Shown here piece by piece: positions 1 through 17,065 of a stretch of 17,065 nt of DNA. Source of the DNA: a virus (taxonomy: Duplodnaviria; Heunggongvirae; Uroviricota; Caudoviricetes); the IMG/VR virus record IMGVR_UViG_2582580934_000003, positions 1 through 17,065 of that record. The stretch is one strand, 5' to 3'. The notes under the pieces are model-generated. The model saw only the letters and a list, made by a program, of their open reading frames with translations. It was not told the DNA's origin and did not search any database. Made by a program: the position numbers and the translations under genes. How positions within the stretch are numbered: the stretch's first letter is position 1; the number at the start of each line of letters is the position of its first letter.

Positions 1-62
1 AAGTCCTCACTATATAAAGATATTCAGTGATGAGATAAATAATCAGTTTATTAATAACGATA

Positions 63-425
63 TTAATGACCTGCTGCGCGTAGTTTTCCGTCAGGCTCAC
101 CGGCAAGAGTCAGTAATTGTCCCTGGTCTTCCTGCAGAATAGTCAGGCGACCACCGCGATTGACATACATCGGCGTTTCGGTGGTGTCTTCTTCGGAAAT
201 TTTCCCGCGGTTAGTCGGGCGAACATATGAGAGTTTGTGTTTGATTTTCACACGGTTCTCATCAAATGGTTCGATTTCCAGGTTGAGTGAGACCTTACCT
301 TTGGTTTTCGTGTTCATCACACCGGAAGCGACTTCACTGAGAACTGCGCCGATTTTGGTTTCAAATACGCCGCCGTCCAGCTCCCCGATAAATGCCTGCA
401 CATCAGTACTGCGTTCGCTAGCCAT
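63..425 (-). CDS. Hypothetical prophage protein (120 aa), first gene of the leftward operon beyond the repressor; function unknown
   Basis: ORF 63..443 in track; start moved to ATG at 425 (MASERSTD...) because GAGGAG lies 7 nt upstream. Composition is protein-like. No family recognised by eye. Confidence 0.55.
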   Translation of the reverse strand: MASERSTDVQAFIGELDGGVFETKIGAVLSEVASGVMNTKTKGKVSLNLEIEPFDENRVKIKHKLSYVRPTNRGKISEEDTTETPMYVNRGGRLTILQEDQGQLLTLAGEPDGKLRAAGH

Positions 426-473
426 TTTGCTGCTCCTCATCATATCGACCCTGCAAGGTCGGTTGGTTTCTCC

Positions 474-561
474 ACAAAACAGAGAAGAACACCTGGGTGG
501 CAGCCGCCCGGATGGATTGGGTTATCAGCTCGTCGTCCGGTGATGCTCTTCTCTGTTTTGT
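474..561 (-). promoter_or_regulatory. Large stem-loop in the 5' leader of gene 63..425: perfect 15-bp inverted repeat (474-488 / 547-561) enclosing a 58-nt loop
   Basis: acaaaacagagaaga at 474-488 and its exact reverse complement tcttctctgttttgt at 547-561, read directly. Sits between an intrinsic terminator and the RBS of the downstream gene. Confidence 0.5.
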
Positions 562-607
562 AAAAAGAGCGGTACCAGCCGGAAGCAAGTGTACAAACTG
601 GTACCGC
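561..607 (-). terminator. Intrinsic terminator on the minus strand (10-bp stem GCGGUACCAG / CUGGUACCGC, then CUCUUUUUAC); candidate DicF-like sRNA 3' end
   Basis: Perfect inverted repeat 569-578 / 598-607 followed on the minus strand by a U-run (plus 561-566 aaaaa). The upstream UUUGGCGGUACCAGUUU resembles the DicF sRNA as recalled from memory; not verified. Confidence 0.5.
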
Positions 608-1052
608 CAAAGCAGTGGCTGTTGTGGTGACCGGTGCTGATCTCCGGCATGCGGTTATTTCAGACTCTCACGGGCATTTAATTGCCCCGCCGAACAGCTC
701 TTTTCTGCAATAGCTGCAATGTCTTTCGCGCATCAGCCTGCGCATTCACCACAACGCTGAGAGCACTTAGCCAGTTACGGCACCACACTTTGTCGCGGTT
801 CCATAAATGCCCTCATCGTTGCACCCTGGTCTCTTCCCAGGCGTCAAACCGAATCGCCACGCTGGTTAGGCGTCTTATCAGCATCATCATTGACTTGCAC
901 ATTCCGGCTACCTGGTTTGTTTGCCCGAGCAAGGAGTGGATTGTCCCCTTTAACGTCCCCAGACCGCTAACGACGCATGTGCCATACGCCGTGTTACAAC
1001 CAAATTTTGTTAGTACCTTGTTTGTTTGTCTGGAAAGAAAGATAAAATGAAA

Positions 1053-1091
1053 TTGCGCATTATGCAAGTGTTTTTATTGCGAGATATGCAA
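1053..1091. promoter_or_regulatory. Two operator-like 15-mers TTGC-N7-GCAA (1053-1067, 1077-1091), candidate OL
   Basis: ttgcgcattatgcaa and ttgcgagatatgcaa spaced 24 bp apart; the same TTGCG/CGCAA half-sites recur in the cI-cro intergenic region. Confidence 0.4.
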
Positions 1092-1100
1092 TTTAATGAG

Positions 1101-1126
1101 TAATGAAAAGCCACCTTCGGGTGGCT
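1101..1126 (-). terminator. Terminator hairpin downstream of cI (AGCCACC-UUCG-GGUGGCU)
   Basis: Perfect 7-bp stem with UUCG loop at 1109-1126, about 20 nt beyond the cI stop, followed on the minus strand by UUUCAUU. Confidence 0.55.
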
Positions 1127-1146
1127 AATTGATGAGGAGGTAAGGG

Positions 1147-1839
1147 TTAATTGTGTCGCTTAAGGGTTTGTGACTGGCTGATTAAGACCTTTCCAAAGAC
1201 CATAAACCGGTGTTCATTTTCGCTGGTAATTCCCCATTCACGGTAAATCTGGTTATCAGAAATCACCAGTAGTTTGTCAGGTATCATTTGCAGTCGTTTG
1301 ACATAAATTTTATCATCAAAACCAAATACATAGATACCATCTCCATCAAACTGATTGATACTGACATCAACGAAGATGAGATCTCCTGGCTCAATGGTTG
1401 GACACATACTGTCCCCACGAACGTTGATAACTTTAATGTGATTGGCTGGCCGTCCGCCAAACATCGATACAGCATTATCAGTTCTGTATTCAATGGCATG
1501 AATCACATCAATGACATCACCGCCCTGGATAAGGCCATTTCCCGCACTGGCACTGACATCCAGCATTTCAATACGGAATACATCCTTCACCTGCGCAACA
1601 TCCTCACTAATACTGTTTTTACATACAGTATTACTTTTGAAGTCTGAGGTAAAGAGATCAGCAATATCAACACCTAAGCTCCTGGCAATATTACTCAGGG
1701 CTTGTTCAGTGAATTGTTTCTGCTTACCTGTTTCCAGGCGTGAGATATTCGCCGCATCCACTCCTATTGCTTCAGCGAGATCGGCGATTTTCATGTTCTT
1801 CGCCTGGCGAAGTTGTCTGACTCGGTTTCCTATGTTCAT
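1147..1839 (-). CDS. cI: Lambda cI-type repressor (N-terminal HTH, C-terminal S24 LexA-like autopeptidase domain)
   Basis: 230 aa with HTH region (IADLAEAIGVDAANISRLETGK) and a C-terminal GDSM ... KR Ser/Lys dyad pattern typical of S24 peptidases. Divergent from a cro-like gene. No SD before the ATG, suggesting a leaderless or weak-SD start as with lambda pRM. Confidence 0.9.
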   Translation of the reverse strand: MNIGNRVRQLRQAKNMKIADLAEAIGVDAANISRLETGKQKQFTEQALSNIARSLGVDIADLFTSDFKSNTVCKNSISEDVAQVKDVFRIEMLDVSASAGNGLIQGGDVIDVIHAIEYRTDNAVSMFGGRPANHIKVINVRGDSMCPTIEPGDLIFVDVSINQFDGDGIYVFGFDDKIYVKRLQMIPDKLLVISDNQIYREWGITSENEHRFMVFGKVLISQSQTLKRHN

Positions 1840-1859
1840 GCGTTTATTACATTTCTTTA

Positions 1860-1922
1860 TTGCGCGTTAAGCAAATCAACTTGCGCAAAATATTTGCGTG
1901 AAATAATATGCTCATCACGCAA
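1860..1922. promoter_or_regulatory. oR-like operator/promoter region between cI and cro (TTGCG half-site repeats; candidate pR -35 TTGCGC 1881-1886 / -10 TAATAT 1904-1909)
   Basis: ttgcgcgttaagcaa (1860-1874), ttgcgcaaaa (1881-), and inverted pair ttgcgtga / tcacgcaa (1895-1902 / 1915-1922). GGAGG RBS at 1928-1932 before cro ATG at 1937. Confidence 0.5.
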
Positions 1923-1936
1923 TATGTGGAGGTTAT

Positions 1937-2197
1937 ATGCAATCACCATTACGGAATGTGCGTAAGGCGCACGGATTTACTTTGCAGCATGTTGCTGCTG
2001 GCGTTCAGGTCAATCCAGCGACGCTGAGTCGTATTGAAAGACTGGAACAAATTCCATCTATCGATCTTGCAGAACGTCTGGCCAATTTTTTTAAGGGTGA
2101 AATCAGCGAAATGCAGATTCTTTATCCGGCACGTTTTCAATCTAGCCAAAACCAGAATGGGTTTAAACCACAGGAACAGGAGGTAAGCCGTGGGTAA
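1937..2197 (+). CDS. Cro-like HTH (XRE-family) regulator
   Basis: 86 aa, HTH motif (FTLQHVAAGVQVNPATLSRIE), GGAGG RBS, divergent from cI. Confidence 0.8.
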   Translation: MQSPLRNVRKAHGFTLQHVAAGVQVNPATLSRIERLEQIPSIDLAERLANFFKGEISEMQILYPARFQSSQNQNGFKPQEQEVSRG

Positions 2198-2741
2198 TCA
2201 TCACTGGAAAGTGGAAAAACAGCCTGAGTGGTACGTGAAAGCTGTCAGAAAAACTATCGCGGCGTTGCCGGGGGGGTACGCTGAAGCTGCTGAGTGGCTG
2301 GATGTAACAGAGAACGCTTTATTCAACCGCCTTCGTGCAGATGGCGATCAGATTTTCCCGCTGGGATGGGCAATGATTTTACAGCGTGCTGCTGGCACTC
2401 ACTACATTGCGGATGCTGTCGCACAGTCTGCTGGTGGGGTGTTTGTATCACTTCCAGAAATTGAGGAAGTAGAGAACGCTGATATCAACCAACGTCTACT
2501 GGAAGTTATTGAACAGATCGGGAGTTACTCAAAGCAGATTCGTTCGGCAATCGAAGACGGGGTAGTGGAGCCACATGAGCAGACAGCAATTAATGATGAG
2601 TTGTATCTGTCGATTTCGAAGCTCCAGGAACATGCGGCACTGGTCTACAAAATTTTCTGCGTTCCAGAAAAGAGTGACGCCCGCGAGTGTGCAGCTCCGG
2701 GCGTCGTGGCGTTTTGTGTCTGTGGAGAAACTAACGCATGA
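2190..2741 (+). CDS. CII-like early regulatory protein (candidate phage CII/CP76 or YdaT-like family)
   Basis: 183 aa, GTG start with AGGAGG 6 nt upstream, overlaps the cro stop by 8 nt. Position after cro matches cII. Family assignment is from memory, not from a search. Confidence 0.65.
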
Positions 2742-3076
2742 ACAGTTTAACAACACACTACCGTCGTTCGCAACTGATTGCGCTTCCTGTACCGGGTGGA
2801 AAAGCGAAGGTGGAGTATTGCTATGCAGTGAATGTACCAGGTGATAGGGAAATTGTAACCCACAGCTTTGCAGAGTGGGCTGTGGGTGATTTCAACCGGC
2901 AGAAGGAGACAGTCCTTTGCGACAAGTTAACCGCTGGTTCAAAGATCACTACGGAGTGCCCGTCAGAGTCATTCGTTGGGAGCCGGAAACACAACGGGTT
3001 ATCTACCTCCGTGAAGGCTATGAACATGAATGCTTCAGTCCGCTCGAACAGTTTCGTCGTAAATTCAGGGAAATAG
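2738..3076 (+). CDS. Hypothetical ORF, start coupled to the cII-like stop (ATGA); C-terminal half is low-complexity and may be out of frame
   Basis: ATG at 2738 overlaps TGA of the upstream gene. The first ~60 aa look protein-like; the remainder is S/T/N-rich and overlaps ORF 2917..3129 in another frame. Confidence 0.3.
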
Positions 3077-3129
3077 AGGTCGGTCATGAGCCTGTTAATG
3101 ACATCCCAGCCCATTGTGATAAATCGTGA
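2917..3129 (+). CDS. Small phage protein (70 aa), TTG start
   Basis: Strong SD GAAGGAGA at 2902-2909, 7 nt before TTG at 2917. Sequence is globular-looking ([24 protein letters not shown]...). Overlaps the replication gene start by 44 nt. Confidence 0.45.
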
Positions 3130-4078
3130 TCTTGCATGCCGTATTGGTCTGAATGAGGCAATTGTGTTGCAGCAGCTTCATTACTGGCTGAATGAAACGA
3201 ATTCAGGCACTGAGCATGGCGGAATTCGCTGGGTTTATAACACGACAGAACAGTGGCTGGAGCAGTTTCCGTTCTGGTCAGAGTCCACTCTGAAACGCAC
3301 ATTTGCAAGCCTGAAATCACTTGGGGTTTTGCGTCGCGAGCAACTCAATAAATCGAAGCGTGACATGACCAACTTCTACACGATCAACTATGAAAGTGAG
3401 CTTTTAGAAGAGGTCAAAGTGAACGAATCCATCAGGTCAAAATGCACTTCTCCATCGGGTCAAAGTGACCTGATGGATGAGCGCAAAATGACACGATCCA
3501 TTGGTTCAAAACGACACGCTGTCATCGGGTCAAAATGGCCCAATGATCTTACAGAGAATACAACAGAGATTACTACAGAGAATAAAACCTCTTCTCGTCC
3601 GGACGCTTCGCAACCGGACACGCAGATGGCTGAACAGGATTTTTTAACTCGCCATCCTGATGCGGTTGTATTCAGCCCTAAAAAGCGCCAGTGGGGAACG
3701 CAGGATGATTTGACCTGCGCACAGTGGCTCTGGAAAAAAATCATCGCTCTGTACGAGCAGGCCGCCGAATGTGACGGCGAAGTGGTACGTCCTAAAGAAC
3801 CGAACTGGACAGCCTGGGCAAACGAAATTCGCCTGATGTGTGTACAGGATGGGCGTACTCACAAACAAATCTGCGAGATGTACAGCCGCGTCAGCCGCGA
3901 TCCGTTCTGGTGCCGTAACGTGCTCAGCCCGTCGAAGCTGCGGGAAAAATGGGATGAGCTTTCCCTGCGCTTATCGCCGTCCGTCAGCACGTACACAGAA
4001 AAACGCGAAGATCCGTACTTCAAAGCCAGTTACGACAACGTGGACTACAGCCAGATCCCGGCAGGATTCAGGGGGTGA
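3086..4078 (+). CDS. Phage replication initiation protein (lambda O-like replisome organiser) with internal origin
   Basis: 330 aa; N-terminal region typical of phage replication initiators, and the central coding region carries iterons as in lambda O/ori. Confidence 0.8.
   Translation: MSLLMTSQPIVINRDLACRIGLNEAIVLQQLHYWLNETNSGTEHGGIRWVYNTTEQWLEQFPFWSESTLKRTFASLKSLGVLRREQLNKSKRDMTNFYTINYESELLEEVKVNESIRSKCTSPSGQSDLMDERKMTRSIGSKRHAVIGSKWPNDLTENTTEITTENKTSSRPDASQPDTQMAEQDFLTRHPDAVVFSPKKRQWGTQDDLTCAQWLWKKIIALYEQAAECDGEVVRPKEPNWTAWANEIRLMCVQDGRTHKQICEMYSRVSRDPFWCRNVLSPSKLREKWDELSLRLSPSVSTYTEKREDPYFKASYDNVDYSQIPAGFRG
3431..3583. repeat. Candidate replication origin: five ~14-bp iterons at ~23-bp spacing (3431, 3454, 3477, 3500, 3524) followed by an A-rich region with three ACAGAGA(A/T)T repeats (3551-3583)
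   Basis: atcaggtcaaaatg, atcgggtcaaagtg, atgagcgcaaaatg (degenerate), attggttcaaaacg, atcgggtcaaaatg, then acagagaat / acagagat / acagagaat at 12-bp period. Confidence 0.7.
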
Positions 4079-4080
4079 TC

Positions 4081-4173
4081 ATGAGTCTTTTGAATGAAGT
4101 TCAGAAATTCATTGAAGCCCATCCGGGGTGTACTTCCGGAGACATTGCGGATGCTTTTTACGTGGGGGCTTAA
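4081..4173 (+). CDS. Small ORF (30 aa, MSLLNEVQKFIEAHPGCTSGDIADAFYVGA), coupled to both neighbours; possibly a gene remnant
   Basis: ATG 2 nt after the replication gene stop; its TAA overlaps the methyltransferase ATG (TAATG). Below the ORF-track size cutoff. Confidence 0.3.
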   Translation: MSLLNEVQKFIEAHPGCTSGDIADAFYVGA

Positions 4174-4826
4174 TGAGTAATAAATATTGTCAGGCGCTGG
4201 TGGAGCTGCGGAACAAACCATCCCATGAACTGAAGGAGGTGGGCGATCAGTGGCGCACGCCGGACAGCATTTTCTGGGGAATTAACACCTTGTTTGGCCC
4301 GTTTGTTCTGGATCTGTTCACTGACGGTGATAACGCCAAATGTGCCGCGTATTACACGGCGGAAGACAACGCGCTGGCGCATGACTGGTCAGAACGCCTT
4401 GCGGAGCTTAAAGGTGCTGCCTTTGGCAATCCCCCATACAGTCGCGCCAGTCAGCATGAGGGGCAATACATCACCGGCATGCGTTACATCATGAAACATG
4501 CCAGTGCCATGCGTGATAAGGGCGGGCGCTATGTTTTCCTGATCAAAGCTGCCACCAGCGAAGTGTGGTGGCCGGAAGATGCGGACCATATTGCTTTTAT
4601 TCGCGGGCGTATTGGTTTTGAACTGCCTGCCTGGTTTATCCCGAAAGATGAGAAGCAGGTGCCGACAGGCGCTTTCTTCGCTGGTGCTATTGCTGTTTTT
4701 GACAAGACCTGGAAGGGACCGGCAATCAGCTACATCGGGCGCGATGAACTTGAGGCATGTGGTGAGGCCTTTCTGGCGCAGGTTCGCCAGCAGGCAGAAA
4801 AACTGGTCAGGGAGATGGTGGCATGA
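4173..4826 (+). CDS. Phage Dam-type DNA N6-adenine methyltransferase
   Basis: NPPY motif (AAFGNPPYS); size and position in the nin-like region are typical of lambdoid prophage Dam. Start taken at ATG 4173 (MSNKYCQ) rather than the track start 4128. Confidence 0.8.
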   Translation: MSNKYCQALVELRNKPSHELKEVGDQWRTPDSIFWGINTLFGPFVLDLFTDGDNAKCAAYYTAEDNALAHDWSERLAELKGAAFGNPPYSRASQHEGQYITGMRYIMKHASAMRDKGGRYVFLIKAATSEVWWPEDADHIAFIRGRIGFELPAWFIPKDEKQVPTGAFFAGAIAVFDKTWKGPAISYIGRDELEACGEAFLAQVRQQAEKLVREMVA

Positions 4827-5212
4827 AGCTGATCCTGCCTTTTCCGCCCAGCGTGAACACGTACTGGCGACACCCCAACAAAGGGGCGTTTGCTGGTAAG
4901 AGCCTGATAAGCGCGGCGGGGCGCAAATTCCAGAGCGCGGCGTGTGCAGCAATAGTTGAGCAGTTACGTCGTCTGCCAAAACCAACGTCGGCACCTGCTT
5001 CAGTGGAGATTGTGTTGTTTCCTCCGGATAACCGGATCCGCGATCTGGACAACTATAACAAGGCGCTGTTTGACGCCCTGACCCACGCGGGTGTGTGGGA
5101 AGACGACAGTCAGGTGAAAAGAATGCTGGTGGAGTGGGGACCGGTTATCCCGGAAGGGAAGGTCGAGATCACTATCAGTAAGTACGAGAAAACGGCGGGT
5201 GCAGCCGCCTGA
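4823..5212 (+). CDS. rusA: RusA Holliday junction resolvase
   Basis: 129 aa with the conserved DLDN...K...DALT..AG.W.DD pattern of RusA; ATGA overlap with the methyltransferase stop. Confidence 0.85.
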   Translation: MKLILPFPPSVNTYWRHPNKGAFAGKSLISAAGRKFQSAACAAIVEQLRRLPKPTSAPASVEIVLFPPDNRIRDLDNYNKALFDALTHAGVWEDDSQVKRMLVEWGPVIPEGKVEITISKYEKTAGAAA

Positions 5213-5231
5213 TCAAGAGGAGAAACGAAGT

Positions 5232-6041
5232 ATGAATAATCTGATGGTCATTGATGGTATTGAAGTTCGTCGTGATGCTTATGGGCGTTACAGCCTGAAC
5301 GATCTGCATCGCGCAGCAGTAGCATCTGGTGCAAATGCCAGAACCAAGGAGCCAGGAAAGTTTCTTTCCAGCCAACAAACTGTTGAACTTGTTCATGAAT
5401 TGACCAACACCCAGAATTTGGGTGTTGACCCGGTGAGTGTGATTCATGGGGGAAATGAACGGGGAACGTATGTCTGCAAAGAACTGGTGTATGCCTATGC
5501 AATGTGGATCAGCCCGTCATTCCATCTGAAGGTGATCCGTACTTTCGACATGGTAACCAGCGCACCGGAAAAATTATCCGGACAGGCTGCTGACAAGATG
5601 CAGGCTGGTGTGATTCTGCTGGACTTTATGCGCCGGGAATTAAACCTGTCTAACTCTTCAGTGCTTGGTGCCTGCCAGAAACTCCAGGAGGCTGTTGGCT
5701 TACCGAATCTGGCACCGCGCTATGCCATTGATGCTCCTGCTGATGCACACGATGGCTCAAGTCGCCCCACGCTGTCGCTGAGTGCACTGCTGAGGCAGTA
5801 TGGTATCCGCCTGACGGCTAATCAGGCATATCACCAGATGGTGACGCTGGGGATCGTTGAACAACGCGAACGATACAGCCGTACCGCGATTAACAACATC
5901 AAAAAATTCTGGTCGCTGACGGCGAAAGGCTGCATGTTCGGCAAGAACATCACCAGTCCTGCAAATCCGCGCGAGACGCAGCCGCATTTCTTCGAATCCC
6001 GATTCCCTGAGCTGTTAAAGCTGCTCGATACCGTTCATTGA
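5232..6041 (+). CDS. KilA-N domain protein (Roi/antirepressor-like)
   Basis: N-terminal KilA-N-like region (MNNLMVIDGIEVRRDAYGRYSLNDLHRA...). Start at ATG 5232 with RBS AAGAGGAGA. Confidence 0.75.
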   Translation: MNNLMVIDGIEVRRDAYGRYSLNDLHRAAVASGANARTKEPGKFLSSQQTVELVHELTNTQNLGVDPVSVIHGGNERGTYVCKELVYAYAMWISPSFHLKVIRTFDMVTSAPEKLSGQAADKMQAGVILLDFMRRELNLSNSSVLGACQKLQEAVGLPNLAPRYAIDAPADAHDGSSRPTLSLSALLRQYGIRLTANQAYHQMVTLGIVEQRERYSRTAINNIKKFWSLTAKGCMFGKNITSPANPRETQPHFFESRFPELLKLLDTVH

Positions 6042-6042
6042 G

Positions 6043-7038
6043 GTGACCGTGAGAGCACTACTGACCCCTGAAATTGCCCCGCGTATGGGGATTGTATTGT
6101 TCAGGCCAGGTTCAGAGCTGATGCCCCTGTTTATGCAGGGGCGTGTCCTGCTGGAGCCTGAGCCGGAACGTTATTCATCTTTCGCCAGTGGTGCCGTTCC
6201 GGCGGCATCACAACCGCTGGCGGATGATCCTGCCGTTCGGGCCGTGTTCCGCAATGAGGCAGTGATCCGTCGTGCTGGTGGCGTGGAATGTCTTGAAAGC
6301 TGGTTACTTCGTGAAAAGGGCTGTCAGTGGCCTCATTCCGACTGGCACAGCGAGAACATGACCACAATGCGGCACGCTCCGGGAGCAATTCGTCTGTGCT
6401 GGCACTGCGATAACCAGCTGCGTGACCAGTTCACGGAACGGCTGGAATCAATGGCAACGGATAACTGTGCCCGCTGGGTGTTGTCTGTCGTGCGTCGGGA
6501 TCTCGGTTTTGATGACAGTCACGTTGTGACAATGCCGGAACTGTGCTGGTGGCTGGTTCGTAATGATTTGGCGGATGCCTTACCGGAAAGTGCAGCCCGT
6601 AAGGCACTGAGATTACCGAAGCCTGTTGTGCCATCTGTCACCCGGGAAAGTGACCTTGTGCCTTCGGTTCCTGCCACCAGCATCATCCAGGATAAAGCGA
6701 AAAAGGTGCTGGCGCTGAAAGTGGATCCGGAGTCGCCGGAGTCTTTTATGTTACGCCCCAAACGTCGCCGCTGGGTTAATGAAAAGTACACGCGCTGGGT
6801 TAAGACGCAGCCGTGCGCATGTTGTGGAAAGCCAGCTGATGATTCCCACCACCTGATAGGCCACGGTCAGGGTGGAATGGGTACAAAAGCGCATGATCTC
6901 TTTGTGTTGCCTTTGTGCAGAAAGCATCACGACGAGCTGCATGCGGATACCGTGACATTTGAAGAGAAGTATGGCTCCCAACTGGAGCTGATATTTCGTT
7001 TTATCGATCGTGCGCTGGCAATTGGCGTACTGGCGTAA
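6043..7038 (+). CDS. DUF968 (YdfU-like) protein with C-terminal HNH-type Cys/His motif
   Basis: 331 aa; C-terminus CACCGKPADDSHHLIGHG...LPLCRKHHDELH. Start is ambiguous between GTG 6043 and GTG 6049. Confidence 0.75.
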   Translation: MTVRALLTPEIAPRMGIVLFRPGSELMPLFMQGRVLLEPEPERYSSFASGAVPAASQPLADDPAVRAVFRNEAVIRRAGGVECLESWLLREKGCQWPHSDWHSENMTTMRHAPGAIRLCWHCDNQLRDQFTERLESMATDNCARWVLSVVRRDLGFDDSHVVTMPELCWWLVRNDLADALPESAARKALRLPKPVVPSVTRESDLVPSVPATSIIQDKAKKVLALKVDPESPESFMLRPKRRRWVNEKYTRWVKTQPCACCGKPADDSHHLIGHGQGGMGTKAHDLFVLPLCRKHHDELHADTVTFEEKYGSQLELIFRFIDRALAIGVLA

Positions 7039-7051
7039 GTGGAGAACGAGC

Positions 7052-7804
7052 ATGAACCTTGAAGCCTTACCAAAATATTACTCCCCAAAATCTCCAAAAT
7101 TGAGTGATGCCGCACCGGCGACAGGCTCAGGTGGTTTAACGATTACGGATGTGATGGCTGCGCAGGGGATGGTGCAGTCGAAAGCACCGCTTGGGTTTGC
7201 CTTATTCCTGGCAAAAGCTGGCGTTCAGGATCCTCAGTTTGCGATTGAAGGTCTGCTCAATTACGCGATGGCACTGGATAACCCGACATTGAACAAATTG
7301 AGTGAAGAAATCCGGTTACAGATCATCCCTTACCTTGTGAGTTTTGCCTTTGCTGATTATTCCAGGTCTGCGGCAAGTAAGGCTCGCTGTGAGCCTTGTG
7401 CTGGTACTGGATTTCATAATGTATTGCGCGAAGTGGTGAAATACTCCAGAAGCGGGGAGTCTGTTATCAAGGAAGAGTGGGTGAAGGAACTATGTCAGCA
7501 TTGTCATGGTAAGGGAGAAGTCAGCACAGCGTGCAGAGGGTGTAAGGGTAAAGGTATTGTCCTGGATGAAAAAAGGACCCGGCTTCATGGCGCGCCTGTT
7601 TATAAGATTTGTGGGCGTTGCAATGGAAACCGGTTTAGTCGTTTACCAACGACACTGGCGCGGTGTCATGTCCAGAAGCTGGTACCAGACCTGACTGATT
7701 ATCAGTGGTACAAAGGATATGCAGATGTCATTGATAAACTGGTTACAAAGTGCTGGCAGGAAGAAGCATATGCTGAGGTGCAATTAAGAAAAGTGACGAG
7801 ATAA
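7052..7804 (+). CDS. quuQ: Late-gene antiterminator Q (Q82/QuuQ-type, multiple CxxC zinc motifs)
   Basis: Start at ATG 7052 (RBS GGAGAA); several CxxC pairs; immediately upstream of a strong promoter and terminator (pR'/tR' arrangement). Confidence 0.85.
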   Translation: MNLEALPKYYSPKSPKLSDAAPATGSGGLTITDVMAAQGMVQSKAPLGFALFLAKAGVQDPQFAIEGLLNYAMALDNPTLNKLSEEIRLQIIPYLVSFAFADYSRSAASKARCEPCAGTGFHNVLREVVKYSRSGESVIKEEWVKELCQHCHGKGEVSTACRGCKGKGIVLDEKRTRLHGAPVYKICGRCNGNRFSRLPTTLARCHVQKLVPDLTDYQWYKGYADVIDKLVTKCWQEEAYAEVQLRKVTR

Positions 7805-7835
7805 ATGATTTTCGCCGAAGATGGCGACGTAATGC

Positions 7836-7864
7836 TTGCATTTTTCAAAAAATATGGATAAAAT
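7836..7864 (+). promoter_or_regulatory. Candidate late promoter pR' (-35 TTGCAT 7836-7841, 17-bp spacer, -10 TAAAAT 7859-7864)
   Basis: Near-consensus sigma70 hexamers read directly; position just downstream of Q and ~50 nt upstream of an intrinsic terminator. Confidence 0.6.
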
Positions 7865-7913
7865 TTTTTCAACGATGGGCTTTATATACCCGACGTTAAG
7901 AAAAAGTAGAAAA

Positions 7914-7935
7914 CCCGCTGATGAGCGGGTTTTTG
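7914..7935 (+). terminator. Intrinsic terminator tR' (CCCGCT-GATG-AGCGGG + UUUUU)
   Basis: Perfect 6-bp GC-rich stem with a T5 run at 7930-7934. Confidence 0.7.
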
Positions 7936-8219
7936 TGCTTTAGATAGGGTAATAGAGATGTTGAATCTCATTCCGGGATTCATGTTTATTTACTTATTAT
8001 TTATCGGGTGACTTTGCCTGATGTTTAAAATGTTTTCTTCCAGTACTATGTCCCTAGATACAATGAGTCTGCATATTACATTATTAGCAGAGCTATTACG
8101 GTCAAAGTACAGCATAAGCTTTTAAAGCCAATCAACCAGTCATCAAGACAGACGGGGTTATTCATGAAAACTCTCCATGTTTGATTCGATGGGGCCTGAA
8201 ATTAAAGCTTTAATATAGC

Positions 8220-8432
8220 TCATGAAAGGTAAACATTGGCAGCTGAAGGGCCACGCAGACCATTTATCCGGCAAAATTCCACGCGTAATCCGGTGGTAAT
8301 TTCTTCTGCATCGCGGAGATTGAGCGCTGAAACATGAAGCTGGACATCGATACGACCATCGGATGGGGTGATAAGACCCTTGCCGCTTTTGCCGTCAAAG
8401 GTTTTGACAATTCCTGTCATTTTACGGGACAA
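8220..8432 (-). CDS. cspF: Cold-shock protein, CspF/CspH-like
   Basis: 70 aa [13 protein letters not shown]...[10 protein letters not shown]; cold-shock domain; divergent from cspB as in Qin. Confidence 0.85.
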
Positions 8433-8732
8433 AAAAATTCCTTAATACTGATAACTGGGCGCACTATACACACGTTCCTGAAGAAAGCTATAGTTTTTTG
8501 ATGGGGTTGAAGATGGCTGGATGTCTAAAATAAACATTGCTTCATATGTTCAACTATGCGTTAATGATTGCGTCGGTTTGAAGAACAGACGATATACGAA
8601 GTAGTTTACTAAAGCAGTTCTCATTTCAGGTGTTATTCACTTATTCCTTCTTTGAGTCTCTCCAATTAAGTACGAAGTCGTTTCTGTTATACAAGCCATT
8701 TATGCCGAAAGGCTCAAGTTAAGGAATGTAGA

Positions 8733-8948
8733 ATGTCAAATAAAATGACTGGTTTAGTAAAATGGTTTAACGCTGATAAAGGTTTTGGCTTTATTTCTCC
8801 TGTTGATGGTAGTAAAGATGTGTTTGTGCATTTTTCTGCGATTCAGAATGATAATTTTCGAACCTTGTTTGAAGGTCAAAAGGTTACCTTCTCTGTAGAG
8901 AGTGGTGCTAAAGGTCCTGCAGCAGCAAATGTCATAATTACTGATTAA
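8733..8948 (+). CDS. cspB: Cold-shock protein CspB
   Basis: 71 aa [71 protein letters not shown]; long AT-rich 5' UTR. Confidence 0.9.
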
Positions 8949-9230
8949 AATTCATAGTTTGTCTGTATACGATAACGAAGAAGGCTGATGCCTGAGTGGA
9001 GATACAGACAGAGTGGTGAATATTGGATCTCTTTAATAAATAGTAAGGAGGTCCAATACATGAAACAATGGCCAGCATATTTGGCAATAACTTAATCAGG
9101 AAAAGTATGCTAACCATTGTGGTGAAGTGCAGGTTTGCTGCATGAATAGTTTTACAGCAGAAGCTAACTGCTGGCATAGCAAAACAAAGTGCGTAAGTGG
9201 ATGACTCCCACAAAAAGTACCACAATATTA

Positions 9231-9252
9231 AACCCGCTCAGGCGGGTTTTTT
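9231..9252 (+). terminator. Intrinsic terminator (ACCCGC-UCAG-GCGGGU + U6)
   Basis: Stem 9233-9237 / 9242-9246 followed by tttttt at 9247-9252. Confidence 0.6.
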
Positions 9253-9311
9253 ATTATCTGCTTTAAATATGTTATTAAAATATAAAAAATACTTGTTACG
9301 AATAAAATCAA

Positions 9312-9482
9312 TCAAGCTACAGCTTTAAGATTTGTCTGGAATACTTTGTTGCAATGAGGGCAGATCAAAAGGGCACCTTTTTGTACTCTTGAAAAACTGT
9401 GTTCTGACTCTTGGGTGCAGTTTGGGCAGGAACATTTAACGAGATAATTACGGCGTGATTTTGAGTCTTTACGTTCTGACAT
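9312..9482 (-). CDS. Small zinc-ribbon protein (56 aa, CxxC-N17-CxxC), possibly a YdfK/YnaE-like prophage protein
   Basis: MSERKDSKSRRNYLVKCSCPNC...LICPHCNK. Start taken at the internal ATG (9482), which has an AGGA RBS, instead of the track start 9533. Family name is uncertain. Confidence 0.5.
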   Translation of the reverse strand: MSERKDSKSRRNYLVKCSCPNCTQESEHSFSRVQKGALLICPHCNKVFQTNLKAVA

Positions 9483-9700
9483 AGGCTTTTCCTGTATAAA
9501 TGGCCGTATACAGTACACTAAATATGAAAACATATCTCGTATTATTATTTAATATATGATTTTCTTTTAAAATAATTACCCACATTTTTAATGTGTCTGT
9601 TTTTTAGCGCCGTTGAGAACAACGTTTGCTATAAAAACTAACCCATAGACTCCGATCTTTTCAAACATATTGCACCATCTGTGTACATCGGGGTGAGGAT

Positions 9701-9916
9701 ATGAAATCAATGGATAAGTTAACAACAGGTATCGCCTATGGCACATCGGCTGGTAATGCTGGTTTCTGGGCATTGCAGTTACTCGATAAAGTAACTCCGT
9801 CACAGTGGGCTGCAATCGGTGTGCTGGGTAGTCTGGTTTTTGGCCTGCTGACGTATCTGACAAACCTTTATTTCAAGATTAAAGAAGACAGGCGTAAGGT
9901 TGCGAGAAGAGAGTAA
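9701..9916 (+). CDS. Pinholin (phage 21 S-type class II holin, dual-start motif M1-K-S-M4)
   Basis: 71 aa, two TMDs, [18 protein letters not shown]...; paired downstream with a SAR endolysin. Confidence 0.85.
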
Positions 9917-9920
9917 TCCA

Positions 9921-10472
9921 ATGACACAAGACTATGAACTGGTTGTGAAAGGAGTCCGCAATTTTGAGAATAAAGTGGCGGTAACTGTAGCCTTACGGGA
10001 CAAAAAACGCTTTGACGGTGAAATTTTTGACCTGGACATCTCGCTGGACCGTGTTGAAGGTGCCGCGCTGGAGTTTTATGAGGCAGCAGCCAGAATGAGA
10101 ATCAGACAGGTATTCCTGGATGTTGCTGCCGGGTTATGTGTAGGGGATGAGCAGTCGCCGGAAAAGCGCCCCATAATTTTAGAGGCGCAGAATGTGTGGA
10201 TAACCTACAAAGGAAAGCTACCGGGAAGAATTACTGGTTCTCTGAAGACGCCACCGACGGCATTGCGGTCAGAAAAAGATGATATTGAATCGCCCATTGA
10301 AAAACTGGAGGGCAGCGTCGCTGATCTGAATAAAAAATTGTCGGTGCTGATCCCTTCTGAAGATGAAAAAAAACGCCGCGATGAGCAGTTTGCGGCGTTT
10401 TACGATTATTGCATTGAAGTTACTCGCAGGAATTTTGTGAAGATTTTTGAGGAGGGTAAATCTCTTCAGTAA
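9921..10472 (+). CDS. Hypothetical protein (183 aa) inserted between holin and endolysin; possibly YdfR-like
   Basis: ATG at 9921, 4 nt after the holin stop; protein-like K/E-rich composition. Same strand as the lysis genes. The YdfR suggestion rests on position only. Confidence 0.55.
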   Translation: MTQDYELVVKGVRNFENKVAVTVALRDKKRFDGEIFDLDISLDRVEGAALEFYEAAARMRIRQVFLDVAAGLCVGDEQSPEKRPIILEAQNVWITYKGKLPGRITGSLKTPPTALRSEKDDIESPIEKLEGSVADLNKKLSVLIPSEDEKKRRDEQFAAFYDYCIEVTRRNFVKIFEEGKSLQ

Positions 10473-10680
10473 GCTTAATGGCGGACGCTGCAATTAATTC
10501 AGGAAGGTCCGCAAGGTCATCTGTCAGTGGATATGATGAAAAATCGGCGGCAGTTCTGTTAAGAAGCGCTTTAACTAATTCCTTTTCCTTCTCCGGCAAC
10601 AAGTTGATTAGAGCTACGACTGCTTGCCTGAGTGCGATTAAATCAGCAAAAGTTTGTTTTGGTAGATTTGTGTAATCCAT
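10420..10680 (-). CDS. Hypothetical protein (86 aa), convergent with and overlapping the 3' end of the 183-aa gene by 53 bp
   Basis: ATG at 10680 with SD AGAGGTG 5 nt upstream; helical-looking sequence MDYTNLPKQTFADLIALRQ... Confidence 0.4.
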   Translation of the reverse strand: MDYTNLPKQTFADLIALRQAVVALINLLPEKEKELVKALLNRTAADFSSYPLTDDLADLPELIAASAIKLTEEIYPPQKSSQNSCE

Positions 10681-10793
10681 AGTCACCTCTGTGTTTATCA
10701 GATTGACATCCTCCTCCCGCCAGTGCCCATCACTGGTGAGGTAAGATTTAACATATCCGGGGATTTGAAGCCGATAAATCCTGATAAATATCC

Positions 10794-11821
<1,028 letters not shown>

Positions 11822-12181
11822 ATTAATATTAAATCGGATTATTTTTAGCGCTGAATGTGAAATTTAAATAAAAAGGACTCTTCCATGAGTCAAAATCCTT
11901 GAAATCTTAAGGGTAAGATAAAAGGTCATTAGACAGAATGACACGTTTTATTAATAAATAAAGCTATTGTTTCATTCGTGTGTTTTTCTTTACAAAAGTA
12001 ATCCTTGCTATGGTTGGTTAATCATGCGTTAATGGTGTTCTGGTTTGTTACAAAATTATCTGAAGCAGTCATTGTTATAATTTTATTATTTGTACCTCTT
12101 GAGATTTCCTTGTTGGTTTTTCTCTCTGATATTTTTTTTCGGACCATTCTGCCCAAGGGCTAACTTCTTCAAAAGGTAATA

Positions 12182-12397
12182 ATGATGTTTAACAAAATGA
12201 CTGGTTTAGTGAAATGGTTTAACCCTGAAAAAGGTTTTGGTTTCATCACGCCGAAAGATGGTAGCAAAGATGTGTTTGTGCATTTCTCAGCTATTCAGAG
12301 CAACGATTTCAAAACGTTAACTGAGAATCAGGAAGTCGAATTTGGTATTGAGAACGGACCTAAAGGCCCTGCAGCTGTTCATGTAGTGGCACTTTGA
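12182..12397 (+). CDS. cspI: Cold-shock protein CspI
   Basis: 71 aa ...[67 protein letters not shown]; long AT-rich 5' UTR. Confidence 0.9.
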
Positions 12398-12607
12398 GGT
12401 AGAAAATATTACAAACCATATTCACTTTAGATGCCCGTGTTGCCATGGTTCTCAGTATAGAACATCATCTTTTGATGTTTCTGACAGAAATCCTTTCGGG
12501 GCAAAATGTATCTTTTGTAAATCAATGATGATTACATTTGATAATATTTCACAATACTTAAATGTTAGCCATCTGTCGTTAGATTTAAGAAAGTGAAAAT
12601 GAAGGCT

Positions 12608-12661
12608 CCTTCGGGCGCGTTTTTTGTAAAGCTAACAAATTGTTTCTATTAGCTTATTTCT
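12608..12661. repeat. Direct repeat copy 1 (54 bp, identical to 13278-13331); lacks the left arm of the terminator stem
   Basis: ccttcgggcgcgttttttgtaaagctaacaaattgtttctattagcttatttct, read directly in both places. Confidence 0.85.
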
Positions 12662-12852
12662 GCCCTTGAGCTGCCGTTTTTTTATTCTGTTAGTTGTGAA
12701 ACTGAAGCGATTTAGTCACTATCGATCTCATCAAATATGGCTCGCTTTGAGATATTCCTCAAGTAAAAAAACACCTCTTCCTGCGATTTCTCACAAAAAA
12801 GATTCGTTGACAAAAAGTGACAAAATTATGAGATTCCCATCACACATTTTGA

Positions 12853-13248
<396 letters not shown>

Positions 13249-13273
13249 TCCTTTATATTGAGTGTATCGCCAA

Positions 13274-13295
13274 CGCGCCTTCGGGCGCGTTTTTT
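13274..13295 (+). terminator. raiA intrinsic terminator (CGCGCC-UUCG-GGCGCG + U6)
   Basis: Perfect 6-bp GC stem with UUCG loop and T6; its right arm and T-run form the start of direct repeat copy 2. Confidence 0.75.
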
Positions 13296-13331
13296 GTAAA
13301 GCTAACAAATTGTTTCTATTAGCTTATTTCT
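13278..13331. repeat. Direct repeat copy 2 (54 bp, identical to 12608-12661)
   Basis: Exact 54/54 identity with copy 1; flanking bases differ (12607 t vs 13277 g; 12662 g vs 13332 t). Confidence 0.85.
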
Positions 13332-13399
13332 TATAAACATCCACAAACTGTCCACATCAGTAATGATATACAAGCCCGCAAAAAAATGCGGGCTTTGTC

Positions 13400-14206
13400 T
13401 TATGGAGCCGAAATGGTTGTGGTAATAGTCCCCCGAAGCCGTTGCGCTGCTACCTCAAAATAATGATCACTGGTTTCTATACCAATAAATTTTCGCCCTG
13501 CTTTCAGTGCAGCCACACCCGTTGTCCCTGACCCCATAAAAGGATCAAGGACTGTTCCGCCACTATTCACAGTCCTGACCAGTTCCGCCATTAGTTCTTC
13601 TGGTTTTCCGGTCGGGTGCATTTTCTTTGACGGGATAACCGGGAACGTCATGCAGCCGTCGAACGGACCCGAAGGCGATTTACCTAAATGGCCTTTACTG
13701 CCCCAGACGATGTATTCGCACTGATGCCGGAAATACCCGGTATGGGGTGTTCGTGACCCCCTCCCTTTGTTCCACGCAATAATTCCACGCCATGTAAAAC
13801 CGCTGGCCTGAAACGCATCGGTTAAAGCAGGCAGTTGCCGCCAGTCAGTAAATACCAGGGCATAACCGCCCGGCCTGACTGCGCGGTGTGCCTGTGCCAT
13901 CCATAATTGTGTCCAGTAAGCCCACGAACGGGCATCCATGTTTTCACCCGCAAATTCATCAAAGCGGTGAAGGCTCTCGCCGTTCAGATATTTTGCGTGG
14001 CTGCCCTGGTTGGTGCGTCCGGCCTTGTGTGTCGCGCCCGAACTGTAAGGCGGGTCAGTGATTAAGGCATCAATACTTTCTGGCTCAATCAGCGGCAATA
14101 TTTCCAGCGCATTCCCACGACAGAGCGTGGCATTGTCAGTCTGATAAACCTTAGTGTGTTCCGGTGTATGTGCTGGTTGGTGCTGGATTGCGATCCCCAC
14201 GGTCAT
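13400..14206 (-). CDS. DNA methyltransferase, beta-class amino-MTase (N6-adenine or N4-cytosine)
   Basis: 268 aa; motif IV DPPY (LITDPPYSSG) precedes motif I (VLDPFMGSGTTGVAA), the beta-class order. The start may be GTG at the third codon, which has better SD spacing. Confidence 0.85.
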   Translation of the reverse strand: MTVGIAIQHQPAHTPEHTKVYQTDNATLCRGNALEILPLIEPESIDALITDPPYSSGATHKAGRTNQGSHAKYLNGESLHRFDEFAGENMDARSWAYWTQLWMAQAHRAVRPGGYALVFTDWRQLPALTDAFQASGFTWRGIIAWNKGRGSRTPHTGYFRHQCEYIVWGSKGHLGKSPSGPFDGCMTFPVIPSKKMHPTGKPEELMAELVRTVNSGGTVLDPFMGSGTTGVAALKAGRKFIGIETSDHYFEVAAQRLRGTITTTISAP

Positions 14207-14348
14207 AACTCCTCATGTGTGTGGGGTGCTCGATGGCTCTCGTTATCTGGTTAAGTGTTTTGCAGCGCGGACATTTTATTTCAATGTAGTGAAATGAGGC
14301 GCGGGCAAGTAGTTTGTTGCAATTTTTGCATCGTACATTTTGCGTCAT
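14151..14348 (-). CDS. com: Com-like zinc-finger translational regulator (phage Mu Com family)
   Basis: MTQNVRCKNCNKLLARASFHYIEIKCPRCK: CxxC-N16-CxxC close to Mu Com. ATG at 14348 with SD AAGAGGTG. The 3' end overlaps the methyltransferase start by ~55 nt. Confidence 0.7.
   Translation of the reverse strand: MTQNVRCKNCNKLLARASFHYIEIKCPRCKTLNQITRAIEHPTHMRSYDRGDRNPAPTSTYTGTH
14195..14226 (-). promoter_or_regulatory. Stem-loop sequestering the methyltransferase SD and start codon (mom-like translation initiation region)
   Basis: On the mRNA, CCCCAC (plus 14221-14226) pairs with GUGGGG (plus 14195-14200), enclosing GAGGAG and the AUG at 14204-14206. Confidence 0.45.
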
Positions 14349-14385
14349 TTGCGGCACCTCTTGTGTGGTTACTGCTGCCGATATG

Positions 14386-14436
14386 ATAACAAATCGATCG
14401 TTTTTATCGATCGGATTTATTGCATCGATCTGTTAT
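14386..14436. promoter_or_regulatory. Symmetric operator-like element upstream of com: three ATCGATC repeats (each with a GATC) inside a 13-bp imperfect inverted repeat
   Basis: ATCGATC at 14393-14399, 14406-14412, 14424-14430; arms ataacaaatcgat (14386-14398) and atcgatctgttat (14424-14436) match 12/13 as reverse complements. Confidence 0.5.
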
Positions 14437-14486
14437 GCCTATTGCTTATGTATGGTGCCCTCATTTGTGAGGGTAGCAAAAAGAAA

Positions 14487-14518
14487 ACCCGCAGTTTTTA
14501 CGCTGCGGGTTTGTTGTT
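14487..14518. terminator. Bidirectional intrinsic terminator (ACCCGCAG / CUGCGGGU, T-runs on both sides)
   Basis: 8-bp stem 14487-14494 / 14503-14510, TTTGTTGTT downstream on plus and TTTCTTTTTG downstream on minus. Confidence 0.5.
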
Positions 14519-14566
14519 CATGTCTGTGAGATAGGGTGCCGTTTCGACCAACCTTAGCAACCGATT

Positions 14567-14899
14567 GACGGGGGATTACCCCCCCCGTCGCGGTTATCTT
14601 ACTTATTACATAGTAAGAATGCCGCAATTTCCGTGCCAGCAAACCTGAATCGTAACTCGCACGGTGATGTGTGGAGGATCCAGATTATCGCTACCGCAGT
14701 TATGCAAAGTAACAGGGTTTTTAACGGAATTTGCGTCATAACGCTTGTCTCCTGAGAGGAGAGGCGCTAACCTTCTACTTGCGAAGGTAAGAAGTGTTAG
14801 GGCCTCGGTTAAACAGAAATGTTTTCCGGGGCCTTTCCACATCTGGCCTTCGGGTATTCCCTCCGACCATCAGCCGAAAGGCACCCGCGCGTAATCTAT
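14567..14899. other. Highly structured non-coding region between ogr and the com promoter (candidate sRNA and/or prophage attachment-site remnant)
   Basis: Hairpins at 14567-14589 (GACGGGGG / CCCCCGTC), 14597-14618 (TCTTACT / AGTAAGA), 14749-14761 and 14801-14833 (13 bp with a GAAA loop), then a T6 run at 14893-14898. No credible ORF. Confidence 0.4.
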
Positions 14900-14930
14900 C
14901 GCTTTTTTGTTACTCCGGCAATTCTGCCTG

Positions 14931-15191
14931 TTAATTCTGAGATAAAGGCAAACTCATCTGATTGTTTCCCCTGTGTGAAGCTGGCAGATCATGCCACGGG
15001 ATACCTTCTGAAGAGTGAACGCCGGAGGCGTGTTTTGATGTGAATTTATGGAAAGCTTCCAGTGTTGAGAAGCATACGCCGCATTCCAGGTTGTTACACT
15101 GGTAATACTTTTGCCGCACGGTGTTTGAATCATTTTCCGGACGACTGGTGCGGATACGGGCAGATGCGCCACAAAGCGGACAACGGAACAT
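14931..15191 (-). CDS. ogr: Ogr/Delta-family zinc-finger late transcription activator (P2 Ogr-like)
   Basis: MFRCPLCGASARIRTSR...YYQCNNLECGVCF: the CxxC...CxxC signature of Ogr. Strong SD GGGAGG. Directly downstream of a gene D homologue, as in P2. Confidence 0.85.
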   Translation of the reverse strand: MFRCPLCGASARIRTSRPENDSNTVRQKYYQCNNLECGVCFSTLEAFHKFTSKHASGVHSSEGIPWHDLPASHRGNNQMSLPLSQN

Positions 15192-15233
15192 AGCGACCTC
15201 CCTTAACGTGGTGCTGCCGCTATTCTAAGTTGC

Positions 15234-16343
15234 TCACTCTGTTTCCGCTATCCATTCCGGGATTTTTGCCTCAAGCTCAAGCTGCGTGGTAAAGCCGCTG
15301 TTATCAATGGTGTGCTCGGCTTTCGCAATAATCCAGTCCTGATTATCAATCTCGCTTTTAAATCCTGTTACCGTGCCATGCATTTCGGGGTAGAGTTCTG
15401 CGCGTCCGCGTGCCAGTGTGATGGAGAATGATGCGGCTCCGCGTTGTAGTTGTTGCCACTTTGCCGCCGCTGCGCGTCTTGCTGCCTGCTCGTTCTGATA
15501 AGTCTTGCGTAACACAAACACATTGCCTTCCGCGCCTTCCATATAATCACCTTCACGGCTGCTGCTTTTCTCTTTTTTCGGTTTTGGCGGTTTGCGGCGT
15601 TTCACGCTGACTTTTTTCTTTTTCCCGTAATTAAGATCAAGCCAGTAAGCGCGTACCCCCGTATACGCCTCGCGGTCAGCAATGCGGAACTGATGGCGAT
15701 CGCCGCTGCTGCGTGTGATGGCGAACGATGGCAACGGCTGGCCCTGTGCGTTCACGCCACCGCCGGGCATGATGAATAACAGATTACCGCTTTTTACCGT
15801 GGTGATTGCGCCCAGCATTTCCGCCATGCGCGTAAGGAAGGACATGTCGCTTTCTTCGGTCTGGTCGGCGTGGTCGATTTCAATATCCATCAGCATTTCG
15901 CTGATTTGCGGTTTCAGGCCGTATCGGTGAGCAATTGCAGACACCACGCGTTCAACGGTCACATCATGCCAGGATACTTCGCGCTTGACGTTAAATTCAT
16001 CCCGAAAATCTGCGCTTCTGGCTGAAATGGTCAGTCTGTCGGGCGGTCCTTCATGAGCAATTTCATCAACAATGTAAGTGCCTTTTTCTGTCAGCGGTTC
16101 TCCTTTCCAGCCAATGAGAACCGTCAGGCGCGCGCCCCGTGGCGGTAGCTGCAACTGACCATCCGCATCATCCAGCGTGATGGTGAGCTGGTCCGCTTCA
16201 AATCCCCGGTTGTCGGTCAGTGACAGGCTCATCAGGCGCTCTGCCACGCCGGACAGCGTTTCCCCCTCCGCGAGAATATCAAAATCCGGCATTTTCACGG
16301 GGTCTGTGCCCTGACTGAGCAATTGTATGGTGGTGTCGGTCAT
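15234..16343 (-). CDS. P2 gpD-like tail protein (phage late control gene D family)
   Basis: 369 aa from ATG 16343 (SD AGGGAGGG); size and position immediately upstream of ogr match P2 D. Has an unusual Lys-rich linker (KKKKVSVKRRKPPKPKKEK). Confidence 0.7.
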   Translation of the reverse strand: MTDTTIQLLSQGTDPVKMPDFDILAEGETLSGVAERLMSLSLTDNRGFEADQLTITLDDADGQLQLPPRGARLTVLIGWKGEPLTEKGTYIVDEIAHEGPPDRLTISARSADFRDEFNVKREVSWHDVTVERVVSAIAHRYGLKPQISEMLMDIEIDHADQTEESDMSFLTRMAEMLGAITTVKSGNLLFIMPGGGVNAQGQPLPSFAITRSSGDRHQFRIADREAYTGVRAYWLDLNYGKKKKVSVKRRKPPKPKKEKSSSREGDYMEGAEGNVFVLRKTYQNEQAARRAAAAKWQQLQRGAASFSITLARGRAELYPEMHGTVTGFKSEIDNQDWIIAKAEHTIDNSGFTTQLELEAKIPEWIAETE

Positions 16344-16499
16344 CTTTCCCTCCCTGTGCAGCATGGTCGCATGTGCGTGCGGAGGGGGTTACTGCTTTTT
16401 GTTGTCGCCGTGGCGGGAGAACGGCGCGGGGGTGAGATTACGCGCGTGGTGGGTGATGATTGTTGCCGAATCATTTAACGGATACAAGGGGCTGAAGCT

Positions 16500-17065
16500 A
16501 TGAGTGAAACTCGTTTTCATGGTGCCCGTGTTACGGAAAGTACCGACCTGGTAACAGCGATTAATGATGTTGATTCCAGTGTTATCGGTATCGTGGCAAC
16601 GGCGGATGATGCGGATGCGGAGCTGTTCCCGCTGAACAAGCCCACACTGCTGACCCGCGTCAATGACGTGCTGGGAAAATGCGGAACAACGGGGACGCTT
16701 TATCGTGCGCTTAAGGCCATCGCAGACCAGGTGAGCACAAAGGTGATCGTCGTTCGCGTGGCTGAACACAAAGAAGAAGACGGAAAAACGCAGGATCAAC
16801 TGGTTATCGGTGGTTCTGAATCTGACGGCAGCTATACGGGGATGTATGCGCTGCTTGTTGCAGAGCAGGATGAAAGCATCGGATACCGTCCGCGTATTCT
16901 GGCCGCGCCGGAGCTGGACACGGAGGCGGTAACAAAATCCCTGTGCGTGATTGCGGGTAAACTGCGCGCGTTTGTGTATGCCTCATGTCACGGCTGTAAC
17001 ACGATGGCTGAGGCGATTACCTACCGCCAGAAATTCAACGAACGTGAGGTGATGCTCTTATGGCC
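16500..17065 (+). CDS. P2 FI-like contractile tail sheath protein, 5' partial (runs off the window end)
   Basis: Not in the ORF track because it has no stop in the window. Translation from ATG 16500: MSETRFHGARVTESTDLVTAINDVDSSVIGIVATADDADAELFPLNKPTLLTRVNDV...KLRAFVYASCHGCNTMAEAITYRQKFNEREVMLLW, resembling the P2 FI N-terminus. The minus-strand track ORFs 16389..16799 and 16804..16986 are antisense to it. Confidence 0.85.
   Translation, partial: MSETRFHGARVTESTDLVTAINDVDSSVIGIVATADDADAELFPLNKPTLLTRVNDVLGKCGTTGTLYRALKAIADQVSTKVIVVRVAEHKEEDGKTQDQLVIGGSESDGSYTGMYALLVAEQDESIGYRPRILAAPELDTEAVTKSLCVIAGKLRAFVYASCHGCNTMAEAITYRQKFNEREVMLLW

Follow-up and report, generated by a model that had tools for sequence, protein, structure and literature searches.

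Organization of the locus

The window (the whole 17,065-nt stretch of DNA that was analysed) carries a defective prophage in which a repressor gene is followed by a leader and then by yfdP–yfdQ–yfdR. The locus is 100% identical to E. coli chromosomes and 98% identical to phage mEp460. Positions 444–1106 are not a decayed gene but the untranslated leader of a PL-type (leftward early) operon in a lambdoid prophage of the mEp460/SfV/CPS-53 type, and yfdP is the first gene of this early-left operon. In the order of transcription, the mobile non-coding RNA modules that make up the leader are Module A, a boxA-like motif, the tRNA-shaped Module B1, a DicF-type terminator and a 23-bp long-range stem. 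An initial annotation, made from the sequence alone, had described some of these elements; the elements themselves and their placement on the minus strand stood up, whereas it had missed that the leader is made up mostly of other conserved RNA modules. The features are as follows.

63–438, minus strand: yfdP and its Shine–Dalgarno sequence (ATG at 425, GAGGAG 438→433; RefSeq annotation of the identical E. coli locus; phrog_204)
446–461, minus strand: small hairpin CGACC-UUGCAG-GGUCG, 7 nt upstream of the yfdP Shine–Dalgarno sequence (dG −8.5, z = −2.9)
472–564, minus strand: long-range stem, candidate RNase III site (arms 541–564 and 472–494; 23 bp as RNA, ~46 nt enclosed)
556–611, minus strand: DicF-type intrinsic terminator (stem 608→568, U5 566→562; from model R1, DicF alignment and fold)
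609–622, minus strand: linker ACAGCCACUGCUUU with an RNase E-type motif GC↓UUU (613–609), just 5′ of the hairpin, from reading the sequence
623–752, minus strand: Module B1, tRNA-shaped, 130 nt (constant ends, compensatory pairs, cloverleaf centroid fold)
753–768, minus strand: boxA-like motif AAGUGCUCUCAGCGUU, adjoining the tRNA-shaped element on its upstream side
769–1009, minus strand: Module A, conserved structured element of ~240 nt (first hairpin 992→970)
1067–1062 and 1044–1039: possible −35 (TTGCAT) and −10 (TATCTT) of a putative PL promoter under the operators, from reading the sequence
1053–1067 and 1077–1091, no strand: two 15-bp palindromic operators (TTGCN7GCAA pattern, also matched at OR, 1860–1874)
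1109–1126 (1126→1109), minus strand: repressor (cI-type) intrinsic terminator (terminator scan: 7-bp stem, 5 G–C pairs, T run)

The repressor terminator forms the upstream limit of the leader. The putative PL promoter scored 7/12 and was not called by the promoter scan. With curated scores, Rfam matched only two cspA leaders in the whole window; permissive Rfam scans of the leader returned nothing meaningful, and literature searches with literal sequence strings gave no match.

Coding potential of the leader

The initial annotation had seen neither a convincing ORF nor an N-like gene in this interval, and the ORF list, Pfam and PHROG bear it out on both counts. The longest sense-strand ORF in the leader, of 84 aa, begins within the operator and matches neither PHROG nor Pfam entries. 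A protein-coding leader was rejected, as the six ORFs were without Pfam matches and only two had PHROG matches, neither of any weight. A 56-aa sense-strand ORF at 418–588 weakly matched phrog_33599 (E 3.7e-7), a family of unknown function, and a 47-aa antisense ORF, frameshifted in relatives, partially matched phrog_3651. Two ORFs antisense to the leader RNA are annotated in mEp460, one without a match and the other with only a partial PHROG match, and close relatives carry 1-nt indels in the antisense-ORF stretch. These two hypothetical proteins are probably not genes; we flag both, as well as the PHROG family to which one of them has a partial match. The non-coding reading of the modules follows from their recurrence in unrelated contexts, the 1-nt indels in relatives and the lack of Pfam or meaningful PHROG matches. 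No arginine-rich, N-like ORF was found among the leader ORFs by ORF list, PHROG or Pfam, in agreement with phages carrying yfdP/yfdQ/yfdR early-left operons, which are reported to lack N (PMC12315714).

A terminator hairpin homologous to DicF

A strong intrinsic terminator had been noted on the minus strand at 561–607. It was confirmed at 608→568 plus U5: the arms 569–578 and 598–607 form ten perfect base pairs within an extended 13-bp stem that is followed by CUUUUU, and the fold has a dG of −21.2 kcal/mol (z = −4.7), equalled by none of 200 shuffles. The hairpin region reads UUUGGCGGUACCAGUUU at 611→595 and CGCUCUUUUUAC at 571→560.

The sequence upstream of the terminator had also been likened to DicF, the sRNA of the Qin prophage; homology is upheld, but membership of the Rfam DicF family, the 5′ seed and pairing with ftsZ are not. 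Pairwise alignment with dicF gave a partial but significant similarity restricted to DicF nt 13–53, which together with the tail matches the hairpin at 37 of 51 positions (blastn E = 0.003). The Smith–Waterman score was 43, against 22.2 ± 3.3 for 1000 shuffles (maximum 36; z about 6.4). A covariance model, R1, was built from nine hairpins of other phages, with DicF and the window's hairpin type excluded. When searched against 54 kb, it returned four hits: its own type, the window (32 bits, E 7e-7), SfII (31.5 bits) and K-12 DicF (26.4 bits, E 3e-5), these E-values being rough.

Collinearity provides a further line of evidence. The sister phage L158 is collinear with Qin dicF, with ~130 nt upstream closely similar (alignment A3), and after this segment come the same hairpin, stem and yfdP as in the window. 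In sister phages with an identical hairpin, the ~130 nt are a DicF precursor segment, and the window has B1, a different tRNA-shaped element, in its place. The local alignment, the independent family model and the sister-phage collinearity together indicate that the DicF likeness is true homology. Judged by its sequence, the hairpin is a diverged DicF paralogue with another 5′ flank and loop, rather than canonical DicF, and it is a candidate sRNA 3′ domain. Across the hairpin family, UUGGCGGU...ACCGCCCUUUUUAC is kept, with covariation in the upper stem and a variable loop. This pattern of a constant stem base and tail with differing loops fits selection for termination as well as a trans-acting seed.

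Like DicF (Qin dicBF, RF00039), the window hairpin has the 5′ arm UUUGGCGGUA.CAGUUU and the tail CCGC.CUUUUU, and its 3′ end is an intrinsic terminator in a repressor-controlled prophage operon. Both lie in the leader of a leftward operon, with the same ~130-nt upstream element in sister phages, and both are directly followed by a long stem that ends ahead of the ribosome-binding site of the next gene. By contrast, the window hairpin has a longer, perfect 13-bp stem and a different loop, and the downstream gene is yfdP in the window versus dicB in Qin. The Rfam DicF model gave no match at E ≤ 10 in searches of the leader (1300 nt and 256 nt), and nothing in the window reached its curated score of 48 bits; K-12 DicF, the positive control, scored 76.7 bits and an intermediate hairpin type 27.1 bits. 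The single-stranded 5′ seed of DicF, UUUCUGGUGACG, which pairs with xylR, has been lost here with a deletion of 19 nt relative to Qin.

Complementarity to the ftsZ initiation region was no better than that of shuffled RNA. The window RNA formed a duplex of −24.7 kcal/mol, and 95% of shuffles did as well; for DicF the value was −38.5 kcal/mol, with 5% of shuffles as good. ftsZ was rejected as a target on this shuffle-level duplex energy. For targets inside the window, 9-mer matches occurred at chance level only.

Candidate flanking signals for processing

The 5′ end of DicF is made by RNase E (PMC5069750), and the GC↓UUU motif in the linker suggests that RNase E may likewise cleave just 5′ of the window hairpin. 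On the other side, a perfect 15-bp stem (474–488/547–561) had been described right after the terminator and ahead of the ribosome-binding site of the downstream gene, and we find it exactly so. At the DNA level, the arms of the inverted repeat (474–491/544–561) are 18 nt long and 94% complementary; as minus-strand RNA, the stem reaches 23 bp with G·U pairs (dG −42.5, z = −7.15, 0 of 200 shuffles). The G·U pairs are present in the minus-strand RNA only. Single-base variants of the long stem in relatives mostly keep the pairing; relatives collected through YfdP all had 100% identical proteins, and variation in the stem is too low for a covariation test. In Qin, an analogous stem runs from the U-tract of DicF to just before the dicB ribosome-binding site, and RNase III makes the 3′ end of the 72-nt DicF in the stem after dicF (PMC5069750; bioRxiv 10.1101/2023.04.14.536235).

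The 3′ end of the terminator had been compared with a nut boxA. This resemblance did not hold up: it reflects a single C→U change, and the family consensus, CCGCCCUUUUU, is not boxA. A lambda-type nut site was rejected because CGCUCUUU of the tail is not conserved in the family. There is no boxB-like hairpin after the terminator tail, the next hairpin being the 23-bp stem with its ~46-nt interior. In the lambda N leader, around nutL, the early promoter and the ribosome-binding site of the first gene are separated by a large stem of the RNase III type. The window leader shares this arrangement and, unlike lambda, has no boxB and no N protein.

Conserved modules upstream of the terminator

Copies of Module A, 79–99% identical, occur in several settings: between trnI and ban in P1, P7 and D6, upstream of tRNA-Arg in phiV10-type phages, in cdtI, 2H10 and Stx2c phages, and in a Klebsiella phage in another genome context. 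In several immunity types it starts ~20–45 nt after the promoter. Compensatory changes are seen in two of its hairpins, the first of which has a dG of −12.4 (z = −3.4).

As with HK022 put (PMC9378689), Module A would place a structured RNA right at the beginning of the PL transcript in a lambdoid phage that has no N. Hairpin 1 has a 9-mer and a 6-mer in common with putL stem I, and both contain CGGCG...AUGCGUCG, a similarity that is not significant. In contrast to put, Module A is three times longer, has no stem II and no putR-like copy (neither stem II nor a second copy after cro was found in the window), and, in P1- and phiV10-type phages, also lies within tRNA units. We reject Module A as a member of the HK022 put family, as the best putL match over the window had E = 2.3, with equal chance matches elsewhere. 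Further put RNAs were reportedly described by King in 2011.

Ahead of the tRNA-shaped element, YGCUCUY recurs at a fixed −13/−14 offset in 66 of 139 unique contexts, versus ~0.5% per context by chance. Its commonest form is CAGUGCUCUUUCCGUU; the window form, UGCUCUC, is degenerate.

Module B1 is closed by the stem GUGGUG/CACCAC, and a variable core lies between a 5′ hairpin, GCGC(AGGCUGAU)GCGC, and a 3′ hairpin, GCCGG(AGAUCAGCA)CCGGU. An exact 25-mer of B1 is present in >120 viral contigs. The tRNA-shaped element ranges in length from 63 to 365 nt, with constant ends and a hypervariable middle of 10–300 nt. It is found in lambdoid, P1-like, T1-like, N4-like and Ackermannviridae phages, where it often heads real tRNA arrays. 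The proposed pairs of B1 are formed in 98% of cells, six pairs are changed on both sides, 0 of 500 shuffles match this, and the centroid fold is a cloverleaf. Identification of B1 as a tRNA was rejected, with ARAGORN (tRNA/tmRNA) and Rfam tRNA both negative. The tRNA-shaped element is without an anticodon arm and without a recognisable T-loop.

In architecture, B1 followed by the terminator matches both STnc100, a prophage sRNA, and the 190-nt precursor of DicF. The shared features with STnc100 and PasD are a closing helix (UGGUG/CACCA) around a 5′ hairpin, variable hairpins and a 3′ hairpin abutting the helix, downstream of which come a short linker and an intrinsic terminator (PasD: bioRxiv 10.64898/2026.05.13.724894). 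The hairpin sequences of the window B1 differ from those of STnc100, and the Rfam STnc100 model (RF02076) gave no match in the window. The SfII counterpart, comprising tRNA-shaped element and hairpin, matched that model over its full length at 39.5 bits (E 3.6e-7), which falls below its gathering score of 47 bits, and the Qin sequence that directly follows dicF scored 34.4 bits. Sub-threshold STnc100 matches are thus confined to other settings, the SfII leader and the post-dicF Qin region. PasA, PasB and PasC were unrelated when compared through their published probe and seed sequences.

The arrangement also recalls tRNA 3′-trailer sRNAs such as 3′ETS-leuZ, in which an sRNA sits directly 3′ of a tRNA, with a tRNA-shaped element in the tRNA's place here, and extends to the terminator of the operon. 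It may be, although we lean against it for now, that the tRNA-shaped element is a widespread, unrecognised phage RNA scaffold that is handled by tRNA-processing enzymes and releases or presents interchangeable modules, with DicF, STnc100, PasD and the window RNA as its outputs. If so, DicF would originally have been the 3′ trailer of a phage tRNA-like gene.

Distribution

The hairpin and the stem are present in 2491 of 5426 complete E. coli genomes (~46%), in up to five copies each, and are never annotated as RNA in those genomes. The leader also occurs in the plaque-forming phages mEp460 and cdtI and in plaque-forming Stx2 phages, and the whole cassette of Module A, B element, linker and hairpin is kept in a Klebsiella phage at a different genome position. 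In the CPS-53 prophage of K-12 the leader is deleted, so K-12 transcriptomes are uninformative here. An entry in the EcOnc sRNA catalogue of EHEC Sakai may be the window RNA.

Proposed role of the leader and alternatives

We consider it probable, though by no means assured, that the leader is a chain of mobile non-coding modules in which the diverged DicF-type hairpin acts both as an attenuator and as an sRNA 3′ end. When the repressor leaves its operators, PL transcripts would cross Module A and B1. A fraction of them would stop at the hairpin, yielding RNA with a terminator and U-tail, the usual Hfq-binding 3′ end. This sRNA could be kept as a ~190-nt form (B1 plus hairpin) or be trimmed by RNase E at GC↓UUU to ~50 nt. 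Read-through RNA would form the 23-bp stem, and RNase III may cut it, as reported for the stem after dicF; the cut would part the sRNA from the yfdP mRNA and set the 5′ end of the latter. The hairpin would then be an attenuator of the early-left genes and the 3′ end of an sRNA with a target other than ftsZ. A point against this main reading is that a strong terminator has to be passed without N protein.

A partial parallel is StxS, from PR′–tR′ of Stx phages (PMC7873438), which spans an operon leader up to an antitermination-controlled terminator and becomes an RNase E-processed, Hfq-binding sRNA. However, StxS belongs to a late operon, is Q-dependent, has no sequence relation to the leader and is constitutive in lysogens, whereas PL is repressed.

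The hairpin might instead act purely in cis, as nothing but a tL-like attenuator, with the stem serving only as a processing or stabilising signal for yfdP mRNA and the DicF likeness reflecting a shared mobile terminator, with no trans-acting sRNA. The family pattern suits this view, as stem base and U-tail are kept while upper stems covary and loops are unrelated, and so do the missing ftsZ complementarity and in-window target. The same hairpin type, moreover, closes a tRNA-Arg unit in phages of the phiV10 type, a place at which one would expect a simple terminator. We nevertheless think a solely cis-acting role unlikely: DicF, STnc100 and PasD are all stable RNAs, two of which, DicF and PasD, bind Hfq (PMC5069750, PMC8550237, bioRxiv 10.64898/2026.05.13.724894); StxS is a short terminated phage leader that acts as an sRNA (PMC7873438); and the 3′ structure of the hairpin is that of a typical Hfq-binding module.

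The difficulty of reading through without N would be met if Module A, in the manner of put, or the boxA-like motif with Nus factors, made polymerase resist the terminator and Rho over 600 nt of untranslated RNA. This idea gains from the lack of an N-like ORF, in an early-left type reported to lack N (PMC12315714), from the position of Module A near the promoter in several immunity types, from the putL stem I 9-mer and 6-mer in its first hairpin and from YGCUCUY at a fixed offset in about half of contexts. Yet RNA-based antitermination seems quite improbable, given that the putL match is not significant and lacks both stem II and a post-cro copy, that the boxA-like motif is degenerate in the window and, since it also follows genuine tRNAs in arrays, may be a tRNA-spacer or processing signal, and that the resemblance of the terminator tail to boxA is not kept in the family. 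Finally, the leader could be a functionless remnant, left by a decayed tRNA operon of a phage or by a broken N gene and carried along by recombination. Its modules do adjoin real tRNAs in other phages, ARAGORN finds none here, and the window prophage is defective. Set against these points, its occurrence in plaque-forming phages, the compensatory and G·U-preserving changes in the tRNA-shaped element and Module A hairpins, the full cassette in the Klebsiella phage and the absence of any frame resembling N make this explanation very improbable indeed.

DicF is a classic prophage sRNA, through which a cryptic phage interferes with host cell division and metabolism. EHEC has several DicF copies; Melson and Kendall are said to have counted four. 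If expressed, the window RNA would amount to a regulator that has gone unnoticed in some 46% of complete E. coli genomes and that acts on targets other than ftsZ. The collinearity ties together the separately described DicF, STnc100 and, via the literature, PasD families, and their link to phage tRNA arrays suggests how such sRNAs arise and move. The analysis yields a concrete model for RNase III, RNase E and termination at this leader. Close to the yfdP Shine–Dalgarno sequence, the small hairpin at 446–461 has one double compensatory variant in relatives, CGGCC/GGCCG.

The leader belongs to the leftward early operon and is non-coding

Several E. coli chromosomes match positions 1–1900 of the window with 100% identity, and the lambdoid phage mEp460 does so with 98%; further related copies are found in Stx2 phages, cdtI, 2H10, SfII and others. 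On the minus strand, a cI-type repressor gene is followed by its terminator, two operators, ~600 nt without RefSeq annotation (the leader) and yfdP–yfdQ–yfdR, an order that places the leader in the leftward early (PL-type) operon. In lambda, nutL and N occupy the corresponding position. The features are as follows:

1147–1839, minus: cI-type repressor
1126→1109, minus: repressor terminator, after the repressor
1053–1067 and 1077–1091: two palindromic operators, matching in type an operator at OR
497–640 and 682–1050, plus: antisense hypothetical ORFs, opposite conserved RNA modules
768→753, minus: boxA-like motif, just before the tRNA-shaped element
752→623, minus: tRNA-shaped element, 130 nt
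461→446, minus: small hairpin, upstream of the GAGGAG Shine–Dalgarno sequence and the yfdP start (425)

The initial annotation found no convincing ORF in the leader, a view borne out by PHROG and Pfam searches and by 1-nt indels in relatives. The longest sense ORF (84 aa), which starts inside the operator, had no match in PHROG or Pfam. Two antisense ORFs are annotated in mEp460 as hypothetical proteins (mEp460_036 and mEp460_037); one had no match in PHROG or Pfam and the other matched only part of phrog_3651, in a stretch where close relatives carry 1-nt indels. Both ORFs, and perhaps phrog_3651 itself, probably reflect misannotation of conserved non-coding DNA.

The terminator hairpin is related to DicF

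The strong terminator reported initially was recovered as perfect 10-bp arms (569–578/598–607) within a 13-bp stem followed by CUUUUU (ΔG −21.2 kcal/mol, z = −4.7). A boxA had also been read in its tail; comparison with the hairpin family does not bear this out, the resemblance being an accident of a single C→U change.

The likeness to DicF proposed in the initial annotation holds as homology, from alignment, collinearity and a covariance model, and fails as canonical membership, as judged by the Rfam model, the seed and ftsZ. Pairwise alignment with K-12 dicF, suggested there as a check, was significant, with 37 of 51 identities across DicF nt 13–53 plus the tail (blastn E-value 0.003) and a local score of 43 (22.2 ± 3.3 in 1,000 shuffles). 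Many viral contigs share Module A (the structured element at 1009→769), the hairpin, the long stem and yfdP with the window, and their ~130-nt segment between Module A and the hairpin closely resembles the sequence that immediately precedes dicF in Qin. A three-way alignment is collinear from this segment through the terminator, the main difference being a 19-nt deletion that takes out the 5′ seed of DicF. Hairpins of this family from other phages consist of UUGGCGGU, a covarying upper stem, a variable loop and then ACCGCCCUUUUUAC. A covariance model built from nine of them, leaving out K-12 DicF and the window type, was searched with filters off against 54 kb and gave only four hits: its own type, the window (32 bits, E = 7e-7), the SfII equivalent (31.5 bits) and K-12 DicF (26.4 bits, E = 3e-5).

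Two other checks suggested there were negative. The Rfam DicF model, which scores 76.7 bits on K-12 DicF, matched nothing in a 256-nt search of the window, even with the cutoff relaxed to E ≤ 10. The window loop differs from the DicF loop that pairs with ftsZ, and complementarity to the ftsZ initiation region did not exceed the shuffled level: the predicted duplex (−24.7 kcal/mol) was equalled or beaten by 95% of shuffles, compared with 5% for DicF. On sequence grounds, the hairpin is thus a DicF relative and not a canonical member.

In phage P1 (L006, minus strand just upstream of ban), AUUUUCUGGUGAUG directly follows Module A and nearly matches the DicF 5′ seed AUUUUCUGGUGACG, which is absent from the window hairpin.

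A long stem follows the terminator

The inverted repeat noted initially was confirmed, with 18-nt arms at the DNA level (474–491/544–561) and a 23-bp stem as minus-strand RNA (ΔG −42.5, z = −7.15); the additional pairs are confined to that RNA because they are G·U. The ribosome-binding site placed after the stem was likewise found, as GAGGAG ahead of the yfdP start. Variation among relatives is too low for a covariation test; single changes mostly preserve pairing (G·U to G–C, G·U to A–U) and two disrupt a pair.

The Qin dicF locus has the same arrangement, its long stem (L004, arms 3945–3963/4074–4092; ΔG −62.9, z = −4.4) running from the DicF U-tract almost to the dicB ribosome-binding site. 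The RNase III cut that produces the 3′ end of 72-nt DicF lies 19 nt past the terminator (PMC5069750; bioRxiv 10.1101/2023.04.14.536235), a position inside the Qin stem arm. By analogy with that reported cut, RNase III probably also acts on the 23-bp stem of the window.

The leader is a mosaic with a tRNA-shaped element

A sensitive search against phage genomes showed the leader to be a mosaic. Copies of Module A, 79–99% identical and with compensatory changes in two hairpins, occur in three kinds of setting:

P1, P7 and D6: between tRNA-Ile and ban
phiV10-type podophages: promoter, Module A, tRNA-Arg(UCU), then a DicF-type terminator
many lambdoid phages: differing immunity regions

A Klebsiella phage carries Module A, the tRNA-shaped element, a linker and a DicF-type terminator at a quite different genome position. 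Some relatives (viral contigs L115 and L124) have Module A and the tRNA-shaped element separated by ~110 nt of additional sequence that includes tRNA T-arm-like pieces (GCUGGUUCAAUUCCAGAC, GUCCGUUCGAUUCGGAC); tRNA-like units are thus gained and lost by the leader.

A total of 159 phage records, of widely differing kinds, contain the tRNA-shaped element. In more than 120 viral contigs its ends (25 nt 5′, 28 nt 3′) are almost invariant around a middle of ~10 to 300 nt. Among 48 distinct end-pairs, pre-filtered for intact hairpins, 98% of cells were paired and six pairs had changed on both sides, which 0 of 500 shuffles reached; the unfiltered list contains uncompensated changes at four loci and compensated changes at more. 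G·U pairs are kept in all closing-stem variants, and one hairpin loop is complementary to the other (GCUGAU/AUCAGC). tRNA detectors did not call the window's element. In Klebsiella phage KP591P1 (L374, 2501–2885) the element heads a tRNA-Ser/Arg/Met array, 5 nt upstream; other phages have it between a canonical nutL and N-like ORFs, and the HK620 late leader contains a copy as well. About half of the contexts have YGCUCUY at a fixed offset upstream.

In the Ackermannviridae phage UPM 2146 (L375, 1406–4742), the element lies in a 3.3-kb unannotated gap ending in tRNA-Met and tRNA-Arg; such gaps may contain further unrecognised RNA elements. The 3′ hairpin of the window's tRNA-shaped element (631–648, minus; GCCGGAGAUCAGCACCGG) is almost identical to the E. 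coli sRNA RydB at positions 30–47 of its Rfam model (GCCGGAGAUAAGCGCCGG), a match of only 13.7 bits that may be chance.

The STnc100 consensus has the same architecture as the tRNA-shaped element plus hairpin: a closing helix (UGGUG/CACCA) round terminal hairpins and a variable core, then a terminator. The Rfam STnc100 model matched the SfII counterpart of the leader end to end (39.5 bits; gathering score 47) and the Qin stretch between dicF and dicB (L004, 3933–4142, just after dicF; 34.4 bits); it did not match the window's own element. Within the Qin stretch lies a degenerate tRNA-shaped element (GUGGUGAAUGCGGCUGAGCGC ... CACCUGGAGGCACCAGGCAC). Its closing stem, in extended form, makes up the long stem at which DicF is reportedly trimmed by RNase III. 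STnc100 has been related to the Hfq-bound sRNA PasD in a 2026 preprint that makes no mention of DicF (bioRxiv 10.64898/2026.05.13.724894).

Proposed working of the leader

From the operators, terminator and modules, with their homologies and non-coding nature, all drawn from sequence and comparison, we infer a mechanism that goes beyond these elements. PL transcripts would stop in part at the hairpin, yielding an RNA whose 3′ end is typical for Hfq binding. This RNA might be kept at ~190 nt (element plus hairpin), resembling long DicF species and STnc100, or alternatively be shortened by cleavage at a GC|UUU RNase E-type motif. Read-through RNA would be cut in the long stem, setting the 5′ end of the yfdP mRNA. 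Partial read-through, as in the dicBF operon, would be the simplest answer to how a strong terminator is passed without N.

The main alternative is a purely cis-acting attenuator, a reading favoured because conservation in the hairpin family falls on the stem base and tail and not on the loop. RNA-based antitermination by the leader is possible but weak: the first Module A hairpin shows no significant similarity to HK022 putL stem I, put stem II is absent, there is no second copy, and the boxA look of the tail is accidental. That the leader is inert debris is unlikely, given its compensatory changes and its retention in viable phages. We rate the leader element as a diverged DicF/STnc100-type cassette; a broader and less certain implication is that sRNAs of this type are products of a mobile tRNA-shaped scaffold.

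Prevalence and further observations

A literature search outside the EHEC EcOnc catalogue and the four EHEC dicF copies gave no published description of the hairpin plus stem. The pair occurs in 2,491 of 5,426 complete E. coli genomes, in up to five copies per genome and never with an RNA annotation. In K-12, a deletion in CPS-53 reaching as far as the yfdP ribosome-binding site has removed it.

The operator pattern TTGCN7GCAA recurs exactly a fourth time at 3329–3343, within a 330-aa ORF (3086–4078) distant from OL and OR; this may be chance, as four matches were reached in 7 of 200 shuffles. Matches to the cspA thermoregulator 5′ leader at 8572–9011 and 12027–12443 (plus strand; 160 and 105 bits) exceed the curated score; the prophage remnant therefore has two cold-shock-protein paralogues, each with a structured leader. 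About 3.3 kb past the window's left edge, an anti-phage dCTP deaminase gene adjoins the integrase of the same prophage (E. coli 13TMH22; L003, 1082–2677), so the remnant may persist as a defence island.

What the first reader, a model, noticed from the sequence alone, without database searches (positions are those of the whole stretch)
9921..10680. Convergent, 3'-overlapping gene pair inserted between pinholin and SAR endolysin
Phage 21-type lysis cassettes normally run S-R-Rz directly. Here a 183-aa gene on the lysis strand and an 86-aa gene on the opposite strand, overlapping by 53 bp at their 3' ends, separate holin from endolysin. The minus-strand gene has its own strong SD and must be transcribed antisense to the late operon. 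This is a moron position that could hold a lysis-timing regulator, a superinfection-exclusion function or a defence gene.
Basis: partly seen in the sequence, partly recalled or inferred. Interest (0 to 1): 0.6.

Follow-up and report, generated by a model that had tools for sequence, protein, structure and literature searches.

The report
Antisense moron cassette beside ydfR
Between the holin and endolysin genes of this E. coli prophage, the ordinary late gene ydfR has been extended by a 510-bp swappable cassette that carries a small backward-facing gene of unknown function with its own likely promoter and terminator, which is an ordinary kind of phage "moron" rather than a new type of system.

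Summary
A 183-codon ORF (9921-10472, +) and an 86-codon ORF (10680-10420, -) converge and overlap by 53 bp, and the minus gene has a strong Shine-Dalgarno sequence.

- **The 183-aa gene is not an insert.** Its first 112 codons are ydfR (DUF1327), a regular resident of the holin-endolysin gap in this cassette family.
- **The variable part is window 10257-10766.** It replaces 51 bp in "empty-site" relatives.
- **It looks like a self-contained antisense transcription unit.** It has a -10 element (TATGTT) 17 nt from a conserved -35 (TTTATC), a leader, the 86-aa ORF (p86, phrog_2572) and a hairpin plus U8 terminator (10366-10401).
- **The terminator lies inside the late-strand reading frame.** So ydfR reads on for 71 more codons and stops 53 nt inside p86.

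p86 is conserved in three lineages down to about 40% identity, always with the convergent overlap. In one lineage the late-strand partner is a free-standing 73-aa gene after Rz.

The same slot, behind the same promoter-like block, holds at least six cargo families with no detectable similarity to each other. p86 is a small acidic three-helix protein of unknown function. This is a new member of a known kind (moron), of moderate interest.

The parts
9701..9916 (+). essQ, an S21-type class II holin (pinholin) with the MKSM dual-start motif. Context gene.
   Evidence: Pfam Phage_holin_2_1, E=7e-34. Annotated essQ in CFT073.
9921..10256 (+). ydfR N-terminal part (codons 1-112), the DUF1327 domain. 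A conserved late gene, not part of the insert.
   Evidence: Pfam DUF1327 covers residues 1-112. Homology to empty-site relatives runs to 10256. AF2 gives a beta-beta-beta-alpha fold for residues 1-73, pLDDT 67-82. K-12 YdfR residues 1-72 bind the RNase E catalytic domain (PMC13232886).
10257..10472 (+). Cassette-borne C-terminal tail of ydfR ('module A', codons 113-183). It is read in frame across the terminator of the minus gene and ends 53 nt inside that gene.
   Evidence: Absent from the 103/114/116-aa YdfR forms. Its last 35 aa align with a free-standing 73-aa gene in another lineage (BLASTP 6e-6). In-frame length variants of 176, 183 and 211 aa exist. PGAP's 'pseudogene, missing C-terminus' call looks like an artefact of aligning to short family members.
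10366..10401 (-). Intrinsic-terminator-like hairpin of the minus-strand gene: AAAACGCCGC, a 12-nt loop, then GCGGCGUUUU running into a U8 tract. It starts 19 nt after the p86 stop. On the + strand it encodes EKKRRDEQFAAFY.
   Evidence: Fold -17.4 kcal/mol, z=-2.4. The hairpin is kept in two other lineages, once with compensatory changes (CGCCACC/GGTGGCG). The regular-expression hairpin search found it in 113 of 125 loci.
10420..10680 (-). p86, an 86-aa acidic (pI 4.6) cytoplasmic protein of three predicted helices, phrog_2572 (WP_001306174.1). Function unknown.
   Evidence: Shine-Dalgarno sequence and start conserved in three lineages. Inter-lineage dN/dS 0.2-0.29 outside the overlap. AF2 helices at 8-27, 30-48 and 56-74, pLDDT 69.
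10420..10472 (.). The 53-bp 3' overlap of the two ORFs.
   Evidence: The overlap is 53 bp in window-type loci and 59 bp in the two other lineages.
10681..10743 (-). Predicted 5' leader of p86, with Shine-Dalgarno GAGGTG (10684-10689) and a hairpin CCAGTG/CACTGG (10720-10736). The transcription start is inferred, not mapped.
   Evidence: Fold -25.3 kcal/mol, z=-3.6. The sequence block is shared with cassettes carrying other cargo. A consensus structure across lineages was not supported.
10750..10791 (-). Promoter-like region of the minus gene: -10 TATGTT (10750-10755), a 17-nt spacer, -35 TTTATC (10773-10778), inside the conserved block ATATTTATCAGGATTTATC (10773-10791). A GGATTT-N9-AAATCC palindrome (10761-10781) overlaps it.
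   Evidence: The block is conserved in all three p86 lineages, including one with no R gene next to it. It occurs once in the window, against 0 expected. In 78 viral loci, every locus with a plausible antisense cargo gene has TATGTT or TATTGT at the 17-nt spacing, and the loci without one have AGGTTT, CAGCTT or CAACTT instead. The consensus scan missed it because the -35 matches only 3 of 6 positions.
10257..10766 (.). The actual variable insert (510 bp). It replaces 51 bp in empty-site relatives that run S, ydfR (116 aa), R.
   Evidence: blastn breakpoints against L122 and L114. GC about 0.42 against 0.47-0.53 in the flanks.
10794..11327 (+). rrrQ, a SAR-type endolysin. Context gene that must be transcribed through the cassette.
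   Evidence: Pfam Phage_lysozyme, 2.6e-24. Annotated rrrQ.
10478..10675 (+). A 65-aa 'shadow' ORF antisense to p86. Judged not to be a gene.
   Evidence: This frame shares third codon positions with p86 and stays open in all lineages. It has no conserved start and no well-placed Shine-Dalgarno sequence, and its cross-lineage identity and BLOSUM score are lower than in the p86 frame.

Best explanation
The finding is two things joined together.

**1. ydfR.** This is a normal late gene of this S21-type lysis cassette. Its product has the DUF1327 N-domain. The K-12 orthologue of that domain was reported in 2026 to bind the catalytic half of RNase E.

**2. A 510-bp antisense moron cassette (10257-10766)** that occupies the ydfR/R junction. 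Read on the minus strand, the cassette is a complete small transcription unit:
- a -10 element that completes a promoter with a -35 lying in the conserved flank next to the R start codon;
- a leader of about 60 nt with a strong Shine-Dalgarno sequence;
- the 86-codon gene p86;
- a hairpin plus U8 terminator.

The 3' end of the cassette is open in one late-strand frame. So ydfR is translated on for 71 more codons, through the terminator stem (which spells KKRRDEQFAAF), and stops 53 nt inside p86. The '3' overlap' is therefore the footprint of a gene end and terminator packed inside late-strand coding sequence. It has been inherited in all three p86 lineages.

**Inferred behaviour.** p86 is made from its own promoter in the lysogen or early in infection. 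Once Q-dependent late transcription runs through it toward R and Rz, p86 is shut off by polymerase collision and by fully complementary late RNA.

**Inferred role.** p86 is a small acidic helical binding protein that acts on a host or phage protein in some conflict-type or lysogen-benefit function. The reason for this guess is that the slot is hypervariable: at least six cargo families with no detectable similarity to each other sit behind the same promoter block.

**What is shown:** the anatomy, the conservation, the boundaries and the slot diversity.

**What is inferred:** promoter activity, timing of expression and protein role.
For: **ydfR and its variable tails**
- DUF1327 covers only residues 1-112.
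- The YdfR family has interchangeable tails of 103 to 296 aa.
- YdfR binding to RNase E is reported in PMC13232886.

**Boundaries of the insert**
- Empty-site relatives place the insert at 10257-10766, against 51 bp in those relatives.
- The cassette has lower GC than its flanks.
- Only about 5% of E. coli genomes and 8 phage records carry it.

**p86 is a real gene**
- Homologues at 38-57% identity exist.
- The Shine-Dalgarno sequence and start are conserved.
- dN/dS is 0.2-0.29 outside the overlap.
- The ORF is intact in 120 of 125 loci.

**Terminator**
- The hairpin and U tract fold well.
- The hairpin is kept in two other lineages, once with compensatory changes.
- Analogous terminators follow most of the other cargo genes examined.

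**Promoter-like block**
- It is conserved even where no R gene is adjacent.
- The -10 hexamer co-occurs with the presence of cargo.

**The cassette moves as a unit**
- In another lineage it sits after Rz, where the late-strand partner is a free-standing 73-aa gene with a 59-bp overlap.
Against: - No transcription data were available. The promoter is weak by consensus (-35 matches 3 of 6, -10 matches 4 of 6), and the scan tool did not call it.
- In R-adjacent contexts the conserved upstream block could be kept for the endolysin's own leader. Only the post-Rz lineage argues otherwise.
- dN/dS cannot fully separate p86 from its shadow frame, because the two frames share third codon positions.
- The late-strand tail may be more than read-through. 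The first 36 codons of the free-standing 73-aa version have omega 0.23-0.33, against about 1 in the other frames. A module-A-like segment also persists in 296-aa and 213-aa forms without p86.
- Nothing identifies what p86 binds or does.
Confidence: 0.6

Rival explanations
1. The late-strand tail ('module A') and p86 form a functional two-protein module. For example, p86 made in the lysogen could bind and hold the module-A helices (free-standing, or as the tail of YdfR) that are made late. That would give a lysogeny-to-lysis timer or an antidote/effector pair, and the convergent overlap would couple their expression inversely.
For: - The two genes travel together in three lineages and at two different genomic sites, always with a 53-59 bp overlap.
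- The free-standing 73-aa form has its own Shine-Dalgarno sequence, and its ATG overlaps the end of Rz.
- Its N-terminal half is under purifying selection, omega 0.23-0.33.
- Both partners are predicted to be helical.
Against: - The conserved core of module A coincides with the terminator stem and with the 3' end of p86, so its similarity across lineages may be forced.
- BLASTP finds no similarity between the lineage 2 and lineage 3 tails.
- Other cargo families overlap quite different YdfR tails or none: a 35-bp overlap with the 114-aa form, a 68-bp overlap, or small gaps.
- Module-A-like sequence occurs without p86.
- No complex prediction could be run.
Confidence: 0.2
2. p86, the long YdfR form, or both, regulate lysis. 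They could tune pinholin triggering or SAR-endolysin release, or act as a safety lock against leaky R/Rz expression in lysogens through antisense transcription.
For: - The cassette sits inside the lysis cassette, directly upstream of R.
- Minus-strand transcription would oppose read-through into R and Rz (anatomy).
- R has no Shine-Dalgarno sequence, and a palindrome lies 13 nt before its ATG.
Against: - p86 and YdfR have no predicted membrane or signal segments, whereas the holin and the SAR endolysin act in or beyond the membrane.
- Functional phages exist with S-ydfR-R and no cargo, such as Tritos and mEp460.
- At least six cargo families with no detectable similarity to each other occupy one slot, which is hard to reconcile with one conserved lysis role.
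Confidence: 0.12
3. The 86-aa ORF is not translated. The functional product would be an antisense RNA, or the real gene would be the + strand 65-aa ORF (10478-10675), with p86 as its shadow.
For: - The opposite frame that shares third codon positions stays open for 71-90 codons in every lineage, so dN/dS does not discriminate between the two.
- No expression data exist.
Against: - The start codon and a well-spaced Shine-Dalgarno sequence are conserved only for p86.
- The + ORF has an ATG in the window lineage only, and its nearest Shine-Dalgarno-like sequence is about 20 nt away.
- Identity and BLOSUM scores are higher in the p86 frame in all three inter-lineage comparisons.
- p86 folds into three amphipathic helices, whereas the shadow peptide is rich in Ser and Ala.
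Confidence: 0.06
4. The pair is a toxin-antitoxin or abortive-infection system.
For: It consists of two small adjacent genes in a prophage, with overlapping convergent transcripts as in some type I systems.
Against: - No PADLOC, Pfam or NCBIfam hit.
- There is no hydrophobic toxin-like peptide.
- The genes are convergent rather than in one operon.
- One partner is usually just the tail of ydfR.
Confidence: 0.02

Closest known systems
Morons of lambdoid phages (Hendrix/Juhala definition), for example lambda bor, which is transcribed against the late operon just after Rz
   Same: - An extra gene present in some relatives and absent in others at the same junction.
- Its own promoter-like and terminator elements.
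- Lower GC than the flanks.
- Antisense to the late operon, next to the lysis genes.
- One p86 lineage sits exactly in the bor-like position between Rz and the terminase genes.
   Different: - bor encodes a lipoprotein with a signal peptide; p86 is a cytoplasmic helical protein.
- This cassette sits between ydfR and R, shares its -35 with the R-proximal flank, and has its terminator and 3' end buried in late-strand coding sequence.
- Expression in lysogens is not shown here.
YdfR / DUF1327 (PF07041), Qin prophage protein of E. coli K-12
   Same: Residues 1-112 of the 183-aa protein are a clear family member, in the same position between essQ and rrrQ. The K-12 protein binds the RNase E N-terminal half through residues 1-72 and co-purifies RNA (PMC13232886).
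Convergent antisense control in phages (lambda oop/cII, P22 sar/ant)
   Same: Convergent transcripts are complementary at their 3' ends, so inverse expression of the two partners is plausible.
   Different: Those antisense partners are short non-coding RNAs with a demonstrated regulatory role. Here the antisense unit encodes a conserved protein, and any regulatory effect is only inferred.
TPR_10-type helical repeats (as in CHAT-domain proteins)
   Same: p86 residues 12-75 align with about 1.5 repeats of a TPR_10/CHAT protein in several registers (35% identity, BLASTP 3e-6 for the single comparison; phmmer 1.6e-10 summed over 8 stretches). The three-helix prediction fits this.
   Different: No Pfam TPR model hits p86, and the fold searches are non-specific. 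This is a lead for 'protein-binding helical hairpin', not evidence of membership.

Membership tests
Moron (autonomous extra gene in a phage operon) | Present in some and absent in other closely related phages at the same junction | tested here: met
   Window 10257-10766 replaces 51 bp in L122 and L114. 294 of 5426 E. coli genomes carry the insert, against 5153 that match the cassette.
Moron (autonomous extra gene in a phage operon) | Own terminator | tested here: met
   A 10-bp GC-rich stem plus U8 on the minus strand at 10366-10401. This is a prediction only; termination was not measured.
Moron (autonomous extra gene in a phage operon) | Own promoter | tested here: inconclusive
   TTTATC-17-TATGTT is conserved across lineages, and the -10 co-occurs with cargo. 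It is weak by consensus and was missed by the scan. No transcription start data.
Moron (autonomous extra gene in a phage operon) | Expressed from the prophage independently of the surrounding operon | not testable with these tools
   Needs strand-specific RNA-seq or reporter fusions.
Moron (autonomous extra gene in a phage operon) | Base composition differs from the flanks | tested here: met
   GC 0.415-0.425 across 10300-10800, against 0.47-0.535 in the flanks. The difference is modest.
YdfR / DUF1327 (PF07041) | Pfam match above the gathering score | tested here: met
   140.8 bits against a cut-off of 25, residues 1-112.
YdfR / DUF1327 (PF07041) | Binds the RNase E catalytic domain (reported for K-12 YdfR) | not testable with these tools
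   Known only from PMC13232886. Transferred here by homology of residues 1-73.
S21-type lysis cassette (pinholin, SAR endolysin, Rz/Rz1) | Class II S21 holin, a lysozyme with an N-terminal SAR-like segment, and Rz with an embedded Rz1 | tested here: met
   PF04971, PF00959 and DUF2514 hits. An embedded lipoprotein ORF lies at 11475-11771. SAR behaviour is inferred from the sequence.
Toxin-antitoxin or known anti-phage defence system | Match to a known toxin, antitoxin or defence protein model | tested here: not met
   No PADLOC, Pfam or NCBIfam hit for either protein or for the tail.
TPR repeat proteins | Match to a TPR family model | tested here: not met
   No Pfam TPR hit at E<=0.1. The only similarity is pairwise, to TPR_10 repeats of P0139.
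DUF1823 (the label given to p86 in the PhiR phage records) | Pfam DUF1823 match | tested here: not met
   The Pfam scan of p86 gives only a sub-threshold ABATE hit (E=0.078). The label in PV340545 is not reproduced.

The most novel reading that the evidence does not exclude
The ydfR/R junction of S21-type lysis cassettes may be a dedicated antisense cargo slot that comes with its own promoter. A shared promoter and leader block next to the endolysin start drives interchangeable small genes, at least six families with no detectable similarity to each other. Their terminators and 3' ends are buried in the late reading frame, so each cargo also rewrites the C-terminus of the RNase E-binding protein YdfR.

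In the p86 cassette, the late-strand piece (module A) and p86 would then be a true two-component unit that moves between sites. Its expression would be reciprocally wired to the lysogeny/lysis decision. For example, a lysogen-made inhibitor could be titrated by a late-made partner, giving an exclusion, anti-defence or lysis-safety function.
Probability: 0.15. Interest if true: 0.6.

Novelty: new member of a known kind. Interest (0 to 1): 0.35.

Why it matters
- **Annotation.** The 183-aa ydfR allele is intact, not a pseudogene. It is a mosaic of a conserved domain and a cassette-derived tail. The 'DUF1823' label on p86 is unfounded.
- **A testable hot-spot.** The work defines a compact hot-spot inside the lysis cassette of E. 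coli lambdoid and Stx-type prophages, where small genes of unknown function are exchanged behind a common promoter-like block. Slots of this kind have repeatedly yielded exclusion, anti-defence or host-fitness genes. The six cargo families (phrog_2572, 2411, 18136, 25324, 10490, 1853) are reasonable candidates for screening.
- **Gene packing.** It is a clean example of an intrinsic terminator encoded inside a converging gene. This can mimic protein homology (the KKRRDEQFAAF motif).
- **Limits.** None of this is surprising in kind, and the biochemical function remains unknown.

Tried and rejected
**Function searches that gave nothing**
- Pfam, NCBIfam and PADLOC for p86 and for the tail: nothing.
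- PHROGs: only unknown-function families.
- Sequence searches against PDB: nothing significant. The best was AcrIIC4 at E about 0.2.

**Homologue and RNA searches**
- Word-indexed homologue search for p86: only E. coli proteins at 85% identity or more. The exhaustive phmmer search was needed to find the 41-57% relatives.
- The GTDB species-representative scan found only E. coli. The metagenome scan added no new lineage.
- hhalign between p86 and two other cargo families was not significant.
- Rfam: only the cspA thermoregulators elsewhere in the window, and nothing credible in the cassette.

**Tests with limits**
- The consensus promoter and terminator scan missed both proposed elements. The -35 matches only 3 of 6 positions, and the terminator loop is 12 nt.
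- dN/dS as proof of the p86 frame is compromised, because the antisense shadow frame shares third codon positions.
- A consensus leader structure across lineages was not supported.

**Ideas dropped**
- A TTG mini-ORF ending in ATGA at the R start, which would give translational coupling. It is not conserved in PhiR5_1.
- The toxin-antitoxin reading was rejected.

**Literature**
- Searches for DUF1327, the p86 accession, and antisense genes between holin and endolysin found no prior functional study.
Full report
**1. Source and observation**

The window is 100% identical to a lambdoid (Qin-like) prophage of phylogroup B2 E. coli, including CFT073, S88 and APEC O1. CFT073 annotates the local gene order as quuQ-like Q, cspF, cspB, ynfU, essQ, a 'YdfR family' gene, a hypothetical gene on the opposite strand, rrrQ, rzpQ and cspI.

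- holin at 9701-9916 (+);
- a 183-codon ORF at 9921-10472 (+);
- an 86-codon ORF from ATG 10680 to stop 10420-10422 (-);
- endolysin at 10794-11327 (+);
- Rz at 11324-11821 with an embedded Rz1-like ORF.

The two ORFs share 53 bp (10420-10472). The minus ATG is preceded by GAGGTG.

**2. The 183-aa gene is ydfR plus a foreign tail**

Pfam DUF1327 (YdfR) matches residues 1-112 only, with E=1.6e-41. The family occurs in discrete length classes that share this N-terminal part and differ in the tail: 103, 114/116, 171/176/183, 211, 268 and 296 aa.

Phage Tritos and K-12 Qin carry S, ydfR (103 aa) and R with the ydfR stop overlapping the R start. 101 phage records encode the N-domain. ydfR is therefore a regular occupant of the S-R gap, not an insertion.

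PGAP labels the CFT073 copy 'pseudogene, missing C-terminus' and annotates only the first 112 codons. Three facts argue against a pseudogene:
- the 183-codon frame is intact;
- it matches phrog_2091 end to end;
- the exact protein is annotated as 'YdfR family protein' in other records and is recorded on at least 1000 contigs, the tool's counting cap.

The only functional information on the family is a 2026 study. It reports that K-12 YdfR binds the catalytic N-terminal half of RNase E (and RNase G) through residues 1-72 and co-purifies RNA (PMC13232886). The AF2 model has three parts:
- a beta-beta-beta-alpha domain for residues 1-73 (pLDDT 67-82);
- a low-confidence stretch at 74-146;
- two low-confidence helices in the tail.

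**3. Boundaries of the real insert**

'Empty-site' relatives run S, ydfR (116 aa), R. Against them, homology to the window runs up to 10256 and resumes at 10767. In between, the window has 510 bp where the relatives have 51 bp.

- The insert has GC of about 0.42, against 0.47-0.53 in the flanks.
- Of 5426 complete E. coli genomes, 5153 match the cassette but only 294 carry the insert.
- Of 245 phage records that match the cassette, only 8 encode p86. These include the phages 2H10, PhiR63_1, PhiR5_1 and PhiR12.

**4. The 86-aa gene (p86) is real but narrow**

The word-indexed search found only E. coli proteins at 85% identity or more. An exhaustive phmmer search added a 93-aa relative (57% identity over the aligned stretch, 49% in a full alignment) and an 89-aa relative (41%).

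All three lineages keep the reading frame, the start codon and a well-spaced Shine-Dalgarno sequence (GAGGTG-ACT-ATG, or AAGGA-N6-ATG/GTG). Inter-lineage dN/dS outside the overlap is 0.2-0.29 with near-saturated synonymous sites.

There is a caveat. The antisense frame that shares third codon positions stays open in every lineage. In the window it is the 65-aa + ORF at 10478-10675. So dN/dS alone cannot choose the strand. The p86 frame is preferred for three reasons:
- only p86 has a conserved start and Shine-Dalgarno sequence;
- identity and BLOSUM scores are higher in its frame in all three inter-lineage comparisons;
- it folds into three amphipathic helices (8-27, 30-48, 56-74; pLDDT 69).

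Of 125 evaluable loci from viral and metagenome collections, 120 have an intact p86 ORF.

p86 is acidic (pI 4.6) and shows no obvious signal or membrane segment on reading the sequence. It has no Pfam, NCBIfam or PADLOC match and no informative structural neighbour.

The one lead is that residues 12-75 align in several registers with about 1.5 TPR_10-type repeats of a CHAT-domain protein. That suggests a protein-binding helical hairpin. No TPR model matches p86 itself.

**5. p86 sits in what looks like a complete antisense transcription unit**

*Downstream.* Nineteen nucleotides after the stop, the minus strand forms a 10-bp stem, AAAACGCCGC/GCGGCGUUUU, that runs into a U8 tract (10366-10401; -17.4 kcal/mol). 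The hairpin is kept in the other two lineages, once with compensatory changes (CGCCACC/GGTGGCG). The regular-expression hairpin search found it in 113 of 125 loci.

On the plus strand this hairpin encodes EKKRRDEQFAAFY. That is exactly the most conserved motif of the ydfR tail. At least part of the apparent protein similarity among tails is therefore the terminator.

*Upstream.* A 19-nt block, ATATTTATCAGGMTTTATC (window 10773-10791, minus strand), is conserved in all three lineages. These include the lineage in which no endolysin gene is adjacent. The block occurs once in the window, against 0 expected. It supplies a -35-like TTTATC, and 17 nt downstream lies TATGTT/TATTGT with the A2 and T6 positions invariant.

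**6. The pair is a mobile unit**

In lineage 3 the order on the late strand is R, Rz, a free-standing 73-aa gene whose ATG overlaps the Rz end, the convergent 93-aa p86 homologue (59-bp overlap), the promoter-like block, and then terminase genes (loci L006 and L091-L095; not found in complete E. coli genomes). This is the position that bor occupies in lambda.

- The last 35 residues of the 73-aa protein align with the end of the window's tail (43% identity, E=6e-6).
- Its first 36 codons are free of hairpin and overlap constraints. They show omega 0.23-0.33, against about 1 in the other frames.

So the late-strand piece may itself be a protein under selection.

In lineage 2 (L096-L102; found in 7 complete E. 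coli genomes) a different YdfR tail ends in a module-A-like helix. It overlaps its p86 homologue by 59 bp.

However, a module-A-like segment also occurs inside the 296-aa YdfR form, which has no antisense gene. It also occurs in a 213-aa mosaic.

**7. The slot is hypervariable**

I scanned IMG/VR for the 19-nt block, and 78 of the loci examined could be evaluated.

Downstream of the block, on the antisense strand, lie at least six small-gene families plus one 233-aa gene:
- the p86 family;
- a 90-aa 'MDNNTISL' family (phrog_2411, the commonest), convergent with the 114-aa YdfR with a 35-bp overlap;
- an 87-91-aa family (phrog_18136), with a 68-bp overlap with a 176-aa YdfR;
- the 104-aa gp06 family of Stx2 phage 86 (phrog_1853), with a 9-bp gap after a 268-aa YdfR;
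- a 98-aa family (phrog_25324);
- a family of about 95 aa (phrog_10490).

None has a Pfam match. hhalign finds no significant relation between p86 and the two families tested. Most of these cargo genes are followed by a hairpin and U tract.

Every locus with a plausible cargo gene has TATGTT or TATTGT at the 17-nt spacing. The 22 loci without one have AGGTTT, CAGCTT or CAACTT there instead. The -10 therefore belongs to the cassettes and the -35 to the common flank.

**8. How it most likely works**

*Shown:* the anatomy, the boundaries, the conservation, the mobility and the cargo diversity.

*Inferred:* p86 is transcribed from its own weak sigma-70-type promoter when the late operon is silent, in the lysogen or early in infection, and it terminates at the embedded hairpin. 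The late transcript must cross the whole cassette to reach R and Rz. Once Q-dependent late transcription starts, it would silence p86 by convergent transcription and by complete RNA complementarity.

The 53-bp ORF overlap is then a consequence of packing a gene end and terminator inside a late-strand frame that happens to stay open. It is not a special regulatory device.

The function of p86 is unknown. I favour a binding or inhibitor protein acting in a lysogen-benefit or phage-conflict role, because unrelated small genes are swapped at this one promoter. Confidence in that role is only about 0.3. The rivals are listed with their tests: a two-protein p86/module-A unit, a lysis regulator or safety lock, an untranslated antisense RNA, and a toxin-antitoxin system.

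**9. Comparison and verdict**

The cassette meets the comparative definition of a moron. It is present or absent at a fixed junction, has its own terminator, shows a composition shift and has a plausible promoter. Expression is untested. The closest analogue is lambda bor in orientation and neighbourhood. The cassette is not a member of any known defence, toxin-antitoxin or anti-CRISPR family.

Both proteins already exist in databases as hypothetical or PHROG families. What this analysis adds is:
- the dissection of the 183-aa ORF into ydfR plus a cassette tail;
- the terminator embedded in coding sequence;
- the shared promoter block;
- the multi-cargo slot.

Verdict: a new member of a known kind, of moderate interest.

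Noticed in passing
window 8572-9011 and 12027-12443 (+): Two full-length Rfam cspA thermoregulator leaders (160 and 105 bits) precede the csp genes at 8733-8948 and 12182-12397 (annotated cspB and cspI in CFT073). The lysis cassette is therefore bracketed by cold-shock morons. The RNase E paper notes that the Qin lysis cluster is reported as cold-induced.
   Followed up: partly
window 9921-10256; CFT073 locus tag C_RS30310 (L001 9322-9657): RefSeq/PGAP annotates this ydfR allele as a pseudogene 'missing C-terminus', although the 183-codon frame is intact and is widely annotated elsewhere. This is probably an artefact of aligning to the short family members.
   Followed up: yes
window 10761-10796: The endolysin gene has no recognisable Shine-Dalgarno sequence. 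Its ATG (10794) is preceded by two GATAAAT repeats 10 bp apart and by a GGATTT-N9-AAATCC palindrome (10761-10781) that overlaps the proposed -35 and spacer of the antisense promoter. This could be an operator or a leader hairpin affecting R translation.
   Followed up: no
window 10478-10675 (+): A 65-aa ORF lies antisense to p86 in the frame that shares third codon positions. It stays open (71-90 codons) in all three p86 lineages, which is a textbook shadow ORF and makes dN/dS uninformative about strand.
   Followed up: yes
L003 (phage PhiR5_1, PV340545) 1961-2221, and the PhiR12 records: In these phage records p86 is labelled 'DUF1823 containing protein'. A Pfam scan of the window's p86, which is about 91% identical, does not reproduce that assignment.
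   Followed up: yes
L003 1378-2013; proteins P0046 and P0104: The 211-aa YdfR form is a mosaic. Its middle (STPTKNEVLAADEMKETILDRAAHL...) is the tail that accompanies the 87-91-aa cargo family, followed by the last 35 residues of module A. This is evidence of recombination between cassettes.
   Followed up: partly
L098, L100, L101, L102 (243-aa YdfR forms): Lineage 2 tails carry an extra in-frame insertion of about 69 aa. The 243-aa form hits phrog_11851 over residues 130-225, which spans this insertion. This shows further modular growth of the YdfR tail.
   Followed up: no
NZ_CP099721.1 (hit H1, strain EC21GDE043): In this strain the otherwise identical region is split by an IS3-family transposase inside or next to the lysozyme gene.
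   Followed up: no
window 9312-9533 (-): A CxxC...CxxC zinc-ribbon ORF (YnfU-like) is encoded antisense between cspB and essQ. It is another small antisense gene just upstream of the lysis cassette.
   Followed up: no
window 11475-11771 (+): An Rz1-type o-spanin ORF with a lipobox (LTSC) lies wholly embedded in the +1 frame of rzpQ (DUF2514). It is not annotated in the CFT073 table that was shown.
   Followed up: no
L135 (IMG/VR contig IMGVR_UViG_2713897056_000002): One locus carries a much larger antisense ORF (233 aa as called by my ORF script, 210 aa as submitted for scanning) in the same slot. It has no Pfam or PHROG match.
   Followed up: partly

Follow-up and report, generated by a model that had tools for sequence, protein, structure and literature searches.

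In bacteriophage Mu, the zinc-ribbon protein Com binds mRNA and has been described as essential for the translation of mom (PMC6483171, PMC3378877). The RNA motif derived for Com by SELEX is NGAGNNCC(N)2-3GAGNNCCNN, in which CC(N)2-3GAG occupies a loop closed by a C-G pair (PMC6483171), and both Dam methylation and OxyR binding are directed at three GATC sites upstream of com (PMC7549136, PMC3378877). Pairs of com with a methyltransferase gene have been described or annotated since 2002-2012, namely in FluMu, Pnm1, Hia5 and B3 and in the P2-like phages KS5 and Smp131. Experimental data on RNA binding, translational activation and Dam/OxyR control come solely from Mu or from the Com of H. sputorum; literature searches found no experimental work on the E. 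coli or P2-like module treated here, and recent papers on Mom do not discuss the partners of com.

The module was analysed computationally in a window of 17,065 nt, that is, the whole stretch of DNA under study, which derives from a P2-like prophage of E. coli. The analysis makes it likely that the window carries a phage-borne operon of the Mu com-mom type that is self-contained and consists of two genes, and within which Com would gate the translation of a beta-class DNA methyltransferase. The original prediction had proposed such a switch, and the proposal gains computational support from the family assignment of Com, a unique recognition motif, a Mu-like hairpin and an array of GATC sites. 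The arrangement of com and a methyltransferase as such is already known from many phages, and the module in the window is an ordinary instance of it.

Com and its methyltransferase partner

The com gene (14151..14348, minus strand) encodes a protein of 65 aa, and its ATG lies 8 nt downstream of the Shine-Dalgarno (SD) sequence AAGAGG. The product matches the Pfam family Zn_ribbon_Com (PF10122; E=9.5e-12, 44.6 bits against a gathering cutoff of 22.9) and the PHROG family 'gpCom control of modification' (E=2e-17), and it shares 60% identity with Mu Com over 42 aa; all three agree with the Mu Com-type zinc finger that had been predicted. The four cysteines of the ribbon (C7, C10, C26 and C29) are part of the N-terminal signature RCKNCNKLL ... 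EIKCPRCK. They are spaced as CxxC-N15-CxxC, and the N16 originally given for them belongs to Mu. Across 25 homologues, R6, C7, C10, K12, L13, L14, E23, C26, R28, C29 and K30 are invariant. A search of the PDB found no solved Com-like protein, and the matches to the eS27 zinc ribbon were marginal.

The com gene lies directly upstream of the methyltransferase gene and overlaps its 5' end by 50-56 nt, in keeping with the original description. The latter gene runs on the minus strand from a GUG (13400..14200, 266 aa) or from the ATG annotated by PGAP (13400..14206, 268 aa), and the 268-aa product matches the N6_N4_Mtase profile (PF01555) with E=2.1e-33. The DPPY motif (TDPPYSSG, residues 50-57) precedes the FxGxG motif (DPFMGSGTT, near residues 221-229), an order that assigns this amino methyltransferase to the beta class; 39 homologues retain the D, P, P and Y and the F.GS motif without exception. 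An AF2 model (pLDDT 84.5, pTM 0.86, with low confidence in the segment after DPPY) matches CcrM, M.BceJIV, M1.HpyAVI, N4CMT, PvuII, MboIIA and RsrI at E values of 1e-12 to 1e-17, and the modelled fold is Rossmann-like, as in solved beta-class enzymes. Profile, motif order and model agree on the beta-class DNA methyltransferase of the original prediction. DPPY favours N6-adenine as the methylated base, and the product of the reaction is probably m6A.

The enzyme evolves under purifying selection (dN/dS 0.04-0.18). It is covered by no curated NCBIfam equivalog, all NCBIfam matches lying far under their cutoffs, and according to blastp (no link at E<=1e-5) it is no member of the Hia5/Hin1523/Nma1821 group of non-specific adenine methyltransferases; the downstream ORFs of the H. 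influenzae / H. sputorum type form a blastp cluster apart from it. A link to M.EcoGII was considered and set aside: M.EcoGII has 349 aa and resides on another prophage, and the paper on it does not mention com.

The pairing with a methyltransferase, which had been implied to be unusual because the enzyme differs from Mom, turned out to be the common one and to have been published earlier. In most of the 62 non-redundant com loci examined, com lies upstream of and overlaps the gene of a modification enzyme. In a survey of one genome per species, com is mostly followed by methyltransferases, namely by 35 Dam-like, 7 beta-class and 3 C5 methyltransferases, as opposed to 4 Mom proteins, which shows that methyltransferases are the rule and Mom the exception among its partners.

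The module is located between ogr/hok and attR. It had been placed next to ogr in a P2-like remnant: the P2-like setting holds, a hok/sok-type locus intervenes between ogr and com, and the term 'remnant' goes beyond what can be judged from the window. The same module occurs in a far more complete P2-like prophage of strain OkiPb01715, with tail, baseplate and lysis genes in the retrieved part, which does not extend to the far end, in a truncated prophage remnant of ETEC4069, and in the isolated, virion-forming phage Chuche (PP925824). Among 5426 E. coli genomes, 186 have this exact module annotated, and in the annotated records listed both ORFs are intact CDSs that carry no pseudogene flag; that ~3% of E. 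coli genomes possess the methyltransferase gene should not be taken to mean that methylation is constitutive. The match to Chuche ends at 13437, which had suggested that the 3' end of the methyltransferase gene crosses the attachment site. This idea was rejected, as the host DNA common to all E. coli ends at ~13297; the break at 13437 is a local divergence, because the stop codon and the terminator hairpin are also found in Chuche.

The junction RNA and the start of the methyltransferase

A predicted Com recognition element with the bipartite motif GAGAGCC-AUC-GAGCACC is located at 14225..14241 (minus strand). It matches the SELEX motif exactly and is the single occurrence in the 17-kb window, where 0.04 are expected, and it stands directly 5' of the hairpin that would lock the methyltransferase start. 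Across 66 com loci, the motif was found 32 times in its strict and 55 times in its relaxed form, the background rate being 0.0004-0.002 per 130 nt. Folded as GAGC/CAUCGA/GCAC (14239-14226), the element would present CC-N3-GAG in a loop closed by a C-G pair; its stem would consist of just three Watson-Crick pairs and an internal A.A mismatch, and RNAfold favours another weak 3-bp hairpin over it. C14226 is common to the putative Com hairpin and the locking hairpin, and its equivalent covaries with both alternative partners (G/C/G in the window, A/U/A in Mu), the covariation within the enteric set corresponding to about one evolutionary event. A search of Rfam returned no family over the Com site or the hairpin, at either gathering or E<=1 thresholds.

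The translation-inhibition hairpin (14195..14226, minus strand) is predicted from folding and conservation. Its outer stem pairs CCCCAC (14226-14221) with GUGGGG (14200-14195) and encloses an inner helix, CAUGA/UUAUG, with the SD sequence GGAG (14212-14209) in the tetraloop; AUG14206 is part of the inner helix and GUG14200 of the outer stem. Both candidate starts are thus inside the 6-bp GC stem-loop in which the original prediction had placed the SD sequence and the start codon, and the stable fold expected over the start was obtained: the hairpin alone has a free energy of -13.2 kcal/mol (z=-2.5; 3 of 200 shuffles are equally good), and its pair probabilities are at least 0.99 in contexts of 61 to 237 nt. 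In a context of 81 nt, the energy is modestly unusual (z=-1.9), 10 of 200 shuffles folding equally well. The stem is kept in 13/13 enteric relatives, with 98.7% of cells paired and an outer pair that is C-G, U-A or U.G, and at the variable positions of the hairpin, changes are silent in both of the overlapping reading frames while pairing is still preserved. The Mu mom region (GAAUGCCUGCGAGCAUCCCAC..GGAG..GUGGGA) and the window (GAGAGCCAUCGAGCACCCCAC..GGAG..GUGGGG) can be aligned base for base, and going by this alignment the junction RNA is homologous to the translation-inhibition structure of Mu mom.

In 34 diverse loci, the start codon of the enzyme is far less accessible than that of com (unpaired probability 0.19 vs 0.45, p=7e-4) and is more often surrounded by a helix that extends to the 5' side of the SD sequence (0.86 vs 0.39, p=1e-5), as judged by measures chosen post hoc on sequences that are not phylogenetically independent. 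The mean unpaired probability from SD sequence to start shows no difference family-wide (0.47 for the enzyme vs 0.48 for com), a null result attributed to loop residues, which count as unpaired. The minimum free energy of 80-nt junctions, with a mean z of -1.66 against shuffles and -0.47 against genomic controls, is a weak indicator when taken alone.

The true start of the methyltransferase is probably GUG14200, as in Mu, rather than the annotated ATG at 14206. The GUG is 8 nt away from GGAG and the ATG 2 nt; the GUG is kept in 13/13 enteric relatives, and the ATG is missing in four relatives (L088, L086, L084 and L006). In every relative tested, whichever enzyme follows, the GUG of the 3' arm is in the frame of the enzyme and that frame stays open, and the cluster representative P0029 has the N-terminus MGIAIQ. 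For annotation, the probable start is the GUG inside the hairpin.

Transcription unit, proposed switch and alternative readings

The com-methyltransferase unit is flanked by terminators. Its 5' boundary is the intrinsic terminator of the upstream hok/sok unit (14485..14512, minus strand; 10-bp stem, 6 of its pairs being GC, followed by a T-rich tail), its 3' boundary a terminator-like GC hairpin (13372..13395, minus strand) 5 nt past the methyltransferase stop codon, which is phage-borne and conserved in phage Chuche. Alignment with the Mu mom promoter region revealed a triple GATCGAT array upstream of com (14396..14430, minus strand), to which 3 of the 6 GATCGAT sites of the window belong. 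The gaps from GATC to GATC are 14 and 9 nt, identical to those in Mu, and the array is conserved in four relatives (L004, L088, L091 and L011); by sequence comparison, it is a homologue of the part of the Mu mom promoter that Dam and OxyR control. A predicted sigma-70 promoter (14383..14410, minus strand; -35 TCGATA, extended -10 TGtTATCAT) overlaps the second and third GATC sites and is the sole promoter-like match in 13250-15250, and the TTTGnTATCATAT box is conserved in L004, L005, L088, L090 and L091. Transcription would presumably start near 14376. The mom promoter of Mu is weak and depends on the late activator C, its -35 and -10 elements being poor and its spacer suboptimal; upstream of com in the window, the Mu segment with T-run and TAAGAT is absent and there is no C site. 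An Ogr-dependent late promoter was also considered and rejected, as no TGT-N12-ACA is found upstream of com; of the two matches to this box in the window, one lies inside com (14256-14273).

These elements may cooperate as follows. The promoter over the triple-GATC array would give rise to a bicistronic com-methyltransferase mRNA, from which com could be translated freely. On the naked mRNA, the methyltransferase would not be initiated, GGAG and GUG14200 (as well as AUG14206) being locked in the hairpin of -13 kcal/mol. Com would then bind the CC-AUC-GAG loop of the small hairpin, which abuts the locking hairpin and shares C14226 with it, and bound Com may destabilise the locking hairpin such that the initiation region is exposed. 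The methyltransferase could subsequently act on phage DNA after its replication, and on host DNA as a side effect, and the progeny would thereby resist restriction in the next host. Such a double lock would keep a potentially harmful enzyme off when either the transcript or Com is low. Our inferences from the combined analysis are all functional steps at this locus, together with the promoter, the start at the GUG, the base that is methylated and a role against restriction.

Among close enterobacterial relatives, the com cassette is ~80-100% identical over most stretches of 15 nt, as far as ~15-30 nt beyond the GUG. There, the same cassette is fused to a beta-class methyltransferase (L086), to a C5 cytosine methyltransferase (L006) and to Mom (L084), and the contexts are P2-like, lambdoid-like and Mu-like. 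Tentatively, and with considerable doubt, the proposal may be extended to a portable 'safety-catch' cassette that recombines in frame with unrelated enzymes, the enzyme in the window being a toxic hypermethylase under Dam/OxyR control. The cassette may comprise the GATC array, the promoter, com, the Com site, the hairpin and the first codons from GUG-GGG. If this holds, the compact, TRD-poor enzyme would methylate adenines at a short motif or with next to no specificity, the double lock would be accounted for by the toxicity of the enzyme, as with Hia5 and M.EcoGII, and the GATC array over the promoter would bring about Dam/OxyR-dependent control, possibly in the form of heritable ON/OFF states.

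The switch might also operate as proposed and yet serve a different end, namely epigenetic control of the lysogen by an orphan methyltransferase, possibly phase-variable via Dam/OxyR. The sigma-70-like promoter, which looks activator-independent and is not preceded by an Ogr-type box, would suit this role, as would the GATC array over the -35 element and the spacer, a layout that resembles Dam/OxyR switches, and the persistence of the module in the truncated remnant of ETEC4069. However, Com-gated enzymes that have been studied, such as Hia5 and Hin1523, are silent in lysogens, and the module also sits in more complete prophages and in a virion-forming phage. Moreover, four unrelated families of DNA-modifying enzymes use one cassette, a pattern more in line with general protection of phage DNA than with one particular epigenetic target. 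We consider an epigenetic role rather unlikely.

Slightly less probable still is pure cis translational coupling, in which ribosomes on the 3' third of com would unwind 14226-14195 and Com would be dispensable or otherwise employed. Overlapping gene pairs are commonly coupled, and with the overlap of com and methyltransferase gene every ribosome that translates com must melt the hairpin. In Mu, the geometry of the overlap is identical, yet Com binds the mRNA and is described as essential for mom translation (PMC6483171, PMC3378877), and pure coupling would need no Com motif, which is nevertheless present beside com in the large majority of loci. Independently of this alternative, ribosomes translating com do traverse the hairpin, and coupling in cis could contribute.

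A reading of the module as inert cargo that is decaying in a defective prophage, with a hairpin that arises as a side effect of coding constraints, is very improbable. In some strains a prophage fragment alone is left, and relative L090 has lost the GATC sites, carries the change P27Q and has a shifted 5' arm; against decay stand the intact ORFs, the low dN/dS of the enzyme, the doubly synonymous variation that preserves pairing, and the occurrence of the module in the isolated phage Chuche as well as in 186 genomes of E. coli. Least credible of all is a role of Com as a DNA-binding transcriptional regulator of the operon with an incidental hairpin, which the PGAP label 'Com family DNA-binding transcriptional regulator' and the ability of zinc ribbons to bind DNA would favour, whereas characterised Com members bind an RNA hairpin loop with CC(N)2-3GAG, the conserved cis element is situated in the transcript at the initiation region of the enzyme, away from the promoter, and diverse com loci combine unrelated upstream regions with a constant downstream motif. 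For the Com family, 'DNA-binding transcriptional regulator' is probably a misnomer in RefSeq.

Read as a translational switch gated by Com, the locus is an E. coli-native, genetically tractable candidate that drives an ordinary methyltransferase, the output of which can be read by methylome sequencing. It would be a convenient system for dissecting the opening of the inhibitory hairpin by Com, for which there is as yet no structure, and it is suited to testing the function of a Dam/OxyR-type GATC array that overlaps the promoter.

Relation to known com systems

With the com-mom operon of Mu, the locus shares the Com zinc ribbon, the overlap of com with the enzyme gene, a Com site (CC-N3-GAG loop) that adjoins a (U/C)CCCAC...GUGGG(A/G) hairpin whose loop contains GGAG and whose 3' arm contains GUG, and the three GATC sites upstream in the same spacing. 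It differs from Mu in several respects: (i) the enzyme is a Rossmann-fold beta-class methyltransferase instead of the GNAT-like Mom; (ii) the hairpin loop measures 20 nt and contains an inner helix, as compared to 10 nt in Mu; (iii) the Com hairpin has an internal mismatch; (iv) an extended -10 promoter over the GATC array takes the place of the weak C-dependent promoter (T-run, TAAGAT, C site); and (v) the element is P2-like, whereas Mu is a transposable phage.

In FluMu (HI1522.1/Hin1523), Pnm1 (NMA1821), Hia5 and Pseudomonas phage B3 (ORF47/ORF48), a Com homologue likewise abuts or overlaps an adenine methyltransferase, which occupies the position of mom. Published work points out putative Com sites where these enzyme genes begin (5' end), and the enzymes are silent in lysogens. 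Unlike the window enzyme, they are Dam-related (alpha-type) or belong to the divergent Hia5 subfamily and fall into separate blastp clusters, Hia5 and Hin1523 having been shown to be non-specific, and the elements that carry them are transposable Mu-like phages.

Both protein families, in the same order and with the same overlap, are found in the Peduoviridae or P2-like phages Burkholderia KS5 (gp21/gp20) and Stenotrophomonas Smp131 (gp05/gp04), the papers on which do not discuss an RNA switch. The location of the pair differs: KS5 has it between the genes for tail fibre and tail sheath, and Smp131 next to Q, whereas the window pair is situated between ogr/hok and attR. Smp131 and the window are 37% identical in the Com tblastn match. 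Phage Chuche has a different integrase/att module, and the C-terminal 5-10 residues of its enzyme differ. Otherwise, Chuche and the RefSeq E. coli prophages at raiA carry essentially the same module as the window, with 97-98% nucleotide identity, the same neighbours D, ogr and hok, and the labels 'gpCom control of modification' or 'Com family...' together with 'DNA methyltransferase'.

Com and its partner methyltransferase

On the minus strand, com runs from the ATG at 14348 to its stop at 14151, preceded by a Shine-Dalgarno sequence (AAGAGG) 8 nt 5' of the start, and its 3' part overlaps a methyltransferase ORF ending at 13400. A Com-type zinc-finger ORF next to the methyltransferase had been proposed from the sequence, and a profile search of the 65-aa protein bears this out: it matches Pfam PF10122 (E=9.5e-12, 44.6 bits; cutoff 22.9) and the PHROG “gpCom control of modification” (E=2e-17), is 60% identical to Mu Com over 42 aligned residues and shares 11 invariant signature residues with 24 homologues. 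By homology, the protein is thus assigned to the Com-family zinc ribbons. The proposed finger spacing, CxxC-N16-CxxC, needs correction to CxxC-N15-CxxC; the Mu finger is one residue longer. PGAP names homologues of the 14151-14348 product (e.g., WP_001353016.1) “Com family DNA-binding transcriptional regulator”, in conflict with the characterised function of Com as an RNA-binding translational activator.

The larger protein is a beta-class amino-methyltransferase, as originally suggested: it matches PF01555 (E=2.1e-33), DPPY precedes FxGxG, and its AlphaFold model (pLDDT 84.5) resembles CcrM, M.BceJIV, M1.HpyAVI, PvuII, MboIIA and RsrI. The DPPY motif favours N6-adenine as the target base. None of the curated NCBIfam equivalogs searched claims the enzyme. 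The gene is under purifying selection (dN/dS 0.04-0.18 against eight relatives). RefSeq places its start at ATG 14206, only 2 nt past the GGAG; this ATG is unconserved among relatives, being absent from the loci L088, L086, L084 and L006. The in-frame GUG at 14200 lies 8 nt past the GGAG (7 nt in Mu), is present in 13/13 enteric relatives, opens a frame that is intact in all of them, and is chosen by several gene callers; the representative of the 90%-identity cluster (1486 member sequences) begins MGIAIQ. For these reasons, translation probably starts at GUG 14200, giving 266 aa.

A predicted switch between two RNA helices

The 6-bp GC stem-loop anticipated over the methyltransferase Shine-Dalgarno sequence and start is recovered by folding: an outer stem, CCCCAC (14226-14221)/GUGGGG (14200-14195), encloses an inner helix, CAUGA/UUAUG, with the tetraloop GGAG. 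The six outer pairs form with a probability of at least 0.99 in both 61-nt and 237-nt mRNA folds, and the isolated hairpin reaches -13.2 kcal/mol (z=-2.5). Since z is only -1.9 in an 81-nt context, energy alone is uncompelling; the hairpin is convincing by position and ancestry.

The junction RNA reads GAGAGCCAUCGAGCACCCCAC-ACACAUGAGGAGUUAUGACC-GUGGGG in the window and GAAUGCCUGCGAGCAUCCCAC-GGAGAAACAUU-GUGGGA in Mu. There, Com binds the first part, a 19-mer, and the UCCCAC/GUGGGA stem, whose 3' arm contains the mom GUG start, acts as the translation-inhibition structure (PMC6483171). The SELEX-derived bipartite Com motif is NGAGNNCC(N)2-3GAGNNCCNN, with a functional core, CC(N)2-3GAG, that sits within a six-nucleotide loop closed by a C-G pair (PMC6483171). 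It is matched by C-GAGAGCC-AUC-GAGCACC-CC at 14242-14223, and neither strand of the 17-kb window contains another strict match (0.04 expected). By homology, a Com hairpin, GAGC/CAUCGA/GCAC, is predicted at 14239-14226; it is weaker than its Mu counterpart, AUGC/CUGCGA/GCAU, due to an internal A.A mismatch. C14226 is both the last nucleotide of this hairpin and the first of the inhibitory stem. In Mu-type junctions, this shared base is a U that would pair with A in either helix; in P2-type junctions, it is a C that would pair with G in either. Such a three-way co-change would be predicted by a switch between two helices, but it represents essentially one evolutionary event.

Although the Com tail is mostly variable and disordered, it contains a conserved peptide, “EHPT” (14231-14221; alignment A1). 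Its codons, GAG-CAY-CCN-AC, comprise the second half of the Com motif and the 5' arm of the inhibitory stem; RNA rather than protein is the probable source of this conservation.

The main alternative, that ribosomes translating com activate the downstream start by coupling in cis, is disfavoured: both the Mu precedent and the conservation of the Com motif count against it. The observed com-methyltransferase feature is confirmed. Within the limits of computation, its interpretation as a translational switch is supported as well, and the Com site, GUG start, GATC array and unit boundaries make it more precise.

Transcription unit and genomic surroundings

A predicted strong terminator (14512-14485, minus) closes the upstream hok/sok unit, and a GC hairpin (13395-13372, minus) follows the methyltransferase stop. 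Upstream of com, three GATCGAT sites (14430-14396, minus) are separated by GATC-to-GATC gaps of 14 and 9 nt, identical to those upstream of Mu com; the triple array is also found in L004, L088, L091 and L011, and recurs only partially, as the 9-nt pair, in L006, L084 and L086. In Mu, these sites mediate Dam-methylation-sensitive OxyR repression (PMC7549136, PMC3378877). Downstream of the array the two sequences diverge, and the stretch seen here lacks the T-run, the TAAGAT -10 and the C-activator site of Mu. A predicted minus-strand promoter (-35 TCGATA, extended -10 TGtTATCAT) overlaps GATC sites 2 and 3, and a TTTGnTATCATAT box is kept in P2-type relatives. A scan of the window found no Ogr-type TGT-N12-ACA box upstream of com. 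From the array, the promoter elements and the absence of the Mu sites and Ogr box, we infer that Dam/OxyR input to the com promoter is plausible and that dependence on C or Ogr is not indicated.

In E. coli GCA_031392255.1 (L090), all three GATC sites are lost, Com carries a P27Q change adjoining the third cysteine and the 5' arm of the inhibitory stem is shifted by one base; this module may be a decaying copy. In NZ_JBQPOM010000071.1 (L005), 2/3 GATC sites are gone through deletion between repeats; this contig, labelled as the Gram-positive “Vagococcus sp. WN89Y”, bears an enterobacterial module with a Com ~92% identical to that of the window, and is probably contamination or misassigned.

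Between ogr and com lies a hok/mok/sok-type toxin-antitoxin locus (14599-14739 and 14728-14886, minus) with a 46-aa Hok-like ORF and an Rfam sok hit that falls below threshold (47.4 bits, E=4.6e-9; gathering score 59); its relatives are annotated “Hok/Gef” or “MokW-like”. The left 12.6 kb (1-12626) consists of a lambdoid prophage whose genes include DUF968, KilA-N, a Q antiterminator and an XRE regulator, and which matches E. coli PCP06101 at 99.8% identity. The cspA thermoregulator 5'UTR (RF01766) is matched over its full length twice, at 8572-9011(+) and 12027-12443(+) with 160 and 105 bits, which points to two paralogous cold-shock proteins within or close to this part. As the only host DNA shared by all E. 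coli is a raiA segment (12907-13297), ending near 13297, raiA is sandwiched by two prophages.

Com loci and their enzymes

A Com profile scan of one genome per species yielded 171 loci, of which 80 were retrieved; the ORF overlapping or following com was classed by Pfam and blastp clustering. Among the 62 non-redundant loci, it encodes a D12/Dam-like adenine methyltransferase in 35, a beta-class N6_N4 methyltransferase in 7, a Hin1523-like enzyme in 7, Mom in 4, a C5 cytosine methyltransferase in 3 and a Neisseria-specific group in 2. Downstream of the second CxxC codons, the bipartite motif is present in strict form in 32/66 loci and in relaxed form in 55/66, against a background of 0.0004-0.002 per 130 nt. 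In predicted folds of unrelated junctions, the Shine-Dalgarno sequence or start pairs with a strand abutting or overlapping the Com motif; Pseudoalteromonas (GCGUCAC/GUGACGC), Acinetobacter (CUUACCUG/CAGGUAAG) and Vreelandella (GCCACGAG...CUCGUGGC) are examples. When 34 loci were compared, an initial, coarse accessibility measure showed no difference between enzyme and com starts; two measures picked after it failed, on these phylogenetically non-independent loci, separated them, namely unpaired probability of the start codon (enzyme 0.19, com 0.45; p=7e-4) and enclosure by a helix that extends to the 5' side of the Shine-Dalgarno sequence (0.86 and 0.39; p=1e-5).

Non-enteric Mu-like loci (L009, L015, L016, L018, L052, L069, L075, L014, L056, L078, L061, L070, L076, L051, L049, L024, L082, L044) carry a conserved element of ~110 nt directly upstream of com (alignment A6, ~140 nt upstream region), missing from the window and without an Rfam match. 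It comprises, in order, a hairpin with compensatory changes at 8/8 predicted pairs, a second hairpin (CACAG..CUGUG or GCAG..CUGC), a CCAAGGC box, a GC-rich palindrome and a TCTATCA-like box, and could act either as a late promoter containing an operator for an activator or as a structured leader. The Methylophaga thiooxydans DMS010 draft genome holds at least 12 near-identical com/Dam-like loci (L015, L022, L028-L037), many at contig ends, as might result from a transposable Mu-like prophage in multiple copies or from a repeat in the assembly.

Com proteins 64-83% identical to that of the window stand upstream of three enzyme types: Mom in E. coli L084/85 (lambdoid-like, non-P2 context), the N6_N4 methyltransferase in L088, L090 and L091 (P2-like context with D, ogr and hok) and in Salmonella (L086), and a C5 methyltransferase in Citrobacter (L006). 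Because L086, L006 and L084 retain ~80-100% identity in most 15-nt windows from com through the GUG, dropping to random at most 15-30 nt past it, the regulatory cassette, including the first codons, appears to be exchanged as a unit.

The module is annotated in 186/5426 complete E. coli genomes, at the raiA junction in at least 125 of the 186, and in the Escherichia phage Chuche. The module, whose setting was originally described as a P2-like remnant, occurs in a largely complete P2-like prophage and in a truncated one. A literature search on the E. coli/P2-like com module found no experimental study. That com would drive a methyltransferase had been considered unusual, a view that is not supported, as methyltransferases are its most frequent partners in the survey and precedents exist. 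In FluMu, Pnm1 and B3, a Com homologue is followed by an adenine methyltransferase in place of Mom (PMC3299994; B3 annotation); putative Com sites were recorded at hin1523, and Hia5, Hin1523 and Nma1821 are non-specific m6A enzymes, silent in lysogens (PMC3299994). In P2-like KS5, gp21, “Com translational regulator”, overlaps gp20, “N-4/N-6 DNA methylase” (PMC3091744), and gp05/gp04 of P2-like Smp131 represent the same pair of families as in the window. The module is thus a further member of an already known com-enzyme arrangement.

Follow-up and report, generated by a model that had tools for sequence, protein, structure and literature searches.

A putative Dam-sensitive OxyR operator ahead of a com-linked DNA methyltransferase cassette in a P2-like prophage

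Just upstream of a com gene in the stretch of viral DNA analyzed here (17,065 nt, hereafter the window), three copies of the heptamer ATCGATC, each harboring a GATC, are crowded into 38 bp. Mu mom and agn43 are both under the control of Dam and OxyR (PMC2909390). Do the repeats of the window constitute an operator of this type in front of a different enzyme, or do they serve another regulator, the enzyme itself, or no regulatory purpose at all? A preliminary description of this DNA had proposed the Mu mom-type explanation, with the heptamer as the repeated unit of a symmetric 13-bp operator, while also entertaining autoregulation by the downstream methyltransferase.

The com operon and its surroundings

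On the minus strand, the gene order from high to low coordinates is gpD, ogr, hok, com, and a methyltransferase gene, followed by attR and raiA, which corresponds to the right end of a P2-like prophage. The block comprises the following features.

16364..15234, minus strand: gpD
15191..14931, minus strand: Ogr/Delta zinc-finger gene
14739..14599, minus strand: hok/gef toxin gene
14485..14512, minus strand: intrinsic terminator of hok/gef, the upstream boundary of the com transcription unit
14151..14348, minus strand: com, encoding a 65-aa zinc-ribbon homolog of the translational activator (ATG at 14348; PF10122, E 9.5e-12)
14227..14241, minus strand: putative Com-binding mRNA block GAGAGCCAUCGAGCA, matching Mu GAAUGCCUGCGAGCA, directly 5′ of the hairpin
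14195..14226, minus strand: translation-initiation hairpin CCCCAC...GUGGGG, enclosing the methyltransferase Shine-Dalgarno sequence GAGGAG (14214..14209) and AUG (14206)
13400..14206, minus strand: beta-class N6-adenine/N4-cytosine DNA methyltransferase, 268 aa (PF01555, E 2e-33)
12907-13248, strand opposite to the com and methyltransferase genes: raiA

The com and methyltransferase genes overlap by 56 nt. In E. coli OkiPb01715, a P2-like prophage sits next to raiA and has the same block at its right end, and in Chuche, an isolated P2-like phage, it lies between ogr/hok and the integrase gene. The com upstream region is present in 173/5426 complete E. coli genomes (about 3%). None of the records examined (e.g., L001) carries an annotation for the operator, promoter, Com target, or hairpin described here, and Rfam and tRNA scans of the window gave no match at the com locus, returning only two cspA thermoregulator matches elsewhere.

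These two cspA-type leaders, at 8572-9011 and 12027-12443, are located left of a junction at about 12602, where a lambdoid late region gives way to the raiA upstream region. The junction was matched in 0/5426 complete E. coli genomes; in those compared, bamD precedes raiA. A second prophage might have been inserted between bamD and raiA, the region might have been rearranged, or the DNA might come from another species or strain. The lambdoid late region also contains the Dam-type gene pointed out in the preliminary description, which we recovered as a PF05869 family member at 4128-4826. Gating of the com cassette by this prophage Dam, as had been suggested, is conceivable but unnecessary because E. 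coli hosts have a Dam of their own.

Between hok and com lies a small hotspot for insertions, as seen in the window, in L096/L097 (1147-1443), and in L094/L095 (2547-2933); some strains have a TM2-domain/zinc-ribbon gene here, others a divergent 128-aa gene with no Pfam match. A short hairpin (CCCTCACAAATGAGGG, window 14453-14478) directly upstream of the operator accompanies the com cassette in loci with hok or the TM2 gene as neighbor (window, L003, L090, L096, and L097). It is absent from L094/L095, whose similarity to the window starts only at the operator.

Mu Com is an RNA-binding translational activator. The window Com, assigned to the phrog "gpCom control of modification," is 44% identical to it in our alignment, with the four cysteines and the KLL/IEIKCPRCK motifs conserved. 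The mRNA target is recognizable as well: GAGAGCCAUCGAGCA-CCCCAC (14241..14221) corresponds to Mu GAAUGCCUGCGAGCA-UCCCAC, and the CCCCAC/GUGGGG hairpin (3′ arm 14200..14195; MFE -17.5 kcal/mol, z -2.5) has a Mu counterpart with the arms CCCAC...GUGGG. Across six com operons with different second genes, the pattern GCC...GAGC..CCCAC...GUGGG, with the conserved block GCCnnnGAGCnnCCCAC, is invariant or nearly so. In Mu, Com activates mom translation through the same arrangement of block and hairpin (PMC3299994). The RefSeq name of the com product (WP_001353016.1, L001) is "Com family DNA-binding transcriptional regulator." The conserved mRNA target would fit an RNA-binding translational activator, not this DNA-binding label.

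The second gene encodes an enzyme in which DPPY precedes FxGxG, the motif order of the beta class. Among enzymes of solved structure, it is closest to DpnA and CcrM (E about 1e-20); NCBIfam and PHROGs (phrog_67) provide generic names only. We considered and rejected homology to the nonspecific methylases Hia5/Hin1523, as BLASTP against the com-linked methyltransferase of H. influenzae (L052) returned only a 46-aa match at the AdoMet motif (E 0.005), the motif order being the opposite one. M.EcoGIX, M.EcoGI, and M.EcoGII were likewise rejected as the identity of the enzyme, EcoGIX being plasmid-borne. In the literature, we found no paper tying a P2-like com-linked methyltransferase to a methylation motif.

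GATC sites, a predicted promoter, and a match to the OxyR consensus

The three heptamers were located exactly as previously described, on the plus strand at 14393-14399, 14406-14412, and 14424-14430 (38 bp end to end), as was their position ahead of com. The inverted repeat reported around them was recovered, too, with 12 of 13 positions complementary.

14427..14430: GATC-1, a Dam target at predicted positions -54..-51; starts 82 nt ahead of the com ATG
14409..14412: GATC-2, within the -35-like hexamer at predicted positions -36..-33; starts 64 nt ahead of the com ATG
14396..14399: GATC-3, within the promoter spacer at predicted positions -23..-20; starts 51 nt ahead of the com ATG
14386-14398 and 14424-14436: arms of the inverted repeat, 13 nt each (ATAACAnATCGAT/ATCGATnTGTTAT)
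14383..14410, minus strand: predicted sigma-70 promoter Pcom, with a -35-like TCGATA (14410..14405), a 16-nt spacer, TG (14391..14390), and a -10 TATCAT (14388..14383); inferred transcription start site (TSS) at about 14376
14397..14442, minus strand: predicted 46-bp OxyR operator, reading ATAGGCATAACAGATCGATGCAATAAATCCGATCGATAAAAACGAT, with two overlapping 37-bp registers

On the coding strand, the start-to-start spacing of the GATCs is 18 and 13 bp. How unusual is such a cluster? GATC, for which the preliminary description had proposed a test of enrichment, shows no overall excess in the 17-kb window (58 found versus 61 expected). In Markov simulations, three GATCs within 38 bp arose somewhere in 17 kb in 23% of cases, so that the GATC cluster alone is weak evidence; only 0.3% of the simulations contained two separate ATCGATC copies within 38 bp, and 0.07% reproduced the 18/13 spacing exactly. 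The real support comes from Mu mom and agn43, where the spacing recurs and the sequence can be aligned.

Pcom is the sole promoter-like site within 14200-14950. Its -35-like TCGATA contains GATC-2, and the predicted promoter as a whole overlaps both GATC-2 and GATC-3. The extended -10, which is also overlapped by the right arm of the inverted repeat, is kept as tTGyTATCAT in all P2-like variants, GATC-less ones included, and in the cassettes of Salmonella and Citrobacter its place, likewise 11 nt from GATC, is taken by TATAAT or TATACT. A terminator-like hairpin at 14394-14414 was dismissed as a by-product of the palindromic CGATCG repeats; it lies upstream of the predicted TSS.

Given that the cassette sits just downstream of ogr in a P2-like prophage, and that a DNA-protecting methylase could be of use late in infection, one might suspect a late promoter under P2 Ogr control at which the repeats have no regulatory role. 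We regard this as highly improbable. No Ogr-type TGT-N12-ACA dyad with ≤1 mismatch is present within 14370-14530 or within 150 nt upstream of com, whereas such a site was found, much like a positive control, at 16403-16420 in the tail-sheath promoter region. In addition, the same cassette occurs in lambdoid and other contexts. The cassette appears to operate without input from a phage activator, which would leave Dam and OxyR as the only recognizable transcriptional control.

We scanned for the OxyR tetramer consensus, which is degenerate, in the palindromic form ATAGnTnnnAnCTAT-N7-ATAGnTnnnAnCTAT, the half-site ATAGnTnnnAnCTAT reportedly going back to Toledano et al. in 1994. Among some 34,000 window positions on both strands, only 14397-14433 and 14406-14442 reached 15/20 matches, as compared to 13/20 and 14/20 for the validated sites of Mu mom and agn43, respectively, in the same scan. 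These registers place the operator at 14442..14397, six bases past the earlier upper limit of 14436. In both of them, GATCs overlap ATAG/CTAT-type recognition elements, and in the Mu-equivalent register, GATC-2 and GATC-3, 13 bp apart, flank the half-site [G]ATCGATAAAAACGAT[C] (8/10 match). Note that the OxyR consensus has been printed as ATAGxTxxxAxCATAT (PMC2909390). We consider it likely that the three repeats are a Dam-methylation-sensitive OxyR operator of the com operon, combined with translation of the methyltransferase that is unlocked by Com.

Could Dam act here without OxyR? With GATC-2 and GATC-3 inside the predicted core promoter, their methylation might alter the affinity of RNA polymerase, or SeqA might bind the cluster when it is hemimethylated after replication, and its three sites span 31 bp, that is, about three helical turns, which suits SeqA. 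Such control has precedents in IS10 pIN and the dnaA promoter and would couple expression to replication. Nevertheless, we judge this explanation unlikely, as it leaves conserved non-GATC positions (ATAG at -30 and the CGATCG...CGATCGAT half-site) unexplained, and these match the OxyR consensus better than validated sites do. Moreover, the Mu block works 33 bp further upstream, outside the core promoter.

Com loci of other phages and prophages

For a wider view of the predicted Dam-sensitive OxyR operator, we gathered Com homologs by protein similarity alone, using one genome per species (80 loci), IMG/VR (80 loci), and exact-protein look-ups, and inspected 110-200 nt upstream of com. The loci with GATC arrangements fall into several groups, listed here with the second gene of the operon.

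P2-like, 26 IMG/VR loci: N6/N4 methyltransferase; three GATCs at -82/-64/-51 in 22 loci
Salmonella L088/L089: N6/N4 methyltransferase, 67% identical to that of the window; GATC pair 13 bp apart, at -64/-51
Lambdoid-end L085-L087 and L124-L146: Mom; GATC pair 13 bp apart, at -64/-51
L005 and L147-L152: C5-cytosine methyltransferase (PF00145); GATC pair 13 bp apart
Mu-like L007, L010, and L165: Mom; three GATCs, spaced 18-19/13
D108-like L154-L166: Mom; GATC pair 18 bp apart

Every enterobacterial group surveyed has GATC pairs or triples with 13- or 18-bp spacing, the pattern being lost only in a few P2-like variants (L004, L091-L093, and L121-L123). The 13/18-bp arrangement was seen in none of the com loci of Neisseria, Haemophilus, Acinetobacter, Methylophaga, Marinomonas, Magnetococcales, and other non-enteric bacteria.

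The E. coli loci L094 and L095 have a different upstream gene and 7-8 operator substitutions, one of which turns site 3 into GATCAAT, yet retain the three GATCs along with their spacing. What is conserved is thus GATC at fixed spacing, rather than ATCGATC or the 13-bp repeat. Here the preliminary description needs revision: relatives with three sites show GATCAAT or GATCGGT, and the inverted repeat that it had called a symmetric operator is lineage specific, being conserved neither in L094/L095 nor in Mu. Its Mu mom-type GATC/OxyR reading appears to hold once the 7-mer is given up as the unit, favored as it is by the spacing, the alignment, the consensus score, and the enterobacterial conservation.

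Might the inverted repeat ATAACAnATCGAT/ATCGATnTGTTAT instead be the operator of another dimeric regulator, encoded by phage or host, with the GATCs being incidental? The ATAACA/TGTTAT arms indeed remain in variants collapsed to a single palindrome, whether or not the GATC is mutated (L004, L091, and L121-L123). TGTTAT, however, belongs to the extended -10 and is conserved on that account, and the left arm reads AACACA in L094/L095 and is absent from L092/L093, Mu, and the two-GATC loci L088, L005, and L085. Where this arm differs or is missing (L094/L095, Mu, L088, L005, and L085), the GATCs and their spacing persist. No candidate regulator was found, and we consider a role for one quite unlikely.

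The same loci speak to autoregulation, in which ATCGAT(C) or GATC would be the target of the cassette methyltransferase itself, its methylation feeding back on the promoter. DpnA, the best solved relative of the enzyme, is a GATC adenine methylase, which makes a positive feedback via GATC conceivable. But GATC is already methylated by the host Dam, and L094/L095 and L112, with a methyltransferase of the same family, have a GATCAAT site in which ATCGAT(C) is lost and GATC is kept. Furthermore, the same operator precedes operons for Mom, a C5-cytosine methyltransferase, and the 67%-identical, different N6/N4 methyltransferase, and so is not tied to the specificity of one enzyme. Autoregulation through the enzyme's own ATCGAT(C) target, as put forward in the preliminary description, is thus disfavored, and we hold any such feedback to be very unlikely.

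Within the lineage, GATC columns were not significantly more conserved than others (1/11 versus 7/35 variable columns, p=0.66), there being too little variation for power in this test, the seed of which left out the TGCTATCAT haplotypes and L094/L095. Individual P2-like loci nonetheless differ at the sites. In L004, recombination between GATCGAT repeats has deleted the 31 bp from site 1 to site 3, so that a single GATC is left in a perfect palindrome. Site 2 is mutated in L102, and L091, L121-L123, and L092/L093 have zero GATC while keeping the extended -10. Since natural variants without one, most, or all sites exist, the operator is dispensable. Together, L004, L102, L091, L121-L123, and L092/L093 represent a ready-made allelic series of P2-like cassette operators.

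To judge from these comparisons, the GATC operator, com, and the hairpin seem to behave as a portable regulatory module across P2-like, lambdoid, and Mu-like elements. The module precedes at least four DNA-modifying enzymes, namely Mom, two N6/N4 methyltransferase subtypes, and a C5-cytosine methyltransferase.

Proposed regulation and comparison with known Dam/OxyR systems

If the repeats do form a Dam-sensitive OxyR operator, regulation might proceed as follows. With the three GATCs unmethylated, or possibly hemimethylated, an OxyR tetramer would bind and occlude the promoter. Methylation of the GATCs by host Dam would exclude OxyR, permitting synthesis of the com-methyltransferase mRNA. Com would then bind the GAGAGCCAUCGAGCA block and open the CCCCAC/GUGGGG hairpin, which hides the ribosome-binding site and AUG of the methyltransferase gene, such that the enzyme can be translated. 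The sequence, the GATC spacing, the consensus score, the conservation, the promoter-like elements, and the hairpin are observed, whereas the binding of OxyR, the direction of its effect, the position of the TSS, and the action of Com are inferred. One point against this scheme is that E. coli is dam+, while repression calls for unmethylated sites. An OxyR site at about -66..-21 could in principle also activate rather than repress, like OxyR(AB) at gtr.

That Dam and OxyR control mom is known already, as are methylases linked to com in Mu-like prophages and the phase variation of agn43 and gtr through Dam and OxyR. A full-text search of the literature found no description of a P2-like com-methyltransferase promoter or of its operator-on-promoter arrangement. 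Since the promoter would be activator independent in a resident prophage, unlike in Mu where C is required, an agn43-like switch becomes conceivable. We tentatively suggest, as a doubtful but possible extension by analogy, that the prophage methyltransferase cassette, with a constitutive promoter that needs no activator, could be switched ON and OFF heritably by Dam and OxyR. If true, a prophage DNA methyltransferase would be phase variable without repeat-tract slippage, and part of the lysogen population would have an additional methylation pattern, by which phage or host DNA might be pre-protected from restriction or gene expression altered.

Whether mom-type operators phase-vary was posed as an open question (PMC2909390). 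Because Dam and OxyR are the only recognizable control, the P2-like locus would make a simple natural test case for mom-type phase variation, and any epigenetic heterogeneity arising from the operator would be widespread, considering its presence in about 3% of complete E. coli genomes. The Dam/OxyR operator of Mu mom, treated as a peculiarity of one phage, is suggested here to be portable among three unrelated enterobacterial prophage types. Even if the site were merely an ordinary repressor site, the annotation of operator, promoter, Com target, and hairpin would be useful.

At the right end of phage Mu (AF083977, L002), the sequence upstream of com reads ...ATATAGAAAACGAC GATC GAATCAATTAAATC GATC GGTAATACA GATC GATTATG..., as compared to ...CAATAGGCATAACA GATC GATGCAATAAATCC GATC GATAAAAAC GATC GATTTGTTATCAT... 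on the minus strand of the window. The GATCs of Mu mom region I (L002 1160/1178/1191), to which OxyR (MomR) binds in their unmethylated state, have an 18/13 spacing identical to that of the window (14430/14412/14399), and the two blocks align column for column, including ATAG 30 nt upstream of GATC-2. The operons are alike, too: com is the first gene, the Com-target block is conserved together with the hairpin that covers where the second gene starts, and that gene begins before com has ended.

In contrast, a segment of about 33 bp, which in Mu contains the C-activator site and the weak T6-spacer promoter, is missing from the window in the alignment. Accordingly, neither a site for C (Mor/C family) nor a weak promoter with a 19-bp T6 spacer was found there, the T6/TAAGAT segment being gone. 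From GATC-3 to the -10 (TAAGAT) there are 44 nt in Mu, holding the C site and the poor promoter, but only 11 nt in the window. This puts the operator at about -66..-21 in the window versus about -99..-54 in Mu, a shift of 33 bp or three helical turns relative to the inferred TSS (for Mu, footprint and TSS positions inferred from sequence and reviews, with the TSS taken 7 nt past the -10 in both cases). The second gene is of the N6_N4_Mtase family (PF01555) in the window and Mom (PF25680) in Mu; tblastn with Mu Mom detected Mom in other loci only, not in the window. The carriers differ as well, a P2-like prophage for the window cassette and a transposable phage for Mu. A 9-mer, TAACCACAC, located just 5′ of the com Shine-Dalgarno sequence in the window (14363-14371, minus strand), is also present in Mu (L002 1208-1216), where it overlaps the Pmom -35 region as positioned from the Mu -10 hexamer; the window copy may be a remnant left behind when the C-dependent promoter was deleted.

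Located in the cryptic prophage CP4-44, agn43 (flu, K-12) has three GATCs spaced 19/13 in one OxyR site, versus 18/13 in the window. Its core CGATCGTTTATATCGATCG is nearly identical to window 14395-14413 (plus strand), and the core ATCGATCGTTTATATCGATCG differs at one position from 14393-14413. Between agn43 CGATCGTTTaTATCGATCGATAAGcTA (L083 234-262) and the com operator of Citrobacter (L005, about 2452-2480), 2/27 positions differ. The shared sequence exceeds the consensus, and the agn43 and com operators may be of common origin. The agn43 operator overlaps the core promoter region, covering the -10, TSS, and leader (about -12..+37); that of the window is predicted to overlap it, too, but over the -35 and spacer. 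The cargo is an autotransporter in agn43 and a methylase in the window, and phase variation is proven for agn43.

Work on P22 gtr has shown that a single OxyR dimer half-site accommodates a pair of GATCs 13 bp apart, and that Dam methylation abolishes OxyR binding (PMC2909390). As predicted for the window, the 13-bp GATC pair of the P22/Salmonella gtr operons flanks an OxyR half-site, and repression is exerted through the pair closer to the promoter, which overlaps the -35 region (PMC2909390). The architecture is otherwise different: the four GATCs of gtr come in two pairs, with three half-sites, allowing alternative activating and repressing OxyR positions, whereas the window has three GATCs in one contiguous 46-bp block.

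Finally, the Mu-like prophages with Hin1523, Hia5, and Nma1821 (PMC3299994) resemble the window in having a methyltransferase in the place of mom behind com. Enzymes of the Hin1523/Hia5 type, however, belong to a different permutation class, their com loci are without the GATC operator, and they are found in Mu-like, not P2-like, elements. By comparison with all these systems, the window cassette would derive from the Mu arrangement but be independent of C; as cargo located between ogr/hok and attR, it would drive an ordinary beta-class methyltransferase in place of Mom.

Follow-up and report, generated by a model that had tools for sequence, protein, structure and literature searches.

A hok/sok-type toxin-antitoxin cassette, very probably intact, behind ogr of a P2-like prophage

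Described hok/sok systems and the gap behind ogr

The hok/sok locus of plasmid R1 (parB), a plasmid stability locus, is the paradigm of type I toxin-antitoxin (TA) systems. Toxicity, neutralisation by Sok, 3′ processing and RNase III cleavage are known for R1 (PMC9841398) and for hokW-sokW of the Stx2 prophage Sp5/933W (PMC8621323), and in R1 translation of an overlapping frame, mok, is needed to open the hok start (PMC9841398). The prophage-borne hokW-sokW has been shown experimentally to be a type I TA; it is activated upon prophage induction, helps lysis and raises phage release about two-fold, and the discussion of the same paper records that R1 hok/sok reduces T4 plating (PMC8621323). A 2026 preprint (Escalera-Maurer et al., bioRxiv 10.1101/2025.08.07.668861) reports a four-fold enrichment of hok in prophages and toxicity for 42 of the 45 homologs tested; mok, Sok and mRNA structure were deliberately placed outside its analysis. 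A further parallel, by functional analogy alone, is tisB/istR-1 with its ribosome standby control, in which the antisense RNA pairs far upstream of a closed toxin start; its sequences are unrelated to the locus described here.

The present analysis concerns a 17,065-nt stretch of phage DNA (hereafter the window; IMG/VR record IMGVR_UViG_2582580934_000003). Between ogr and a com-like gene it has 573 bp with no ORF of at least 100 codons, most of which a preliminary description had called an ORF-free, hairpin-dense region and a candidate small RNA or att remnant. The region is not ORF-free, for a 46-codon Hok ORF lies at 14599–14739 on the minus strand. We are highly confident that about 14478–14921 constitutes an intact hok/sok-type type I TA cassette, which a P2-like (Peduoviridae) prophage carries as accessory cargo, with ogr on one side and a com-DNA-methyltransferase operon on the other. 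The flanking genes are:

13400–14206: N6/N4 DNA methyltransferase gene, after the com-like gene
14151–14357, minus strand: com-like zinc-ribbon gene (Pfam Zn_ribbon_Com)
14931–15191, minus strand: ogr (Pfam Ogr_Delta, 52.4 bits)
15234–16364: gpD, upstream of ogr

A hok/sok locus after ogr is a well-known element that has been annotated before, and nothing about it is new in kind. The enrichment of hok/sok in prophages is likewise known, and the window sequence itself is annotated in hundreds of genomes. Indeed, the DNA of the 573-bp gap has matches in 1254 of 5426 complete E. coli genomes, with 24 records at 99% identity or more, and RefSeq names the 46-aa gene “Hok/Gef family protein” (WP_032140709.1). 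What the analysis establishes is the family membership of the peptide, the conserved architecture of the mRNA, the conserved antisense promoter and hairpin, and the genomic context. Its use lies in correcting an apparently ORF-free gap: toxin genes of 46 codons and antisense RNAs escape gene callers and readers, and public records give the CDS alone for such loci, at times under the misleading name “MokW-like”. Thus, the homologous gene is labelled “MokW-like host killing” in the records of phages P88 and Chuche; this is a PHROG name, and carries no evidence of identity with the HokW locus. A literature search combining hok with P2-like prophages found no paper.

Several comparisons place the peptide in the Hok family. 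Pfam HOK_GEF (PF01848) matches residues 9–44 with 33.8 bits against a cut-off of 22, and phrog_251 (“MokW-like host killing”) matches with an E-value of 2.8e-13. R1 Hok (52 residues against 46) is 35% identical over the core and has the same Hok/Gef pattern, C-x-T ... C-E ... E-(V/I)-A-A-F. Of the conserved Hok residues (M1, C16, T18, L30, C31, E32 and E41 in the logo numbering of bioRxiv 10.1101/2025.08.07.668861), the window peptide has M1, C12, T14, C27, E28 and E37, while a Pro (SPCE) replaces the Leu that precedes Cys-Glu in over 80% of Hok peptides. The cut-offs of the NCBIfam HokA equivalog (NF007290; 27.7 bits against 89) and of the R1-type Hok subfamily (NF007279; 25.2 bits against 73) are not reached, and the peptide is therefore a Hok-family member of another cluster, outside the named K-12 and R1 types. 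Its relatives in the preprint are the 46-aa clusters 72, 79 and 82, which form the same clade (MSQK...AAFLQCKQ type), with peptide 82_1289 sharing the SPCE motif; the available part of the supplementary text holds no match to the exact window peptide or to WP_032140709. HokW, in contrast, has 51 aa, falls in another sequence cluster and comes from a lambdoid phage.

The hok mRNA, its antisense RNA and their conservation

The elements of the cassette, whose coordinates were all verified by string search, are as follows:

14893–14921, minus strand: predicted hok promoter (−35 TTGCCG 14916–14921, 17-nt spacer, −10 TAGATT 14893–14898)
14534–14886, minus strand: body of the hok mRNA, from the predicted 5′ end GGGUGCC (14886) to the end of fbi (14534)
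14865–14886, minus strand: tac, the 5′ end pairing with fbi (MFE folds, 49 homologs)
14801–14833, minus strand: leader hairpin with a ucb-like GGCCCC and a GAGG at 14803–14806 (Rfam alignment, R1 comparison, helices 5 and 6)
14739–14769, minus strand: hairpin sequestering the hok Shine-Dalgarno (AGGAG, 14749–14753) and start codon (AUG 14739) (MFE, helix 8)
14599–14739, minus strand: hok toxin CDS, 46 aa, MTQIPLKTLLLCITAVAIIWILHTSPCELRFRFAGTEIAAFLLCNK (Pfam, PHROG, R1 alignment, RefSeq, codon differences)
14597–14619, minus strand: hairpin spanning the hok stop codon (anatomy)
14599–14601, minus strand: hok stop codon (string search)
14567–14589, minus strand: G+C-rich 3′ hairpin, GACGGGGGGGG-UAAU-CCCCCGUC (fold, helix 16)
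14534–14552, minus strand: fbi, the 3′ partner of tac, GGUUGGUCGAAACGGCACCC (MFE folds, 49 homologs)
14478–14512, both strands: bidirectional intrinsic terminator (stem 14485–14512, U-run to about 14478 on the minus strand)
14745–14773, plus strand: predicted Sok promoter (−35 TTGTCT 14745–14750, 17-nt spacer, −10 TAACCT 14768–14773)
about 14781–14836, plus strand: predicted Sok-like antitoxin RNA of about 57 nt (single-stranded 5′ tail of about 19 nt, hairpin 14800–14834, UUU)

Compared with R1, the locus follows the same plan. Thousands of plasmid records that carry the annotation Hok family toxin match the R1 reference at 100% identity (locus L256), and the numbering of this reference agrees with the map of PMC9841398 (mok Shine-Dalgarno 104–107, mok AUG 116–118, hok AUG 174–176). 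Both loci have an mRNA of 350–400 nt closed by tac/fbi, and in the MFE folds of both, computed in silico, the 5′ end pairs with the 3′ end. In both, a GAGG is sequestered by an upstream GGCCCC box (the ucb/mok-SD pairing of R1), which in the closed form of the window mRNA joins GGCCCC (+53 to +58) to GAGGCC (+81 to +86); this GAGG corresponds to the R1 mok Shine-Dalgarno, and the leader hairpin is the predicted Sok target region. Both have a G+C hairpin some 33–38 nt before the 3′ end, and the one at 14567–14589 would, by analogy with R1, correspond to the terminal stem that protects the truncated hok mRNA (PMC9841398). Both have an antisense RNA of about 60 nt, with its −35 over the complement of the hok Shine-Dalgarno and its terminator hairpin opposite the leader. 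The R1 Sok promoter, TTGCGC-17-TATCCT, has the layout of TTGTCT-17-TAACCT in the window, and the sokW oligonucleotide YO-597 (PMC8621323) contains TTGCCT-17-TAACC, a sequence of the same type. The differences are as follows: in the window the hok AUG lies at +148 rather than +174, which makes the leader shorter by 26 nt; where R1 has its mok AUG, the window has no start codon; and the one locus is prophage cargo, the other a plasmid stability locus.

The predicted hok promoter begins 10 nt past the ogr stop codon with no terminator between, and its spacer contains an A6/T6 run (14903–14908). From a start near 14886, the predicted mRNA would measure about 355–410 nt; the primary transcript may extend to the terminator at 14485–14512, which parts hok from the com-methyltransferase operon. 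These ends are predictions, and 3′ processing and RNase III action would be expected here as in the relatives.

That the region is dense in hairpins, as described before, holds up well. For the 409-nt stretch 14478–14886 the folding z-score is −7.2 for the minus strand and −8.5 for the plus strand, and 100 shuffles gave no fold as stable; the region has five terminator-like sites where 0.7 were expected. Most of its hairpins belong to the minus-strand hok mRNA. A permissive Rfam scan (801-nt search) aligned the sok/hok-leader model RF01794 with 14886–14728 on the minus strand over its full length (model positions 1–157; 47.4 bits, E 2e-9). The match stays below the gathering score of 59, and a default scan of the window is therefore silent on it: at gathering thresholds the sole matches were two cspA elements elsewhere, and none to sok.

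The architecture is conserved well beyond the window. A first alignment joined the window to 13 BLAST-derived homologs from P2-like phages, Stx/lambdoid phages, IncI1 plasmids and chromosomal sites by serS and ykgM. Among these 14 loci from differing contexts, homology starts at the hok −10/5′ end and stops just past GGCACCC (fbi), and these shared limits are therefore taken as the boundaries of a mobile cassette. A degenerate 30-nt pattern, scanned against viral contigs, added 119 loci; a 15-mer, AGGTTAGCGCCTCYC, scanned against 596 Gb of genome contigs, was too short a pattern and returned random matches in unrelated phyla alone. The structure was tested in an alignment of 49 non-redundant sequences, 64–83% identical to the window. 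There, 81.6% of cells are paired against 35–44% with partners slid, and both sides changed in 86 cells against 20–29, with the qualification that the tested structure was derived from the window sequence and is thereby favoured over the slid controls. Its covariation score was reached by none of 500 shuffles. Pairing reaches 92% in helix 1 and 89% in helix 2, the two that join tac to fbi, where one compensatory pair occurs (CG to UA, in 6 sequences). It reaches 99.7% in helix 8, which holds the hok Shine-Dalgarno and start, and 100% in helix 16, the G+C hairpin, which has 4 compensatory pairs.

The antisense side is conserved likewise. The −35 of the predicted Sok promoter overlaps the complement of the hok Shine-Dalgarno, and the complement of its −10, AGGTTAGCGCCTC, is invariant in all 14 sequences of the BLAST-derived set. 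All 38 distinct versions of the predicted Sok RNA fold as tail, long hairpin and UUU, with compensatory changes in the upper stem. In the window, the hairpin at 14801–14833 is the predicted terminator of this RNA, with the leader hairpin as its complement; the terminator tail is short, UUU alone. The ends of the Sok-like RNA, as well as its expression, are predictions. The same hairpin had been noted earlier as a perfect 13-bp stem with a GAAA tetraloop. The 13 pairs and the loop are there, but the stem is not perfect, having one G·U pair and a small internal loop.

Translation and repression of hok without a conserved mok frame

One element of the R1 system has no clear equivalent here. The window has a candidate frame:

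14606–14842, minus strand: mok-like overlapping ORF, 78 codons, ATG at 14842 (doubtful)

This frame has no Pfam or PHROG match. A frame reading into the hok start region from ATG, GTG or TTG, the starts to which the count applies, is absent in 29 of the 49 homologs, and its start position varies among the rest; in some homologs the ATG of the window frame is followed at once by a stop codon, and in others indels shift the frame. Two other candidates were rejected. A mok start at the R1-equivalent site, 8 nt past GAGG, would read CUU in the window and AUC, AUA or AUU in homologs, with frames closed by stops in most; and a mini-ORF that would stop at the conserved UAG of GGUUAGCGCC lacks conservation and is missing from the window. 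Mok in the window is thus unproven, and the overlapping frame, unlike that of R1, is not conserved in the clade. Since R1 needs its mok frame, the translation-activation step of R1 is not simply transferable, and translation activation is the weakest link in the hok/sok reading.

With this reservation, the cassette might work as follows. The minus strand would be transcribed from TTGCCG-17-TAGATT, with a start near 14886, into a stable, highly folded mRNA. In the full-length form tac would pair with fbi, and the hok Shine-Dalgarno and start codon would lie inside the local hairpin; we propose that the 46-aa membrane toxin is for this reason not made. If the analogy with R1 holds, slow 3′ trimming to the G+C hairpin at 14567–14589 would then remove fbi, whereupon the leader would refold and expose the target region. 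The short, unstable Sok-like RNA (about 14781–14836) would pair with the exposed region, and the mRNA would be destroyed or silenced. Should the supply of Sok stop, through loss of the element, shut-off of transcription or possibly prophage induction, Hok would be translated and the inner membrane damaged. The exact window peptide is probably toxic, by its kinship with toxic relatives. The phage might benefit through stabilisation of the lysogen, exclusion of other phages, or help in lysis as in hokW-sokW; in particular, a role upon induction like that of hokW-sokW is plausible by analogy.

What curiosity remains is limited to two points, the mok-less regulation of the 46-aa clade and the placement directly behind ogr. 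It may be of interest by what route a clade without a conserved mok frame translates and represses hok, and whether the cassette, from its site directly behind ogr, links toxin release to late transcription of P2. A tentative scheme, possible but on balance doubtful, would cover both. The 46-residue Hok clade of P2-like and Stx phages would have dispensed with mok yet kept every part of the R1-type RNA switch: tac/fbi, the ucb box, and the GAGG, formerly the mok Shine-Dalgarno. With no leader ORF to block, Sok would act either via RNase III decay alone or by occluding a ribosome standby site about 50 nt upstream of the hairpin-locked hok start, as in tisB/istR-1; standby loading is here a speculation, borrowed from that system. 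Furthermore, because the hok promoter follows the ogr stop so closely and with no terminator between, late read-through from ogr could collide with Sok transcription, which would tie Hok release to the lytic cycle.

The same loss of mok could be read in another way. E. coli K-12 is said to have several chromosomal hok loci that are silent relics, and the cassette may be hok/sok by descent but a relic as well, in which Hok is never translated, mok coupling having been lost, or the peptide is non-toxic. The missing mok frame speaks for this, as does the hok Shine-Dalgarno, which remains in its hairpin even in the fold of the 3′-truncated RNA; so do the change from Leu to Pro next to the Cys-Glu motif and the existence of clearly degenerate homologs, one with a frameshift (L008) and one with a replaced 5′ end (L226). 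We nonetheless consider a relic unlikely. The window retains intact promoters, tac/fbi, Shine-Dalgarno, ORF and both hairpins, and the cassette is retained as a unit across many mobile elements. Against its nearest divergent relative, the hok ORF has 10 synonymous and 4 non-synonymous codon differences, with third positions varying most, a pattern that shows purifying selection on the ORF. As for the peptide, the SPCE relative 82_1289 and three further clade members (72_1589, 72_1621 and 79_1563) are in the tested set of 45, and the three non-toxic homologs have other ids; the same preprint found that single alanine changes at conserved positions do not abolish the toxicity of R1 Hok (bioRxiv 10.1101/2025.08.07.668861).

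The plus strand and the end of the prophage

The preliminary description had suggested a possible undescribed plus-strand sRNA here, about 100 nt long, convergent with ogr and ending near 14899 at a T-run. Such an RNA would be free-standing, acting in trans like CyaR next to ogrK, or else a structured RNA unrelated to any ORF. Part of this is retained: a plus-strand RNA that is convergent with ogr and uses the 14801–14833 hairpin is the best reading of that hairpin. The strand has the hairpin and promoter-like hexamers, it folds as well as the minus strand does, and Sok-type RNAs could in principle have extra targets in trans. It is the free-standing character that we regard as very improbable, given that the predicted RNA is fully complementary to the hok leader; we read it as a cis-antisense antitoxin of the Sok type. 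The hok/sok architecture accounts for every conserved element, and no Rfam sRNA family (such as CyaR) is matched beyond chance, sok being the sole exception. Nor does the proposed 3′ end agree with the sequence. The T6 run had been placed at 14893–14898, where the plus strand reads AATCTA; it stands 10 nt off, at 14903–14908. As a plus-strand terminator it was rejected, there being no preceding stem; on the minus strand it is an A6 tract within the hok promoter spacer. The RNA predicted here has about 57 nt and ends near 14836.

The remaining reading, in which the P2-like prophage would have its att site or an att remnant here, is favoured by the gene order of P2 itself, where att directly follows ogr. 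We reject this reading, giving it almost no credence, for the end of the prophage can be located elsewhere. Comparison of occupied and empty sites shows that the homology of the window to the empty K-12 site covers 12662–13297. Its end coincides with the raiA terminator, where the annotated raiA-derived sRNA RaiZ has its 3′ end. The prophage thus ends at 13297/13298, at the raiA/RaiZ terminator, 1.1–1.6 kb away from 14450–14930, and hok/sok and the com-methylase genes are therefore internal cargo. The general premise of the earlier proposal, integration at the 3′ end of a small RNA gene, is borne out at this junction. A tRNA/tmRNA scan of the window found none, and a tRNA-type att target is therefore lacking in it.

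The gene order in related elements argues the same way against a displaced att site. Free phage Chuche has, in this order, D, ogr, hok, com and methyltransferase, with the integrase next. In E. coli 8479 the block from D to the methyltransferase adjoins flk, and in OkiPb01715 it adjoins raiA, as in the window, so that in all three the block is kept and att/int or host DNA follows it. The DNA held in common by flk- and raiA-site prophages runs from ogr through hok and com to the methylase gene and its terminator; past the methylase gene, the window has the terminator alone (from 13372) in common with the flk-site prophage and with Chuche, and past the terminator the window and the locus L001 diverge. 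In the P2-like phages P88, Chuche, P884B11, 500465-2 and Shae_phiSM, cassette DNA 80–83% identical to that of the window occupies the same site directly after ogr/D, and the flanking cargo is com-methyltransferase in Chuche, as in the window, and other genes in P88 and Shae_phiSM.

Mobility and decay of the hok cassette

Among the homologous hok loci compared with the window (L-numbers), the limits of the cassette, namely the hok -10 box and fbi (the pairing 3' end of the hok mRNA), are the same in unrelated neighbourhoods. The cassette is flanked by tail-fibre and lom genes in Stx/lambdoid phages (L006, L007 and L015), lies in IncI1 plasmids in L011 and L012, and is accompanied by an ogr-D fragment in the large plasmids L013 and L014. 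The recurrence of one bounded cassette in such different surroundings therefore indicates that the whole cassette moves as a unit.

Three further loci depart from the single intact gene. L009 (CP061270.1) carries two tandem hok genes beside serS (531-671 and 1005-1145), the hok of the small plasmid L008 (CP054244.1) is frameshifted to give a 72-aa product, and in L226, a viral contig, the tac end (the pairing 5' end of the mRNA) is replaced. Duplicated, decayed and intact copies therefore exist side by side.

A mok-like frame and predicted transcription around hok

In plasmid R1, hok translation is coupled through the overlapping frame mok. A similar frame is present in the window:

14606-14842, minus strand: mok-like overlapping frame, not conserved

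An ATG/GTG/TTG frame entering the hok start is absent from 29 of the 49 non-redundant homologs. The R1-style GAGG/GGCCCC leader switch is retained all the same.

On the ogr side, only 10 nt separate the ogr stop from the start of the hok -35 box, with no terminator between the two (14893-14933). Read-through from ogr would reach the hok leader, where it would meet Sok transcription head-on.

Beyond hok lies the cargo operon:

13400-14206: methyltransferase
14151-14357: com
14383-14436: region upstream of the operon

This upstream region holds a promoter-like site, TCGATA-16-TATCAT with a TG, embedded in palindromes. ATCGATC occurs three times there, placing GATC at 14396, 14409 and 14427, inside 35 bp. 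The arrangement is reminiscent of the phage Mu mom promoter, which is under the control of Dam and OxyR; here, however, the operon encodes an N6/N4 methyltransferase instead of Mom. A further imperfect hairpin, GCCCTCA-TTTG-TGAGGGT (14446-14485), separates the hok terminator from the com promoter.

Two prophages at raiA

In the region 13249-13400, the raiA intrinsic terminator marks the exact end of the P2-like prophage, with the junction at 13297/13298; position 13297 is the last one homologous to the empty K-12 site. The K-12 counterpart of this site is the 3' end of RaiZ, an annotated sRNA. Past the junction, about 75 nt without shared sequence lead to the methylase terminator (13372-13395).

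A lambdoid prophage contributes the segment that fills the left three quarters of the window:

1-12661: genes for a CI-like repressor, CII, Dam, KilA-N, DUF968, Q antiterminator and lysozyme, and an Rz-like gene
8572-9011 and 12027-12443: 5' thermoregulator RNAs (Rfam cspA) of two cold-shock genes of the cspA type, within the segment

Near 12661 this segment gives way to the sequence upstream of raiA that is homologous to K-12. As bamD does not neighbour raiA in the window, a different prophage stands on each side of raiA.
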